Shown: positions 1 to 64,000 of the stretch, in pieces
Layout: every line of letters begins with the position of its first letter
Numbering within the stretch: position 1 is the first letter of the stretch
Assembly (NCBI GenBank): GCA_965202985.1
Contig: CBDBCF010000001.1
Location: 1,312,001-1,376,000 of the forward strand
DNA from: Longimicrobiales bacterium
Lineage (GTDB): Bacteria; Gemmatimonadota; Gemmatimonadetes; Longimicrobiales; Gaopeijiaceae
Direction of reading: 5' to 3'
Length of the DNA: 64,000 nucleotides
Position numbers and translations under genes: made by a program
The notes under the pieces: generated by a model
What the model saw: the letters and a program-made list of their open reading frames with translations, nothing else
What the model was told of the DNA's origin: nothing
The model's database searches: none

Positions 1-1538
1 CCTACGGGAACGCCGGCTGCGAAGAGCTGTCGGGGTCGCTCAAGCGCGAACAGTACGACAAGCCGCCGCTGGTTCCCCGGCAAGCACCGCTCGCGTCCCA
101 GTTCCGCAACTGGCTTCAGTACTTCGACTGGCAGTGGGCGCGCGGAATCGACGGAGAGGACGTGCTGTTCGGCGCGACGCGAGCGCCGTTCACGATCCTC
201 TTCGTGGTCTTGGGCATCTTCGGCATGGTGGAGCACTATCGCCGCGACAAGGCGAGTTGGGCCTACATGGCGTCGCTCTTTGTCGTTCTGTCCGCCGGGC
301 TGACGTACTACCTCAACTTCAAGTACGGGTACTCCATCTCCGCGCCCGTCAACGACCCGGACCTGCACGAAGTGCGCGAACGGGACTACTTCTTCGTCGC
401 AGGGTTCTCGGTGTGGGGGCTCTTGGCGGGCATCGGCGTCGCGGCGCTCTGGGAGCGCGTGGTGCGCAACCGGCGGCGCTCGCTGATCGTCGGGTCGCCG
501 GTGCTGGCGCTTGCGCTAATTCCGCTGATCTTCAACTTCGACCGCGCAAGCCGGACCGATGACTATTCCGCGCGGGACTGGGCGTACAACCTGCTCATGA
601 GCGTGGAGCCGTACGCCTTGCTGTTCACCAACGGCGACAACGACACGTTCCCCCTGTGGTATCTGCAAGAAGTCGAAGGCATCCGACGCGACGTGACGAT
701 CGCCGTGACCTCGTACTTGAACACCGACTGGTACGTCAAGCAGCTGCGGGACCTCACTCGTCCGTGCCAGCCCGGACAGAACCCGGAAGCGGAGCCGACG
801 CGGATCGTGTGCCAGCGTCCCTATACGGCCGACAACACCAACGCCGCCTACACGCACGATCCCACGGCGGCCCGGGGCGACGGCAAGGTGCCTCTCGTTC
901 TGGCGCAACCCGTCAGCCCGCCGACGCGCTCGGTCTTCCGCGAGAACTTGGACGACGAGACGATCGACCAAGTGGCGCAGAGCTGGGTCCGCCTGGAAGA
1001 GCCGCGGCGGATCGACTTGGGACCGTTCGTGGCCACGATGGCCGCCGACCAGTACATGTACCCTTGGCACCAGTTCGCGCTGGCTGCGATCGCGCAGTCG
1101 ATCGGCGATCGGCCCGTCTACTTTGCCTCCAGCGGCAGCACCGGCACCGCGTCCGCCTTCGGTCTGCGACCCCACTTGGTTCGCCAAGGCTTGGCGTTTC
1201 GCCTGTGGCCGGGCGACCCCGCCGAGCTGGCGTCGCAGGGAGTGCGTCGCAACACAGACACGTCCGCGCTGGCGGGCGTCGCAGGACCGTGGCTGGACAC
1301 GGAACGCACCCGCGTGCTGAACGAGGAAGTGTTCGTCCACCGGGGCGGCATCCCGGACGAATGGGACTACTGGCCGGACGGCTCCACGATCGGCATCCCG
1401 AACTACTACGCGTGGGCCTATTGGGGCCTGTACTACGACGCCGTGCAGCAAAACGACGAAGAAGCCGCCAGCCGATTCGTCAACCGCTTCAATGCGTGGA
1501 GCGAACTGGGGCGGCTGCCCGAGTCCGGGCAGAGGTAG
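1..1538 (+). CDS. DUF2723-domain membrane protein (GT-C/TMEM260-like glycosyltransferase), 5'-truncated by window edge
   Basis: Frame is open from position 3 (REQYDKP...YFDWQW). It has hydrophobic helices and the RERDYFF and FTNGDNDTFPLWYLQEVEG motifs typical of DUF2723. Confidence 0.8.
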   Translation, partial: YGNAGCEELSGSLKREQYDKPPLVPRQAPLASQFRNWLQYFDWQWARGIDGEDVLFGATRAPFTILFVVLGIFGMVEHYRRDKASWAYMASLFVVLSAGLTYYLNFKYGYSISAPVNDPDLHEVRERDYFFVAGFSVWGLLAGIGVAALWERVVRNRRRSLIVGSPVLALALIPLIFNFDRASRTDDYSARDWAYNLLMSVEPYALLFTNGDNDTFPLWYLQEVEGIRRDVTIAVTSYLNTDWYVKQLRDLTRPCQPGQNPEAEPTRIVCQRPYTADNTNAAYTHDPTAARGDGKVPLVLAQPVSPPTRSVFRENLDDETIDQVAQSWVRLEEPRRIDLGPFVATMAADQYMYPWHQFALAAIAQSIGDRPVYFASSGSTGTASAFGLRPHLVRQGLAFRLWPGDPAELASQGVRRNTDTSALAGVAGPWLDTERTRVLNEEVFVHRGGIPDEWDYWPDGSTIGIPNYYAWAYWGLYYDAVQQNDEEAASRFVNRFNAWSELGRLPESGQR

Positions 1539-1541
1539 CCG

Positions 1542-3290
1542 CTAGACGTACCCTTCGCGCTTCATGTGAAGCACGATGCGATGGGCGGCTTCTTCCGGCG
1601 ACGCGTGGGCCGTGTCGATGAGGATGTCGGCGTCGTCGGGCGCCTCGTAGGGGTCCGAAACGCCGGTGAAGGCGGAGACGATCCCGGCGCGGGCGCGGGC
1701 GTACAGACCTTTCGGATCACGCTGCTCGCAGACTTCCAGGGGCGTGGACACGTGGACCAGGACGAAGCCGCCGGCGGCGGCCTCCACCATGCGGCGGACG
1801 TCCTTGCGCACTTGGTCGTACGGGGCGATCGACGCGCACAACGCCACGCCGCCGTTCTTGGCGATCTCCGACGCGACGAACCCGATCCGCCGGATGTTCA
1901 GATCGCGGTGCTCCCTGGAGAAGGTCAGCTCGCTCGACAGGTGCCTGCGAACCACGTCGCCGTCCAGCAGCGTGACGGGCCGACCGCCCATCTCGCGGAA
2001 CTTCACCATCAACGCTCCGGCGATCGTGCTCTTGCCGGCGCCCGACAGGCCCGTGAAGAAGATCACGAACCCCCTCCGGCTGCGGGGCGGAACCGCCCGA
2101 CGCAGCTCCGCCTCGACCTCCGGGAAGGTGAACCAGGACGGGAGCGGCAAGTCCTGGCGCAACCGGCGTCGCATCTCCGTCCCCGAAAGGTGCACGGTGT
2201 CGGACGGGGCGCCGTCGGCCCCCGCGACGTCGCCGGCCTGCCGCACCGCGCCGCGCTTCCGGTCGTAGCGCATCTCCTTGAACGCCACCATCGCCACACC
2301 CAGCTCGGCTTCGTGTTCGCGCAAGAGCGCTTGGGCCTCGTACGGGTCGTAGAAGGGGACGCCGGAAGCGTCCTGGCCCGGCCCGGCGTGGTCGCGGCCC
2401 ACGATCAGGTGGGTGCAGCCGTAGTTCTTGCGCACGATGGCGTGCCAGAGGGCCTCTCGGGGGCCCGCCATCCGCATGGCCAGCGGCAGCAGCGACAGCA
2501 GAGCGATGCCCTCGGGGTAGGCCGACATGACGGCCTGGTAGCAACGAACCCGAGTGAAGTGGTCGAGGTCCCCCGGCAGGGTCTCGCCCACGACCGGATG
2601 CACGAGCAGGCTCGCCGCGGTCTCCTGCACCGCGCGGGTGGTCAGCTCGACGTGGGCCCGGTGCATCGGGTTGCGGGTCTGGAACGCCACCACGCGCCGC
2701 CACCCCATGCGCGCAAAGAGCGCCCGCAGTCCGGCCGGCGAGTGGCGCAGCGTCGGGTAGTCGTAGTGGATCGGCGGCCGCACGGCTTCCACCCTACCGC
2801 CGACCCGCACCGGCCCCGTCTGCTTGCGAAGCCGCGCCGCTCCCGCGTGCTGCTCCAAGTTCGCGCTCGCGCCCTCCGCCCGGCTTGCGAAGACCGCGTG
2901 CGCTTCCGCTTCGACGTCCGCCTCCCATATCTCTTCCGCGCGGAGCGCCGCCAGCAGCGTGCCCTGTTCGTCGCGCAACGCCACCCAGTCGCCCGGCGTC
3001 AGCTTGTCCGCCGTCGCGCGGCTCGCGTCCAGCGTCACGGGCACCGGCCAAAGGGCGCCGTCGGCCAAGCGCATCTCGGACAGCACGCGCTCGTAGTCGG
3101 GCCGAGTCATGAAGCCGCGCAACGGCGAGAAGCCCCCGTTCGCCAGGAGCTCCAAGTCGCAGAGCTGCCGGCGGTTCAGGTCTATGGACAGCCAGTCGCG
3201 CGACGCCTTCGCGATCTCTTCGCGGCGCTCGGCGTCCGCTTGCAGGTCCACCAGCGCTCCCCCGTGGGGCAATACCAGTCGGCCGCTCAC
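1542..3290 (-). CDS. sat: Bifunctional sulfate adenylyltransferase / adenylylsulfate kinase
   Basis: GTG start overlaps the upstream stop (GTGA). ATP sulfurylase motifs PHGG, FQTRNPMHRAH and GRDHAG; C-terminal CysC P-loop GLSGAGKST and RDPKGLY. Confidence 0.93.
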   Translation of the reverse strand: MSGRLVLPHGGALVDLQADAERREEIAKASRDWLSIDLNRRQLCDLELLANGGFSPLRGFMTRPDYERVLSEMRLADGALWPVPVTLDASRATADKLTPGDWVALRDEQGTLLAALRAEEIWEADVEAEAHAVFASRAEGASANLEQHAGAARLRKQTGPVRVGGRVEAVRPPIHYDYPTLRHSPAGLRALFARMGWRRVVAFQTRNPMHRAHVELTTRAVQETAASLLVHPVVGETLPGDLDHFTRVRCYQAVMSAYPEGIALLSLLPLAMRMAGPREALWHAIVRKNYGCTHLIVGRDHAGPGQDASGVPFYDPYEAQALLREHEAELGVAMVAFKEMRYDRKRGAVRQAGDVAGADGAPSDTVHLSGTEMRRRLRQDLPLPSWFTFPEVEAELRRAVPPRSRRGFVIFFTGLSGAGKSTIAGALMVKFREMGGRPVTLLDGDVVRRHLSSELTFSREHRDLNIRRIGFVASEIAKNGGVALCASIAPYDQVRKDVRRMVEAAAGGFVLVHVSTPLEVCEQRDPKGLYARARAGIVSAFTGVSDPYEAPDDADILIDTAHASPEEAAHRIVLHMKREGYV

Positions 3291-4566
3291 TCCGGCCCTC
3301 CCCCCTGACCGCCGGGGACGCCGGCCCCGATCTCCGCCGTCGCCGCGCCCACAGCGCTTGCGGCGTCGGCAGCCATGTAGCCCTCCCGTCCGTCGGCCGC
3401 GCGCACCCGGTACCACGACCCCGCGACGCCGGCCGTCCGGGCGGCGCCCACGACCCGCAGCTCCTCGTCCGACGACAGGGTCGCGAGCACGCCGCTCTCG
3501 GTCCCCGGGGCCGTTCGCAGCCGCACGCCCGCGGTCGCGGGCTGCACGCGAAGCCCCATCAGTGCCCGGTCCGCAGACGACCGAGGCAGCACGCCCCTGG
3601 GCGGTTCCAGGAAGGGATACGGGTCCACGGCTCCTTCGCGCTGCCGGTAAACGCCGAAGTGAAGGTGCGGGGGCGTGGTCCTGGCGTTGCCGGTGTTGCC
3701 CACGAACCCCAGCGTGTCGCCCGTCTCCACGCCCTGCCCAGGCCGGACGTGCTGACTGTCCAGATGCGCGTAGTAGATGCGCGACATGCGAACCGAGTCC
3801 TGCACCCACACCACCTTGCCGCCCATGGGCGTGTCGGACACCCGGGCGACCTCTCCCCCGGACGCGGCCAGCACCGGCGTGCCCCGCGGCGCGAAGATGT
3901 CCACGCCCTTGTGGATGCGCCGCCCCCCGTCCCGAGGCGCGCCGAAGAGGCTCCCCACGTCGTTGGGTCCCGCTCCCTCCACCGGGAACGCCAGTTGGGC
4001 CTCCTGGCGAAGGATCACCCGGTACCTCCCTCCTCGGAGCAACTCCGGCTGCACGCGAAGCAGGTAGTCGCCTCCGCGCCAGGGCTCGTGCTCGAAGGTG
4101 TGGGCGGCGGCGCCGGAGAGCGCTTCGGCGGAGTGGACGGATCTGGGCGGGTCGCCCTCGTTGGCAGGCAGGCGGAAGAGGTCCACGAAGAGCCGGGCGT
4201 CTTCGTCCGACTCCAACGTCGCGAGCACCAGCAGCTTGCGTCCGCGCGGCAGCTGCAACCGGTAGGCCGCGGCGGCAGGCGTCTCGGGCGTGATGATGCC
4301 CTCCTCCTGAAACGGCAGGGCCACGGGCGCCGGGGTCTCCAGGACCTGCCATCCCGCGGCGGCCCAGTCCCGCGCCAGCGCGGTCTCGGCCAGTCCCGCG
4401 GCCGCCAGCGACGCGCCGTAGGCTTCGTGGGGCGTGAGATCGCGGAACCGGTCCGCGAACTGCTCGGCGGACTCGCAGGCCGTCAGCGCCGTCGTCGCCG
4501 CCATCGCGCCGACGGTCCCGCGCCTCCCGAACCGCAGGCGCCGCTGCACCGGAGACCCCTTCGACA

Positions 4567-4567
<1 letters not shown>
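3287..4567 (-). CDS. M23 family metallopeptidase lipoprotein with C-terminal SH3-like domain
   Basis: Lipobox-like TALTAC; M23 zinc motifs HKGVD, YYAHL and HLHFG; C-terminal VRLRTAPGT...WYRVR resembles SH3b. Confidence 0.85.
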
Positions 4568-6174
<1,607 letters not shown>

Positions 6175-6413
6175 GGAGCGACAACGATCATGGGGTGGAC
6201 CAAGGCTGATCGAGCGGAACGGTTTTCGGATGACGGGGACTCGCGAGGTCTTGTCGCGAGTCGTTTGGGCTTGCCCTTCAATCTGGCCCCGCCGGGTCCG
6301 GGCGTCTACGCCGGACGCGAGCGATCCTCCCCCGCGCCGCTCCACTTGGCCGCTCCGGTTCCGCCGGTAGCTTTCGGAATGCCCGAACGCGAATCCATCC
6401 GCTGCTTCCAGTC

Positions 6414-8255
6414 TTGACCCGACGCCTCTTCCGACGGCCCGCAGCAGCAGCGACGGCGGTGGCAGCGTTGACGGCCTGGGCGATCATGGGCGCAGGCTCT
6501 AGGGGGCTTCGGGCCCAGACGGCGACGGGAGAGCCGTCGGCTGGGGGGTGCTCCGGTTCGACCGTCGGCGAGATCCGGGTGGAGAACCGATCGGTCTTCC
6601 ACTTCGACGAGCGGGAGCCCGCGGGCCGCCTCCAAAGGCTTGTCCGCTTCGTGTCGAACCGGCTGCACCGGCGCACGCGCCGCGGCTTCCTGGAAGACGA
6701 GCTTCTCTTCCGGGTCGGGGACTGCGTGGACCCGTTGCGGATCTCGGAGTCGGCCAGGATCCTCCGGGCCTATCCGTTCATCGCCGAAGCCAGCGTGCGC
6801 GTGGTGGACGAACCAGCGCCGGACCAAGCGTCCGCCGCCCGGTCCGTCGTCGTCGAGACCCAGGACGAATGGACGTTGAAGCTCAATGTGCTGCCCAAGC
6901 TCCGGGGCGGCTTCGGCTTCACCCGCGCCGAGCTCGCCGAGGAAAGCTTGTGGGGCACGGGCACGAGGCTGGGCTTTTTCTGGCGCGAGCGAGACGAGCA
7001 GCGGGACCTGGGAGCGGCGCTGGGCACGCCCCGGCTCTTCGGCACGCGCTTGGACGGCGCGCTCACGGGCGGTCGGACCCGCACCGGCGTCTTCTTCGAG
7101 GAGTCGCTGGCCTACCCGTTCACGGGCGAAGTGGGGAAGTACGCGTTCGTCGAGTCGTTCTCCAGGCGCGAGGGCCTGTTCTCGTTCGCGGCGCCGGAGG
7201 GGCTGCCGTTCACTCACGCGATCTTGCCCATGGAGAGCCGCCGGGCCGCCGCAACGCTGGGAATGCGGACGGGCGAGCCCGGCGACTTCGCGATCTTCGC
7301 CGCCGGCGTGGCTTGGGAGGACGTGTCGTTCGGGGACTTCCCGGACGGCGTGGAGGTCGTTCCGGGCCTGGACTTCTCCGTGCGCGAAGCCGCCGACCCC
7401 GAGACCGTCACGCTCCTGCGGCCCCACGCGGTGGCCCGAAGCGCCACCCGCGCCCTGTTACTGCTCGGGAAGCGCAACATCCGGTACGTGGCGCGCAGAG
7501 GGCTGGACGCGATCCGAGGCGAGCAGGACGTGGCCACCGGCGCTCAGGCGCTCGCTACCGTCGGGACCACCTTGGGCGGGTCCTGGTTTCGGGACTACCA
7601 GGCTCGCTTGTCGCTCTTCGCCGGTGCTGCCGGGCCCGCCTGGGTGTTCAACTCCAGCCTGGGGCTCGAGGGTGCCCGCCGGGGCGACCAGCCGTCCGTC
7701 CGCGACGTGCTGGGCGAGTTCGACGCCTACTTCTACTGGCAACCCGACCGCGCCCCTCGCCAAACCCTGGTTGCCCACCTCTCGGGGTCCGGCGGCTGGA
7801 ACAACTCCGTGCCGTTCCAGCTGACGTTGGGAAGCCCGACCGGAGGCATCCGCGGGCTCGCCCCGGAGGACTTCCCAGCCGGCCGCCGAGTCGTGCTGAA
7901 CCTGGAGGACCGAATCGCGTTGGACGGCCCGTTTGCCGATCTGCTGGACGTGGGGGTAGCCGTGTTCATGGACGCCGGCGCCGTGTGGCAGGGCGACGCC
8001 CCCTTCGGCGTCAACTCGGGGTTGCGGGTCTCCGCGGGCGCCGGGTTGCGGTTCGGCTTCCCTCCCGGCACGCGCAACGTCTACGGACTGGACGTGGCCG
8101 TGCCGTTCGGGGGCGAGGGTCTGCGCGGCGTGCGCCTCCACATGGGCGTCTCGCAAGTGGCCAGCCTCCTGGAAGGCTTCGGGCACCGCCAAGTCCGCCG
8201 GAGCCGGACCGTTCGGACGCCCGAGGCCGTGTTCGGCGGCCGCTTGGCCCGGTGA
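6414..8255 (+). CDS. BamA/TamA (Omp85)-like outer-membrane protein with POTRA-like N-terminus
   Basis: Signal peptide; ELLFRVGD...ESARILR POTRA-like segment; C-terminal barrel motifs GIRG, FMDAGAVW, GAGLRFG and DVAVP. Confidence 0.7.
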   Translation: MTRRLFRRPAAAATAVAALTAWAIMGAGSRGLRAQTATGEPSAGGCSGSTVGEIRVENRSVFHFDEREPAGRLQRLVRFVSNRLHRRTRRGFLEDELLFRVGDCVDPLRISESARILRAYPFIAEASVRVVDEPAPDQASAARSVVVETQDEWTLKLNVLPKLRGGFGFTRAELAEESLWGTGTRLGFFWRERDEQRDLGAALGTPRLFGTRLDGALTGGRTRTGVFFEESLAYPFTGEVGKYAFVESFSRREGLFSFAAPEGLPFTHAILPMESRRAAATLGMRTGEPGDFAIFAAGVAWEDVSFGDFPDGVEVVPGLDFSVREAADPETVTLLRPHAVARSATRALLLLGKRNIRYVARRGLDAIRGEQDVATGAQALATVGTTLGGSWFRDYQARLSLFAGAAGPAWVFNSSLGLEGARRGDQPSVRDVLGEFDAYFYWQPDRAPRQTLVAHLSGSGGWNNSVPFQLTLGSPTGGIRGLAPEDFPAGRRVVLNLEDRIALDGPFADLLDVGVAVFMDAGAVWQGDAPFGVNSGLRVSAGAGLRFGFPPGTRNVYGLDVAVPFGGEGLRGVRLHMGVSQVASLLEGFGHRQVRRSRTVRTPEAVFGGRLAR

Positions 8256-8315
8256 TCCCCTCCTCGGACGCGCTGGTCGCGACGGGAAGAACATTCGTAG
8301 TCCCCGAAAAAACAT

Positions 8316-8344
8316 TTGACTTCCGGGAGGCGGAGTCGTAAACT
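8316..8344 (+). promoter_or_regulatory. sigma70-type promoter of the sigma factor gene
   Basis: TTGACT (8316-8321), 17-nt spacer, TAAACT (8339-8344), with an A-tract upstream; AGGAGG RBS precedes the TTG at 8449. Confidence 0.7.
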
Positions 8345-8448
8345 GTCGTCGCTCAGGGGCTCCGCGGGGCGCGGGCCGACATCGACGCGGTCGCGACGCC
8401 TCCGGGGCTGGAGCCCATCGTTCATTTCGTCCCGACAGGAGGAAGGCC

Positions 8449-9309
8449 TTGTTTGCAAGCTCGCGGGGTTTGGACTCGTTTGACCAGTACCTGCAGGACG
8501 TGGAGCGCTATCCCCTGATCTCGGACCCGGAAGAGGAGCGGGACTTGGCCCGCCGGGCTCGGGCCGGCGACAAGGAGGCGGCGGAACGGCTGGTGACCGC
8601 AAACCTGCGCTTCGTGATCTCCTACGTGAAGAAGTACCAGGGTCGGGGGCTGGGCCTTTCGGAGCTGGTGTGCATCGGGAACGAAGGCCTGCTGAAGGCC
8701 GTCAAGAAGTTCGACCCCGACAAGGGAGTCAAGTTCATCTCCTACGCCGTTTGGTGGATCCGCCAGACGGTGCTTCAAGCGCTCGCCGAGCAGACCCGCT
8801 CGGTGCGGATTCCGCTGAATCAGAACTCCAATCTGGCCCGGCTGGCGCGCACGACAACCGCCCTCACGCAGCAGCTTGGCCGCACCCCCACCGATCAGGA
8901 GCTGGCCCAAGAGATGCGCGAGCCGATCGACACGGTGCGGGCGTTGCGCCGTGTGGCGGCGGCGGAGATCAGCCTGGACGCGCCCATGGACCGGGGCGAC
9001 CGGGACAGCGCGAACTACGGGGAGCGGTTCGCCGGCACCGGGGCCGCCGAGATCGAGGAAGACGCAGAGGCCCGCATCCGCCGCAACTACATCGAAGAGA
9101 TGTTCGACGCCTACCTGACGGAGCGGGAGAGGAAGATCCTCTACCTGTACTACGGTCTGGACGACGGCGAAGAGCGGACGCTGGAGGACATCGGCCGCCT
9201 CCTCGGCGTGACGCGAGAACGGATTCGCCAGATCAGGAACCGCGCCTTCGAGAAGCTCCGGGAGAGCCCCCAGGGCGAGTCCCTGTCCGGGTTCTGGAAC
9301 GCGAACTAA
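8449..9309 (+). CDS. RNA polymerase sigma factor, RpoD/SigA family (short form, no region 1.1)
   Basis: ANLRFVISYVKKYQGRG, KFDPDKGVKFISYAVWWIRQ and region 4 TLEDIG...VTRERIRQI. Confidence 0.93.
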   Translation: MFASSRGLDSFDQYLQDVERYPLISDPEEERDLARRARAGDKEAAERLVTANLRFVISYVKKYQGRGLGLSELVCIGNEGLLKAVKKFDPDKGVKFISYAVWWIRQTVLQALAEQTRSVRIPLNQNSNLARLARTTTALTQQLGRTPTDQELAQEMREPIDTVRALRRVAAAEISLDAPMDRGDRDSANYGERFAGTGAAEIEEDAEARIRRNYIEEMFDAYLTERERKILYLYYGLDDGEERTLEDIGRLLGVTRERIRQIRNRAFEKLRESPQGESLSGFWNAN

Positions 9310-9351
9310 CCGCCTGGAACCGGGGACCGCTCGGGCCTCCATCGGCCCCCC

Positions 9352-9402
9352 AACGGGAGCCGGCGACGCGACCTGAAGCGTCGCCGGCTCCGTTCTTGTT
9401 TT
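9352..9402 (+). terminator. Rho-independent terminator
   Basis: Perfect 14-bp stem GGAGCCGGCGACGC/GCGTCGCCGGCTCC with 8-nt loop, followed by GTTCTTGTTTT; lies between convergent genes. Confidence 0.85.
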
Positions 9403-9430
9403 GCGACCGCCGGCGTGCCGGCGCGAGAGG

Positions 9431-9769
9431 TCAGTCGTCGGCGTTCTTGGGGGTCAGCATGACCATCTCCCGGGCCCTAACTTCGGCCGTGGGGATGGTC
9501 ACGCCGTCTCGTTCGTAGGAGTCGTACCGCAGATACCCCTCCACGAAGAGCTTGTCGCCCTTGGACACGTAGTCCTCGGCCACTTGGGCGAGCCTTCCCC
9601 AGAGGTTCACGCGGTGCCAGTCGGTGCGCTCCTCCGGGTCGTCTCCCCCGGTGCGCCAGTTCGTGGCCAGCGAGATGCGGGCCACCTTCACCCCGGCGCT
9701 GGTCAGGCGCACCTCCGGGTCGTTGCCCACGTTCCCCACGAGAATGATCTTGTTCACCGTTCGGCTCAC
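9431..9769 (-). CDS. ssb: Single-stranded DNA-binding protein (OB fold only, 112 aa)
   Basis: AAAGGAGG RBS and GTG start; VNKIILVGNVGNDPE, TDWHRV and KGDKLFVEG. Confidence 0.92.
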   Translation of the reverse strand: MSRTVNKIILVGNVGNDPEVRLTSAGVKVARISLATNWRTGGDDPEERTDWHRVNLWGRLAQVAEDYVSKGDKLFVEGYLRYDSYERDGVTIPTAEVRAREMVMLTPKNADD

Positions 9770-10044
9770 GGTCGTTCCTCCTTTGTCCGCGAGTCCGGGC
9801 GGCCGGGGCGTCGCGGATTTCGGCCGCCGGCGGAGCCCGAGAATGGGTGGAACCAGCAAGATCGGTTCCGATTTCGGGCGCTTACATGGATGGATCGGCC
9901 CGACTTTCCCGAACCCGGTCCGGGCTACGTATTCATTGGGGTTTCGGGATGCATCGCGGCCGCGTCCGACGCCCCCGGTGGACCGGCGCACCCCCGTTCC
10001 GCAACTGAGCGCCTCCTTCTCGGGGCCCGCGGACCGGGACCTCC

Positions 10045-12849
10045 TCACGCCTTGCAGTCGTACCAGGTCTTCCCGGCCCCGGTGTCCACGCGCAACGGAA
10101 CGGCCAGCTCCGCGGCCGACTCCATGACTTGGACCACTTCGGCCTCGACGTCCTCCACCCGGTCCTCCCGCACCTCGAAGACCAGCTCGTCGTGGACTTG
10201 CAGGAGCATCTTGGCGTCGCCCGCTCGCGCCTCCGCCCCCCCCGGCTCGGGGCCGCCGCCCTCCAGCATCCGATGCAGGCGGATCATCGCCACCTTGATG
10301 AGGTCGGCCGCGGTCCCCTGAACCGGCGTGTTCTGCGCCACCCGCTCGCCGAACTTGCGAACGTTCCACGACTTGGCGCGCAGTTCGGGCACGCGCCGAC
10401 GCCGGCCCATCAGGGTCTCCACGAAGCCCGTCCGCTTGGCGCGCTCCACCTGCTCGTCCAGGAAGCGCCGCACGCCCGAGAAGCGCTCGAAGTAGTCGGC
10501 GATGAACGCCTTGGCCTCGTCCATCGGGATGCCCAGTCGGCGCGCCAGCGAGAACGCGCCCTGGCCGTAGAGCGTAGCGAAGTTGACGGTCTTGGCGCGC
10601 GCGCGCATGTCGCCCGTCACCTGGTCCACGGGGACCCCGAAGATCACGGCGGCGGTCTCCCGGTGGACGTCCTTGTCCTGCTTGAAGGCGCGGACGAAGA
10701 CCGGATCGCCCGAGAAGTGGGCCAGCACGCGAAGCTCGATCTGGGAATAGTCGGCCGTGAGCAGCAGGGCGCCGTCCGCGGCCTTGAACCCCCGGCGGAT
10801 CTCGCGGCCCTCGGCGGTGCGCACGGGGATGTTCTGTAGGTTGGGGTCCGACGACGAGAGACGGCCCGTGGCCGCGACCGTCTGGTTGAAGGTGGTGTGG
10901 ATGCGGCGCGTGGCCCGGTTCTCCAGGGCGGGCAGAGCCTCCACGTAGGTCCCGCGGAGCTTCTCCAGGCGGCGGAACTCGAGCAGCAGCCGAGGCAGCT
11001 CGTGGCCGTCGGCGGCCAGCTCTTCCAGCACGTCCGAGTCCGTGGACGGCCCCGTCTTGGTGCGCTTCAGGACGGGAAGCTCCAGGCGCTCGAAGAGGAC
11101 TTGGCGCAGCTGGGGCGTCGAGTTGAGGTTGAAGCCGCCGCCCGCCACTCGGTGCACATCGTCGCGCACCAGGCGGAGGCTCTCTTCCAGACGCCGGCCC
11201 ATCTCGGCGAAGAAGGGCGCGTCGATCCGCACGCCGTGCATCTCCATCGTCGCCAGGACGGGGATCAGGGGCGTCTCCATCTCGTCGAAGAGGCGGTCGA
11301 GCCCCTGGGCGGCCAGTTCGCCGGCGAAGTGGTCCCACAGGCGGAGCGGCAGTTCGGCGATCTCGCAGGCCAAGTCCAGCACCCGTTCAGCCGGCACGTC
11401 TCCGAAGGCGCGGCGCTCCTTGCCCTTGCCCAGAACCTGCGCCGGCGGGACGGTATCCAGGCCCAGGAAGTCGGTGGCCAACGCCGCCAGGTCTTGATGG
11501 CGACGGCCGGGGTCCAGCACATACGACGCCACCATGACGTCCTTCAGCGGACCCGCCAGCACGATCCCTTCGCGCCGGCAGGCCACCAGAGAGGCCTTCA
11601 GGTCGTGTCCCACCTTGGCCACGCCGGGGTCCGCCAGGAGCTCCCGGACGGGCGCCATCTCGCGGCTGTCCAACGGGGGCAGGTTGGCCACTCGCTCGGG
11701 GTCCGTGGCACCGTCGGTTGCGCCGGTCTCCAGGTCCAGCGCCATGTCGCCCGCGTCGTGGGCCAGCGGCAGGTAGAACGCGCGTCCCGGCGCCGGCGAC
11801 AGCGCCAGCCCCGCGGGGCGGTCTCGGTGGGGGTTGAGGGTTCGGTTCAGCACCGCCACGCCGATGCTTCCGGTCTCCCGACATTCGCGGGCCAACTCCG
11901 CCAGCGAGTCCACATCGGTCGCGAGAATGTGGTCGGCCTTCGAGCGCGACCCCGCATCGGCGCCCAAGCGCTTCAACAGCTCCCGGAACTCGAGCTCCAC
12001 GTAGAGGGCGCGAAGCCGCTCCAGGTCGGGCGGCGACACCCGAAGGGCGCTCGGCTCGGCGTCCAGCGGCACATCGGTGCGGATCGTCACCAGCTCCTTG
12101 GACAGCAGGACCTGGTCCCGGTTGGCCAGCAGGGATTCACGGACGCGCTTTGCCGACAGCTCTTCGGCGTGGTCCAGCACCTCCTCCACCGTGTCGTGGA
12201 CCGCCAGCAGCTTGAGCGCGGTCTTGGGGCCGACGCCCGGGGCGCCGGGCACGTTGTCCGACGCGTCGCCCACCAGGGACATGAAGTCCACGACCCGGCC
12301 GGGGGGCACGCCGAACTTGTCCGCCGCCTTGTCCTCGTCCACCCACTCGGGAGCGACGGCGCCGGGGCCTCCTCGGCCCGGGTTCAGCAGGCGCACGCCG
12401 GGTCCCACCAGCTGGTAGAAGTCCTTGTCGCCCGACACGATCACCGCTTCCATGCCCCGGGCGACCGCCTGCGCCGCCAGCGTCCCGATCACGTCGTCCG
12501 CCTCCCATCCGTCCACCGCAACCACGCGGCTGCCGAACGCCGCCACCAACGCCTCGATGCGCGGCAAGCTTTCCCGGAGCTCGTCGGGCATCTTCTCGCG
12601 CGTGGCCTTGTAGGCCGGGTAGAGCTGCTCCCGGTGGCTGCGCCCGGAATCGAAGACGACCGCCATGTACTCGGGGCGGTGCTCGTCCAGGATGCCCTGC
12701 AGGAAGGAGGCGAAGCCGAACGGCGCCGACGTGTTCTCGCCCTTCGCGTTGGTCAGCGGTCGGTTCGCGAAGGCGAACCAAGCGCGGTAGACCAGGGCGT
12801 AGGCGTCGATCAGGAAGAGTCGGGGCCCAGTCCTGGGCGACTGGTCCAC
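10045..12849 (-). CDS. polA: DNA polymerase I
   Basis: 5'-3' exonuclease motifs (LIDAYAL, EADDVIGT, SGDKD, GDASDNVPG) and Pol A motifs TGRLSSSDPNLQNIP, DYSQIELR and LLQVHDEL. Confidence 0.97.
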   Translation of the reverse strand: MDQSPRTGPRLFLIDAYALVYRAWFAFANRPLTNAKGENTSAPFGFASFLQGILDEHRPEYMAVVFDSGRSHREQLYPAYKATREKMPDELRESLPRIEALVAAFGSRVVAVDGWEADDVIGTLAAQAVARGMEAVIVSGDKDFYQLVGPGVRLLNPGRGGPGAVAPEWVDEDKAADKFGVPPGRVVDFMSLVGDASDNVPGAPGVGPKTALKLLAVHDTVEEVLDHAEELSAKRVRESLLANRDQVLLSKELVTIRTDVPLDAEPSALRVSPPDLERLRALYVELEFRELLKRLGADAGSRSKADHILATDVDSLAELARECRETGSIGVAVLNRTLNPHRDRPAGLALSPAPGRAFYLPLAHDAGDMALDLETGATDGATDPERVANLPPLDSREMAPVRELLADPGVAKVGHDLKASLVACRREGIVLAGPLKDVMVASYVLDPGRRHQDLAALATDFLGLDTVPPAQVLGKGKERRAFGDVPAERVLDLACEIAELPLRLWDHFAGELAAQGLDRLFDEMETPLIPVLATMEMHGVRIDAPFFAEMGRRLEESLRLVRDDVHRVAGGGFNLNSTPQLRQVLFERLELPVLKRTKTGPSTDSDVLEELAADGHELPRLLLEFRRLEKLRGTYVEALPALENRATRRIHTTFNQTVAATGRLSSSDPNLQNIPVRTAEGREIRRGFKAADGALLLTADYSQIELRVLAHFSGDPVFVRAFKQDKDVHRETAAVIFGVPVDQVTGDMRARAKTVNFATLYGQGAFSLARRLGIPMDEAKAFIADYFERFSGVRRFLDEQVERAKRTGFVETLMGRRRRVPELRAKSWNVRKFGERVAQNTPVQGTAADLIKVAMIRLHRMLEGGGPEPGGAEARAGDAKMLLQVHDELVFEVREDRVEDVEAEVVQVMESAAELAVPLRVDTGAGKTWYDCKA

Positions 12850-12868
12850 GAGACCCGGGCCCCCTGGG

Positions 12869-13069
12869 TCAGGCGCGGATCACGTTGGCCGCCTGAAGCC
12901 CCCGCTCCGTCTCCCGAACCTCGAACTCGACCTCTTCGCCCTCCGTCAGAGTTCGGAAGCCGGTCCCCTCGATGGAGCTGAAGTGGACGAAGATGTCGTC
13001 GCCCGACGACTGGGAGATGAATCCGTACCCCTTGGATTCGTTGAACCACTTGACCGTGCCCTTGGCCAT
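12869..13069 (-). CDS. Cold-shock protein (CspA family)
   Basis: 66 aa; GTVKWFN.SKGYGFI and DIFVHFS RNP motifs. Confidence 0.95.
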
Positions 13070-13175
13070 TCCTGCGATCCTCCTGGGAAGATGAGACCTG
13101 GGAAGACGAGACGCTCCCCTCTGGACCGCCGGCAGCGATCCCGGGCGGCCACTATGGGCGCGCGCGCCGGTCGAG

Positions 13176-13853
13176 TCAAGGACGCGGCCCCAAGACTTCC
13201 TTCAGGTCCTGAATCCTCTCCGAAGTGACCTGCCGCAGGTCTTGGATGCGGTCGCCCACATGTTCCTTCAGGTCGTCGATCCGCTTGTCCACGTGTTCTT
13301 TCAGGTCGTCGATCCGGGTACCCAGGTGCTCCTTGAGGTCGTCGATCCGCATGCCGAGGATCTTCAGGATGCGTTCCTCCGACTCGCGGATCGCCTGGCC
13401 GATCGTCGCGTGAGCGCGCTCGCCCTCGGCCCGCACCGGGGCTACCTCGCCGCGCACCTGTGCAACTTCGCCCCGCACCTGGGCCACCTCCGTCTGCAGT
13501 TGCGCCACCTCGGTCTGCACTTTGGCAACTTCGCCCCGCACTTGCGCGACCTCGGCCTGCACTTGGGCAACGTCGGCCTGCACCTGCGCAACTTCGCCCC
13601 GCACTTGCGCGACCTCGGCCTGCACTTGGGCAACGTCGGTCTGCACCTGGGCAACTTCGCCCCGCACTTGGACCACCTCGCTGCGCACTTGGGCAACCTC
13701 GCCGCGCACCTGCGCAATCTCGCCCCGCACCTGTGCAATTTGGTCCTTCATCTCGTCCCTCAGTTCGTCGATCCGCCGGCCCAGCAGCCGGCTCATGACC
13801 AGGAACCCGGTCGCCAGCGCCGTCAGTCCGCCCAGCCATTCCGCTACCGTCAT
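13176..13853 (-). CDS. Membrane-anchored tandem-repeat coiled-coil protein (heptad + hendecad repeats)
   Basis: AAAGGAGG RBS and ATG at 13853; N-terminal hydrophobic helix, 15 x EVAQVRG-type units, 5 x [15 protein letters not shown] units. Confidence 0.75.
13188..13352 (-). repeat. Coding tandem repeat, 5 x 33 bp
   Basis: Recurring TTCAGGTCGTCGATCCG core; encodes RIDDLKEH 11-aa units. Confidence 0.85.
13428..13742 (-). repeat. Coding tandem repeat, about 15 x 21 bp
   Basis: Recurring GCAACTTCGCCCCGCAC-type units on the + strand; they encode the 7-aa repeats. Confidence 0.9.
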
Positions 13854-14131
13854 TCTACTTCCTCCTTTCGGACGGTCGATGCCGTCCCGTCGTGGTGGTC
13901 CCGCTGCCTGCGGGTCGGGACGGCATGTCCGCCCCAGTCGCCAAGATAACGGCGCCGGCCCGCTGGCCAACTGCCCCGAGGGCCAACCATCCTGCGGGCC
14001 GAGTCCACGGGGACGCGAGCCGCCGACACGCCCCGCCGCCGCTGGAAATCCCAGCCGCAAGTGGCGATATTGCCGGGGCAGTCGTCGCCCTGTAGTTCGC
14101 TACCTCGCCACGAGACAGCCGGGAGGTTCCG

Positions 14132-14326
14132 GTGGCAGATTCCGTCGCCGTCGACGCCAAGCGCATCCTGCTCCGATACGGGGCTCCGATCACCGCGCTG
14201 GACAACGTGTCCGACGAGGAACGGATCGCCTTGGCGCGCGAGATCGCCAAGACGCCGCTTGCCGAGCGCGAGGCCCGCCTCCGCGAGATGCTCGAGAAGG
14301 CGGGCCACGTTCAGCCCGCGGACTGA
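14132..14326 (+). CDS. Small hypothetical protein (64 aa)
   Basis: GGGAGG RBS before GTG; helical, natural-looking sequence with GC3-rich codons. Confidence 0.7.
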   Translation: MADSVAVDAKRILLRYGAPITALDNVSDEERIALAREIAKTPLAEREARLREMLEKAGHVQPAD

Positions 14327-14360
14327 ACCGACGACGCTCGCGTACTGACGGACCGACCCG

Positions 14361-17141
14361 CTAGGGAACGACCTTCCCTTCGGTCTTGGCGAAGTCCCCG
14401 GCCTTGACGAAGGTCATCTTCTCGGCGTCGATCCAGCGTCGGGCCGCGGCGTTGACCTGCTCGACGGTCAGCGACCGAATCTCGTCCTCTCGCCCGGCCT
14501 GCCACGCCATCGTGCGCCCGAAGTACATGTTGCTGTTCAGGGTTCCGGCCAGCGAGGGGTCTTGCGCCCGCTGGAGGTTCGCGGACTGCAGGTAGCCCTG
14601 GATCCCGGCCTCCACCTCTTCGCTGGTGAACCCGTCCGCCAGCACCTTGTCGATCTCTTCGCGGAAGACGGCCTCCAGCTTCTCCCGGTTCTCGGGGGCG
14701 AAGATGGCGAACGCCACGAACTGGCCCTGGTCGTCCAGCGGGTGCAGGGCCAACTGCGAACCAACGCCGTAGCTCAGCCCTTCGTCCTGGCGGATGCGCG
14801 TGGCCAAGCGCGAGTTCAGGAACCCGCCGCCCAGCAGGTAGTTGGCCATCGTCAGCGCCGCGGCGTCCTCGTGTTCCTGCGTCATGGGCAGGGTCATGGC
14901 CGCCAAGAACATGGCGTTGGCCTTGTCGGGCGTCTCGATCTGAATCGCTTCGGCCGGGATCTCCCGGAAGTCGTTGGACGCCCGCTCGAACGACACTTGG
15001 GCAGCCCACTCTCCGAACGCCTCGTCGACGATGCCGGCGGCCTCCGCCTCGTCGAAGTCGCCGACGATGGCCACGGTGGCCGCGTCGGCCCCGAAGAACT
15101 CTTCGTAGAACGCCCGGACCTCCTCCACGGTCAAGGCCTCGATGGCGGCGATCGCCTCTTCGGGCGTGGGCGTGTACTGCGGATGGTCCGGGTCGCGTGG
15201 GTTCATGTGCCGCTGCATGGCGATGACGGCCTGGACCTGGGGCTCGGACTTTTGGATCTCCAGGCCGGCCAGCTGCTCTTCCTTGAGGAGCGCGAACTCG
15301 TCGGCGGAGAACGCCGGCTCGCGGAGCACTTCGGCCAGGAGCCGCAACGCCTCCGCAAAGTGCTCGCGGGTCGCCTGGACCTGGGCCTGCACGACGATCG
15401 GACCGCCGCCAACCGAAAGCTGGGCCTGGAGGCGGTTCATCTCGTCCTCGATCTCCTGACGCGACCGGCGGACGGTGCCCCGCATCAGCATCTGGCTGGC
15501 GGCCTGTCCGGCCTGGGCGCGGCCCGTCAGCGCTTCTTCGGTGCCCAGACGCAGCACCAAGGTCGCCACCACCGTCTCCCCCCGCGTGTCCTTGGGCAGC
15601 AGGGCGACCTTCATCCCGCTGGCCACCTCCCGCACCTGGGTCCGGGCGTCGATGTTGGCCGGCGACGGGTCGAACGCCTCTCCCTCGGCGACGGCTTCCG
15701 CCCCTTCGTAGCCCTCGACGACCGAGGCCACGTCCGGCGCCGCCGGGATCTCGGCCCGGTCCGGCTGGTCGTCGGGGATGAAGACGCCCACGGTGCGGTT
15801 GGAGGGCTTCAGGTAGGCGAGCGCCACGCGCTGCACGTCTTCGGCGGCGACCTCCTTCAGGCGGTCCCGGTGGATGAAGAACAGCCGCCAGTCGCCCATG
15901 GCCCCCCACTCGCTCAGGTCCAGCGCGATCTCGCGCGAGTCGTTGAAGCGCCGCTCAATCGCCGCCAGCCGGGCCTGCCGCGCGCGCTCCACCTCTTCGC
16001 CGGTGACGGGGCTGGTCAGCACGTCCTGGATCGTCTGCGCCATGGCGTCGGCCACCTCGGTCGCCGAACCCTCGTCCCGCACCACGGCGAACGTCATCAG
16101 GTTGCCCGGCTCCCGAAGTTGGCTGGCCTGCGCGAAGATCGACGCGGCCAAGCCCGGCTCCACCAACGCCTGGTAGAGTCGGCCCGAGGGCTCGTCACCC
16201 AGGATCCACGACAGGATGTCCAGCGCGGCGAAGTCCTCGTGATAGCCGGCGGGCACGTGGTACAGGTGCGCCACCAGCTGGGCGTCGCCGGCGCGTCGCA
16301 GCGTGACGGTGCGCTCGCCGTCCTGCGCGGGCTCGGCGGTGTACGTCGGGTAGATCACGTTGTCGCCCGAACGATCGGGCCGGGGCAAGGCGCCGAACTT
16401 CTCGACGACCAGGGCCAGCGCCTCTTCCACGTCGAACTGGCCGGCCACCACCAGCTGCGCGTTGTCGGGCTGGTAGTACTTGCGGTAGAACGCCTGCAGG
16501 CGCTCGATCGGCACGTTCTCCAAGTCCGCGCGCGCGCCGATGGTGGAGTTCCCGTAGTTGTGCCACAGGTACGCCACCGAGTTCATGCGCTTGTAGAGGA
16601 CGTTGAAGGGGCTGTTCTCGCCCGCCTCCCATTCGTTCCGCACCACGGTCATCTCCGACTCCAAGTCCTCTGCGGAGATGAAGGAGTTGACCATCCGGTC
16701 GGCCTCCAGGTCCAGCGCCCACTCCAGGTTCTCGGAGCTGGCGGGGAAGGTCTCGAAGTAGTTGGTGCGGTCCAGCCAGGTGGTGCCGTTGGGCTGCGCG
16801 CCCCGCTCGGTGAGCTCCTGGGGGATGTCGGGGTGGTTCGGCGTGCCCTTGAAGACCAGGTGTTCCAGCAGGTGGGCCATGCCGGTCTCGCCGTACCCCT
16901 CGTGGCGGGAGCCCACGAAGTAGGTGATGTTCACCGTGGTCTGGGGCTGGCTGGGGTCCGGGAAGAGAAGGACGCGGAGGCCGTTGTCCAGCCGGTACTC
17001 GGTGATGCCCTCCACGGAGGGGCCGGGCGTCGGCGCTTGGGCGGCGGCGGAGCCGGGACGCTGGCCGGCGGCTGCGACGGCGAGGACGAGGACGAGGAGG
17101 GCGAGCTTGGCGCGACTCGTTGCCGGGGCGGGGTCGTTCAT
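14361..17141 (-). CDS. M16 family zinc metallopeptidase (pitrilysin/PqqL-like), secreted
   Basis: Signal peptide; GMAHLLEHLVFKG (inverted HxxEH), NGTTWLDRTNY, FYRKYYQPDNA and IRQDEGLSYGVGS; ATGA overlap with the upstream gene. Confidence 0.92.
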   Translation of the reverse strand: MNDPAPATSRAKLALLVLVLAVAAAGQRPGSAAAQAPTPGPSVEGITEYRLDNGLRVLLFPDPSQPQTTVNITYFVGSRHEGYGETGMAHLLEHLVFKGTPNHPDIPQELTERGAQPNGTTWLDRTNYFETFPASSENLEWALDLEADRMVNSFISAEDLESEMTVVRNEWEAGENSPFNVLYKRMNSVAYLWHNYGNSTIGARADLENVPIERLQAFYRKYYQPDNAQLVVAGQFDVEEALALVVEKFGALPRPDRSGDNVIYPTYTAEPAQDGERTVTLRRAGDAQLVAHLYHVPAGYHEDFAALDILSWILGDEPSGRLYQALVEPGLAASIFAQASQLREPGNLMTFAVVRDEGSATEVADAMAQTIQDVLTSPVTGEEVERARQARLAAIERRFNDSREIALDLSEWGAMGDWRLFFIHRDRLKEVAAEDVQRVALAYLKPSNRTVGVFIPDDQPDRAEIPAAPDVASVVEGYEGAEAVAEGEAFDPSPANIDARTQVREVASGMKVALLPKDTRGETVVATLVLRLGTEEALTGRAQAGQAASQMLMRGTVRRSRQEIEDEMNRLQAQLSVGGGPIVVQAQVQATREHFAEALRLLAEVLREPAFSADEFALLKEEQLAGLEIQKSEPQVQAVIAMQRHMNPRDPDHPQYTPTPEEAIAAIEALTVEEVRAFYEEFFGADAATVAIVGDFDEAEAAGIVDEAFGEWAAQVSFERASNDFREIPAEAIQIETPDKANAMFLAAMTLPMTQEHEDAAALTMANYLLGGGFLNSRLATRIRQDEGLSYGVGSQLALHPLDDQGQFVAFAIFAPENREKLEAVFREEIDKVLADGFTSEEVEAGIQGYLQSANLQRAQDPSLAGTLNSNMYFGRTMAWQAGREDEIRSLTVEQVNAAARRWIDAEKMTFVKAGDFAKTEGKVVP

Positions 17142-18913
17142 GATGGTTCTCCGTGGAGCGCAAGAGTTCTGAGGCGGTTCAGGGCGGCGGCAACGTCCTG
17201 CAGTCGCGGGGCGGCCAAGTCGCCGGTTCGTCTCGGGTCCAGAGCGTCCAGGCCGTGCCGTTCCAACAACGCGCCAACTTCGGCGAGCACATCCTCCATG
17301 GTCTTGCCGGCTCCCATGCGCCGCCGCGCCCAGGCCACCGCAAGGGCGACCGCGCGGGCCTGCTCGTGGGAAACGATCTGGGCCACGCCTGAAATGTCTA
17401 TGGTTTCGGCGCCGAATACCACCGCGCGCCGGTCGCGCACCTTGACGTAGCGCTCTCGGCGCCCGCGCTCGGGCCGCACCGAAGCGGCGTCCGGGCAACG
17501 GCGTCGCGACGGCCAGCCGACCGGCCCCTGCGCGGCTTGCCGGCCCGTGGGATGCGCAGCGGCGACCTCGCGCGCCTCGGCGGTCAGGTCCTGCGGCCGG
17601 TAGCGGATCATGCCCACCACGTGGTCCGCCACGTCCAGGTAGTCGCCCGAACCGCCGACGACCAGCACCGTGCCGACGCCCCGGTCCTCGTACAGGCTGC
17701 GCACACGGTCGATGAACGGCGTGATTGGTTCGTCGTTGCCCCGCACCAGCGCCTGCATCCGCCGGTCGCGGATCATGAAGTTGGTGGCGGCCGTGTCTTC
17801 GTCCACCAGCAGCAGGCGCGTGCCGGCCTCCAGGGCCTCGACGGTGGCGGCCGCTTGGCTGGTGGACCCGGAGGCGTTGGCCGTGAAGAACCGGGTCGTG
17901 TCCTGCTCTCCGGGGAGCGCGCCGATGAACGGCGAGATGTCCACGCCCGCTACGGGTCGCCCGTCCTCCGCCTGGAGCTTGACGGCGGTGGCGTCGGTGA
18001 CGACCTGCTCCCGGCCGTCTCCCGGACGGTGGTTGTAGACGCCCCGGGCGATGGCGTCGAGCACCGTGGACTTGCCGTGGTAGCCGCCCCCCACGAGAAG
18101 AGTCACGCCCTGCGGAACGCCCATGCCCGACACCGGCGGGCCGTTGGGGCGCTCGAGCACGACCCGAAACGAGGGCGGCGACTCGAAGGGCACGGCCCGT
18201 TCCGTGGCCAGGGGCCGGTCGTCCACGCCGCTCCTGCGGGGGAGCACGGCGCCGTCGGCCACGAACGACGCCAAGCCTTGTTCCGCAAGCTGCTCCCGCA
18301 GGGCGGCTGCGTCTTCGTTGGTCTCGGCGTGGAGGGCGACCGCGGCGGGATCGTGGGCGGCGCAGGTCAGCGCCGATTCGACCAGCCGGGGCGTCGCTTC
18401 CAGCAGCAGCCGCTCGGCTTCGCGCCCCATGACGCGGCGCCCGCGGGCCGGCAGTCCCACCGTGAACCGCGCCTCGACGGCGCCCTCCGCGTCCACCGTC
18501 ACGGCGGTGTTTGCGAGCACCACCTGGCCCGGGTCCGCCATGGCGATTTCGCCGCTCCGCCCACTTCCAGCGTTCCGCCCGTTTTCGGCCCCCCGCCGAC
18601 CCCCGCCGTCCCGTCCACCACGGCCGCCGCCCTGGATTCGACGGGCCAGCGCCGCGAACCGTCGCGCCAGTAGGCACGAAAGGCCGATCCGGCGCGAAGG
18701 CGAAGTCAGCAGCTCCGCCGGAAAGCCCGCCTCCGAGGGATCGAGCAGGGCGGCAACCCGGGTGGGCGCGGCATAGGGGTCGCCCTGCACCCGCCTGACG
18801 TCCAGCTCGAAGCCCGGAAGGCGCCAACTTCCCCGCACGTCCCGGTACGCCGGGTACCCGCGTCCGTCGATGCGCCGCAGAACGCGAGCGAGGTCGTCGG
18901 CAGTTCGGGTCAT
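17138..18913 (-). CDS. Predicted ATPase of the ABC class (ABC-ATPase domain protein)
   Basis: N-terminal IDGRGYPAY, VQGDPYAAP and GLPARGRR; Walker A GGGYHGKST; NASGSTSQAA; Walker B LLVDEDT; EPITPF. Confidence 0.85.
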   Translation of the reverse strand: MTRTADDLARVLRRIDGRGYPAYRDVRGSWRLPGFELDVRRVQGDPYAAPTRVAALLDPSEAGFPAELLTSPSRRIGLSCLLARRFAALARRIQGGGRGGRDGGGRRGAENGRNAGSGRSGEIAMADPGQVVLANTAVTVDAEGAVEARFTVGLPARGRRVMGREAERLLLEATPRLVESALTCAAHDPAAVALHAETNEDAAALREQLAEQGLASFVADGAVLPRRSGVDDRPLATERAVPFESPPSFRVVLERPNGPPVSGMGVPQGVTLLVGGGYHGKSTVLDAIARGVYNHRPGDGREQVVTDATAVKLQAEDGRPVAGVDISPFIGALPGEQDTTRFFTANASGSTSQAAATVEALEAGTRLLLVDEDTAATNFMIRDRRMQALVRGNDEPITPFIDRVRSLYEDRGVGTVLVVGGSGDYLDVADHVVGMIRYRPQDLTAEAREVAAAHPTGRQAAQGPVGWPSRRRCPDAASVRPERGRRERYVKVRDRRAVVFGAETIDISGVAQIVSHEQARAVALAVAWARRRMGAGKTMEDVLAEVGALLERHGLDALDPRRTGDLAAPRLQDVAAALNRLRTLALHGEPS

Positions 18914-19115
18914 GGGCCGATTTCGGTCCGGGTCGGAGGGGTGCGCGTCGGACTGGACGCGCGAGCTTGCGGGGGCTCGCTTGCAAGCCGCGCAGGGTGC
19001 AATTTCACCCGAGCGCCCGGCGATCGGAACGCTTGCGATCGGAACGCTCGAGGAGACCCCCGATTCGGAGCGCCCTCCGGGCAGCGGCCCAAACGCGAGC
19101 ACACGGAGACCAACC

Positions 19116-20249
19116 ATGAAGCCTTCTTGCCCGTGGCGGCCCGCACTCCCCCTGCCGGCCACGGCCACCTTCCGCCTTGCGACTGCGGCGGCCCTGGTCG
19201 TAGCGGCCGCTTGCTCCAGCACTGGACCCGCCGCGCCCGGCGACGACGCCGGCGACCTGAGCTGCGACGACCTGGATTCGGCGTTCCTGGCCGACGGCGG
19301 CGTGGGACGGGACGGCATCCCGGCCCTCTCGAACCCGCCCTTCGTGAACCTGGACCACGAGACGACTTCGTACTTGTCCGACCGGGCGCGGGTGATCGGC
19401 GCGCGCGTGGGCGGCGAGTGGCTGGCCGTTCCCCACAACGTCATGTACCGCCACGAGGTGGTGAACCTGAACCGGGGCGGCGACCAGGTGGTAGTCACGT
19501 ATTGCCCTTTGACGGGATCGGCGCTGGCCTTCGACCGAACGTCGGCCGGGGGCGCGGAGTTCGGCGTGTCGGGACTGCTCTACCAGGCCAACCTGATCAT
19601 GTACGACCGGACCACCGACGATTCCCTGTGGCCCCAGATGGCGGGACGGGCGGCGTGCGGCCCCCGCAGAGGCCAGCACCTGACGCGCCATCCCGTGCTG
19701 GAAACGACCTGGGGCGGCTGGCGGGAGCTGTTCCCCGGCGGCAGGGTCCTCTCCGTAAGCGCCTTTGACGCGCAGCTCTACGCGGTCAACCCCTACGGCG
19801 CCTCCTACGAGTTCCCGTCCAACGGCGACTACCTGGGCTTCCCCATTCCCCGCGCCGACACCCGACGTCCTCCCAAGGAGCGTGTCCTGGGCTTTCCGTC
19901 TGCCGGTGGAGAAGCCCCCCGAGCGTTTCCGTTCCAGGCCATGGAGGCGCAAGGGGCCGCGTGGACCGGCACGCTGGAGTTCGACGGTCGGCCGGCGGCG
20001 GTCCTGTGGGACTCGCGACGGGCGGCGGCGGTGGCGGTGCGGCCGGTTGCGGCCGGGCGCACCCTGTCGCTCGGGATCGAAGACGGCTGGATCGTGGACG
20101 CCGAGACCGGTTCCCGCTGGTCCGTGCGCGGGCGAGCCGAGTCGGGACCGCTGGCCGGCACGGAGCTTCTCTTGGTCGCGGAGGCCTACGTGGCCTTTTG
20201 GCAGGCGTGGGCGGCGTTCCACCCCGACACCGAACTGGTGATTGAGTAG
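19116..20249 (+). CDS. DUF3179-domain lipoprotein
   Basis: Lipobox VAAAC; GGVGRDGIPAL, HEVVN, TYCPLTGS, FGVSGLLY, NLIMYDR and AWAAFHPDT. Confidence 0.85.
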   Translation: MKPSCPWRPALPLPATATFRLATAAALVVAAACSSTGPAAPGDDAGDLSCDDLDSAFLADGGVGRDGIPALSNPPFVNLDHETTSYLSDRARVIGARVGGEWLAVPHNVMYRHEVVNLNRGGDQVVVTYCPLTGSALAFDRTSAGGAEFGVSGLLYQANLIMYDRTTDDSLWPQMAGRAACGPRRGQHLTRHPVLETTWGGWRELFPGGRVLSVSAFDAQLYAVNPYGASYEFPSNGDYLGFPIPRADTRRPPKERVLGFPSAGGEAPRAFPFQAMEAQGAAWTGTLEFDGRPAAVLWDSRRAAAVAVRPVAAGRTLSLGIEDGWIVDAETGSRWSVRGRAESGPLAGTELLLVAEAYVAFWQAWAAFHPDTELVIE

Positions 20250-21156
20250 GAGGTCGCGAGCGGGCGGCACGGGCGCGAGAGCGGGGGTCGCGGCGATTGC
20301 GTCCGGCGCAGCGGCTGCTGCCGTGGCAGGCGTTGCCGTCGCCGCGGAGCCGGGCGGCGCAACCCAGTGGGTGGAGGGCCCGGGCAAGGGCTGGTCGGCG
20401 CTGGCCGTGTACCACCAGGACACTCGCAACCGCTACGGCGCAGGCGGCGAGGTCCGGGCCTTCTTCGCGAGCGGCCGGGCCGCGACCACGTCCGCCTTCC
20501 TGACGACGGCCCTGGGGGTGGCGCCCGGCGTGGACGCCTGGGTCCAGTTCTCGTTCCATCGCCTTCGCTACGACGACTTCGCCGGAGAACGCTCGTCCAC
20601 CGGGGTCGGCGACATGCGCTTCTGGCTTCGGGCGGCGCCCCTTCGCTGGCTGGGTTCCCAGCTCCCCGTCGCAGTGCGAGTCGGCGCGAAGCTCCCCGTC
20701 GGCGACTTCGACGTGAATGCGGAGATCGTGCCGTTGGGCGACGGCCAGCGGGACTGGGAGGCGCTGATCGAGGCCGGCCATTCGTTCTGGCCGCGTCCTT
20801 GGTACCTGTCGGCCTGGGGCGGGTACCGCTGGCGCGAGGAAAACCGCGAGTCGCGCAAGGACTTCGGGAACGAGTTCTTCTACTTCCTGCAAGTCGGCGG
20901 GCGCTTGGCGGGACCGGTCGGCGTCAAGGTGGCGGTGGACGGCTGGAAGGGCGCGTCCGGCGTCACCGAAGGCGTTCCGATTCCCAGCTTTCGTCGCGAG
21001 CTGGTTCAGCTCCAGTCGTCTCTGACCTGGGACCTTGGACCCGGCCAGTTCGAGGTGGGCGCCCGCCGAGCCCTGCGCGGCAGGAACCTGCCCGCCGGCA
21101 CCACCTTCTTGGCCCAGTACTTCACCCGTCTGGACGCGTTCTCGGGTCGGCGTTAG
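20242..21156 (+). CDS. Putative outer-membrane beta-barrel protein
   Basis: Signal-like N-terminus, alternating aromatic strands, G.GD and LGDGQRDWE motifs; overlaps the DUF3179 stop. Confidence 0.55.
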   Translation: MSRRSRAGGTGARAGVAAIASGAAAAAVAGVAVAAEPGGATQWVEGPGKGWSALAVYHQDTRNRYGAGGEVRAFFASGRAATTSAFLTTALGVAPGVDAWVQFSFHRLRYDDFAGERSSTGVGDMRFWLRAAPLRWLGSQLPVAVRVGAKLPVGDFDVNAEIVPLGDGQRDWEALIEAGHSFWPRPWYLSAWGGYRWREENRESRKDFGNEFFYFLQVGGRLAGPVGVKVAVDGWKGASGVTEGVPIPSFRRELVQLQSSLTWDLGPGQFEVGARRALRGRNLPAGTTFLAQYFTRLDAFSGRR

Positions 21157-21245
21157 CGTCGCACGGGCACTAACGGACTACGCCGAGTACCATTGCGAGA
21201 ACGACAACGTCCGAACCCGCGTAGACCAACGAATCGACAAGCCTC

Positions 21246-21611
21246 TCAGCCGCCAAAGTCACAACTCAGTAGCTTAGGTTCCGCGAAGCGAAACATCTCT
21301 TGGCAAGCATGAAGCAAGGCCTCCGTGTCTCCGTTCGACAGCAAGTCGATTAGCGATCGTCCGCCCAAGGTTTCCGCCGGCCTGCGTACAACATCGGGGA
21401 TTTTTTCTGATCGAATGTAGTGCATTAGCAGGTCCGTAGCTTTTGCGATATCAGAAGCTCTGCTCGGATCCATGTTCAGCTTCAGCACACGACTTGCTTC
21501 GTTTGGATTCAACGCCCAGGCTTCAATTGTGACATCATATACATGACCATCTGGATCGACATGAGTGCCGTGAATGCCAGCCTTGCAAGGACGAGATGTT
21601 GCCATGTCCAT
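21246..21611 (-). CDS. Xre/MbcA/ParS-like antitoxin, probably degenerate, in a low-GC patch
   Basis: ATDLL...IPDVVRRPAETLGGRSLIDLL resembles the MbcA/ParS toxin-binding domain; AT-richer codon usage than neighbours. Confidence 0.55.
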   Translation of the reverse strand: MDMATSRPCKAGIHGTHVDPDGHVYDVTIEAWALNPNEASRVLKLNMDPSRASDIAKATDLLMHYIRSEKIPDVVRRPAETLGGRSLIDLLSNGDTEALLHACQEMFRFAEPKLLSCDFGG

Positions 21612-21842
21612 ATCCAGGATCGAGTGGGCGTCTGGTTGGTCGAGTCCGCGTCTCTGAAGAGGCAAGCTAATGCGTCGACGGCCAAAAGGGCTCAACAGGA
21701 CGAGTCGCAGACCGTTTGGGAAAGGAGCAAATGCGCCCGGCCCGGCGAGCAGAGTTGCGCAGCGGCGCGACAGGCGCGCATCCTTGGACGCTCCGGCGCT
21801 TCCTGCCGGTTCGCTAGCCATCCAACAAGGGGCGTCTCGTTC

Positions 21843-23537
21843 ATGTCTCGATTCCGTTCTGCCGTCCTGCTCGCGGCGCTTGCCGCAACCAGTGCTTGGG
21901 CGTGCCAGCCACCGGCGTCCTCGCCCGCTTCGTACGGGACCGACTTCGCCAAGGTCGCGTCCTCCGCCGCCGGAGTGGTGGCGGCCGCCCAACCGCTGGC
22001 CGCGGAGGCGGGCGCGCAGATGCTTCGGGCCGGGGGCAACGCTGCCGACGCCGCGGTGGCCGCAGCGTTCGCCGTCTCGGTGGTGGAGCCCTCCATGAAC
22101 AGCATCGGGGGGCGAACCCAGATCCTGCTCCGTCGCCCCGACGGGACGATCGCCGGCATCGACGCCACCACGCAGGCGCCCGCCACCTACGACCCGGACA
22201 CGGCTCCGCAAGCGGACTACGGCTATGCGACCGTGGGCGTTCCCGGCGCCGTCGCCGGGCTTGTCCGCCTGCTGGAAGAACACGGCACCATGACGCTGGC
22301 GCAGGTCGTGGCCCCCGCCGTCGCCTTGGCCGAGGACGGCTTTGCCCTGCTGCCGGGCGAAGCGAGGCGCCACGGCGCCGGGGCCAGCCAGCTGGCCGAG
22401 TTCCAAGGCTCCCGCGCGCACTTCCTGGACGCCGACGGGAACGCTCGCGCAGCGGGCGACGTTTTCGTCCAACCCGACTTGGCCCAAACCCTGCGGGCGA
22501 TCGCGGCGGGCGGCGCGGACGCCTTCTACCGAGGCGCCCTGGCGCAGCAGATGGCCGCCGACGTCCAAGCCCACGGCGGCGCACTCACGGAGGAAGCCCT
22601 TGCCGCGTACCAGGCTCGCAACTCGCGGATCGTGCGGGGCAGCTACCGGGGTCGCGAAGTCGTGGGCACGCACTTCCCCGCCTCGGGCGCCGTCAGCATC
22701 GGAATCCTGCATGTGCTCGAACACTTCGACATGACCTCGCTGGACGGCGACGAATGGGCGGCGCTGGTCGGCACGGCGGTCGCGCGAGTCTTCGCGCTCT
22801 CCCGCGAGAACGACACGACCGACGACGGCTCGCCCTTGACCGACAAGGCGTGGGCTGCGGAGGTGGCCGCCGGCATCGCCGTGCCCGGCGTGGAGGCGCG
22901 GGCGGCGGCGTGGCCGGGGCAAGCGGAGGCGCCCTGGGCAGACGCCGCGCACGCGTGGCCCAGCCCGGCGGGCGACGGTCACACCACGCACCTGTCCACC
23001 GCCGACGGCGCCGGCATGTACGTGTCCCTGACCCAGACGATCGGCCCCAACTTGGGCTCCAAGGTGGCCACGCCGGGACTGGGGTTCCTCTACGCCGCGA
23101 CCCTGGGCGGCTACTTGGGTCGGATGGAGCCCGGCGAAAGGGCCAGCTCCAGCATCTCGCCGCTCATGGTGCTGGAGGAAGGCGAGCCCGTGCTGGTGCT
23201 GGGCGCGGCGGGCGGCAGCCGCATCGTTTCGGCGGTCGTGCAAGCGGTGCTGCGCGTGGTGGACCAGGGCATGTCGCTGCCGGACGCGCTGGCCGCCGCC
23301 CGCGTCCATCCCGTCGAAGGGGGCATCGCCATGGAGACGTCGCCCGAGATCGGCTGGACGCCGGAGCAGGTCGCCGAAGTGGAGTCGTGGGGACTCGAGG
23401 TCGAGACGGTCGAGCGGGCCGGCGCCTTCGGTCGCATTCACGGCATCTGGGTGGACCGAACCACGGGCGTGAAGACGGGCGTGGCCGACCCGGATTGGGA
23501 AGGCGCTGCGGTCGTGCCGGACCAAAGCGGCTCATGA
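21843..23537 (+). CDS. Gamma-glutamyltransferase family lipoprotein
   Basis: Lipobox AWAC; GGNAADAAVA, VGVPG, Ntn nucleophile HTTHLS, SSISP and GAAGGSRI. Confidence 0.9.
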   Translation: MSRFRSAVLLAALAATSAWACQPPASSPASYGTDFAKVASSAAGVVAAAQPLAAEAGAQMLRAGGNAADAAVAAAFAVSVVEPSMNSIGGRTQILLRRPDGTIAGIDATTQAPATYDPDTAPQADYGYATVGVPGAVAGLVRLLEEHGTMTLAQVVAPAVALAEDGFALLPGEARRHGAGASQLAEFQGSRAHFLDADGNARAAGDVFVQPDLAQTLRAIAAGGADAFYRGALAQQMAADVQAHGGALTEEALAAYQARNSRIVRGSYRGREVVGTHFPASGAVSIGILHVLEHFDMTSLDGDEWAALVGTAVARVFALSRENDTTDDGSPLTDKAWAAEVAAGIAVPGVEARAAAWPGQAEAPWADAAHAWPSPAGDGHTTHLSTADGAGMYVSLTQTIGPNLGSKVATPGLGFLYAATLGGYLGRMEPGERASSSISPLMVLEEGEPVLVLGAAGGSRIVSAVVQAVLRVVDQGMSLPDALAAARVHPVEGGIAMETSPEIGWTPEQVAEVESWGLEVETVERAGAFGRIHGIWVDRTTGVKTGVADPDWEGAAVVPDQSGS

Positions 23538-25177
23538 AGCGCCCGAGAGCGCTAGCGGCCTCGGCGCTGGTCGCAGCTGTTGCGGCCGCCTCCCGCCGGG
23601 CACTGCTGGCCTGGGTTTCGGCACTGGCGGCAGTTTCGACGCTGGCAGGCTGCGGCAACCGCGACTCCGTCTACGACGTGCTGCTCGTGGGAGGACGCGT
23701 CCTGGACGGGTCCGGCAGTCCGCCGGTCGCAACGGACGTGGCCGTCCGCGACGGACGCATCGCGGCCGTCGGCGACCTGTCGGGTGCTTCCGCCGCCCTG
23801 CAACTGGACGTCGCGGGCTTGTACGTGGCACCCGGCTTCATCGACGTGCACTCCCACGCCGGCCCGGGCCTGGCCACCGAGGAACTGAGCCACGCCGAGC
23901 CGCTCCTGGCCCAGGGACTCGCGACGGTCGTGGTCAACCCGGACGGCGGCGGCCCGGTGGACTTGACGGAGCAGAGGGCCGCCCTGGAAGCCCACGGCTT
24001 GGGCGTCAACGCCGCGCTGCTGGTTCCCCACGGCTCCGTGCGCCGACAGGTGCTGGGCATGGAAGATCGAGCGCCGACCCCCGAAGAGCTGGACGAGATG
24101 CGGCGCCTGGTCCGCGAGGGCATGGAAGCGGGCGCATGGGGCCTCTCCTCGGGAACGTTCTACGTCCCCGGCAGCTACGCGGACAACGCCGAACTGATCG
24201 CGCTGGCGCGCGTCGCGTCCGGCTACGGCGGCGTCTACTCCAGCCACATCCGCGACGAATCCAACTACACCATCGGCGTCGAAGCGGCCGTCGAGGAAGT
24301 CGTCGAGGTGAGCCGCGAGGCCGACGTGACGGGGATCGTCACCCACGTCAAGGCGCTCGGTCCGCCGGTTTGGGGCGCGTCGACCGCCATCGTGGAGCGG
24401 ATCGAGGCCGCGCGTGCCGAAGGCCTGTCCGTCTACGCCGACCAGTATCCGTACTTGGCGTCCGCCACCGGACTGTCCGCGGCTCTGCTGCCCCGATGGT
24501 CCCAAGCGGGAGGCGCAGAGGCCTTCGAGCAACGACTTGCCGACCCCGAGGCGCGCGCCCGCATCCGCCAGGGCATGGTCGAGAACTTGGCCCGGCGCGG
24601 CGGTGCGGACCGCATACAGTTCCGGCGCTTCCAAGCCGACCCGTCGATCGAGGGCCGTCGGCTGTCGGAGGTGGCGGCGGAGCGGGGCGGCGATCCGGTG
24701 GACGTGGCCTTGGCGCTGATTCGCCAGGACGGCGGTCCCTCCATCGTCTCGTTCAACATGAGCGACGAGGACCTGTTGCGCCTCATGACCCAGGAATGGA
24801 CCATGACCTCTTCCGACGGCGGCCTCCCCCGCTTCGGCGTGGGCGTGCCCCATCCACGTTCCTACGGCGCCTTTGCCCGCAAGATCGGCAAGTTCGTCTT
24901 CGAGGACCGCGTGATCTCCTTGGGCGCAGCCGTCCGCAGCATGACCGCCCTGCCCGCCCAGGTGCTTGGCATGGAGGACCGCGGCCGCATTCGGCAGGAC
25001 ATGGTGGCCGACCTGGTCGTGTTCTCGGATTACTTCAAGGACAACGCCACCTTCGCCGAACCCCATCAGCTGTCTTCGGGAGTGGTCCACCTGTTCGTGG
25101 CCGGCGAAGCTGCCGTCCTGAACTCGTCGTTCACCGGCAGGAAAGCCGGAAGGGTGTTGGCGCTTTCGTCCCGCTAG
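23534..25177 (+). CDS. N-acyl-D-amino-acid deacylase family amidohydrolase (lipoprotein)
   Basis: Lipobox LAGC; PGFIDVHSH, SHIRDE, DQYPY, SSDG and PHPRSYG; ATGA overlap. Confidence 0.88.
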   Translation: MKRPRALAASALVAAVAAASRRALLAWVSALAAVSTLAGCGNRDSVYDVLLVGGRVLDGSGSPPVATDVAVRDGRIAAVGDLSGASAALQLDVAGLYVAPGFIDVHSHAGPGLATEELSHAEPLLAQGLATVVVNPDGGGPVDLTEQRAALEAHGLGVNAALLVPHGSVRRQVLGMEDRAPTPEELDEMRRLVREGMEAGAWGLSSGTFYVPGSYADNAELIALARVASGYGGVYSSHIRDESNYTIGVEAAVEEVVEVSREADVTGIVTHVKALGPPVWGASTAIVERIEAARAEGLSVYADQYPYLASATGLSAALLPRWSQAGGAEAFEQRLADPEARARIRQGMVENLARRGGADRIQFRRFQADPSIEGRRLSEVAAERGGDPVDVALALIRQDGGPSIVSFNMSDEDLLRLMTQEWTMTSSDGGLPRFGVGVPHPRSYGAFARKIGKFVFEDRVISLGAAVRSMTALPAQVLGMEDRGRIRQDMVADLVVFSDYFKDNATFAEPHQLSSGVVHLFVAGEAAVLNSSFTGRKAGRVLALSSR

Positions 25178-25350
25178 CTGGTGGATGTCGTCAAGACGGC
25201 TTGACTGACACGAGGCGATTGTCTGGAGGACATCCATCGATGGGGGATCGTCGGATCGACAACGGTTGACCTTCCATTGCGCTCCCAATAGCGTTGTCGG
25301 GCGGCGAGACGGGACCACCGCAAAATCGCTTCAACCAGGGGCTAGCGCAC

Positions 25351-25653
25351 ATGTCCGAGACAAGCGTTACTTCCGATACCCAGCTCAGGCGCACGACCGC
25401 CAACTTCGTGGATGCGGAGGTCGACGACGAGCTGGTGTTCATGGATGTGGAAAGAGGTTCGTTCTACGGCATCAGGGACACCGGTCGGGCGACATGGGAC
25501 CTTATCAACGAAGACGGCGACTGGTGCCGGCTGGGAGAAATCGTCTCTGCGCTGTGCCGGGAATTCGAGGTAGACGAGGGAACCTGCCTTCAGGACATGG
25601 CGATCTTTCTGGGCGAGCTGGAAGAGGCTGGTCTGGTCGAACTTGCCAGATAG
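25351..25653 (+). CDS. PqqD-family RiPP recognition element (lasso B1-like)
   Basis: 100 aa; EVDDELVFMDVERGSFYGI..TG...WDLI...L..IV..L..EFEV....C..D...FL.EL...GLV pattern. Confidence 0.85.
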   Translation: MSETSVTSDTQLRRTTANFVDAEVDDELVFMDVERGSFYGIRDTGRATWDLINEDGDWCRLGEIVSALCREFEVDEGTCLQDMAIFLGELEEAGLVELAR

Positions 25654-25664
25654 AGCATCGGCGG

Positions 25665-26645
25665 ATGGGAAGCGCTGCGACGGAGCTTGACCGCTCCGAT
25701 TCCCGGCCGATGCCGGGGAAGACTGTTCCGTTCACGGTAGACGCCGACCTCGACTTGGGGACAAGCGTCGCCCCCTGGGTGCGACGCCACGGCGCCGACG
25801 TGACCATTCGGCGCGGCCCGGTGCCGGACTCGCTCGCGAACCCCGAGAGCGAAGGAGCGGCTTGGGCTTACGCGAAGGGCCGCCAGCTGATCCGCCTGCC
25901 GTGCGGACTCCGGTTGCTCGTCGAGGGCGGAGACCACATCCGGTACGCGGCGAAGCCCGGGCTTGCCGAGGCGGACATCCGGCTCTTCCTCATGGGAACC
26001 GCGTTGCCCGCGCTGGCCTTGGAGAGGGGGCTTCTTCCACTCCAAGCCAGCGCCGTGACTAGGGGAGGCGATGTGCACGCCTTCCGGGGCACCCCCGTGA
26101 CTGGCAAGTCCGTGCTGGCGGCGGCCCTGGCCGGGCGCGGGTACCCATTCTTCGCCGACGATTGCCTGATCCTTGATCCGGCCCAGTGCGACGACGGTGC
26201 ATGGTGTTGGCGCTACGACTACCTGAAGCTCCACCCGATGGGCTTGGCGCTCGTCGACCTCGACGACCGCAGGGCGAAGCGCGTCCGGGAGACCGACGGC
26301 TACGAGAAGGTGTACGCGAAGCCGGGCGAGCGGTTCCCCGGCGTCTCGGGGCGGCTCCGCACCATGTACGTGCTTCGGCGCTGGGTAGGTCCCAGCGGCG
26401 AACGCAATCCGCGCATCCGTCGCGAACGCGTGCTCGGCTCAGAGGCGGCAAGGCGTCTCTTTGGAGCCGTCCACCGGTCGTCGGTCGCCGTCGCGACCCT
26501 GGGTTACAAGGAGGTCTTCCGCCGTGCCACGACGTTCCTCCGCCACGTGGATGTGTACGACTTCTTCCAACCCGCGACCGCGGAGTGGTTTGGTCGGGGT
26601 GTTGACGCCGCTGCCGTATGGCTGTCGGCGCACGGATCGGAGTGA
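25665..26645 (+). CDS. HPr-kinase-like protein (lasso-cluster type), degenerate motifs
   Basis: FLMGT..ALAL.RG..PLQASAV, GTPVTGKS and FFADD; start uncertain (25665 or 25710). Confidence 0.7.
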   Translation: MGSAATELDRSDSRPMPGKTVPFTVDADLDLGTSVAPWVRRHGADVTIRRGPVPDSLANPESEGAAWAYAKGRQLIRLPCGLRLLVEGGDHIRYAAKPGLAEADIRLFLMGTALPALALERGLLPLQASAVTRGGDVHAFRGTPVTGKSVLAAALAGRGYPFFADDCLILDPAQCDDGAWCWRYDYLKLHPMGLALVDLDDRRAKRVRETDGYEKVYAKPGERFPGVSGRLRTMYVLRRWVGPSGERNPRIRRERVLGSEAARRLFGAVHRSSVAVATLGYKEVFRRATTFLRHVDVYDFFQPATAEWFGRGVDAAAVWLSAHGSE

Positions 26646-27538
26646 CCAAGGCGCGTTCGGTCGCCGGCCGGCATCGGATCGCATGGCTCGCGGGCCACGT
26701 AAGGTCCGGCAACACCTGGCGACGAGCGCTGCTGGCGAACTTCCTGGCAGCACGGGACGAACCCCTGCCGCTCGACGACATCGAGGCGGCGCTGCCCGGC
26801 CGCCGAACGTCCGACCGCACGGCCTTTGACGCATTGGCAGGCATCGCGTCGTCGGACTGCACCGAGGACGAAGCCGACATGGTCCGGCCGGCAGTCTACC
26901 GGGCCCAGGCTGCGCGCGCCGAGGCCGCCGGAATCCGCTTGTACTGTCAAGCTCACGACGCCTACCGCGACACGCCGTCGGGCGAAGCGCTCTTCCCCGA
27001 CGATGCCACCTGCGGGGCCATTTACGCCGTGCGGAATCCCCTCGACGTGGCCGTCTCGTGGGCGTTCTACCGGGGCCGTGAACGTTGCGAAGGCGCTACT
27101 CGGCCGCTGTGCGACCCCGACCACCACCTCCGGGGAACCGGATGGCCGCGACTGCGCGAAGTGACGTTCGACTGGTCGCGTCACGTGGAGAGCTGGCTGG
27201 CCGCCCCTTTTCCCGTGCTGCTTGTGCGTTACGAGGACCTGTTGGCCGATCCGGCGGTTCAGCTCGGCAGGATCGTCCAGTTCTTGGGGCTCGAGGGCGC
27301 CGACGACCAGACCCGGCTGCAACGGGCCGCGAACTTCGCAAGCTTCCGGAACCTGCAAGCCGACGAGGAGGAAGCCGGCTACCGGTACTACGCCGTACCG
27401 GGACGTCGGTTCTTCCGATCCGGGCGGGCGGGCGACTGGCGGAACCACCTGACGCCCGACCAAGCGCAGGAGATCGTGGACGCCCACAGGCGCGTCATGG
27501 CCAGACTCGGGTACGACGTGCCGGATTGCTCGCCGTGA
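26642..27538 (+). CDS. Sulfotransferase domain protein (Sulfotransfer_1-like)
   Basis: WLAGHVRSGNTW, YAVRNPLDVAVS, WS.HV.SW, RYEDL and FFRSGRAGDW; GTGA overlap. Confidence 0.85.
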   Translation: MTKARSVAGRHRIAWLAGHVRSGNTWRRALLANFLAARDEPLPLDDIEAALPGRRTSDRTAFDALAGIASSDCTEDEADMVRPAVYRAQAARAEAAGIRLYCQAHDAYRDTPSGEALFPDDATCGAIYAVRNPLDVAVSWAFYRGRERCEGATRPLCDPDHHLRGTGWPRLREVTFDWSRHVESWLAAPFPVLLVRYEDLLADPAVQLGRIVQFLGLEGADDQTRLQRAANFASFRNLQADEEEAGYRYYAVPGRRFFRSGRAGDWRNHLTPDQAQEIVDAHRRVMARLGYDVPDCSP

Positions 27539-27594
27539 GAGAAGCCTCTGCGCGCCACTTGATTTGACCGACCACGGTGCGTCGTCGGGGCCGC

Positions 27595-29649
27595 CTACAG
27601 TCGGCGGAACCAGACGCCCTTTGTGCGGCCGTTGGACGCGATGAAGCCGGTCACGCTTCCGTTGCCGGCGCGCTGGAACGCCACCGTGGCCAAGAAGAAT
27701 ACGGAGGCCGAGAACTCGTCGGCGTCGCGATGCCGGAGCGGGATCGGCTCCATATTCAGGTGGTGCACGACAAGCTTGCCTTCCTCCAGCTTGACTTCGT
27801 AGAAGGTCTGTAACTCTTCGGAGAAGTACCGGCCAGCATAGACTTGCAACTGCTCATCCGACAGCTCGGTCTTTGGGGTCCGGCGCATGGACATGTCCGT
27901 GCCCGCCTGCCGCAGGGTTGCGCTGTCGGTGCTGCCGTCGGGCCGGAAGTGAAAGGTGAACTCGGCTTGGGCCGCGGCGATGACGGCGGTGGAATCCGAC
28001 AACGTGCGAGCTTCGGCGCGCGGTTGGCCTGCCGCTTGGAAGTACAACCGGCCGTCTTCGGTCGCGACTTCGGCGTCCAGCGACATGCCGGCCACGTCGA
28101 CCACCCAGTCGCCGGCCACAGCCTCCATGCGTTCCGGCGACATGCCGCCGTCCCCGTCGCCTTCGTCGGCCTGCGCGTCTTCGGCGTCCTCTTCCGCCTC
28201 CAAGTCGTCCGCAAAGAACAACTCCGCGACCCGGCGTCCCAGCCCCAGGTCGAAGGCGGCGTTGTTGCTCATCACGATCACGCCGCCCTCCAGCTCCGGA
28301 AAGTAGCCCAGGTAGGCCCGGTGAGCCACGTCGCCGCCCGTGTGCGCATAAATCCTGCGGCCGCGCAGTTCGCCAACCCCCAAGCCAAGCCCGTATCCCG
28401 TGGAATCGCCGTTCTCCAGCACGGCGGTCGTGGCGATGGCCGACACCGCCTCTTCGCCGCCCAGCGTCGCGTCCCGGTAGTTGAGCATCCAGCGGACCAA
28501 GTCCTGGGCCGTGGTGTAGATGCCGCCCGCGCCTGCCGACGCAGGCAGGTCTCGCGTGGCCCGGTATCCGCCGCGCTTGTCGTGCGCGTAGCCCTGCGCG
28601 CTCCCGGGGATCACTTCGCCCTGCACCATCTTGACTCGCGTGTCGCTCATCCCCAGGGGGCCGAAGACGCGCTCTTGCATGTACTCCGAGAAAGGCTGTC
28701 CGGAGACGCGCTCCACGACCAGCGACAGCAGGATGTACCCCGTGTTGTTGTAGTTCCATTCCGTGTTCGGAAGGGCCTGAAGGTCCGGTTGGCGCTGCAC
28801 GACCTGGATCGCCTTTTCACGGGCGAAGGCGTCTTCTCCCTGGAAGCCGGTCATGGGCAACAGGTTGTATATCTCGCGGTATCCGCTGGTGTGGTTCAGG
28901 AAGCGCCGAAGCGTAACCGGCGCGCCGAAGTCCGGCAGCTCGGGGATATGCGTTCGGATGTCGTCGTCCAGCGAAAGCTTGCCTTCGGCCTGCAGCAGCA
29001 GGAGTCCCATGGCCGTGAACTGCTTGGTCACGGAGCCGATGTTGGACACGGTGACCGCTTCCCAAGGCACGCCGTGTGTCAAGTTCGCCATGCCGAAGGC
29101 CCGCACGAACGACATGTCCCCGTCCTGCACGACCGCAACGACGCCGCCGGGGCGGTCCTCCCCGTCGTAGAGGCGCATCATCTGCTCGACCCGTCCTTCC
29201 GGATCTGCGGCGATCGGCTCCATGCCCAGCACCACGATCTCGTAGCGGCCTTCCGCGCCCTGGAACGGCGCGACCTCGATGGTGTACGCGCCCGTCGCTT
29301 CGGTCTCGAACTGGAAGGGCTCGGGGCCGCGCGCCGGACCATCGAAAGTACGCAGCTCGGCCCCGCTCGGGTCCTTGACTACGACCACGACGTCCATGTC
29401 GAGCTGCCGTACCTCGCCGTAGACGAACGTGCCCGCGCCGGCGTCCACCACGTACGAGTCGCGCGAGTCGGCCGAGAGGGCGCCAGCTACCGCGACGCCG
29501 GACTGCAAGGACGTGGCCTCTTGGGGGAGAGCCCGTGCGGCCGCGGGCCAGCCGACGGTCAGAATGCACAAGGCGACGCCGGCGCGTCCAGGGGCAAGCA
29601 GCGAACGTCCAGGGGCAAGCGGCGAACAAGTCTGGTGCCGAACACGCAT
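27595..29649 (-). CDS. Serine hydrolase (class C beta-lactamase-like) with N-terminal PPC-like domain
   Basis: Signal peptide; SVTK, LNHTSG, YNN and HTGG motifs. Confidence 0.85.
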   Translation of the reverse strand: MRVRHQTCSPLAPGRSLLAPGRAGVALCILTVGWPAAARALPQEATSLQSGVAVAGALSADSRDSYVVDAGAGTFVYGEVRQLDMDVVVVVKDPSGAELRTFDGPARGPEPFQFETEATGAYTIEVAPFQGAEGRYEIVVLGMEPIAADPEGRVEQMMRLYDGEDRPGGVVAVVQDGDMSFVRAFGMANLTHGVPWEAVTVSNIGSVTKQFTAMGLLLLQAEGKLSLDDDIRTHIPELPDFGAPVTLRRFLNHTSGYREIYNLLPMTGFQGEDAFAREKAIQVVQRQPDLQALPNTEWNYNNTGYILLSLVVERVSGQPFSEYMQERVFGPLGMSDTRVKMVQGEVIPGSAQGYAHDKRGGYRATRDLPASAGAGGIYTTAQDLVRWMLNYRDATLGGEEAVSAIATTAVLENGDSTGYGLGLGVGELRGRRIYAHTGGDVAHRAYLGYFPELEGGVIVMSNNAAFDLGLGRRVAELFFADDLEAEEDAEDAQADEGDGDGGMSPERMEAVAGDWVVDVAGMSLDAEVATEDGRLYFQAAGQPRAEARTLSDSTAVIAAAQAEFTFHFRPDGSTDSATLRQAGTDMSMRRTPKTELSDEQLQVYAGRYFSEELQTFYEVKLEEGKLVVHHLNMEPIPLRHRDADEFSASVFFLATVAFQRAGNGSVTGFIASNGRTKGVWFRRL

Positions 29650-29753
29650 GTCGGGCGACCTCGGTTTCATGGGTGCGGGAGGGGCGACCGGAAGCATATG
29701 GTGCGCGAGCGCGCCGGGGCAAGAACGGCGCGACCGACGGCCGATCGCCAACT

Positions 29754-30650
29754 TCACGCCGGGAGCTCCTCGAGGATCGCACGGTAGCTCCGGTGGCGCT
29801 CCGGCCGGATGCGGCCTTCCTTCAAGGCGCGCAGCACGGCGCAGCCGGGTTCGTGGACATGGGTGCAGTCGCGGAAGGCGCAGCCGTCCAAGAACGGCCG
29901 GAACTCGGCGAAGCACCGGTCCAGCTCGCCCGGCCCGACGCACCCCGGGCCGACCGCGGTGAAGCCGGGCAGGTCGATCACGTGTCCTCCGCGCGCCAGC
30001 GCCACGAGGCGGCTTGACACGGTCGCGTGGCGCCCCGCCCTGGACCGCTTGCCCACCGTCAGCGTGCGGAGAGCCAGCCCAGGCTCCACCCAGTTGAGCA
30101 GGGACGACTTTCCCACGCCCGAAGGCCCGACCAGCGCCGAAGCCCCCTCCCTCACCATTCGTCGGAACGCCTCCATTCCTTCGCCCGTGACCACGGAGGT
30201 GGTCGTCACCCGGTAGCCGGCGTCGCCGTACAGCGCCCCCAGGGTCTGCGCCGGCTCGGCCGTCCCCGGCAGGTCGATCTTGGTCAGAACCAGCCGCACC
30301 TCCAGCCGGCCCCACTCGCCCATGACCACCATGCGGTCGATCACGTCGCGCGACGGCGACGGGTCCGCCAGCGACGCCACCACGAGCAGCCGGTCCAGGT
30401 TGGCCGCCATGACCTTGACGCGCCGACCGTCGGCCGCCCGTCGGGCCAAGGTGGTCCGCCGGGCGTGGACCGCTTCGATGACGCAGCCGCTGGACTCGCT
30501 CTTCAGGGCCACGCTGTCGCCCACGACCACCCGGTCCTCCGTCCGGCCGCTCTGCTTGAGCCTGCCCCGCAACGACGCCTTCACCACGCCCGAGGACGTG
30601 GCGACCGAATAGACGCCGCCCAGAGCCTCCACGACCCGGCCGGCGGTCAC
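29754..30650 (-). CDS. rsgA: Ribosome small subunit-dependent GTPase A
   Basis: VVGD OB-fold, TKID, GPSGVGKSS, GRHAT, DLPG and Zn site CAFRDCTHVHEPGC. Confidence 0.93.
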   Translation of the reverse strand: MTAGRVVEALGGVYSVATSSGVVKASLRGRLKQSGRTEDRVVVGDSVALKSESSGCVIEAVHARRTTLARRAADGRRVKVMAANLDRLLVVASLADPSPSRDVIDRMVVMGEWGRLEVRLVLTKIDLPGTAEPAQTLGALYGDAGYRVTTTSVVTGEGMEAFRRMVREGASALVGPSGVGKSSLLNWVEPGLALRTLTVGKRSRAGRHATVSSRLVALARGGHVIDLPGFTAVGPGCVGPGELDRCFAEFRPFLDGCAFRDCTHVHEPGCAVLRALKEGRIRPERHRSYRAILEELPA

Positions 30651-30687
30651 GGCCGGCGGGCATCCCGCGTTGGCCGAGCGTCCGGCG

Positions 30688-31581
30688 TCAGGCTGCGAAC
30701 GACCGCAGGGCCTCTCCCTTGTCGCCTTCGCGCAGGCGCCGCAGCGCCCGGTCCCTCAGCTGCCGGATGCGCTCGCGGGTCACGCCCAGATCGTTGCCGA
30801 TCTCTTCCAGGGTGTGCTCTCGCTCGCCCTCCAAGCCGAAGTACATGCGCAGGACCCGGGCGTCCCGCGGGTCCAGGGTAGCCAGCGCGGTGCTGATGGC
30901 TTCGCCCAGCAACCGGTTCTCCACCTCCACCTCGGGCTCGGGCGCCTCCTCGGTGATGAAGCGCTCCACCAGCTGGGAGTCCTCGCTGTCCCCGATGGGG
31001 GCGTCCAGGCGGATCTCGGCGGCGTTGAGCGTCTGGAGCGACTCCACCAGCTCCGGCGTCAGGTGCGCGGCACGGCCCAGTTCGTAGCTGGTGGGCTCGC
31101 GCCCCAGCTCCTGCTTGAGCCGCTCCTTCTCGCGGAAGATGCGGGCCAAGTCCGACGCCCGGTTCAGGGGCACGCGAACCGGGCGCCCGTGGTTCGCCAG
31201 CGACGCCAGGATCGCTTGGCGGATCCACCAAACGGCGTAGCTGATGAACTTGACCCCCTGGTCGGGGTCGAACTTCCGCGCTGCGGTGACCAGCCCCACG
31301 TTCCCCTCCTGGATCAGGTCCGTCAGGGAAACGCCCCGGTTCTGGTACTTCTTGGCCACGCTGATGACGAAGCGGAGGTTGGCCGTGGCCAGGGCTTGGA
31401 TGGCGTCCTCGTCGCCCTGCTGGGCCAGCGCCCCGAGCCTCTTCTCCTCGTCCGGCGTGATGAGTTCGTGGCGGCTCACGTCCCGCAGGTACTGATCCAG
31501 CGCGGTCTGCTCGTCCAAGCTGGCGTCGAAACCCGTGAGCGGATTGACCCGCCTCTTCCTGCCTCGAGTTTGTTTGGCCAT
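30688..31581 (-). CDS. RNA polymerase sigma factor, RpoD/SigA family (second paralog)
   Basis: ANLRFVISVAKKYQNRG, DLIQEGN.GL, KFISYAVWWIRQ and TLEEIG...VTRERIRQL. Confidence 0.93.
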   Translation of the reverse strand: MAKQTRGRKRRVNPLTGFDASLDEQTALDQYLRDVSRHELITPDEEKRLGALAQQGDEDAIQALATANLRFVISVAKKYQNRGVSLTDLIQEGNVGLVTAARKFDPDQGVKFISYAVWWIRQAILASLANHGRPVRVPLNRASDLARIFREKERLKQELGREPTSYELGRAAHLTPELVESLQTLNAAEIRLDAPIGDSEDSQLVERFITEEAPEPEVEVENRLLGEAISTALATLDPRDARVLRMYFGLEGEREHTLEEIGNDLGVTRERIRQLRDRALRRLREGDKGEALRSFAA

Positions 31582-31875
31582 GTTTCACGTCCCGTTTTCT
31601 GGGTTGCGCGCCGGGCGGCTAGCCCGGCTGGGTGGAGCAAGTACAGCCCTAATGAATGGACGGTCCTTGCGCCGCTGTCAATGACTTGGTGGGGCTCCGG
31701 CCTCCGAGGAAGCCCTCGCCGACGGAGTGGTCCCTACTATTAGGTACCCTCGAAAGCCGAAAAGGTTCCAACGCCGACTTCGGAGCGCACCGCGGTTCGG
31801 CGTCTACAACCCCAATACGCCCGGCTCGAAGAGCGCTTTCGGCGGCGAGGCGGCGCGGTCCCTGGTCGTCCATCG

Positions 31876-33159
31876 CTACGCCGCTCCCAGGCGCTCCAAC
31901 AGCCATTCGGGAGCGGCTTCTCGCCGGTCGAAGGTGAACAGGCGGAGAACTCGGGCCGTGCGGTGAAGCTCCTCCGCTAGGCGCGGCAGGTCGATGAGCC
32001 CGGCGATGCCGTCCCGCCCCAGGCGAACCACGCCGCCCCCCGTGTCCACCAACACGTCGAACTGGAACATCGCGTGCTTCACGGGGAAGTCGAGGATCGC
32101 TTCTCCCGGCGCCAGCCCCAGCTCTCGGGCGGCTTCGTCTTCCCATCGGCGCTTCTCCGGCGAGTCGCCGCCCACCCACGCCGGAAGCGAGCACCCCTCC
32201 AGCCGCCATGCCGAGACCTCCACGGCGCGCTTCGGCAAGCGCCGGTTCCGCAGCGCCGGCAGCCATCGGCCGGCCAAGCGGGCCGCCCGCTCGTCGGAAG
32301 AGGCCTTGGCGCGGCGTTCCAGCTCGTGAAGCAGCTCCTCGTCGGTCGGCCCCACCAACTCGGCCGGCGAGAGCAGCTTCGCCTCCACGGCCGTCTCCAC
32401 GATCCGCTTGTAGAGTCCCGTGGCCGACCGCACCGCGTGATGCCAGTACACGGTTCGGAACATCTGGTACTTGGAGAAGAGCAGCGATTCCAGGGCGCTC
32501 AAGGCCTTCGCCCTCAACCCCACTTCCCACGCTCCGGTTTCGGGGTCCCGCAACAACGCCAACCCCTGCAGGAGCCGGTCCACGTCCACCGCGCCGTAGG
32601 GGACGCCGCAGAACCAGGCGTCTCGGCGCAGGTACTCCATCTTGTCCAGGTCCAGGCTGCCGCTGACCAAGCCTCGCAGCGGGGCGGCGCCGCGCCCGCG
32701 GATGATCTCCAACACCATCTCGGCGGCCCCTGGGCCCAGCGGCTCCAGGGCGGTCGCAAGCTCTTCCGACGCGAAGAAGCGGCCCCCTACCTCTTCGTGA
32801 CGGCCGGCGATGCGGTCCGGCTCCAGCTCTTCCAGGGCGTGCGAGAAGGCGTAGTGGCCGATGTCGTGAAGCAGGGCCGCATAGGGGATCAGCCGGGCGT
32901 CGCCCCACGCCGACAAGGGCGAAGGCTGCTTGTCTCGGATGATCCGCAGCGCCTTCGTGGCGAGGTGATAGACGCCCAGGGCGTGGTCGAACCGCGTGTG
33001 CGTGGCCCCCGGATAGACCAAGTGCGCCAAGCCCAGCTGTCGGATGTAGCGAAGCCGCTGAAAGGCCGCTGTGTCCAGAACGGCGGCGGCCACGGGGTCC
33101 ACGCGGATCGTGTTCCACAGGGGGTCGCGGATGACGAGAGATCGTCCATGGTCCAGCAT
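31876..33159 (-). CDS. HD-domain phosphohydrolase (SAMHD1/dNTPase-like)
   Basis: IRDPLW, FQRLRYIRQLG, HTRFDHALG, LLHDIGH, DLDKMEYLRRD and VYWHH. Confidence 0.9.
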   Translation of the reverse strand: MLDHGRSLVIRDPLWNTIRVDPVAAAVLDTAAFQRLRYIRQLGLAHLVYPGATHTRFDHALGVYHLATKALRIIRDKQPSPLSAWGDARLIPYAALLHDIGHYAFSHALEELEPDRIAGRHEEVGGRFFASEELATALEPLGPGAAEMVLEIIRGRGAAPLRGLVSGSLDLDKMEYLRRDAWFCGVPYGAVDVDRLLQGLALLRDPETGAWEVGLRAKALSALESLLFSKYQMFRTVYWHHAVRSATGLYKRIVETAVEAKLLSPAELVGPTDEELLHELERRAKASSDERAARLAGRWLPALRNRRLPKRAVEVSAWRLEGCSLPAWVGGDSPEKRRWEDEAARELGLAPGEAILDFPVKHAMFQFDVLVDTGGGVVRLGRDGIAGLIDLPRLAEELHRTARVLRLFTFDRREAAPEWLLERLGAA

Positions 33160-33255
33160 GGAGCGCCAACGTAGTTGCGTTGGGCGGACGCCGGCAAGCA
33201 GGACCGCCGAGCAGCGTTGACGGATACCGAACAAAATACGAATATCGTAGGCGTC

Positions 33256-34353
33256 ATGACGGAACACCCTTTACGGGCGCGAGTTCGGACACGCGCCGAA
33301 GACAGGCCCGGCGTCTACCGTTGGATCGCGGGCGACGGACGCGTGCTCTACGTGGGCAAGTCGGTCCGCGTGCGGTCGCGGCTTCTGTCCTACTTTCGAG
33401 CGCGCGGCGGCAAACTGGAGCGGCTTGTGCGGCAAGCCCGAGGCGTGGTGTGGAACTATGTCCCGAACGAGTTCTCGGCCCTCTGGCAGGAGATGCGGCT
33501 CATCCGCCGGTGGAGACCGGAATTCAACGTGGAGCACAAGCGCGGACGGCGGTACGGCTTCGTGAAGATCACGCGGGAGCCGGCTCCGCGATTGCTCTCC
33601 GCGACAGGCCTCTCGGACGACGGGGCGCTGTACTACGGCCCGTTCGCGCGAGCGAGCTGGCTTTCCCAAGCCGTCCGAGACCTTGCCCACGCGATAGGAC
33701 TGCGGGACTGTCCGGGCCGCACGCCCGTGCACTTCGGGGACCAACGGGAGCTCTTCGGCGGCCGGCGGACTCCTCTTTGCGCCCGGGCCGACCTTGGTAC
33801 CTGCCCGGCGCCCTGCGCGGGCCGCGGCTCCCGCGCGGACTACGACCGGCGCGTGGCCACGGCCCGGGCCTTCCTCGAGGCTCGCAGTCGACAGCCGTTG
33901 GAGGAGCTTGCCCGTTCGATGGAAGACGTGTCCGTACGCTCGGACTTCGAGTACGCCGCAGAGCTTCGGGCGCGCTTGGCCAGGCTCCGAAAGCTCCGCA
34001 GCCACCTCTTGGCGTTCCGCGGTCGGCTCCAGGCCATGAACTTGGTCTACCCGGTGGCGGGCTACGGGGGCGAGGACCACGTCTATATCATCCGCCGAGG
34101 CCGCCTTCACAGCGAGTGGCCCGCGCCCGCCGGCGAGGCGGCCCGGCGACGCTTGGCCGGCATCGTGAGTCGGACCTTCCGACCCGCGTTCGACGACCGG
34201 CACGCCGCCATGAGCGCCGCTGCCGCCTCGGAGGTGCTCTTGGCGGCTGCTTGGTTCGCCCGACACCCCGAGGAACGCCAGCGGGCCTTGGATCCGCGCG
34301 AGTGGCTGGCCCGAAACGGTACGCACCCTCCCCCGCCCCGACGTATCTTGTAG
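33256..34353 (+). CDS. UvrC/Cho-like GIY-YIG nuclease with UVR domain
   Basis: PGVY...LYVGKS..VRSRLLSYF, E..LI....P.FN, YYGPF, Cys cluster (C...C.APC) and FEYAAELR. Confidence 0.85.
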   Translation: MTEHPLRARVRTRAEDRPGVYRWIAGDGRVLYVGKSVRVRSRLLSYFRARGGKLERLVRQARGVVWNYVPNEFSALWQEMRLIRRWRPEFNVEHKRGRRYGFVKITREPAPRLLSATGLSDDGALYYGPFARASWLSQAVRDLAHAIGLRDCPGRTPVHFGDQRELFGGRRTPLCARADLGTCPAPCAGRGSRADYDRRVATARAFLEARSRQPLEELARSMEDVSVRSDFEYAAELRARLARLRKLRSHLLAFRGRLQAMNLVYPVAGYGGEDHVYIIRRGRLHSEWPAPAGEAARRRLAGIVSRTFRPAFDDRHAAMSAAAASEVLLAAAWFARHPEERQRALDPREWLARNGTHPPPPRRIL

Positions 34354-34439
34354 ACGCTCCGCACGAGGACCCGCCCTGCCGAGCTCCCAAGCGACCGCCC
34401 CGGGGGAGACGCACCCGGCGCACCAAAGGAGGAACTGCC

Positions 34440-35147
34440 GTGAATCTCTCGACCGATTTCAACGTGTGGACCCTCGTGTCCGTGCTGCTGAGTGCCACTG
34501 GACTCTATTTGGCGATGAAGTGGGAGAGGCGCCGCGAGCTGGACAAGCGCTTCGACAAGGCCGAACAACGCGCCAACGAACGCTTCGAGAAGATGGACGA
34601 ACGCTTCGACAAGGCCGAACAACGCGCCAACGAACGCTTCGAGAAGGTGGACGAACGCTTCGACAAGGCCGAACAACGCGCCAACGAACGCTTCGAGAAG
34701 GTGGACGAACGCTTCGACAAGGCCGAACAACGTGCCAACCAGCGCTTCGAGAAGGTGGACGAGGGCCTTGACAAGACCGAGCAACACGCCGACGAACGCT
34801 TCGACAAGGTGGACCAACGCTTCGACAAGGTGGCCACGAAGGACTGGGTTGCCGGACAGTTCGCCCAAGCCAACGACCGGATCGACGAGGTGGGAAATCG
34901 GGTCGACCGGGCAGACGGCCGGATGCGCGAGGGGCTAAGGGACGTGACGGCGTCCGTAGCCGCCCTGGGCGTCAAGGTTTCCGACCTGCAGGCCGAGGTC
35001 CGGGCCGTGAGTACGAAGCTCGACGAACGCACCTACAGGAGCGGGGTGTTGGTCCCCGAGGCCACGGTGCGCGAACCCGCCTCCGAGTATCGCGGGGACG
35101 AGCGGGTCGAGAAGAAGGACGGCGAGGACGAAGGCGCTACTTCTTGA
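34440..35147 (+). CDS. Membrane-anchored tandem-repeat coiled-coil protein (18-aa repeats)
   Basis: AAAGGAGG RBS and GTG; N-terminal TM helix; RFDKAEQRANERFEKVDE-type units x5. Confidence 0.75.
   Translation: MNLSTDFNVWTLVSVLLSATGLYLAMKWERRRELDKRFDKAEQRANERFEKMDERFDKAEQRANERFEKVDERFDKAEQRANERFEKVDERFDKAEQRANQRFEKVDEGLDKTEQHADERFDKVDQRFDKVATKDWVAGQFAQANDRIDEVGNRVDRADGRMREGLRDVTASVAALGVKVSDLQAEVRAVSTKLDERTYRSGVLVPEATVREPASEYRGDERVEKKDGEDEGATS
34548..34832 (+). repeat. Coding tandem repeat, about 5 x 54 bp
   Basis: Near-identical units of CGCTTCGACAAGGCCGAACAACGCGCCAACGAACGCTTCGAGAAGGTGGACGAA. Confidence 0.92.
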
Positions 35148-35730
35148 CGGCGGTCCACCGCATGGCGGGGATCGGTTCGCCGCGGGCGCACGACTCGACC
35201 AGGACGGCCAGTCGTCGGCGTCGAGTCTCTTCGCGCTTTGCGCTCACGACCCACCACGCCACCTGTTTTCGGTAAGACGGGCGCGCGGCCTGGAAGTAGC
35301 GCCAAGCGGCGGGGTCGGCGCGGATTTCGGCCTCGTATGGGGGCGGCAGGCTCACGTCCGCCTGCTCGTAGGACGCCTGCCTCTCCTTGGCGCGGTTCCG
35401 GTCTCGGTAGGCCGCCAGCCCGGCTTCCGCCACTTGTCCCGCCGCCAGCAGCTCGGCCATCCGAGCCAAGTTGCGTGCGCTCCAGTGGCTGTCGCGCCGG
35501 CGCGGCGTGAATCGGATTTGGTAGCGCCGGTCGTCGATGGACTTGCGGATGCCGTCGATCCAGCCGAAGCAGAGCGCCACGTCCACGGACTCCGGCCAAG
35601 TAATGCTGGGCACGCCGGACCCCACCTTGTAGTAGCCCACCCACTGCTCCGCCAGCTTGTCGTGCCGCGTCTCCAGCCAAGCCCGGAACTGGACCGGGCC
35701 GGCGAAGAAGAGCGGCTCGCCCGAGGTCAC
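35137..35730 (-). CDS. YdeI/OmpD-associated family protein
   Basis: FRAWL, ALCFGWIDG, RFTPRR..S.WS..N and SAKREETRRRRL; GTGA overlap. Confidence 0.88.
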   Translation of the reverse strand: MTSGEPLFFAGPVQFRAWLETRHDKLAEQWVGYYKVGSGVPSITWPESVDVALCFGWIDGIRKSIDDRRYQIRFTPRRRDSHWSARNLARMAELLAAGQVAEAGLAAYRDRNRAKERQASYEQADVSLPPPYEAEIRADPAAWRYFQAARPSYRKQVAWWVVSAKREETRRRRLAVLVESCARGEPIPAMRWTAVKK

Positions 35731-38204
35731 GAAGCGGGCATCAGCGTCCACCGTTCCGCCGCGACCGATTCCACCCGCTCGCGCGAGTAGAAGACGGGGA
35801 AGTAGCGGTCGGCGGCCCACAGGTCGAAGAGGTTGTCGTAGAAGGGCGAATCCGGGACGCCGGACTGGCCGGGCGTGTTGGCGCCCAGGGTCCGGTCCCA
35901 GTCGCCGGTGTCCACGATGATCCGGAACGACGCGCCCGAAGTTTGATTGTCGCTGCTGCCCGTGTTGTTGAGCGTGTAGCTGTTCCCGCCCCTGGGCGCG
36001 GGGCCGACGCTGAGTCGCGCCGCCAAGTCGTCCGACACGACCTCGGAGAGCGGATGACGAATGGTGGCGTGCTTGTAGGCGGCTTGCCCGTAGCGCCAGC
36101 CCTCCATGTCGCCGCCGAGCTTGGCCTCCAATTCCTGCACGGCTTCTTCCAGACTGCGGACCAGGACTTGGTCGCGACCGACCACGGGATCGACGCCGAA
36201 TTCGCCTCCCGGCGCCTGCAAACGGCGCACCACCTTGACCATCGCCATGCTCCGCAGGAAGTCTCGGGTCGCCGGAGGCGCGACCAGGGCATGCACGTTG
36301 CGTCGCAGGCGGGCCTCGAAGGCCGCGTAGATGCCCGCCGCGACCGATTCCGGCGCCAGCACGTAGTCCCACCCCAGCAGCATCCGCCGAGCTTCTTCGA
36401 CTTGGGCGACATCGGACGAGACGTGCCGCAGCAGGGGAACCAAGGTTCGCGCAGGCATGGACAGGTAGTCGGTCTGCAACGCCGCCATGTCCGCCATCGA
36501 GTGGCGGCGGCCGGAGCCCAGCACCTCCGACGCTCGGGCCCACCGGTAGGGGTCCGACCACTCCCAGCCGATGGCGTCTCGGTGGGGGTAGTCCGGCGGC
36601 GTCAGGTGGTTGTTGGCGGTGACGAAGAAGCCCTCGGGCGGGTTCAGTACGCTGGGCTTGGCCGGGATCGGCAGGTAGCCGTCCCACTCGTACCGCCCGT
36701 CGCCGGGAACCGGCACCAAGCCGGACCAATTCCGTCGCATGGGCGCAATCCCCACGGCCTGCCATCCGATGTTTCCGTCGCGGTCGGCCCAGACCATGTT
36801 CTCGCCCGGGATGTTGGACCAGCTGCACGCCTCCACGAACTCTTCCCACGTCTTGGCCTGGTCCATGCGAAGGCTGGCCAGGTAGGGAGCGCCGCCGGGC
36901 TCCAGCCACGCCGCGCGGACCGCATAGGCCACGTGGTTTTCCGGGTCCTCGTGGACCACTGGGCCGTGGCGCGTGTACTTGAGCTCGGCTCGGTGCGGCG
37001 CCTCGCCCTTCACCGGGATCTCCTCGACGATCACCGTCATCTCTTCCCATGCGTCCCGGTACCGGTAGCGGTTGGGGTCGGCCGGATCGGTGCGGTAGAC
37101 GTACAGGTCCTCGCCGTCTGTCCTGAACACCGTGAGGCCCCAAGCTCCGTGCCCGTTGTGGCCGATGCTCACGCCCGGTATCTCCGGCTCGCCCCCGCCG
37201 ATCACGTTCCACCCCGGCCCCACCAAGTGCACCCAGTACCGCAGCGAGGGGGCCGACTGGGCGCGGTGCGGGTCGTTGGCCATCATGGGGAAGCCGCTCT
37301 CCGAGAGGCGTCCGCCCACGATCCAGTTGTTGGACCCCGTGCTCTCGCGGTCCGCGTTTCGCCACGGGTGGACATTCGAGCCGGCGGCGGCGTCCAGCAA
37401 CAACCGAGCCGGGCCGCTTCTTCGATGCTCCGGCATCAAGTGGTCGGGTCGGAAGCGGATCGGCCGCCGGAACGCGTTGTACAGCCGGAGGATGTCGGCC
37501 CCCAGCAGGCTGCCGTCGATCGCCGGGTCCAGGTCGATCTCCGGGTCGCCCGGGTGGAAGTTCGCGACTCGCTTGACGGCATCGCTGCCCGCGGCGGCGA
37601 CCGCCCGGCCGTAGTTCAGCTCGGCGCCGATGTTTCCCAGCAGTCCCTGGTGGCGGGAGATCACGACTTCAGGGGTCCATCGCTTGGGACGGATGCCGAG
37701 GAGGCCGAACTCGACGGGCAACAGCGACGGGTCGGCCTCGGTCCGGGCGATCCACGCGTTCACGCCGTCCACGTAGGCCGGAATGATCTCCGACCCCCGG
37801 TCGTGGTAGTGGTTCATCTCCTGCGTCATGTCGCCCCGGTACTTGAAGAGGCGGAAACCGACGTCGCGCTCGATCTCCGACGGCCCCAGCATCTCCGCGG
37901 CCGTGCCTGTGGCCTGGGCTCGCCACACCTCGAACTGGAAGAGGCGATCCCGGGCGGCGGCGTAGCCCTGCGCGAAGAAGAGGTCGTACTCGGTCTGCGC
38001 GTAGATGTGGTTGATGCCCCAGCGGTCGCGGACGATCTCGACAGGCACCTGCAGGCCCGGAACCGCGACGATTTGCTGCTCTTGGGCGGGGCGGCCTTGC
38101 TGGGCAGCCGCCTCCGCGACGCCGACTGCCAAGAGAACGACCGCTCCGGCCAGCATCCGGGGCGCGGGTGCCGCAATAAGGCAAGGATCGAAGTTGGTCT
38201 TCAT
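35727..38204 (-). CDS. Penicillin acylase family (Ntn) amidase
   Basis: RDRWGINHIYA, QGY..A.DRL.Q, GSNNW, ANDPH, TANN and PGQSG. Confidence 0.92.
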   Translation of the reverse strand: MKTNFDPCLIAAPAPRMLAGAVVLLAVGVAEAAAQQGRPAQEQQIVAVPGLQVPVEIVRDRWGINHIYAQTEYDLFFAQGYAAARDRLFQFEVWRAQATGTAAEMLGPSEIERDVGFRLFKYRGDMTQEMNHYHDRGSEIIPAYVDGVNAWIARTEADPSLLPVEFGLLGIRPKRWTPEVVISRHQGLLGNIGAELNYGRAVAAAGSDAVKRVANFHPGDPEIDLDPAIDGSLLGADILRLYNAFRRPIRFRPDHLMPEHRRSGPARLLLDAAAGSNVHPWRNADRESTGSNNWIVGGRLSESGFPMMANDPHRAQSAPSLRYWVHLVGPGWNVIGGGEPEIPGVSIGHNGHGAWGLTVFRTDGEDLYVYRTDPADPNRYRYRDAWEEMTVIVEEIPVKGEAPHRAELKYTRHGPVVHEDPENHVAYAVRAAWLEPGGAPYLASLRMDQAKTWEEFVEACSWSNIPGENMVWADRDGNIGWQAVGIAPMRRNWSGLVPVPGDGRYEWDGYLPIPAKPSVLNPPEGFFVTANNHLTPPDYPHRDAIGWEWSDPYRWARASEVLGSGRRHSMADMAALQTDYLSMPARTLVPLLRHVSSDVAQVEEARRMLLGWDYVLAPESVAAGIYAAFEARLRRNVHALVAPPATRDFLRSMAMVKVVRRLQAPGGEFGVDPVVGRDQVLVRSLEEAVQELEAKLGGDMEGWRYGQAAYKHATIRHPLSEVVSDDLAARLSVGPAPRGGNSYTLNNTGSSDNQTSGASFRIIVDTGDWDRTLGANTPGQSGVPDSPFYDNLFDLWAADRYFPVFYSRERVESVAAERWTLMPAS

Positions 38205-38335
38205 GCGGGTCGTTCGCTCCGTGGATGGACGACTTCTTTGGGTGACTTGGCATCAAGGTCAAAGGTGGCACACGGCGGGGCAGTGGCCAAATGGTTGGTG
38301 GTTGCCGGGTGCCGTGGAATCGGATACGTTCAGGC

Positions 38336-38467
38336 ATGATGCACGTCAAGCTGAGCGACGAGCAGTGGGGGCGGATTCGCCACCGCTTCCCCGAGAAGTT
38401 ACGGCACGGCGTGGAGGCGGTGACGTTGGAGGATGTGGCGCGTCGGCGGCTGGCGCTCGGAGGCTAA
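38336..38467 (+). pseudogene. IS5-family transposase N-terminal remnant
   Basis: 43-aa ORF MMHVKLSDEQWGRIRHRFPE... matches the LSDEQW.RI...FP start of IS5 (DUF4096) transposases, then diverges. Confidence 0.55.
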
Positions 38468-40127
38468 TCCCTTGGACGGCCGGCCCTCGGGGCGAGCTCC
38501 TGCACGGCGACGACGAATCGGCATACTCCTGGGCAACACCGATTGCAATCCGTGGCTCTACGAGACCGTGCGGGACCTAGCCGCGGCGGACAACATGGAG
38601 CTGTGGTTTCTGGTCAACGACCGCCCGCCGCCGTGGCATACGACCCTTGCCCGTGTCTGCTTTCGCGTCCTGGCGTTCGCCGAGTCCGCCCTCATGCGGT
38701 TGTGCCGGTCCAAGACGGCTGCGGCACGGAGTCCGACCAGGAGCGTCTTGGCCTTTTCCGAGCGAGTGCTGTCCGTGTCGCCGGAGTTCTCGCCGTCGGG
38801 ACTCTCGGTTCGATACCCGGTCAAGGACATTGAGCGGATCCGGGAAATCGGGTTTGACCTCCTTGTCCGCGGCAACGCTGAACGCATCTTCCGCGGGGAC
38901 ATCCTCCACGCCGCGAAGGACGGGATCTTGTCCTGGCACTACAGCGACAACCGCTGTATCCGAGGCGGCCCGCACGGATTCTGGGAAGTCTACCATCGGC
39001 AGCCGTCGTCCGGCTTCGTTCTGCAGGTGCTGACGGAGGAACTCGACGGTGGGAGCGTCGTGTTCCGGGGCAATGTGGCGACGCAACGGTTCTACACAGC
39101 CAATGCCGCCTCGCTTCGCAACCAGAGCAACCCGTTCCTTGCCAAGATCGTTCGGGACTACGCCGACTCCGGACGTCTCCCCAGGCCGGAGGAACCGGTT
39201 CCTTACTCGGGGCCCCTGTACCGCACTCCTTCCGTCGGCCAGTCGGCACGCTATGCGTTGCGGGTGGCGGCGACTTTGCCGGCGGCGGCTTGGGCCCGGT
39301 TTCGTGCCAAGAGCCGCATGCGGACGAGTCCGTGGCAAGTCGCTTTCGTCGAGAGGCCGTGGCGCGTCGCGGTGCTGCGGCGCGGTACTCGCATCAGGAA
39401 TCCCCCCGGAACGTCCCAAGCCGACCCCTTCGTCGTCGCCCGCGACGGCCGCACCGTCGTTTTCGTTGAACAGTTGGTGCACGCAAGGAAGCGAGGGCAC
39501 ATCGCGGCCGTCGAGCTGCTTGGGGCAAGCAAGTACCGCATGCTCGGGCCCGTCATAGCGGAGCCTTTCCACATGTCTTTTCCGTACGTCTTCGAGCACG
39601 AGGGGCGCCTCTACATGACGCCCGAGACCACGGAAGCGAACGCCTGTCGGCTCTACGAATGCACGAGGTTTCCTCTCGAGTGGACGTATCGCGGCATTCT
39701 CTGCGAGCGGCCTCTGCACGACCCCATCGTGTTCGAGCACGAGGGTCTGTGGTGGCTGTTCGGCACCGAGTGCGTGGGAGGCCGCGAAGCGACTTTCTTG
39801 CTGGCCTTCTGGGCTGACAACCCGCTGTCTGGAACGTGGTCCCCGCACCAGTGCAATCCGCTGGTCGTCGATCCGCAAACGGCCCGCAACGGGGGCATCC
39901 TCTTCGATGCCGGGGGGGACCCCGTCCGCGTCAGGCAAGCGTACGGCTTCGGCGCAAGCGCAGCCTACGGGGAGTGTTGCTCGCTGGCTCGGATCACGAA
40001 GCTGACGCCCCGTGCCTTCGAGGAGCAGCAGATTGCGGAGATCGCTCCCGAGTTCTTCCCGGGAATCCGCGGGTGCCACCACATGAGCGGCAACGACCGC
40101 TGGACCACGTACGACTACCGCCGCTGA
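38433..40127 (+). CDS. Formyltransferase-like + five-bladed beta-propeller protein (glucosamine inositolphosphorylceramide transferase family-like)
   Basis: ILSWH..DN...RGGP.GFWEV and LTEELDGG; C-terminal ADPF, HMSFPYVF, DP and RNGG; start uncertain. Confidence 0.7.
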   Translation: MWRVGGWRSEANPLDGRPSGRAPARRRRIGILLGNTDCNPWLYETVRDLAAADNMELWFLVNDRPPPWHTTLARVCFRVLAFAESALMRLCRSKTAAARSPTRSVLAFSERVLSVSPEFSPSGLSVRYPVKDIERIREIGFDLLVRGNAERIFRGDILHAAKDGILSWHYSDNRCIRGGPHGFWEVYHRQPSSGFVLQVLTEELDGGSVVFRGNVATQRFYTANAASLRNQSNPFLAKIVRDYADSGRLPRPEEPVPYSGPLYRTPSVGQSARYALRVAATLPAAAWARFRAKSRMRTSPWQVAFVERPWRVAVLRRGTRIRNPPGTSQADPFVVARDGRTVVFVEQLVHARKRGHIAAVELLGASKYRMLGPVIAEPFHMSFPYVFEHEGRLYMTPETTEANACRLYECTRFPLEWTYRGILCERPLHDPIVFEHEGLWWLFGTECVGGREATFLLAFWADNPLSGTWSPHQCNPLVVDPQTARNGGILFDAGGDPVRVRQAYGFGASAAYGECCSLARITKLTPRAFEEQQIAEIAPEFFPGIRGCHHMSGNDRWTTYDYRR

Positions 40128-40146
40128 CGGCCGGGGCGGGCATGCC

Positions 40147-42126
40147 CTACGCCTCCCGCCTCCTCGTCACCTTGATCTTGAAGTTCTTCGCGGGCCTCGG
40201 CGTGGGGATGTTGCTGACCTGGAGTTCGTAGTTCCGCGGGTGGAGTTCCATCTCCACGCCGTTCATCAAAACGGCCAGGATGAGCAGCGTCTGGAGATCG
40301 GCGAAGCCTGCGCCCAGGCAGCGATGCACGCCCACGCCGTAGGGAACGTATGCATGAGGCTGCCGGTGCTCGGCGCGCTCCGGCAGGTACCGGTCGACAT
40401 CGAAGCGCTGCGGTTCGGGGAAGTGCTCGGGCAGGTGATGGGTCGCCGCTTGCGGAAGGAACATGGGCGTGCCTGCGGACACGTGATAGCCCGCGAAGTC
40501 GAAGGAGTTGGCCGCGACCCGGAAGAGCACGGGGGCCGCCGGCCACATGCGCATCGACTCCATGATCAGGCGACGCGTGACATCCAGCTCAGCCAACTTG
40601 GCGGCCGACGGCCCGCCGGAAAAGAAAGCGTCTGCTTCCGCGACGACCTTTTCCTTCAGCTCCGGGTACTTCAGCGCGGCGTAGAGGTTGAAGGCGCACG
40701 TGTTGGCCACGGTCTCCATTCCCGCGAGGAAGGGAGCGATCGCCCAGCCGCTCATGTCGGTCTCGGGTATGAGCTGCGGGTCACGGCGGTTCAGGTCGAT
40801 CAGGTCGCTGATGAAATCGCCGGAGTCGTGGAACGGCCCGCCCGGCCCATGGGCCTCGAGGATCTCGTGCGCAACGGTCTCCACGCCGCCCTTCGCCTTC
40901 TTGAACCTGCTCGCGAACAGCAGCCATGGCAGCTGCTTGGTCACCTTGGTCTTCAGCAAGATGTCGAGCATCGTCGCCATGTCCTCGACCTGTTCGGAGG
41001 CCGACCGGTTCGCCAGAATCCTTCCCATCTGCTCGGCGACGACCTGCTGCAGGAACGGCAAAGGATGCAGGGGCCGGCCCACGGGCAGGGCGGCAACTTG
41101 CCGGTGCACGACTTCGTTGGCGAGGTCGAAGCACTGGTTGAAGCGGGGGCGACCCAGCGCGGGGGCGAACGCCTTGCGTATCGCGAAGTGCTCCTGCCCC
41201 TCCATGTTCAGCACGATCCTGTGCATGTTTAGGCCTTCGGCAAGCCCCTGGAACGGTTCTCTCGAGCTGAAGCAGCGCCGCCCCTGGCGGTTCACGAAGC
41301 GGTTCGCCTCCTCGCCCACCAGCACCAGAAGCGTCCTGCGCAGAATGCGAACCTCGAACATGGGACCCAGCTCCACGTACTGTTCGGCCAGGAAGCGCCC
41401 CAAGTCGATCGACGCCTCGCGGACGTTGCCGACGAACGGCAGCCCCTTGGCCATCGGCGGCTTCTTCAACCGCGGGCGCGGGGTCTTCTTCTCCTCGGAC
41501 TCGGACTCGCGCACGGCCCGGGTCACGGCTTGGCCGATCAGGTCGAGGCGACGCACCGTATCGATCCGCTCCCGCGCCTCTTCGAACTCCGCCTTGGCGA
41601 GCATCCCCTTGAAGACGCCGCAGGCGTCGGCCAAGCAGATGATCACCACGTCGCGCGGCCCGGGCACGTCGTCGCTGAATAGCACGCCCATGATGCGGAG
41701 GCGCACCTCTTGCTCCGCCTTGCCGCCCACGGTCGGGTAGCGCTTGGCCCGGGCCACCTTGGTCGTCGTTTCGATCGCGCCCTCGTCGGCGGACCGAATG
41801 ATGCCGGCCTCGACCAAGCGCTGGAGCGACGACGCCCGGATGCGCTCGCCGTCCTGCGCGAAGTGCCGCACCCAGTACTCGGGCGCACGCGGTTCGGGGT
41901 TCTCGGCCAAGCGCGCCAGCACCGGGTCCAGCACATCGTCGCCCAGAGGCGCGGAATCGACCACCGTCAGCTGCTGCAGGTCCGTGTCGATCCGGTTCTC
42001 GTGCGCCAAGTCCATGAGCACGGCGCCCGCCAGCACGTGGTTCAAGTCGCGCTCGGGCACGAGCGCCAAGCTGCCGGAGTCCTCGTCGATGAGGAGGAGA
42101 AGCAGCTCCTCGGCAAACCTCAGCAT
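40147..42126 (-). CDS. GPP34 (GOLPH3/Vps74) domain-cytochrome P450 fusion
   Basis: N-terminal ~205 aa: AEELLLLL.D, LAGAVLMDLA..RI, L.RLV..GII and RYP. P450 part: PMAKGLPFVG, AGMET, ESMR, PQRFD..R and heme motif YGVGVHRCLG. Confidence 0.88.
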   Translation of the reverse strand: MLRFAEELLLLLIDEDSGSLALVPERDLNHVLAGAVLMDLAHENRIDTDLQQLTVVDSAPLGDDVLDPVLARLAENPEPRAPEYWVRHFAQDGERIRASSLQRLVEAGIIRSADEGAIETTTKVARAKRYPTVGGKAEQEVRLRIMGVLFSDDVPGPRDVVIICLADACGVFKGMLAKAEFEEARERIDTVRRLDLIGQAVTRAVRESESEEKKTPRPRLKKPPMAKGLPFVGNVREASIDLGRFLAEQYVELGPMFEVRILRRTLLVLVGEEANRFVNRQGRRCFSSREPFQGLAEGLNMHRIVLNMEGQEHFAIRKAFAPALGRPRFNQCFDLANEVVHRQVAALPVGRPLHPLPFLQQVVAEQMGRILANRSASEQVEDMATMLDILLKTKVTKQLPWLLFASRFKKAKGGVETVAHEILEAHGPGGPFHDSGDFISDLIDLNRRDPQLIPETDMSGWAIAPFLAGMETVANTCAFNLYAALKYPELKEKVVAEADAFFSGGPSAAKLAELDVTRRLIMESMRMWPAAPVLFRVAANSFDFAGYHVSAGTPMFLPQAATHHLPEHFPEPQRFDVDRYLPERAEHRQPHAYVPYGVGVHRCLGAGFADLQTLLILAVLMNGVEMELHPRNYELQVSNIPTPRPAKNFKIKVTRRREA

Positions 42127-42139
42127 GTCCGTTCGCGCG

Positions 42140-43285
42140 TCATTCGGCGGCGGGGGGCGGCTCGTAGCCCCAAGCGTCCACTGCGAACCCCCACTCGTCG
42201 GTGATCCGGTCTATCGTCGCCTGCGGCAACGTGAAGCGGTTCTTGCGGTAGCCCGCCACCGTCTTCAGGTATGCCTCGATGCGTTCGCGGGCGACGCTCC
42301 AACCGGAGAGCTCCAGCTCCTCGTACACGCGCCCCAGCTCGCCCAGCGGATCCTTGTCCAGGTCTTCGTAGCGCACCTCGGCGAAGTGCCCGTCCGGAAT
42401 CAGCTCGCGGTCTCGCATGTACTTGGACATCAACAGCTTGTAGGTGTCGACAATGTGCTGCTCCACTTCGTCCCAGTCGTAGTCGTCCAGCTGGTACAGC
42501 GGCAGCATCGTGCGGTTGAGGTGCATCACCGAGGGGTAGACGGCGTACGGATTGCGGATGATGTGCAGGAACTTCGCGCCCGGGAAGAGGCGCGCCAAGT
42601 GGTCGGAGCGGGCGATATTGAGCGTGTTCCGCAGCATCGGGGGCTTGCCGCCGGAGTGGAGGACCACCTTTCGCACCTCGCGGACGTAGACGCGCTCCCA
42701 CTGGCGCAGCTCCCGCGCCGACAGGCTGCCGTCGGGAGAGCCGTCCGGCCCTGCGCCCATCATCACGTACTTGGCCACCGTCTCCCGAAACAGCTTGGGG
42801 AACGCCAGCTGGTGCACGGCCGACAGACGCGACATGGCGGCAACGGCCAGGTCCTCTTCCTGCGGCGAGTCCAGCGTGACCTTGACGTTGTCCATGGGCC
42901 GGGTCTGCTCGCCGGCGGCCTCCATGGCCTTCCGCAGGAGCCGCTTGATCCAGCCGCTCGCAACGAACGAGAACGGCGCCGCCACGCACTGGAAGGTGTT
43001 GAAGTAGCCCCACTGCGGATCCTGGGCGAGCAGGTACTGCAGGTGCGTCGAGCCCGTGCGCGGGAAGCCCAGGACGAAGAACGGCGGCTTGTCGATGGGC
43101 GTCCTGGCGATCTTCCTCGAGAACGCCACCCGCTCGGCCAGCCGCAACGGGGTCGTCGTCGTGGACAACGCGAGGATGCCGGCGAACTTCCGCCAGTACC
43201 GGCGCGGAATGCCGCCGTTGTCCCAGACGAGGCGCAGCCAAAGGAGGGGGGATGCGAAGGTTGCAGGGTGAAAGTCGTCCTTCAT
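42140..43285 (-). CDS. Stf3-like PAPS-dependent sulfotransferase (Sulfotransfer_3)
   Basis: PFFVLGFPRTGST, RPMDNV, PQEED, FPGAKFLHIIRNPYAVYPS, RYEDL and Y.KN; overall layout as in mycobacterial Stf3. Confidence 0.87.
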   Translation of the reverse strand: MKDDFHPATFASPLLWLRLVWDNGGIPRRYWRKFAGILALSTTTTPLRLAERVAFSRKIARTPIDKPPFFVLGFPRTGSTHLQYLLAQDPQWGYFNTFQCVAAPFSFVASGWIKRLLRKAMEAAGEQTRPMDNVKVTLDSPQEEDLAVAAMSRLSAVHQLAFPKLFRETVAKYVMMGAGPDGSPDGSLSARELRQWERVYVREVRKVVLHSGGKPPMLRNTLNIARSDHLARLFPGAKFLHIIRNPYAVYPSVMHLNRTMLPLYQLDDYDWDEVEQHIVDTYKLLMSKYMRDRELIPDGHFAEVRYEDLDKDPLGELGRVYEELELSGWSVARERIEAYLKTVAGYRKNRFTLPQATIDRITDEWGFAVDAWGYEPPPAAE

Positions 43286-43290
43286 GTCAG

Positions 43291-44985
43291 TCAGGCCTCG
43301 TGTGTGGTTGCTCCGCCGGCGACGGTGCGCAGGACGGGGATTTCCTTGATGGCGCCGGGATCGGCGTCGTGGGGATCGGAGGCCAGCGCCACGAAGTCCG
43401 CCAGCTTGCCCGCGGCGATCGACCCCTTGTCGTGCTCCTCGAACGACGCGAACGCGCCGCCCATAGTGCAGATGCGCAGCGCTTCGCCCACGCCGATCCG
43501 CTGGCTCGCGCCCCACACGCGGCCGTCGAAGTCCGTGCGGGTCACCATGCTCTGAACGGCCATGAGGGGCTCGTAGGGACCGGGCGTGTAGTCCGACGCC
43601 GGCGCCACAGGGATTCCGTGGTCCAGAAACGACCGGTGAGCGAACATCCACTCCATCTTCTCGGGACCGTACTCCACCCACTTGTTGCCGTGATAGTGGA
43701 CGTAGGTGTAGAAGGGCGTGGGCACGACTCCCGCGGCCTTGATCCGCCGGAGCAGGTCCGGGTTGACCAGGGAGCAGTGCTCGATCCGATGGCGCGGGTC
43801 GGGCCGGGGCCAGCGGTCCTGGACTCGCTCGTAGGCGTTCAGCACAATGTCGATGGCGATGTCGCCGTTGGCGTGGATGCCGACCTGCCAGCCCGAGCGG
43901 TGGGCTTCCTCCACCACTTCGTGAACCTCTTCCTGGCTCATGGTGAGGATGCCGTAGTCGCCGGGGCGGCCCACGTAGGGCGTGCTCATGCGCATCGTGC
44001 GCTCCGAGGCCGATCCGTCGGCGCCGTACTTGACGGGCCCGACCCGCAGCCACTCGTCGCCGAAGCCCGTGGCCACGCCGGCCCGGCGCAAGTCCTGGTA
44101 CGGACCACGCACGAGCATGTAGACGCGGCAGCGCAGTTCGCCAGCGGCGTAGGCGGCCTGATAGGCCTTGAGGCTGGCGGCCGACGTGCCGGCGTCGTGA
44201 AAGGAAGTCAGTCCGGCCTGCGCCATCAGTCGGGTGATCAGGGCCACGCCGGCTTGGCGGTCGTCGTCGGTGTGGGTGTTGGGGATCAGCGAGCGGAAGA
44301 CGTAGTTGGCCCGCTCGGCGACCAAGCCCGTGAGCGCGCCGTCCTCGCGGTAGAACTTGCCCCCGTCGGGGTCGGGCGTGTCGGCGTCCACCCCGGCCAG
44401 GGCGAAGGCTCGGGAGTTGTACACGCTGGTGTGGCCGCCCCGGTGTCCCACCACCGCAGGATGGTCCGGGACCGCTTCGTCCAGGTCCAGCCGGTTCAGA
44501 GGCCGCCCTTCGGCCAGCTTGGTGTCGTCGTACTTGAAGCCGACGACCCACTCGCCGGACGGAGTCTGCCGCGCCCGCTCGGCCATCCGGTCCTTGATCT
44601 CGGCTACGCTTCGGACGTCCACATTCACGTCCTTCAGCTCCCGAACGCCGGCCCCCGCCGGGTGCGTGTGGGCGTCGACGAACCCGGGGACGATTGCGGC
44701 GTCGCCGTGGTCGATCACCCGCGTCCCGGCGCCCCGCAGGTTCTCCACGTCTGCCCGGGAGCCCACCGCCACGAAGCGGTCGTCCTTCACTGCAAAGGAC
44801 TCGGCTCTGGGGTTGGCGTCGTCCATCGTGTGGATCGTTCCGCCGTGGACGATCAGGTCCGGGGGCGCGCCTCCTCCTCCATCAAGGCCGCCGCGGGCTC
44901 GGCCGCCGGATCCGCACCCGGTCGCCAACCCTGCGCCGGCACCGGCGGACAGCCCCAGGAACCGGCTTCTGGTGATTCGCGTCAT
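43291..44985 (-). CDS. YtcJ-like amidohydrolase (Amidohydro_3), Tat-like lipoprotein signal
   Basis: TRSRFL...LATGC; PGFVDAHTH, ADGS, HANGD, RIEHCS and ASDY. Confidence 0.88.
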   Translation of the reverse strand: MTRITRSRFLGLSAGAGAGLATGCGSGGRARGGLDGGGGAPPDLIVHGGTIHTMDDANPRAESFAVKDDRFVAVGSRADVENLRGAGTRVIDHGDAAIVPGFVDAHTHPAGAGVRELKDVNVDVRSVAEIKDRMAERARQTPSGEWVVGFKYDDTKLAEGRPLNRLDLDEAVPDHPAVVGHRGGHTSVYNSRAFALAGVDADTPDPDGGKFYREDGALTGLVAERANYVFRSLIPNTHTDDDRQAGVALITRLMAQAGLTSFHDAGTSAASLKAYQAAYAAGELRCRVYMLVRGPYQDLRRAGVATGFGDEWLRVGPVKYGADGSASERTMRMSTPYVGRPGDYGILTMSQEEVHEVVEEAHRSGWQVGIHANGDIAIDIVLNAYERVQDRWPRPDPRHRIEHCSLVNPDLLRRIKAAGVVPTPFYTYVHYHGNKWVEYGPEKMEWMFAHRSFLDHGIPVAPASDYTPGPYEPLMAVQSMVTRTDFDGRVWGASQRIGVGEALRICTMGGAFASFEEHDKGSIAAGKLADFVALASDPHDADPGAIKEIPVLRTVAGGATTHEA

Positions 44986-45325
44986 CAAGCTTCTCTTGCC
45001 TGGAATGGAAGAGTCCACCGACCATGCCCGCCGCCGCGCCCCGCCTAGAGAGTACCACCGGGGCCAGTGCCGCCGCCAGCCCGAACCTAACCGCGACTGC
45101 TTCCACGATGGCATCATCCGCTGGACAATGACGCGACCGACGTGGGCCGCCGTGGTGGGCGTGACCGGGGGCTGCACGGCTACGTGAGCGAGCCCGAGCG
45201 CGGTCGGCGGAGCTGGAAGAAGGGCAGGGAAGCCCAGAAAGCCGGTCTATGCGAACCGGCGGCGGGTCCGGGGCGAGCGCCTCTTGGGACCGCTTCAACG
45301 CGCCAAAACCCGTTTATAGGGCATA

Positions 45326-46390
45326 TCAGTCGCCAACAGGGAGTTCCCACAAGCGAAGAGTCGGGAACAAGTCGTTCTCCAGAGTCGCAAGCCGACCGTC
45401 TGCCAGAACCGTGATCGCGTCCACGTCGCGTGGGAACAAGTAGGATCCAAGGTACTCGCCGCCTTGCGTCGAATATGTGTCCACCACACGCCCTGCATGG
45501 CTAGTGGACCCAAAGTACAGCACGTAAATCCGGGACGTGGTGGCCGCTGCTCCCCGCGCCGCCCTCACAGCCTTGGGGTCGACCTTGAATCCAGTGCCGG
45601 TCCAACCGGGCCCCGATGCGCTCACTGCAACGACTTCGGGAAAAGGGATCGCCTCTACGCCATCTGCGAGAACGCCTACGCTGCCGTCGGCTTCCAAGAT
45701 GATCATCTGGCTGGACCAGCGGAAATAGACTGCCGCACGGCCGCCCGGTATTTCTGCGGCCCAGCCCTCGCCGGCCAAGTCATGATCGAACGCCATCTGC
45801 GCTGGCATGAGCACGGTCCGGCGCCGAACACCGGTCTTGGAAAACGACGTCCACAAGGTGTCTCGCTTGTTCGTGTGCGGCACGACGGCGAAGTGTCCTG
45901 GGTCAAAGGACGGGGGCAACAGGGACGCCGGCAGCCCACCCGGAACGGGCACGGTTGCGAGAAGTTCCCCTGCCGAGCTGACGACCGTAATCCGGCGATT
46001 CCACGGATCAAGGACGTGAAGGCTCCCGTCTTCGTCGAACTGCAAGTCGATAAAGGCCAAGAATTCTCCAGGCCCCGGACCGTTGCGTCCGAACTTCCAG
46101 ACGAGTTCGCCGGCGGCGGACACCTCGCGGATCGAGAAGTCTCCCCAGTCGGTCACCACCAGCCCTCCGCGTGGACTGCGCTGGATCTGCAGAGGACGTG
46201 TCCCAAGGAGAGTCCCATCGACATCCTCCCAGGCGGCGACTTCCACGGGGGTTGGCAACCATCGACGCTGAGCGTCCAGTGCGGCGACCGGGCCTAAGAG
46301 CGTCATGCCTCCGAACGCCGTGCACCAAGTCGCCGCTGCAGCGGTTCTCAGAATGGGGCCAGCCCTCCTTCCTTGTACCCCTCCCAGCAT
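45326..46390 (-). CDS. Secreted 6-bladed beta-propeller (NHL/TolB-like) protein
   Basis: FGRNGPGPGEF, LHVLD..NRRI and VVDTYS..G.YLGS; lower GC3 than flanks; start uncertain. Confidence 0.7.
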   Translation of the reverse strand: MLGGVQGRRAGPILRTAAAATWCTAFGGMTLLGPVAALDAQRRWLPTPVEVAAWEDVDGTLLGTRPLQIQRSPRGGLVVTDWGDFSIREVSAAGELVWKFGRNGPGPGEFLAFIDLQFDEDGSLHVLDPWNRRITVVSSAGELLATVPVPGGLPASLLPPSFDPGHFAVVPHTNKRDTLWTSFSKTGVRRRTVLMPAQMAFDHDLAGEGWAAEIPGGRAAVYFRWSSQMIILEADGSVGVLADGVEAIPFPEVVAVSASGPGWTGTGFKVDPKAVRAARGAAATTSRIYVLYFGSTSHAGRVVDTYSTQGGEYLGSYLFPRDVDAITVLADGRLATLENDLFPTLRLWELPVGD

Positions 46391-46580
46391 GTCCAGCGGT
46401 TCATGCTGTCGTCCTGTCTAGAGATGTGACCGCTGTGTACTTGGTAAAAGCTTTCAAGAGCCCGAAAATGCGGATCAGTTTTTGGCACACGAGAGTTGGG
46501 GCCGCCGGCAAAGGCGCTTGACCATCGAGGCTGGCCCGCAGGAAGCGCTCCCCGGCAAGCTGCCTGGGCCGCAACCCGCG

Positions 46581-48089
46581 TCACGGCGTTCTTCGCCGGA
46601 AGGGGTCTCCCACAACGCGGCGCACATCCGCCAGCACGGTGGCGGCGTCGGGCGGGGGCTTGGTCAGCAGGCTGACGACGACCGTCAGCAGAAACCCGAC
46701 CGCGAAGCCCGGGATCATTTCGTACAGGTCGTAGAAGCGCGCCTTAAGGGGCGTCACGACCCAGACGATCGCGGTGGCGAAGCCGCCGATCATGCCCGCC
46801 ACGGCGCCGGCCCGCGTGGTGCCGGCCCAGAACAGCGAGCACAGCACGACGGGCGTGAACGCCGAGGCCAAGCCCGCCCAAGCGAAGAGCACGAACCAGA
46901 AGATCAGGCGGCTCTCGGGCAAGGCGAAGGCCAGTCCGCCAAGGCCGATCACGACAGTCAGGACTCGTCCGACAGCCGCAAGCCGTCGTTCGGGTAGGCT
47001 CGGGGCGACGACCTTCTGGACCACGTCGCGCACCACTGCGGACGAGGCCAGGATCAGCAGCGAATCCACGGTGGACATGATCGCCGCGATCACCACCACC
47101 AGGACCAGACCGGCCACGACCGCCGGGAACAGTTGCGTGGCCATGGCAGGCAGCACGGTCTCGGGGTCGGCCAGCCCCGGAAACAGATGGCGTCCGGCGA
47201 TTCCGGCCAAGACCGCTCCGACATCGAAGACCACGATGCACAGGACGGCGATGAGGCCGCCCCCGGCGATCTGGCGTCGGTCGCGCGCCGACATGAACCG
47301 GGTCAGCAGCTGCGGCGCGCCCAGGAACGCGAGGCCGATCCCCGCGAAGCTGACGGCGCTGACCACGCCCTGCAGGGTCCATCCGTGTTCGCCCATGGGC
47401 CGCAGAAGCGCCGGGTCCGCCTGTCCGACGCTGGCCATGAGGGCGCTCCAGCCTCCGGCGTGCCATATGCCCGCCACCGGAAGCACCAGCAGGCACAGGA
47501 ACATGAGCACGCCTTGAACCAGGTCGCTGTACGCCACGGCCTTGAAGCCGCCGATGCTGGTGTACAGGAAGATCACGGCGGCTCCGACGAGCACGCCCGT
47601 GCCGTAGCCGGTCCCCAGGAACGACTCGAACGTCTTGCCCGCGACCGTCAGCTGGGCGGCGGTGTAGGCCACGACCATGGTGAAGATGATGACGGCGCTG
47701 ATCAGCCGCAGCACATGGCGGCGGTCCTGGAACCGGTCCGACAGGTAGTCGGGCACGGTGATGGCGTCGCATCGGTCGGTGTGCTCCTTGAACGGCCGGG
47801 CCACCAGCGTCCACGCCAAGGCAACGCCCAGGACTTCGCCCAGGACCACCCACATGGCGTGGAACCCCACCAGATAGCCCATCCCCGTCAGCCCCAGCAG
47901 CAACCAGCCGCTCTCGCCCGTGGTGTTGGCGGAGAACGCGATCACCCACGACGGCAGCTTCTTGCCGGCCACGTAGAAGCCGGCCACCGAGCGGTTCTCG
48001 CGACTGGCCCACCACGCGATGCCGACGAGCACCAGGAAGTAGGCGGCCAGCACCGCGACGATCGTGGCGCGGCCGTCGGGGTTGCTCAC
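46581..48089 (-). CDS. Sodium:solute symporter (PutP-like)
   Basis: ESGWLLLGLTG, GGFKAV..SD..QG, G.PQLL.RFM and AAIMSTVDS; many TM helices. Confidence 0.92.
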   Translation of the reverse strand: MSNPDGRATIVAVLAAYFLVLVGIAWWASRENRSVAGFYVAGKKLPSWVIAFSANTTGESGWLLLGLTGMGYLVGFHAMWVVLGEVLGVALAWTLVARPFKEHTDRCDAITVPDYLSDRFQDRRHVLRLISAVIIFTMVVAYTAAQLTVAGKTFESFLGTGYGTGVLVGAAVIFLYTSIGGFKAVAYSDLVQGVLMFLCLLVLPVAGIWHAGGWSALMASVGQADPALLRPMGEHGWTLQGVVSAVSFAGIGLAFLGAPQLLTRFMSARDRRQIAGGGLIAVLCIVVFDVGAVLAGIAGRHLFPGLADPETVLPAMATQLFPAVVAGLVLVVVIAAIMSTVDSLLILASSAVVRDVVQKVVAPSLPERRLAAVGRVLTVVIGLGGLAFALPESRLIFWFVLFAWAGLASAFTPVVLCSLFWAGTTRAGAVAGMIGGFATAIVWVVTPLKARFYDLYEMIPGFAVGFLLTVVVSLLTKPPPDAATVLADVRRVVGDPFRRRTP

Positions 48090-48202
48090 CGACCGGCGTC
48101 TCGGCGGCCATGCGCCCAGTACGCCGCGAAGCCCATGACCAGCCCGGGCACGGTTGCCGCCAGCATCAGGAGCCAAGCGCCCCAAGGGAGTCCGGCGATC
48201 AC
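48086..48202 (-). CDS. 38-aa single-TM accessory peptide upstream of the SSS transporter
   Basis: MIAGLPWGAWLLMLAATVPGLVMGFAAYWAHGRRDAGR; GTGA overlaps at both ends; below the ORF-track cutoff. Confidence 0.75.
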   Translation of the reverse strand: MIAGLPWGAWLLMLAATVPGLVMGFAAYWAHGRRDAGR

Positions 48203-49587
48203 GAAGCCGCCCCGGCAGCGTCGCAAGCGGCGTCGCAGGCTCTGGACAGGCGCCGCAGCACCTCGTCCACCTCGTCTTCCGCGATCAGCAGGGACGGGCC
48301 CAGCCGGATCACGTGGCCGTGCAGCCCGCCGACGCCGATCAGCAGCCCCTGGGCCTTGGCCGCTTCCAGCAGCGCGGCCGCCAAGCCCGGCGCCGGCGTC
48401 TTGGACGACGGGTCCTCGACCAGCTCCAGCGCCTGCATGAGGCCCATGCCACGAACCTCGCCGATCCAGGCGTGCCGACGTCCCAGCGCGTTCAGCCCTG
48501 CGCGCAACTGTCGGCCGCGCTCGTGGGCGCGAGCCGGGACGTCGTCGGCTTCCATGACCCGCAAGGCCGCCGCCATGCCAGCCATGCAGATCGGGTTGCC
48601 GCCGAAGGTGGACAGGGTCTTGCCCCGCCAGCTGGCCGCCACTTCTTCGGATGCCGTGACCGCGCCCACGGGCAGTCCGGCGCCGATGCCCTTGGCGGTC
48701 ACCATCAGGTCCGGGACCACGTCCCAGTGCTCAATCCCGAACCAACGCCCCCCGGTTCGGCCAAAGCCCGACTGGACCTCGTCGCTGACGAAGACGCCGC
48801 CGTAGGAGCGGATCGTCTCGGCCATGCGCTGGAAGTAGCCCCGGGGCGGCACGATGTAGCCCCCAACGCCCTGGATCGTCTCGGCGATCAGCGCCGCCGG
48901 GCGGCCGTTTGTGGTCGTCTCCACGACCTCGGCCAAGTCGCGGGCGTAGATCTCGGCCAGCTCTTCGTCGCTGCGGGGGCCGAAGGGCGCCCGGTAGGGG
49001 TAGGGCGCCAGCGCGTGGACGATCCCCGTCTGGGTGCTGGGCAGGACGCGCCATGGCGCATGGGCCGTCGCGGAGGCCGCCAAGCTGGTGCGTCCGTGGT
49101 AAGCGTGCCGGAGCGCCACCACCTCGGTGCGCCCGGTGTGCAGGCGCGCCGCCGCCAGGGCGGTTTCGATCGCTTCGGTGCCGCTGTTGAGGAAGAAGGT
49201 CCGGCTCAGGTTCCCCGGCGCCAGCCGCGCAAGCGCCTCCGCGGCCTCCACTTGGGGTTCGTTCGCGTACAGCGTGGACACGTGGCCTAGGCGGCCGGCC
49301 TGCTCCCGCACCGCCGCCACCACTTCCGGGTGACAGTGTCCCAACGAGGTGGTAAGGATGCCGGCGAAGGCGTCCAGGTATTCGCGGCCGTCGGCGTCCT
49401 TGACCCAGCATCCGGCGCCTTCGGCCAAGGCCAAGGGCTCCTGGTAGAGAGGCTTCACGCAGTCGAAGAGGACCGCGCGCTGGCGCTCGAGCAGCGAGGC
49501 CGAGGCCGCTCCCGCCGCCGAAAGCGCTTCGGTTCCCGTCGACGCGGTCGTCACGCCGGATTCGCCGGTCGCCACGCCCGCGCTCAC
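48199..49587 (-). CDS. Class III aminotransferase (AGXT2 / beta-alanine aminotransferase-like)
   Basis: YLDAFAGI.T..LGHCHP, NSGTEA, AETIQGVGG, DEVQSGFGRTG, TAKG and TFGGNP. Confidence 0.9.
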   Translation of the reverse strand: MSAGVATGESGVTTASTGTEALSAAGAASASLLERQRAVLFDCVKPLYQEPLALAEGAGCWVKDADGREYLDAFAGILTTSLGHCHPEVVAAVREQAGRLGHVSTLYANEPQVEAAEALARLAPGNLSRTFFLNSGTEAIETALAAARLHTGRTEVVALRHAYHGRTSLAASATAHAPWRVLPSTQTGIVHALAPYPYRAPFGPRSDEELAEIYARDLAEVVETTTNGRPAALIAETIQGVGGYIVPPRGYFQRMAETIRSYGGVFVSDEVQSGFGRTGGRWFGIEHWDVVPDLMVTAKGIGAGLPVGAVTASEEVAASWRGKTLSTFGGNPICMAGMAAALRVMEADDVPARAHERGRQLRAGLNALGRRHAWIGEVRGMGLMQALELVEDPSSKTPAPGLAAALLEAAKAQGLLIGVGGLHGHVIRLGPSLLIAEDEVDEVLRRLSRACDAACDAAGAAS

Positions 49588-51062
49588 CACCGCGAGATCA
49601 CGACCTTGGCATCGGTGTAGAACGCCACCGAGTCCTTTCCCTGGGCCTTCAGGTCCCCGTAGAAGGAGTTCCGCGCGCCGCCGAAGGGAAAGAACGCCAT
49701 CGGCGCCGCCACGCCCACGTTGATCCCGAGCATGGAGATGCCCGCCCGGTAGCGGAACTCGCGCGCCGTCCGGCCCGAGCGCGTGAAGACGCTGGCGGCG
49801 TTGCCGTAGGGGCTCGAGGCAAGGATCTCCAAGGCCGCGTCCAGCGTCGGCGCCCGCGACAGCCCGGCCACGGGGCCGAAGACCTCGTCCTGCCCCAAGG
49901 GCGACTCGGGCGGCACGTTCTCGACCACGGTGGGGCCGATCCAGTGGCCCTCGGGGTAGCCGGGCACGCGCGCGTTTCGACCGTCCATCAGCACGCGCGC
50001 GCCGTCGCGCTCCCCCTGCTCGACGTACTCTGCGACGCGATCCCGGTGCGCGCCCGAGATGACCGGTCCCATGTCGGTTCCCTCGTCCAGCCCGCAACCG
50101 ACCGTCAGGGACGCCGCCCCGTCCAGGATGCGTTCGCGAACGGGCTCGTAGGAGTCGCCCACGCCCACCACCACCGAGCCCGCCAGGCATCGCTGGCCCG
50201 CGCATCCGAACACCGAGTCCACCACGGCCGCGGCCACCGCGTCCGGGTCGGCGTCGGGCAGCACGATCATGTGGTTCTTGGCGCCGCCCAGCGCCTGCAC
50301 GCGCTTCCCCGCCGCCCCGGCCCGGCGGTACACCTCCTTGGCCACGGTACTGGAGCCCACGAACGACACCCCCGCCACGTCCGGGTGCGCCGCCAGCGCC
50401 GCAGCCGCCTGGCCCCGCCCGTGCACGACGTTGAGCACGCCGGCCGGCAGCCCGGCCTGGACGGCCAACTCCACCACGCGGTGGTGCGTGAGCGGGTCCT
50501 GCTCGCTGGGCTTGACGACCACAGTGTTCCCCGCGGCCACCGCGTACGGCCAGAACCACAGGGGCACCATCATGGGGAAGTTGTAGGGCGTGATCACGGC
50601 GAAGACTCCCACCGGCTGGCGCACCGTCTCGCAGTCGATGCCCCGGGCCACGTCTTCCAGCGTGTCGCCCATCATGAGCGTGGGCATCCCCGCGGCGTGC
50701 TCCACGTTCTCGATGCCGCGCTGCACTTCTCCGCGGGCCTCGGCCAAGTTCTTGCCCTGCTCGCGCGACAGGCGACCGGCCAGGTCTTCGTGGTGTTCGT
50801 CCAGCAGGGACTTGAGGCGGAAGAAGACGCGGGCGCGTTCGGCCACCGGCGTGCGTCGCCATTCGGGGAAGGCGGCCTTGGCCGCGGCGACGGCCCGGTT
50901 CACGTCCGCGGCGTCGGACACGGGCACGGCGCCTAGGGTCTCTCCCGTGGCGGGGTCCTTCACGGCCAGGCGATCCCGCGCCTCCGCAGCCCACTCGCCG
51001 TTCACGAAGTTGGGAGCCAATGGGACCGTCGCCGAACGGGCGGCCGAGTTTGCCGAAGTCAT
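49584..51062 (-). CDS. mmsA: CoA-acylating methylmalonate/malonate-semialdehyde dehydrogenase
   Basis: PYNFPMMVP.W, FVGSS, QALGGAKNH, AGQRCLA, GINVGV.APM and F.FGG. Confidence 0.92.
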   Translation of the reverse strand: MTSANSAARSATVPLAPNFVNGEWAAEARDRLAVKDPATGETLGAVPVSDAADVNRAVAAAKAAFPEWRRTPVAERARVFFRLKSLLDEHHEDLAGRLSREQGKNLAEARGEVQRGIENVEHAAGMPTLMMGDTLEDVARGIDCETVRQPVGVFAVITPYNFPMMVPLWFWPYAVAAGNTVVVKPSEQDPLTHHRVVELAVQAGLPAGVLNVVHGRGQAAAALAAHPDVAGVSFVGSSTVAKEVYRRAGAAGKRVQALGGAKNHMIVLPDADPDAVAAAVVDSVFGCAGQRCLAGSVVVGVGDSYEPVRERILDGAASLTVGCGLDEGTDMGPVISGAHRDRVAEYVEQGERDGARVLMDGRNARVPGYPEGHWIGPTVVENVPPESPLGQDEVFGPVAGLSRAPTLDAALEILASSPYGNAASVFTRSGRTAREFRYRAGISMLGINVGVAAPMAFFPFGGARNSFYGDLKAQGKDSVAFYTDAKVVISRW

Positions 51063-51208
51063 GGAGCGCGCTCCTTTTGTCATGGGGCGAAAGTGCCTTG
51101 CCCTAGGAAGCTGGACAAGTCCGGCGCGCGGGATCAAGCACTCGGCGGTTCCGGGCCGGGCGCGTCCGCGGTCCGCCCGTGCTCGGACTGGCCTTGTGCC
51201 GGATCATG

Positions 51209-51224
51209 TGGTATCATGGTATCA
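51209..51224 (+). promoter_or_regulatory. Tandem TGGTATCA operator overlapping an extended -10 of the TA operon
   Basis: Two perfect adjacent TGGTATCA copies ending 2 nt before the ATG; they contain TG-N-TATCAT; no SD. Confidence 0.6.
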
Positions 51225-51226
51225 TC

Positions 51227-51826
51227 ATGGCCAAGACACCTGCATCGGGACGCTTCCTGCTTCGCGTGCCCCCCGCGCTCCATCGAGCGTTGCGCCGGGG
51301 GGCCAGAGCCAAGGGCACGTCGTTGAACCGCTACTGCCGGGACGCGCTCGAAGCAGCCGTGGACGGGGGACCGAACCGCGAGACGGCTTGGCAGCGAGCA
51401 GCCGGGGCGATCGTGCGAGAGGTCGGCGGGGGATTGGAAGCCGTAGTGCTCTTCGGGTCGCGGGCTCGGGGCCACGACGGGCCGGACTCGGACGTGGACC
51501 TGTTGTTGGCCGTGGCGCCGGACGCACCCTTGGGAAGGGAGCGCTACGTGGCCTGGGACGAAGGCTTGGCCGGCGCTCCGGAGATCCGCGCTCTGGGCGC
51601 CCGCGTAAGCCCGCACTTCGCCCGCCTGCCCGCCGAACCGCCGGGCCGGGCCGGCGGGGGCGGCGCTCTGTGGCTGGAAACCGCGCTGCACGGCATCGTG
51701 CTCTGGCAGCGAACCGACGCCCCGTCCCGCTGGATCGGCGACGCGCGAGAGATGATGGCCGCGGGGGCGCTCGTCCGACGCTTCGCCCACGGACAACCTT
51801 ACTGGGTCGCGGGCGGCGCAGAATGA
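51227..51826 (+). CDS. HicB-like RHH DNA-binding domain fused to minimal nucleotidyltransferase (MNT antitoxin)
   Basis: SGRFLLRVPPALH..L...A...G.SLN; VLFGSRARG...DSDVDLL. Confidence 0.85.
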   Translation: MAKTPASGRFLLRVPPALHRALRRGARAKGTSLNRYCRDALEAAVDGGPNRETAWQRAAGAIVREVGGGLEAVVLFGSRARGHDGPDSDVDLLLAVAPDAPLGRERYVAWDEGLAGAPEIRALGARVSPHFARLPAEPPGRAGGGGALWLETALHGIVLWQRTDAPSRWIGDAREMMAAGALVRRFAHGQPYWVAGGAE

Positions 51827-52230
51827 GAAACCCCGACTTGGCGGCCGACTACCTGCGTCGCGGCGCTAGCCGACTCAAGGCGATCCGCGTGCTCATGGAC
51901 GAAGAGAGCTGGGCCGACGTTGTCCGCGAATCGCAGGAGGTGGTGGAGATCTGCCTCAAGGCGCTGCTGCGTCGCGCCGGCGTGTCGCCGCCTCGCATTC
52001 ACGACGTGAGCGGCGTGCTGACCGACAACCGGGCGCGCTTGCCGGCCGCGGCCAAGCGACATTTGGACGAACTCGTACAGGTGTCGCGTGCGCTTCGTCG
52101 CGACCGCGAGCTGGCGTTCTACGGCAGCGAAGACCTGACGCCGGGCCAGTTCTACCGCCGCGAGGACGCCGTGGACGCGTTCTCGGGCGCCCGACTGGTC
52201 CACCGCGTCGTGCTGGAGGCGTGTTCCTAG
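51823..52230 (+). CDS. HEPN-domain protein
   Basis: ATGA overlap; SQEVVE..LKA.L, PPRIHDV and RELAFY. Confidence 0.85.
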   Translation: MRNPDLAADYLRRGASRLKAIRVLMDEESWADVVRESQEVVEICLKALLRRAGVSPPRIHDVSGVLTDNRARLPAAAKRHLDELVQVSRALRRDRELAFYGSEDLTPGQFYRREDAVDAFSGARLVHRVVLEACS

Positions 52231-53861
52231 GCCGGGTGCGCGGGCGAGCGGCGGCACGGGCGGCGGTGGTTGCGGCGACGACATGCGCGACGGTCTCGGG
52301 CATGGCCGCCGGCACCGGCGCCGCCTTGATCGCCCAAGAGACGGCCCTCGTGTCCAACATGGACCCCGCGTACGACGACTTGGCGCTCCTGGCCGCCCTG
52401 GGGTTGGTGCGCACCGCGTCGGCGGGCGAAGGCCCCCACTCGCGGGCGGCGTTCGCGCGGTGGACCGCCGAGGCCCGCAATCGTGCCGAAGCGCCCGGCG
52501 CCCCGCCGCCCTCCGCGCGCGTCCAAGAGATCCTGGAGCGCTTTCGGCGGCGCTTCGGGGAGGAGCGTTCTGCCGTGGCGCTCGGAAGCGCCCGGCTGGA
52601 AGTCTGGGCCGCTCGCTCGCCTTCGAGGCCGCTCGGACCAGCAGCCGCTTATGGAATCGACGGCGTCTTGAATCCGCTACTCCAGTCCAACCAAGGCCGA
52701 CAGGTGGCCGACGGCTGGACGGCAGCGGCCGAGTTCTCGGGCGACCTGTCGGCGGGCCCCTTCGCTGTCGGCTTTCGACCGCGCACATGGGCGGAGCAAC
52801 CCCGTGCGGTCGAGCCCGCCAAGGCCCGGGCTACGTTCGTCGAAACGTACGTCCGCCTCGTGGGGGGTGCATTCGCCCTGGAGGCAGGCAGGCTGTCCGT
52901 TTCGCTTGGGCGCGGGCGGCACGGCGGCCCGCTGCTCTCTCACAATGCGCGGGGCCTGGACTTGGTGCGCCTGGCTTCCGACCGACCGTTTCGGTTGCCC
53001 GGCTTCTTGCGCGGAACGGGCGAATGGAGGGCTTCGGCGATGGTCGCCAACATGGGCGCCAGCCGCGATGTGCCCGACAGCTGGCTGGCCGGGTTTCGCG
53101 TCAGCAACCGGGTATGGAGCAAGATGCAGCTGGCCCTCTTCTACCTGAACCTGCAGGGCGGCGACGGCTCGCCGGACGGCAGCTTCTGGGAGCGCGCCGC
53201 CGATCTCTTGCTGCCGTTCCGGGGCGGCGGCGTCCAGGTATCCGACAAGGCGGGCGGCGGCGACCTGCAGATCGCGATCCCGTCCGCTCGCGCGCTCCTC
53301 TACCTCAACTTCGTCGCCACCGACCTTCGCCGGAACTACAGCCAGTTTCTTCGGGCGTACTGGCAAGACGCGATCTGGTCCGGCGGCGTTCGCACCTTGG
53401 GACTGGGGGCCCATGGCCGCTTCGACGCCTGGCTGGAAGCAAAGAGCGCGGGTCCGCTGGCTCACACGCACAGCCAGTTCACGTCAGGCCTGACGTTGGA
53501 CGGCCGGGTCATCGGGGACCCGCTGGGTCCCAACGCCCGAAGCGTCGCGGCCGGCGTTTCGTGGACGGCCCCGCTCTGGCGCTTGTCGGCAACGGCAGCG
53601 CGAGAACGCTACTCGGGCGACGAGTGGCGGCTCGTCGGCGCCTTCGAGGGCGACCCCCGCCCCTGGGAATGGACCAAGATCAGGGCGCGTCCCGCCGAAA
53701 CCCGCACGCGGCTGACCGTGGATTGGACCAACCGTCCCGCCCCCGGCAACGTCTTTCTGTCCGTGCGCCTTGCCTACGAGCAGGCCGACAACTTCGACTT
53801 CGCCGGCGGGCGCCGTCGCAACCTCCTGGTCCGGATCAGCGCGGGCTGGGCAGGAAGCTAG
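52221..53861 (+). CDS. Capsule assembly Wzi-family outer-membrane protein
   Basis: Signal peptide; GR....LG.G..G.LLS.NA..LD.VRL....PF.LP, SDK.GG.D and IGDPLGPNA; start uncertain. Confidence 0.72.
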   Translation: MFLGRVRGRAAARAAVVAATTCATVSGMAAGTGAALIAQETALVSNMDPAYDDLALLAALGLVRTASAGEGPHSRAAFARWTAEARNRAEAPGAPPPSARVQEILERFRRRFGEERSAVALGSARLEVWAARSPSRPLGPAAAYGIDGVLNPLLQSNQGRQVADGWTAAAEFSGDLSAGPFAVGFRPRTWAEQPRAVEPAKARATFVETYVRLVGGAFALEAGRLSVSLGRGRHGGPLLSHNARGLDLVRLASDRPFRLPGFLRGTGEWRASAMVANMGASRDVPDSWLAGFRVSNRVWSKMQLALFYLNLQGGDGSPDGSFWERAADLLLPFRGGGVQVSDKAGGGDLQIAIPSARALLYLNFVATDLRRNYSQFLRAYWQDAIWSGGVRTLGLGAHGRFDAWLEAKSAGPLAHTHSQFTSGLTLDGRVIGDPLGPNARSVAAGVSWTAPLWRLSATAARERYSGDEWRLVGAFEGDPRPWEWTKIRARPAETRTRLTVDWTNRPAPGNVFLSVRLAYEQADNFDFAGGRRRNLLVRISAGWAGS

Positions 53862-53888
53862 GTGGAGGCGGGCCGGAAGGCGTCGAAT

Positions 53889-54338
53889 CTACTCCGCCTC
53901 GAAGCCGCACTCCCGGTGGGCCCCGTCGCAGAAGGGCTTGGACGACGATGCGCCGCACCTGCACAAGGCGCCCTTCCGTCCATGCGTCGTCGCGCCGTCT
54001 TCGCCCACGACAACCAGCGGCCCCCTCACCAGCAACGGCCCGTTGGGGGTGCAAACGACAGCGACGGGTTCGTCGGCCGCGCTCGCGCGTTCGTCGGCCG
54101 TACCCCGATCTCCTTCGGCAGGCGCCAACCGGCCGCCCTGAACGCCGCCTTCGTCGGCGAAGCCCGCCTGGTGGTGGGAGTCGTCGCAGAAGGGCTTGTC
54201 CTGCGACGCGCCGCACCGGCACAAGTACGCTTCTTCGGTCTCGTGGACCGCTCCGTCGGGCAACTCGATTCGGATCCGTCCCGTCAGGTGGAGAGGACCG
54301 TCCTGCAGGATCTTGCACGTGTTCACGTTCATGGTCAC
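53889..54338 (-). CDS. Double CDGSH iron-sulfur domain protein
   Basis: LCRCGASQDKPFCDDSH and LCRCGASSSKPFCDGAH, each preceded by D/NGPL; GTG at 54338 (alternative ATG at 54332). Confidence 0.9.
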   Translation of the reverse strand: MTMNVNTCKILQDGPLHLTGRIRIELPDGAVHETEEAYLCRCGASQDKPFCDDSHHQAGFADEGGVQGGRLAPAEGDRGTADERASAADEPVAVVCTPNGPLLVRGPLVVVGEDGATTHGRKGALCRCGASSSKPFCDGAHRECGFEAE

Positions 54339-55993
54339 ATCCTTCGATAGCGCGGGCCGCTGCCGCCTTCGCGCGGCGTCCACCGCGGGCCCAGCACGTC
54401 CGTGGCTCTGCAATCGATGCAGTTGGGGGCATTGACCACAAGGCGGCCGTCGCCGTCGCGCTCGTAGACGCCGGCCGGACAAAGGTGGCCGTACATCTCG
54501 GCCACGTCCGCCGGCACGCCTTCCGCCGCTTGCAAGTGCGACGGGATGTCGTCGCGGGTTCGGTTCCCGCTCTTGAACACGGCGTCGGCCTTGGAGACGG
54601 CCAGCGGACCCGAGGCGTCCACCGCGGACCCCAAGCGCTTGCTTTCGGAGGCGTCGGACCCGGTGGCGATCCGTTCGGCGGGCCAGCGTCCCCGCGTCAG
54701 CGTCGCCAGACCCGCCTTGAGCCCGCCTGCGTAGAAGCCGCTCTTGAAGGCGAGTCGCATGTTGCGGTTGCGCTTCAGGTCGGTCGCGATGAACGACGCG
54801 TCGACAGCCTCCGTGGCCGGGGCCAGCGCGTTCGCCGAGAAGTCTTTCCTGCACAACGCCCCGTAGATGGCGCGCGCCGCCAGAACGCCCGAGTGCATGG
54901 CGTAATGGATGCCCTTCAGGCTGGCGACGTCGACGTATCCGGCGGAGTCGCCCACAATGCAGATGCCGGCGCCGTGCCGCCGCTCCGGAAGCGAGTAGAA
55001 GCCGCCTTCGGGGATCGTTTTTGCACCCCACTCCACCAGCTCGCCGCCCTCGAGGATGTCGCGGAACAGCGGATGGTGCTTGAGCCGCTGCAACAAGCTG
55101 TGCACGTCCAGCCGCGCATTGCGGTAGTCCAAGCTCGCGACCAGCCCCAGCGCCACCAAGCGGTCGTCCAACGGATACGCGAACGCGCCTCCGAAGCCGT
55201 CTTCGCGCAGGGGCCAGCCCATCGTGTGCACGACCCTGTCCAAGGGCCGCCTCACTTCCCAGAGCTCCTTGACGCCCAAGGAGTAGATCTGCGGGTTGGG
55301 CGACTGGACGCCTTGCCACTCCAGGTAGGCCTGCGTCAAGTGTCCTCGCGTGCCTTCGGACAGGACCACGACCCGGGCCGTCACGTCCACGGGCGACATG
55401 TAGCCCGCGCCTCCCGGCTGGCCTTCGCGGTCCAGCCCGGACGGCGTAGTGCGAACGCCCGTCACGGCGTCGCCGTCGACCAGGAGGCTCTCCGCCGGAA
55501 ACCCCGGCAAGATGCTCACGCCCGCTGCTTCCGCCTGCTCGCCCAGCCACCGCACGATCTCGCACACCGACGCCACGAAGTTGCCGTGGTTGCGCATCGT
55601 CGGCGGCGCGGGCAGGCGGATCGCGCCGCCCCGAGTCAAGAAGTACACGGCCTCTTTCTGCACGGGCCGGCGAAAGGGAAAGTCGGCGTCTTTCACGCTG
55701 GGAAAGATCTCCCGGAAGACGCGGGGGTCGACGACCGCCCCCGAAAGGTTGTGCTCGCCCAGGCTTTCGGCCTTCTCCAGCACGCCGATCTCCACGTCGC
55801 CGGGGCCGTCTCCCGCCTTGTTGCCCTCGCGCACCAAGCGGGCAAGCTCCACGGCGCCCGCCAACCCCGCCGGCCCCGCCCCCACGAACACCACGTCCAT
55901 CGGCACGGTCTCTGCGCCGGCGCCCGACGCGGCTCCATCGACGATGAAGCGTTCGATGCGCAGGGGCGGCCGGTGGAGGGCGGGATGTATCAA
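54335..55993 (-). CDS. Electron transfer flavoprotein-ubiquinone oxidoreductase (FixC/ETF-QO)
   Basis: VGAGPAGL, LSGAV, MRNHGN, GVKELW, GAKTIPEGG, KGIHYAM.SG, CPAGVYE and EGGSGP.Y; TTG start inferred. Confidence 0.9.
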   Translation of the reverse strand: MIHPALHRPPLRIERFIVDGAASGAGAETVPMDVVFVGAGPAGLAGAVELARLVREGNKAGDGPGDVEIGVLEKAESLGEHNLSGAVVDPRVFREIFPSVKDADFPFRRPVQKEAVYFLTRGGAIRLPAPPTMRNHGNFVASVCEIVRWLGEQAEAAGVSILPGFPAESLLVDGDAVTGVRTTPSGLDREGQPGGAGYMSPVDVTARVVVLSEGTRGHLTQAYLEWQGVQSPNPQIYSLGVKELWEVRRPLDRVVHTMGWPLREDGFGGAFAYPLDDRLVALGLVASLDYRNARLDVHSLLQRLKHHPLFRDILEGGELVEWGAKTIPEGGFYSLPERRHGAGICIVGDSAGYVDVASLKGIHYAMHSGVLAARAIYGALCRKDFSANALAPATEAVDASFIATDLKRNRNMRLAFKSGFYAGGLKAGLATLTRGRWPAERIATGSDASESKRLGSAVDASGPLAVSKADAVFKSGNRTRDDIPSHLQAAEGVPADVAEMYGHLCPAGVYERDGDGRLVVNAPNCIDCRATDVLGPRWTPREGGSGPRYRRM

Positions 55994-56057
55994 GGCGGTT
56001 CCCCGGAGACGGCCAAGGCCGACAGCGAACGCGGGCACGTCGAGAGCGGAACCAAAG

Positions 56058-57302
56058 CTAACGTTGCCGGGACGCCGAACGGTCCCCGAGCCAGTGCGCA
56101 AGCTGCACGGCGACCTTCTGCTGGGCCACGGGAACGGCCAAGCCGGCCAAGTCGTCCAACGAAGCCGCCACCGTTGCACGCGGCGCGTCGGCAGGGTCGT
56201 TGCTGCCGCCGACCCCGACTCCGCCAACGCCGTCGGTTGCTCTGTCCAGTGCTTCGCGATCGCACGTCACCACCACGGGGTGATAGACGGCGCGCAGGTG
56301 CGTGAACGCATGACGGACCGGTCGAAGGCGCCCCGCAACCTTGCCGCGGACGGCCAGCCCCGGTCCCGCCAGCCTGGCCAGCGCCGCTTCCGCGGCCGAA
56401 GCGGCCAAGCTTCCGTTTCTGCCGCCGCCGGCATCGCCGGATCCTGCCGGTCCCGGGTCGCCCAGCTCCGTCGCCGGGAACTCCCACATCCCCGCCAGCA
56501 AACCGACTTCGGGGCGCCGGACCAGCAGCGTCCGCCCCTGCTTGTCCACGGCAACCGCCACCGCGAACTCGGCCCGGCGAACCCGAGGGGCGCGTGGGGG
56601 CGCCGGCCGTTCCTCGGCGGTGCCCGCCGCTCGGGCACGACAGTGCGCCGCCAACGGACAGGCGCCGCATCGGGGCGACTTGGGCGTGCACACCGTGGCG
56701 CCCAGCTCCATGAGGGCCTCGTTGAAGTCGCCGGGACGCTCCGGGTCCAGGAGGCGCGCGGCTTCGGCGTGGATCCGCCGGGCCGAAGGCCGGGGCGCAT
56801 CCAGCAACCGCGACAAGACGCGACGGACGTTGCCGTCCACCGCGGGCACGGGCGCGCCGAAGGCAATGCTGGCCACCGCTCCCGCCGTGTACTCGCCGAC
56901 GCCGGGAAGCGTTCGCAACACGGCGGGGTCGCGCGGGAGGCGGCCCCCGTGGCGATCCAGGACCACGGAAGCGGTCCGGTGCAGGTTCGTTGCCCGTGCG
57001 TAGTAGCCCAGCCCCTTCCACGCCAGGAGAACGTCGTCGCGGGAGGAGGCGGCCAGCGCCTTCCACCCGGGGAAGCGCCGAAGCCATCGCTCGTAGTAGG
57101 GCGCCGCCGTTTCGGCTCGGGTCTGCTGCAGCATGACCTCCGAAACCAGCACGCGGTAGGGCGTGCGGGCCGACCGCCACGGCAGCTCGCGTCGGGTCTG
57201 GTCGAAGTGGCGGAGCAGCCCCCGGCGAATCGGCGACGCGGGCGCGCAGATCCGCTTCCTGGTCCCCGGGATCGTCGTTCTCCTCTCGTTTGGAGGCGTC
57301 AC
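56058..57302 (-). CDS. mutY: A/G-specific adenine glycosylase
   Basis: LPWR, SEVMLQQT, GLGYY.RA, HhH LPGVGEYTA, VDGNV.RV, Fe-S C..K.PRC..CP...C and GMWEFP. Confidence 0.93.
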   Translation of the reverse strand: MTPPNERRTTIPGTRKRICAPASPIRRGLLRHFDQTRRELPWRSARTPYRVLVSEVMLQQTRAETAAPYYERWLRRFPGWKALAASSRDDVLLAWKGLGYYARATNLHRTASVVLDRHGGRLPRDPAVLRTLPGVGEYTAGAVASIAFGAPVPAVDGNVRRVLSRLLDAPRPSARRIHAEAARLLDPERPGDFNEALMELGATVCTPKSPRCGACPLAAHCRARAAGTAEERPAPPRAPRVRRAEFAVAVAVDKQGRTLLVRRPEVGLLAGMWEFPATELGDPGPAGSGDAGGGRNGSLAASAAEAALARLAGPGLAVRGKVAGRLRPVRHAFTHLRAVYHPVVVTCDREALDRATDGVGGVGVGGSNDPADAPRATVAASLDDLAGLAVPVAQQKVAVQLAHWLGDRSASRQR

Positions 57303-57308
57303 GTTGGC

Positions 57309-57992
57309 CTAGGGCGCGCGTTCCCAGCGAACCACGTCGATCTGGTCGGCGCCTCCGCACGGGCTGGACTCGGTCACCGTCCCTTCCACCGTCACTTGGT
57401 CGCCGGGCTTCAAGTCGCGCAGGCCCGCCAAGGCGCCCGCCAAGGCGTACATGTACTGGTCGGCGTCGCGCAGGGTTAGGCACGGCAAGCCCTCGTCGGT
57501 GATCCGCCCCGTGCGCCGAACCAAGCCCATCTCGTTGGTGACGTGGAAGGGATCCGAGATGCCGATCGGGCTGAAGACGCCGTTGAAGACGATGAACACG
57601 ATGGGGCGCTCCCACGTCGCGTAGCGCGGGATGCGCACGGTGGCCGACACCTCGCCCCATATCTCCTGCGTGGCCTCGGCCAGCGCCTCGAAGCCGGCCC
57701 GCATGGCGCCCACCCCGACGTGAATCTTGGCTTGGGGCGGCAGGTTCTCGGTGTAGATCTCCACCTCCGTGCCCGGTGGGCCGCTTCGGGGCACGACCGA
57801 CTGGATGTGGCGCAACGAGTCGACGGTGGCGTAGCGGCGCTGGCCTTGGGCGTCCTGGGCGGCAGCTGCGATGCAAGCCGCCACGACGGCCGCGAGCACA
57901 TTTGCGCTTCGAGGCGTCCACGGGCGGCGCGTGCGGGAAGGCGCAGCAGGTACGACGACGGCACGGGCCGAGTTCGTGCTGGGCTGGATCAT
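57309..57992 (-). CDS. Hypothetical secreted protein (Ig-like domain + small OB-like C-terminus)
   Basis: Hydrophobic signal segment; PRSGPPGTEV; C-terminal EG..C..L...Y.L.G....L..GD.V.V.G....S.C. Confidence 0.65.
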   Translation of the reverse strand: MIQPSTNSARAVVVPAAPSRTRRPWTPRSANVLAAVVAACIAAAAQDAQGQRRYATVDSLRHIQSVVPRSGPPGTEVEIYTENLPPQAKIHVGVGAMRAGFEALAEATQEIWGEVSATVRIPRYATWERPIVFIVFNGVFSPIGISDPFHVTNEMGLVRRTGRITDEGLPCLTLRDADQYMYALAGALAGLRDLKPGDQVTVEGTVTESSPCGGADQIDVVRWERAP

Positions 57993-58155
57993 CGGGGGGA
58001 CCTCGTCGGCTGGGGTTGGGAGGCCCATAGTGGGCTGGACGGCGCGGACGGGCCAGTGGTCGGACGAATCGGGACGCCGAGCGCTTGGTTGCGGGTTCAC
58101 GGTCGAAGTGCGAAAATGGACGCCGCCTGTGCGCCGCAAAGAAGAGGAACGACAA

Positions 58156-60681
58156 GTGCGAATAGACGACTATTGCAAGCTCGCCGCAGTCCTGTGCCTC
58201 GCTGGAACTCTGGCCAGCTGCGCGCCCGAATCGCCCTCGTCCGGCGCCCTGGGCTCGGGCGCGGTGGCGCCTCGCGAAGGCTACGGGGAAGTGGCCGGGC
58301 GCTTGGGCGCCGTGATCGAGCGCGAGCGCGAACAGAAGGACTTGGCCGCCGTCTCGATTGCGCTGGTGGACGGCGAGGGCGTCGTCTGGGCCGCCGGCTT
58401 CGGCGAGGAGTCGCCGGGAGTTCCCGCCACGGCCGAGACCGTCTATCGGGTCGGCTCGGTGTCGAAGCTGTTCACGGACATCGCCATCATGCAGCTGGCG
58501 GAGGCGGGCGAACTGGACATCGACGCGCCCGTGCGCCGCTACTTGCCCGAGTTTGCGCCGGCGGGCGTCGGGGATGCGCCGATCACGCTGCGCCAGCTCA
58601 TGTCGCACCGTTCCGGCTTGGTCCGAGAGCCGCCTGCCGGGCACTACTTCGACGACTCGGGCGCGACGCTTGCAGCCACGGTGGCCAGCTTGTCCGGCGT
58701 GCCGCTGGTCTACGAGCCCGGAACTCGCACCAAGTACTCCAACGCCGGCGTTGCCGTGGCCGGCTACGTGCTGGAGGCGACCCAAGGCGAACCCTTCGCC
58801 CAGTACGTCAAGCACGCCCTGCTGCAGCCGCTGGGAATGGACAACACGGCCTTCGCCCCCGACCCGATGGTCGTGGCCAAGCTGGCGCGGGCGTACATGT
58901 GGGGCTTCGACCGGGACCGGTTCGACGCGCCGCAGTTCGAGCTGGGGATGGCCCCCGCGGGCAGCATGTATTCGACCGTCCTGGACTTGGCGCGCTTCAT
59001 GGACGCCATGTTCCGCCGGGGCCAAGGCGAGAACGCGCCCATCCTGGAAGCCGAGACGCTGGAATCCATGTGGGAGCCGCAGGAAGAGACCGGCTACGGC
59101 CTGGGCTTTCGCTTGACTGAGCGCTTCGGCGAGCGATGGCTTGGGCACGGCGGGGCCATCTACGGCTTCTCCACGCAGCTGGCGTTCCTGCCCGACGCGG
59201 GGCTGGGCGTCGTGGTGGTGTCGGCGGTGGACGGCACCAACACGGTCGCGAGCCGGGTGGCGGATGCCGCCCTTGCGCTCATGTTGGCGGTGCGCGCAGG
59301 AGACGCCCTTCCCGAGCAGCCATTGCGCGGCACGGAACCCTTGGACCCGGTGGCGGCTCTCGATCTCGAAGGCGTGTACGGCGCCGGCGCCCACGCTCTT
59401 GAGCTGGACGAACGCAACGGCCGGCTCTTCTTGACGCCCGCCCGAGGCGGCTTCACCGTGGAGGTGCGTATGCAGGGCGGCGGAGCGGGCGACAGCTCGG
59501 ACGGCGACGCCTCCGACAGCGCCCCCCGCGACACCTTGGTCGTGGACGACCGGCTGGCGTTCGGCGCGCGCTTCCTGCCGGCCGACGAGGGGCTGGTCGT
59601 GCTGGACGACGGCGGGTTGCTGGGCCTGGGTTCGGGCGGCAGGGCGGCAACCGGCGACTCGGCTGGAAGCAGCGACGGCGGCCAGTCCCCGCTGGTCCTG
59701 TCGCGCCAGTCCCCTCGGGGACTCCCGCCCGCGCCTCCCGACCATTGGACGGGCCTCGTGGGCGAGTACGGCTGGGACCACAACGTCTTGTACATCTTGG
59801 AACGGGCCGGCCGGCTCCATGCGCTGATCGAGTGGTTCTTCCTGTATCCGCTCGAAGAGCTGTCGCCGGACGTCTATGCCTTTCCGGAAGACTGGGGACT
59901 GTACCACGGCGAGCGACTGGTCTTTGCCCGGGACGCCGACGGCAGAGCCGCGTCGGTAGAGGCGGCTTCGGTGGTCTTCCCACGCCGCGAAGTGGGGACC
60001 GAGGCGGGCGGCACCTTCCGGATCGAACCCGTGCGTCCGGTGGAGGCGTTGCGAGCCGAGGCGCTGGCCGCGTCGCCGCCCGAGGAGGAGGGGCAGCGAT
60101 TCCGGGATTCGGAGCTGGTCGAGGTGGCGGAGTTGGAGCCGGGGATTCGCTTGGACGTGCGCTACGCGACGACCAACAACTTCATGTCGTCCGTCTTCTA
60201 CGACGAGCCGCGGGTCTTTCTCCAGAGTCCGGCGGCGGAGGCCGTGGTCCGCGCCCATCGGGCCCTTGCGCCGCACGGCTACGGACTTCTCCTTCACGAC
60301 GGCTACCGGCCCTGGTACGTGACCAAGATGTTCTGGGACGCCACGCCCGAATCCCAGAAGCTGTTCGTGGCCAACCCGGCCAACGGCTCTCGGCACAATC
60401 GAGGCTCGGCGATCGACCTCAACTTGTACGATTTGGCCACGGGCGACCCCGTCGAGATGGTGGGCGGCTACGACGAGTTCTCGCCCCGCTCGTTCCCAGA
60501 CTACCCGGGCGGCACGTCCCGGCAACGATGGCTGCGCGAGCTCCTTCGGCGCGCCATGGAGGCGCAAGGGTTCACGGTCTACGAAGCCGAGTGGTGGCAC
60601 TTCGACCACGAGGACTGGCGTCGGTACGCCATACAAAACGCCACCTTCGACCAGCTGGCGGGCCAACCGACGAGCCGCTGA
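58156..60681 (+). CDS. Serine hydrolase (beta-lactamase fold) fused to VanX-type D-Ala-D-Ala dipeptidase; lipoprotein
   Basis: Lipobox LASC; SVSK, YSN and HGG; C-terminal M15D motifs YAT.NNF, DGYRP, SRHNRG.AIDL and EWWHF. Confidence 0.88.
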   Translation: MRIDDYCKLAAVLCLAGTLASCAPESPSSGALGSGAVAPREGYGEVAGRLGAVIEREREQKDLAAVSIALVDGEGVVWAAGFGEESPGVPATAETVYRVGSVSKLFTDIAIMQLAEAGELDIDAPVRRYLPEFAPAGVGDAPITLRQLMSHRSGLVREPPAGHYFDDSGATLAATVASLSGVPLVYEPGTRTKYSNAGVAVAGYVLEATQGEPFAQYVKHALLQPLGMDNTAFAPDPMVVAKLARAYMWGFDRDRFDAPQFELGMAPAGSMYSTVLDLARFMDAMFRRGQGENAPILEAETLESMWEPQEETGYGLGFRLTERFGERWLGHGGAIYGFSTQLAFLPDAGLGVVVVSAVDGTNTVASRVADAALALMLAVRAGDALPEQPLRGTEPLDPVAALDLEGVYGAGAHALELDERNGRLFLTPARGGFTVEVRMQGGGAGDSSDGDASDSAPRDTLVVDDRLAFGARFLPADEGLVVLDDGGLLGLGSGGRAATGDSAGSSDGGQSPLVLSRQSPRGLPPAPPDHWTGLVGEYGWDHNVLYILERAGRLHALIEWFFLYPLEELSPDVYAFPEDWGLYHGERLVFARDADGRAASVEAASVVFPRREVGTEAGGTFRIEPVRPVEALRAEALAASPPEEEGQRFRDSELVEVAELEPGIRLDVRYATTNNFMSSVFYDEPRVFLQSPAAEAVVRAHRALAPHGYGLLLHDGYRPWYVTKMFWDATPESQKLFVANPANGSRHNRGSAIDLNLYDLATGDPVEMVGGYDEFSPRSFPDYPGGTSRQRWLRELLRRAMEAQGFTVYEAEWWHFDHEDWRRYAIQNATFDQLAGQPTSR

Positions 60682-60686
60682 CCTCC

Positions 60687-61628
60687 TTGCGCTCGCGCAA
60701 CTCGGCGGCCGCGAACGCGGGCCTGCTTCTGGTCGTCCTCATCTGGGGCTTCAACTTCCCCATCATGAAAGCGGCGCTGGACCACGTGCCTCCGCTGGCC
60801 TTCAACGCGCTCCGCTTTCCGTTGGCGGCGGCCACGCTGGCGGTCGTGCTGCGTCTGCAAGGCCGGCGTCTTGTGCCGCGCCGCAGAGACTGGGGCAAGG
60901 TCGCGGCGCTGGGCGCATTGGGGCACGTGGTCTTCCAGGTTTGCTTCGTCTTCTCTCTTGACCTGACGCTGACCGGCAATGCAGCGCTGCTGCTGGCCAC
61001 TTCGCCGGTGTGGGTCGTACTGCTGGGGACGGCGATGGGCCGCGAGCGCTTCAATCCGTGGGCGCTGTGGGGCTCCTTGATCACGTTGGCGGGCATGGCG
61101 CTGCTGATCGCCGGGGGCGACAGGGGCGAGTCGAGCGGGGCCGGGGCCGGCGGGAGCGGCGGCAACCTCTACGGCGACCTGCTCATGGTGGGCGCGGCCG
61201 TGAGCTGGGCGCTCTACACCGTGCTGGGGAGGCGGGCGGTCAAGCGTCACGGGGCCTTGGAGGTGACGGGCTGGGCCATGTGGGCGGGGGCGCCGCTGGT
61301 CGTGGCGGCGGGTGTGCCCGATCTGTGGCGAGTCGGCTTGGGGTCGATCGGCCTGGTCGCCTGGGGAGCTGCCGCGTACGCCGGCGTGCTGGCCGTGGCC
61401 GTGGCGTACTTCCTGTGGTATCGGGCGGTGGGCGCCATCGGCCAAAGTCGCACCGCCGTCTACCAGAACTTGGTGCCCGTAGTGGCCCTGGGGGCGGCGT
61501 GGCTATGGCTGAACGAGACGCCCGGGGCCGCGCAATGGGCGGGCGCGACGGTGATCTTGGCCGGCCTGCTGGTGGCGCGCCGGGAGCGGCGCCGGGAGCG
61601 CGCGCGGCGCGTCCCTTCCCAGGGGTAG
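60687..61628 (+). CDS. DMT/EamA family transporter
   Basis: IWG.NF, GDLL, WALYTV and NLVPV; about 10 TM helices; start uncertain. Confidence 0.88.
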   Translation: MRSRNSAAANAGLLLVVLIWGFNFPIMKAALDHVPPLAFNALRFPLAAATLAVVLRLQGRRLVPRRRDWGKVAALGALGHVVFQVCFVFSLDLTLTGNAALLLATSPVWVVLLGTAMGRERFNPWALWGSLITLAGMALLIAGGDRGESSGAGAGGSGGNLYGDLLMVGAAVSWALYTVLGRRAVKRHGALEVTGWAMWAGAPLVVAAGVPDLWRVGLGSIGLVAWGAAAYAGVLAVAVAYFLWYRAVGAIGQSRTAVYQNLVPVVALGAAWLWLNETPGAAQWAGATVILAGLLVARRERRRERARRVPSQG

Positions 61629-61970
61629 CCACACCCCTTCCCAATAGCATTACATTTTCGCGTTCCACAATCTGCACGGTCCGCGGACCAGCGTCTCCGC
61701 TCCCGCCAACAGGTCGACCGGTCGCCACGGCCAGTCGGTCGTCTCCCGCCCCACTTCAAGCAGGGAAATCTCTCTGCTCTTCACGGCCTCCGCCTCCTGC
61801 GGAAGCCGGCACTTTTCCCCGGTCTTGGAACCCTCCGTCCGCGGCTGCCTTGCGCACCGCCGGCGAGCCCTCCAAGGCCGGCGTGCACAGCCGATCGCCA
61901 AGACGCATCTGCAAGCCACCGGTGCACCCGCAAGCCACTCGTGCACCCATAGATCAAGGAAGAAGACGCC

Positions 61971-62969
61971 ATGTCGAACACTCACGCGAGGACCCCCGCG
62001 CACTACCCCCGCCCCCGGCTCGCCCCTGGCCAGAGCGCCTGGACGATCGACGCGGGCCTGATCCTGATCGCCGTCATCTGGGGGCTCAACTTCCCGCTGG
62101 TAAAGATCGCCCTGCGGGAGATGGAGCCGCTGGTCGTGAACGCGATCCGCTACCCGTTGGCGGCGCTGACGGTGACGCTGCTGCTGCGGATGCAAGGGCG
62201 CAGGCTGGCGCCCCGCCGTCGGCACTGGCCCCGAGTGCTGTTCCTGGGGCTGATCGGCCACGTGATCTATCAGGTCCTCTTCATCTACGCGCTGGACTGG
62301 ACGTTGACGGGAAACGCCGCGCTCATCCTGGCCACGGCGCCGGTGTGGATCGTGTTCCTGTCGACGGTCATGGGGAAGGAGCGGTACAGCCCGCCGGTGC
62401 TCTACGGGGCGCTGACCACGCTCGCCGGCATGGTGCTCCTGATCGCCAACGGCTCCGCGAGCTTGGGCGCCAGCATGCGCGGCGACTTGCTGATGGTCGT
62501 GGCCACGATCTTCTGGTCGCTCTACACGGTGCTCGCGCGGCGCGCGATTAAGCGACACGGCGCCTTGGAGGTGACCGGCTGGTCGCTGTGGGCGGCCACG
62601 CCGTTCGTGTTCGCGGCCGGCGTTCCCGGCATGGTGCGGGGCGACTTGGCCGGCGTGTCGGTCAGCAGCTGGATGGCCGTAGTGTACGCGGGCGTGCTGA
62701 CGGTGGCGATCGGGTATTTCGTTTGGTACCGGGCGGTGGGCGTGCTGGGCCAGAGCCGCACGTCGGTCTACGCGAACCTGGTCCCGGTGATCACGCTGCT
62801 GGCGGCCTGGGCGTGGCTGGGCGAAACGCCGACGGCGGCGCAGCTGGTGGGCACCGGGGTGATCCTGGCCGGCCTGGTCGTGGCGCGCCGGGGGCCCAAG
62901 ATGCGAGCGGGCGACCGGATGCGGGCGCAGGGGCTCGGGCAGCGGCCCCTTCAGCCTACCGGTCGGTGA
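61971..62969 (+). CDS. DMT/EamA family transporter (tandem paralog)
   Basis: Same motifs; clearly homologous to the 60687-61628 protein. Confidence 0.9.
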   Translation: MSNTHARTPAHYPRPRLAPGQSAWTIDAGLILIAVIWGLNFPLVKIALREMEPLVVNAIRYPLAALTVTLLLRMQGRRLAPRRRHWPRVLFLGLIGHVIYQVLFIYALDWTLTGNAALILATAPVWIVFLSTVMGKERYSPPVLYGALTTLAGMVLLIANGSASLGASMRGDLLMVVATIFWSLYTVLARRAIKRHGALEVTGWSLWAATPFVFAAGVPGMVRGDLAGVSVSSWMAVVYAGVLTVAIGYFVWYRAVGVLGQSRTSVYANLVPVITLLAAWAWLGETPTAAQLVGTGVILAGLVVARRGPKMRAGDRMRAQGLGQRPLQPTGR

Positions 62970-64000
62970 CGATCAGCATCCCCCTTGCCTGCAACATGCG
63001 GTTCAGGTCGGCCACTTCGCTCTCCATGAGCGCGTCCAGGGCGGAAAGGTGCTCGCGCAGCATGTCGCGCAGTCGGACCTTCACTTCCAGCTCTTGGTCG
63101 GTAGGGGGGAAGTCCGCGACGGAGATGCCGCCGGTCAGGTAGCCCAGCTTCTGCAGAAGCTTGGCCTCGAAGCGGACGCCGTCCTGTCCCTGTCCCGTGA
63201 GGCGCAGGTCCACCATCTCCATCTGCAGGTCGACCATGCGGCCGTCCAGCGCGGCGATCGCGTCGGCCAGCGCCTGGTCGTCCGCGAAGCGCGCCAAGGT
63301 GGCCAACTGCACGCGCACCGCCTCCACGCGATCCACCGCCATGCCGGCTTCCACGAAATCGGCGCGCACGTCGCGCAGGAACGCCACCTGGGCCGCGATG
63401 TCGGCTTCGCTGCCCGCCGAGTGCGGGTCCTTGATCACGGTCAGGGGCTGTTCGTGGACGGCGTCGCCGACGGTCAGGCGGACGGTGTAGCGACCCGGCG
63501 GCATGAGGATCGCGATCTGCCGAGAGCCGGGGGCAGGGCGTCCTTCGCTGCCGACTGCGATGTGGTCGGCGTAGAGGGGGCTCGTCAATAGCTGGACGGG
63601 CTCGTTAGGCTCGTCGCGGAGGTTCCAGTGCACGCGGTTGACCCCAGGCTGGCCGGGGGCCTCCAACGTGCGCACCACCGCGCCTGCGGCGTCCACGATC
63701 TCGACTAAGGGCGCGGCCTCCTGGTCTTCCGAGCCCTCCGCGGCGGCAGGTGCCAGCCAGTAGTTGATCGACGCGCCGTACTCGGGATCGCGTCCTTCGG
63801 TGGGGTCGCTGTAGGGCACCGACGGCGGCGTGATCGGCCGGAAGCGGTAGGCGTCGCGGGGCGCGAACAAGTGGGACGCGGACGCCACGACTTCGGCCGT
63901 GGCCTGCTGCAACGGCGACAAGTCGTCCAGAATCCAGAAGCCGCGACCGTACGTGCCCACGACCAGGTCGTTGAAGTGTTCTTGGACGACGATCCCCGAC
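62956..64000 (-). CDS. C-terminal part of a BNR/VPS10-like glycosyl hydrolase-family protein (5'-truncated by window edge)
   Basis: NDLVVGTYGRGFWILDD, GA.INY, GVNRV.WNLR, PG.YTVRL and DP followed by a helical tail. Confidence 0.8.
   Translation of the reverse strand, partial: SGIVVQEHFNDLVVGTYGRGFWILDDLSPLQQATAEVVASASHLFAPRDAYRFRPITPPSVPYSDPTEGRDPEYGASINYWLAPAAAEGSEDQEAAPLVEIVDAAGAVVRTLEAPGQPGVNRVHWNLRDEPNEPVQLLTSPLYADHIAVGSEGRPAPGSRQIAILMPPGRYTVRLTVGDAVHEQPLTVIKDPHSAGSEADIAAQVAFLRDVRADFVEAGMAVDRVEAVRVQLATLARFADDQALADAIAALDGRMVDLQMEMVDLRLTGQGQDGVRFEAKLLQKLGYLTGGISVADFPPTDQELEVKVRLRDMLREHLSALDALMESEVADLNRMLQARGMLIVTDR

What the first reader, a model, noticed from the sequence alone, without database searches (positions are those of the whole stretch)
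40147..44985. Candidate hydroxylate-then-sulfate lipid modification operon: amidohydrolase + Stf3-like sulfotransferase + GPP34-P450 fusion
Seen: three co-directional genes separated by only 5 and 13 bp. The sulfotransferase has the full Stf3-like layout (amphipathic N-terminus, G.PRTG.T, R.MDN, PQE, FP.AKF.HI.R.PY.VYPS) and sits directly upstream of a P450. Established: in M. tuberculosis, adjacent cyp128 and stf3 omega-hydroxylate and then sulfate menaquinone to give sulfomenaquinone. Inference: this is an analogous pathway in a different lineage, with a P450 that carries its own membrane-targeting domain, acting on a membrane lipid, quinone or sterol. PAPS could come from the Sat-CysC at 1542-3290. 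The exported amidohydrolase may release the substrate or may be an incidental neighbour.
Basis: partly seen in the sequence, partly recalled or inferred. Interest (0 to 1): 0.82.

Follow-up and report, generated by a model that had tools for sequence, protein, structure and literature searches.

The report
Sponge-symbiont P450–sulfotransferase lipid-tailoring pair
A sponge-dwelling bacterium carries a mobile pair of genes, an oxidase fused to a Golgi-protein-like domain and a sulfate-adding enzyme, that probably oxidises and sulfates a fatty molecule, most likely a sterol taken from its surroundings; the third gene flagged beside them is only a neighbour.

Summary
The three genes and the 5/13 bp gaps are real. 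The host is a sponge-associated Longimicrobiales. The GPP34-P450 fusion is published (GPP34_L, PMC11706023). The unit is two genes, not three. The sulfotransferase adjoins a GPP34-P450 in 8 of 8 Gemmatimonadota genomes holding a full close homolog, in both gene orders, twice touching cysD/cysNC. One relative lost both genes in one deletion and kept the amidohydrolase; another has the pair without it. The enzyme belongs to the broad Stf3/BT0416 family but lacks Stf3's His-Trp motif and is 29% identical to a positional homolog of the Bacteroides cholesterol sulfotransferase. The P450 is CYP51/CYP120-like, not CYP128-like. Other GPP34-P450s adjoin steroid-type Rieske oxygenases or a sterol methyltransferase, and this genome has a sterol-reductase-family gene but no cyclase found. 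Best reading: oxidation plus sulfation of an imported sterol (0.47); menaquinone remains possible (0.12). GPP34 has lost three of four PI4P-pocket residues. Only 8 of 22 GPP34-P450 loci read have this partner. Nothing is shown biochemically. The scan noted this pairing before in at least seven other genomes.

The parts
42140..43285 (-). PAPS-dependent sulfotransferase, Stf3/BT0416-like broad family, sponge-symbiont clade (PAPS loop G-F-P-R-T-G-S-T; R-N-T in place of K-S-P); basic amphipathic N-terminal helices, no strong transmembrane segment. Core member.
40147..42126 (-). GPP34-cytochrome P450 fusion (GPP34_L). Intact heme Cys603, ExxR (E523/R526) and acid-alcohol pair (E471/T472). Core member.
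41506..42114 (-). GPP34 domain (aa 5-207); GOLPH3 PI4P-pocket residues W81/R90/R171/R174 align to P24/A33/E94/R97
40228..41460 (-). P450 domain (aa 223-633); nearest solved structures are bacterial CYP51 (24-25% identity), then CYP102
43291..44985 (-). Amidohydro_3 amidohydrolase (YtcJ-like, name recalled) with a lipoprotein-like leader; resident gene of the genus backbone, not part of the unit
1542..3290 (-). Bifunctional Sat-CysC, likely PAPS source; only APS kinase found in this genome, about 39 kb from the pair
35727..38204 (-). Penicillin amidase family gene; backbone flank downstream of the pair in the genus
46581..48185 (-). Sodium:solute symporter (PutP-like); backbone flank upstream of the amidohydrolase

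Best explanation
The sulfotransferase and the GPP34-P450 are a mobile two-gene cassette of sponge symbionts that work on one lipophilic substrate at the cytoplasmic face of the membrane. The P450, fed by a ferredoxin encoded elsewhere, adds a hydroxyl. The sulfotransferase transfers sulfate from PAPS (made by Sat-CysC) to a hydroxyl. The most likely substrate is a sterol or related triterpenoid that the cell takes from the sponge or from other symbionts, giving an oxygenated sterol sulfate. Shown: genes, intact catalytic motifs, linkage, co-divergence, purifying selection, independence from the amidohydrolase. Inferred: shared substrate (about 0.8), sterol class (about 0.6 of that), order of the two steps (open), role of GPP34 as a membrane or partner adaptor that does not use the GOLPH3 PI4P site.
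For: Adjacent in 8 of 8 Gemmatimonadota genomes with a full homolog at 40% identity or more: G000, G055, G101, G124, G330 in the order sulfotransferase-P450, and G378, G379, G445 in the reverse order. G445 has cysD - P450 - sulfotransferase - cysNC; G379 has P450 - sulfotransferase - cysD - cysNC; G330 has an ecdysteroid-kinase-like gene after the P450 and a cysD-cysNC frame about 3.5 kb further. 23 exact contig-length matches between the top 120 hits of each protein against a null mean of 0.34 (max 3 in 600 shifts), including contigs of 3.4-8.7 kb. Across 29 pairs the identities mirror each other (Mantel rho 0.91, 0 of 2000 permutations) down to 34%/41% identity. G128 lost both genes in one deletion. 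dN/dS is 0.24-0.36. Substrate class: 29% identity over 350 aa to the sulfotransferase in a Bacteroides cysQ-SLC13-cysC-cysD-cysN cluster, the layout described for the cholesterol sulfotransferase BT_0416 (PMC9417993, passages). Nearest P450 structures are CYP51. Unpaired GPP34-P450s adjoin KshA-type Rieske oxygenases (3 of 14 loci) or a sterol-methyltransferase-like gene (1 of 14). G378 has a full sterol gene cluster with cysD/cysNC 22-36 kb from its pair. G000 has an ERG4/ERG24-family gene but no cyclase was found. Family members elsewhere are fused to alkane-hydroxylase-like, fatty-acid-hydroxylase or reductase domains that would make a lipid OH.
Against: No biochemical or expression data. 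Identity to the Bacteroides enzyme (28-29%) is no higher than to proteins with Stf3's loop motif (27-31%), and 24-25% to CYP51 does not predict substrate. Only 8 of 22 GPP34-P450 loci read carry this partner, so it is not obligatory. L017 (50% identical sulfotransferase) has no P450 within 6 kb, nor do L020, L084, L087 at the clade edge: 8 of 12 clade loci read. A cyclase was found in only 1 of 8 pair-bearing genomes, so the sterol must be imported, and no uptake system was identified. menB is in 8 of 8 pair-bearing genomes, so menaquinone is always available. Mirror trees also arise from mere co-transfer; the contig-length test is indirect; direct reads come from one family only.
Confidence: 0.47

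Rival explanations
1. The pair omega-hydroxylates and sulfates the cell's own menaquinone, a convergent Cyp128/Stf3-type sulfomenaquinone pathway.
For: Same broad sulfotransferase family and N-terminal layout as Stf3. menA and menB are encoded in G000, menB in 8 of 8 pair-bearing genomes. Precedent described in PMC7404182 (passages).
Against: The P450 is not of the small CYP128 type: its top 60 PDB sequence hits are CYP51/120/170/102/3A-type (type assignment of CYP128 is by eye and recalled knowledge). The Stf3 His-Trp motif is missing. The pair never adjoins men genes in the 8 loci read. menB is also in G128, which lost the pair. Neighbourhood evidence points to sterols.
Confidence: 0.12
2. 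The substrate is another lipid: a hopanoid or squalene product, a polyprenyl hydroquinone (sulfated meroterpenoids are known from sponges), a carotenoid or a long-chain alcohol.
For: Distant homologs adjoin squalene-hopene cyclase/HpnH-like genes (L116, L024), squalene/phytoene synthase (L114) and a carotenoid gene (L021). Fusions to lipid hydroxylase and reductase domains. CYP102 is the second-nearest fold. PMC5618424 (passages) lists P450 and sulfotransferase steps as expected but unidentified for sponge merotriterpenoids. Earlier scan notes report cyclase-coupled cassettes (not checked here).
Against: Those neighbours belong to homologs outside the sponge clade. No hopene cyclase in G000 or six other pair-bearing genomes, and the one hit (G378) is a squalene epoxidase-cyclase fusion of the sterol cluster.
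Confidence: 0.2
3. The pair is a phase I/phase II detoxification module for diverse host or community metabolites such as halogenated aromatics, with no single dedicated substrate.
For: Oxidation followed by sulfation is the general detoxification logic (established knowledge). The cassette is mobile and dispensable. RND pumps adjoin 4 of 14 unpaired GPP34-P450 loci.
Against: Long co-divergence of the two genes and amphipathic membrane-facing helices fit a defined lipid substrate better. No exporter adjoins the pair in the 8 loci read.
Confidence: 0.1
4. GPP34-P450 is a secreted PI4P-binding effector that blocks phagosome maturation (model of PMC11706023), and the sulfotransferase merely travels with it.
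For: GPP34_L is reported only in sponge symbionts. 14 of 22 loci read lack this sulfotransferase. One pocket arginine (R97, GOLPH3 R174) is kept in 98 of 113 homologs.
Against: W81, R90 and R171 align to Pro, Ala (111 of 113) and Asp/Glu (91 of 113); paired alanine changes at these sites cost GOLPH3/Vps74 their lipid binding and Golgi targeting (PMC2806290, abstract and passages). The protein starts directly in the GPP34 fold with no leader. A P450 needs cytoplasmic redox partners (established knowledge). Linkage survives a change of gene order.
Confidence: 0.07
5. All three genes form one pathway in which the amidohydrolase releases the substrate.
For: 5 bp gap, same strand, same order in G000, G055 and G101; co-transcription is likely.
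Against: Adjacent in only 3 of 8 pair loci, all in one genus. G128 keeps it at 91% identity after losing the pair; G124 has the pair alone, with homology confined to 40148-43287. dS to G055 is 0.28 against 0.07 for the pair, a different history. A lipoprotein-like leader points to another compartment.
Confidence: 0.04

Closest known systems
GPP34_L proteins of sponge symbionts (Ferreira et al. 2025, Microbiome 13:4, PMC11706023)
   Same: Identical architecture, GPP34 plus PF00067; reported in 92.6% of 54 symbiotic Gemmatimonadota genomes.
   Different: The paper proposes a secreted PI4P-binding effector and gives no role for the P450. 'Sulfotransferase' occurs 0 times in its main text and in the one supplement held as text (Fig. 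S11 on flanking genes could not be seen). Here the fusion is paired with a sulfotransferase and lacks most of the PI4P pocket.
Bacteroides cholesterol sulfotransferase BT_0416 with its PAPS cluster BT_0411-0415 (PMC9417993; PMC13696130)
   Same: Full-length homology (29% to the B. finegoldii positional homolog); host-associated bacterium; clustering with cysD/cysN/cysC in relatives.
   Different: Separate clade; different PAPS loop (G-F-P-R against G-H-W-R); no P450 in the Bacteroides cluster. BT_0416 itself was not compared, only a positional homolog.
M. tuberculosis Cyp128 + Stf3, sulfomenaquinone pathway (as described in PMC7404182)
   Same: Adjacent P450 and sulfotransferase of the same broad family; hydroxylate-and-sulfate logic on a membrane lipid; the host encodes menA and menB.
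   Different: P450 of a different structural type and fused to GPP34; no His-Trp motif; outside the clade of motif-matched proxies; both gene orders occur; context points to sterols.
Clusters of steroid genes (CSGs) of sponge symbionts (PMC9531527) and symbiont sterol methyltransferases (PMC10070321)
   Same: Same habitat and phyla; G378 carries such a cluster beside cysD/cysNC on the same contig as its pair.
   Different: Those clusters build sterols. Neither paper has a sulfotransferase term in its main text. G000 lacks the cluster and has only an ERG4/ERG24-family gene.

Membership tests
GPP34_L (GPP34 + P450) | N-terminal PF05719 fused to PF00067 in one frame | tested here: met
   659 aa, both domains above cut-off; model pLDDT 89
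GPP34_L (GPP34 + P450) | Encoded by a sponge-associated bacterium | tested here: met
   Best holders X1-X5 are sponge metagenomes; X1 laid across the locus; nearest named records are Longimicrobiales MAGs
Cytochrome P450, catalytically intact | Heme Cys, ExxR, acid-alcohol pair | tested here: met
   C603 in 112 of 113, E523/R526 in 113 of 113, D/E471 in 112 and T472 in 110 of 113
CYP128 family | Family-level identity (about 40%, recalled rule) and small bacterial P450 type | tested here: inconclusive
   CYP128 was not aligned by tool. By eye its motifs differ, and nearest PDB relatives are large-type P450s: membership unlikely
CYP51 family | About 40% identity or more to CYP51 | tested here: not met
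   24-25% to Methylococcus CYP51; 24% to the sterol-cluster P450 of G378
GOLPH3/Vps74 PI4P binders | Pocket residues W81, R90, R171, R174 | tested here: not met
   Aligned to P24, A33, E94, R97: 1 of 4 kept; alignment by profile, not by structure superposition
Broad Stf3/BT0416-like sulfotransferases | PF13469 domain with N-terminal helical extension, PAPS loop, MDN and PQEE motifs, 3'-phosphate-binding R-x-P-Y-x-V-x-x-S | tested here: met
   nearest folds STF9 and STF1
Stf3 proper | His-Trp PAPS-loop motif | tested here: not met
   Stf3 N-terminus seen; window and its clade have G-[FY]-[AGP]-R
Stf3 proper | Clusters with Rv2267c in a tree | tested here: inconclusive
   Rv2267c was not in the tree. 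Five proxies chosen by a 12-residue motif lie across a branch of SH-aLRT 99 from the window enzyme
Stf3 proper | Sulfates omega-hydroxy-menaquinone | not testable with these tools
   needs an assay
BT_0416-type sterol sulfotransferase | Orthology (about 75% identity within the tested group, PMC13696130) | tested here: not met
   28-29% identity, separate clade
BT_0416-type sterol sulfotransferase | Sulfates sterol 3-OH | not testable with these tools
   needs an assay
Tat lipoprotein (amidohydrolase leader) | S/T-R-R-x-F-L plus lipobox (consensus recalled) | tested here: inconclusive
   T-R-[SG]-R-F-L and a conserved Cys in 4 of 4 genus copies; second Arg absent

The most novel reading that the evidence does not exclude
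The sulfotransferase/GPP34-P450 cassette, spread by gene transfer among sponge symbionts, is the bacterial source of oxygenated sterol sulfates long isolated from sponges and credited to the animal. GPP34_L is then a sterol-tailoring oxygenase family whose GPP34 domain has been repurposed as a PI4P-independent membrane adaptor, with interchangeable partners (sulfotransferase, kinase, Rieske oxygenase, methyltransferase), some in genomes where no sterol cyclase was found.
Probability: 0.25. Interest if true: 0.82.

Novelty: new variant of a known kind. Interest (0 to 1): 0.57.

Why it matters
GPP34_L is among the most widespread sponge-symbiont-specific proteins and has no tested function; the published idea is host manipulation through PI4P. 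A conserved sulfotransferase partner, sterol-related neighbours and a degenerate PI4P pocket give a competing metabolic hypothesis that a simple enzyme panel can test. If the substrate is a sterol, the pair offers candidate enzymes for sponge sterol sulfates (such compounds are reported in PMC6723502 and PMC7551063, search listings only) and extends gut-type bacterial sterol sulfation to the oldest animal symbiosis. The pairing was not found in print: no paper holds both 'GPP34' and 'sulfotransferase' (related searches), in a library that lacks most subscription journals.

Tried and rejected
1) P0287 looked like a natural sulfotransferase-GPP34-P450 triple fusion. Its sequence leaves the P450 frame before the heme Cys and reads on into the sulfotransferase, so it is treated as a frameshift read-through in a single record, useful only as a sign of the P450-first order. 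2) Complex prediction for P450 (3-632) with sulfotransferase (9-375): no answer, score 0.00, no evidence either way. 3) No RNA holder listed; expression untested. 4) The genome-contig scan with a single protein gave only 3 loci, so other phyla could not be read directly. 5) The JGI metagenome scan gave 80 loci, mostly distant homologs: 0 of 80 with GPP34, 1 of 80 (L054) with a P450 overlapping the stop codon. 6) ESM Atlas gave only generic names; NCBIfam gave no Stf3- or BT0416-specific match. 7) Promoter and terminator scan was at chance level. 8) No hopanoid cyclase or futalosine pathway found in G000, 92% complete. 9) The original sulfomenaquinone paper is not held and is known only through PMC7404182. 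10) Stf3 and CYP128 could not be aligned or placed in trees, so their distance to the window proteins rests on motifs and proxies. 11) Neighbours of L148 and L151 were missed by the ORF filter, and only 22 selected neighbour ORFs were family-scanned. 12) Sulfotransferase loci in G008, G081 and G126 (28-35% identity) were not read.
Full report
Observation. Pfam gives Amidohydro_3, Sulfotransfer_3 and GPP34 + p450. The P450 keeps its heme Cys, ExxR and acid-alcohol pair and folds confidently (pLDDT 89). The Sat-CysC at the start of the window passes its NCBIfam cut-off. The nearest named records are Longimicrobiales MAGs, the five best sequencing-run holders are sponge metagenomes, and one contig of run X1 spans all three genes.

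What is already known. GPP34 fused to a P450 is the published GPP34_L architecture, reported only in sponge symbionts and in 92.6% of 54 symbiotic Gemmatimonadota (PMC11706023; I saw the abstract, passages, section 18, part 1 of section 21 and a search of the one supplement held as text). That paper proposes a secreted PI4P-binding effector and never uses the word sulfotransferase in the text I could search; its figure on flanking genes was not visible. No paper in the library holds both GPP34 and sulfotransferase. Earlier notes of this scan report the same pairing in at least seven other genomes; they are unchecked AI notes, seen after my linkage analysis, and are not counted as support.

The unit is two genes. 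Among 151 family genomes and 401 phylum genomes (overlapping samples), eight hold a full-length sulfotransferase at 40% identity or more, and all eight have a GPP34-P450 directly beside it. Five have the window's order and three the reverse. In G445 the pair lies between cysD and cysNC, in G379 directly before them, and in G330 it is followed by an ecdysteroid-kinase-like gene with a cysD-cysNC frame close by. In the large protein collection, the top 120 hits of each gene share 23 exact contig lengths against 0.34 expected, some contigs being barely longer than the two genes (indirect evidence). Over 29 pairs the two identity matrices correlate at rho 0.91 and the paired P450s are spread across the whole GPP34_L tree (kinship alone can give such a correlation). 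Both genes are under purifying selection (dN/dS 0.24-0.36). Limits: 14 of 22 GPP34-P450 loci read have no such partner, including the second copy in this genome, and four metagenome loci in or at the edge of the clade (L017, L020, L084, L087) have no P450 nearby.

The amidohydrolase is a neighbour. It adjoins the pair only in G000, G055 and G101, all one genus, inside a symporter - amidohydrolase - penicillin amidase backbone. G128 keeps it at 91% identity, while one deletion joined codon 41 of the sulfotransferase to the heme region of the P450. G124, of another genus, carries the pair alone at another site, with homology confined to 40148-43287. Synonymous distance to G055 is 0.07 for both paired genes and 0.28 for the amidohydrolase, and the pair is closer to G124 (0.24-0.28) than to the congener G101 (0.57-0.67), which indicates recent transfer of the cassette. 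The leader is lipoprotein-like but has only one of the twin arginines.

Is it Stf3 and Cyp128? It works like them in logic, but membership fails or is unlikely. PMC7404182 (passages and supplement hits) describes the cyp128-stf3 operon and shows Stf3's N-terminal part: the layout matches, but its PAPS loop has His-Trp where the sponge clade has Phe plus a small residue. Five environmental proteins with Stf3's loop motif lie across a branch of SH-aLRT 99 from the window enzyme; Stf3 itself was not in the tree. The same broad family contains the sulfotransferase of the Bacteroides cysQ-SLC13-cysC-cysD-cysN cluster (29% over 350 aa), the layout described for the cholesterol sulfotransferase BT_0416 (PMC9417993 and PMC13696130, passages). 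Identity to the two groups is equal (27-31%), so sequence does not decide the substrate. The P450's nearest solved relatives are bacterial CYP51 at 24-25%, then CYP120, CYP170 and CYP102: a large-type P450 outside the CYP51 family and unlike CYP128 by eye.

Substrate. Context leans to sterols. Among the 14 unpaired GPP34-P450 loci, three adjoin KshA-type Rieske oxygenases, one a sterol-methyltransferase-like gene and four an RND pump (neighbours were scanned selectively). G378 has a full sterol cluster (SdmA-like Rieske, ERG24, P450, epoxidase-cyclase fusion, methyltransferase) beside cysD/cysNC, 22-36 kb from its pair, of the kind described in PMC9531527 (passages). G000 has an ERG4/ERG24-family gene and a squalene/phytoene synthase but no cyclase was found (92% complete); a cyclase was found in 1 of 8 pair-bearing genomes. 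A sterol would therefore come from the sponge or from other symbionts. Menaquinone cannot be excluded: menA and menB are present and menB is in all eight genomes, but also in G128, which lost the pair. Elsewhere the family is fused to domains that would create a lipid hydroxyl or adjoins hopanoid, squalene and PAPS genes, which supports a lipid acceptor in general.

The GPP34 domain. A profile of ten GPP34 domains matches GOLPH3 and Vps74 (E 5e-15). The four pocket residues defined in PMC2806290 (passages) align to Pro24, Ala33 (111 of 113 homologs), Glu94 (Asp/Glu in 91) and Arg97 (98). Three of four are lost, so GOLPH3-type PI4P binding is unlikely. A PI4P-independent membrane or partner contact remains an inference.

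Mechanism and verdict. Most likely the P450 hydroxylates, and the sulfotransferase sulfates with PAPS from Sat-CysC, a shared lipid at the inner membrane; the electron donor is encoded elsewhere (six Fer2 matches in the genome, none assigned). A sterol is the best guess (0.47 overall); another isoprenoid or fatty lipid 0.20, menaquinone 0.12, general detoxification 0.10, unrelated effector 0.07, three-gene pathway 0.04. Because sterols already carry a 3-OH, the order of steps is open. This is a new variant of known P450-sulfotransferase lipid tailoring built on a published fusion. Its value is a concrete, testable function for GPP34_L and a candidate route to sponge sterol sulfates. Interest 0.57.

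Noticed in passing
window 38433-40127 (+): 564 aa ORF with a GINT1_N domain (PF24793), lower GC3 (0.81), convergent with the P450; absent from G101 and G128 and skipped by a contig of run X7, so a variable insertion.
   Followed up: partly
window 45326-46390 (-): 354 aa gene with a weak NHL/propeller-like match and several paralogs in the genome, inserted between the symporter and the amidohydrolase; absent there in three relatives.
   Followed up: partly
window 25294-25650 and 26618-27535 (+): A PqqD-like small protein and a second, unrelated sulfotransferase (PF00685) lie about 0.9 kb apart; possibly a peptide-modification remnant.
   Followed up: no
window 46581-51137 (-): Symporter, class III aminotransferase and methylmalonate-semialdehyde dehydrogenase (TIGR01722 above cut-off) upstream of the amidohydrolase: an amine or beta-alanine-type catabolic block that is the more likely context of the amidohydrolase.
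   Followed up: partly
L129, L131, L133, L135, L107, L106 (G082, G148, G137, G005, G445, G379): The site near cysD/cysNC in related genomes holds changing sets of P450s, sulfotransferases and MpaB/Lcp-like oxygenases, including an NAD-epimerase-P450 fusion in G148.
   Followed up: partly
L127:17409 to L128:8141 (G378): Complete sterol gene cluster with a squalene epoxidase-cyclase fusion and a sterol methyltransferase, back to back with cysD/cysNC.
   Followed up: partly
G000:C1:1983798-1985950 (L140): Another sulfotransferase directly followed by an MpaB/Lcp-like oxygenase match in this genome: a second oxygenase-sulfotransferase pair.
   Followed up: no
G000:C1:764606-765640 (L139): Orphan ERG4/ERG24-family sterol reductase gene in a genome where no cyclase was found.
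   Followed up: partly
G000 C1:1205803, C1:1664299, C2:755167-757149: Two stand-alone GPP34 genes and a second GPP34-P450 (45% identical) without a sulfotransferase neighbour.
   Followed up: partly
L116:2236-8989 (G059); L114:7862-9976 (G507): Distant sulfotransferase homologs sit directly before a squalene-hopene cyclase and HpnH-like cluster, or after a squalene/phytoene synthase: candidate sulfated hopanoid pathways.
   Followed up: no
P0288, P0290, P0317, P0319, P0289, P0333, P0358: Fusions of this sulfotransferase family to desaturase/alkane-hydroxylase-like, fatty-acid-hydroxylase and NAD_binding_4 reductase domains.
   Followed up: partly
window 34466-35147 (+): Small protein with a repeated 11-residue coiled-coil unit beside a GIY-YIG gene.
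   Followed up: no
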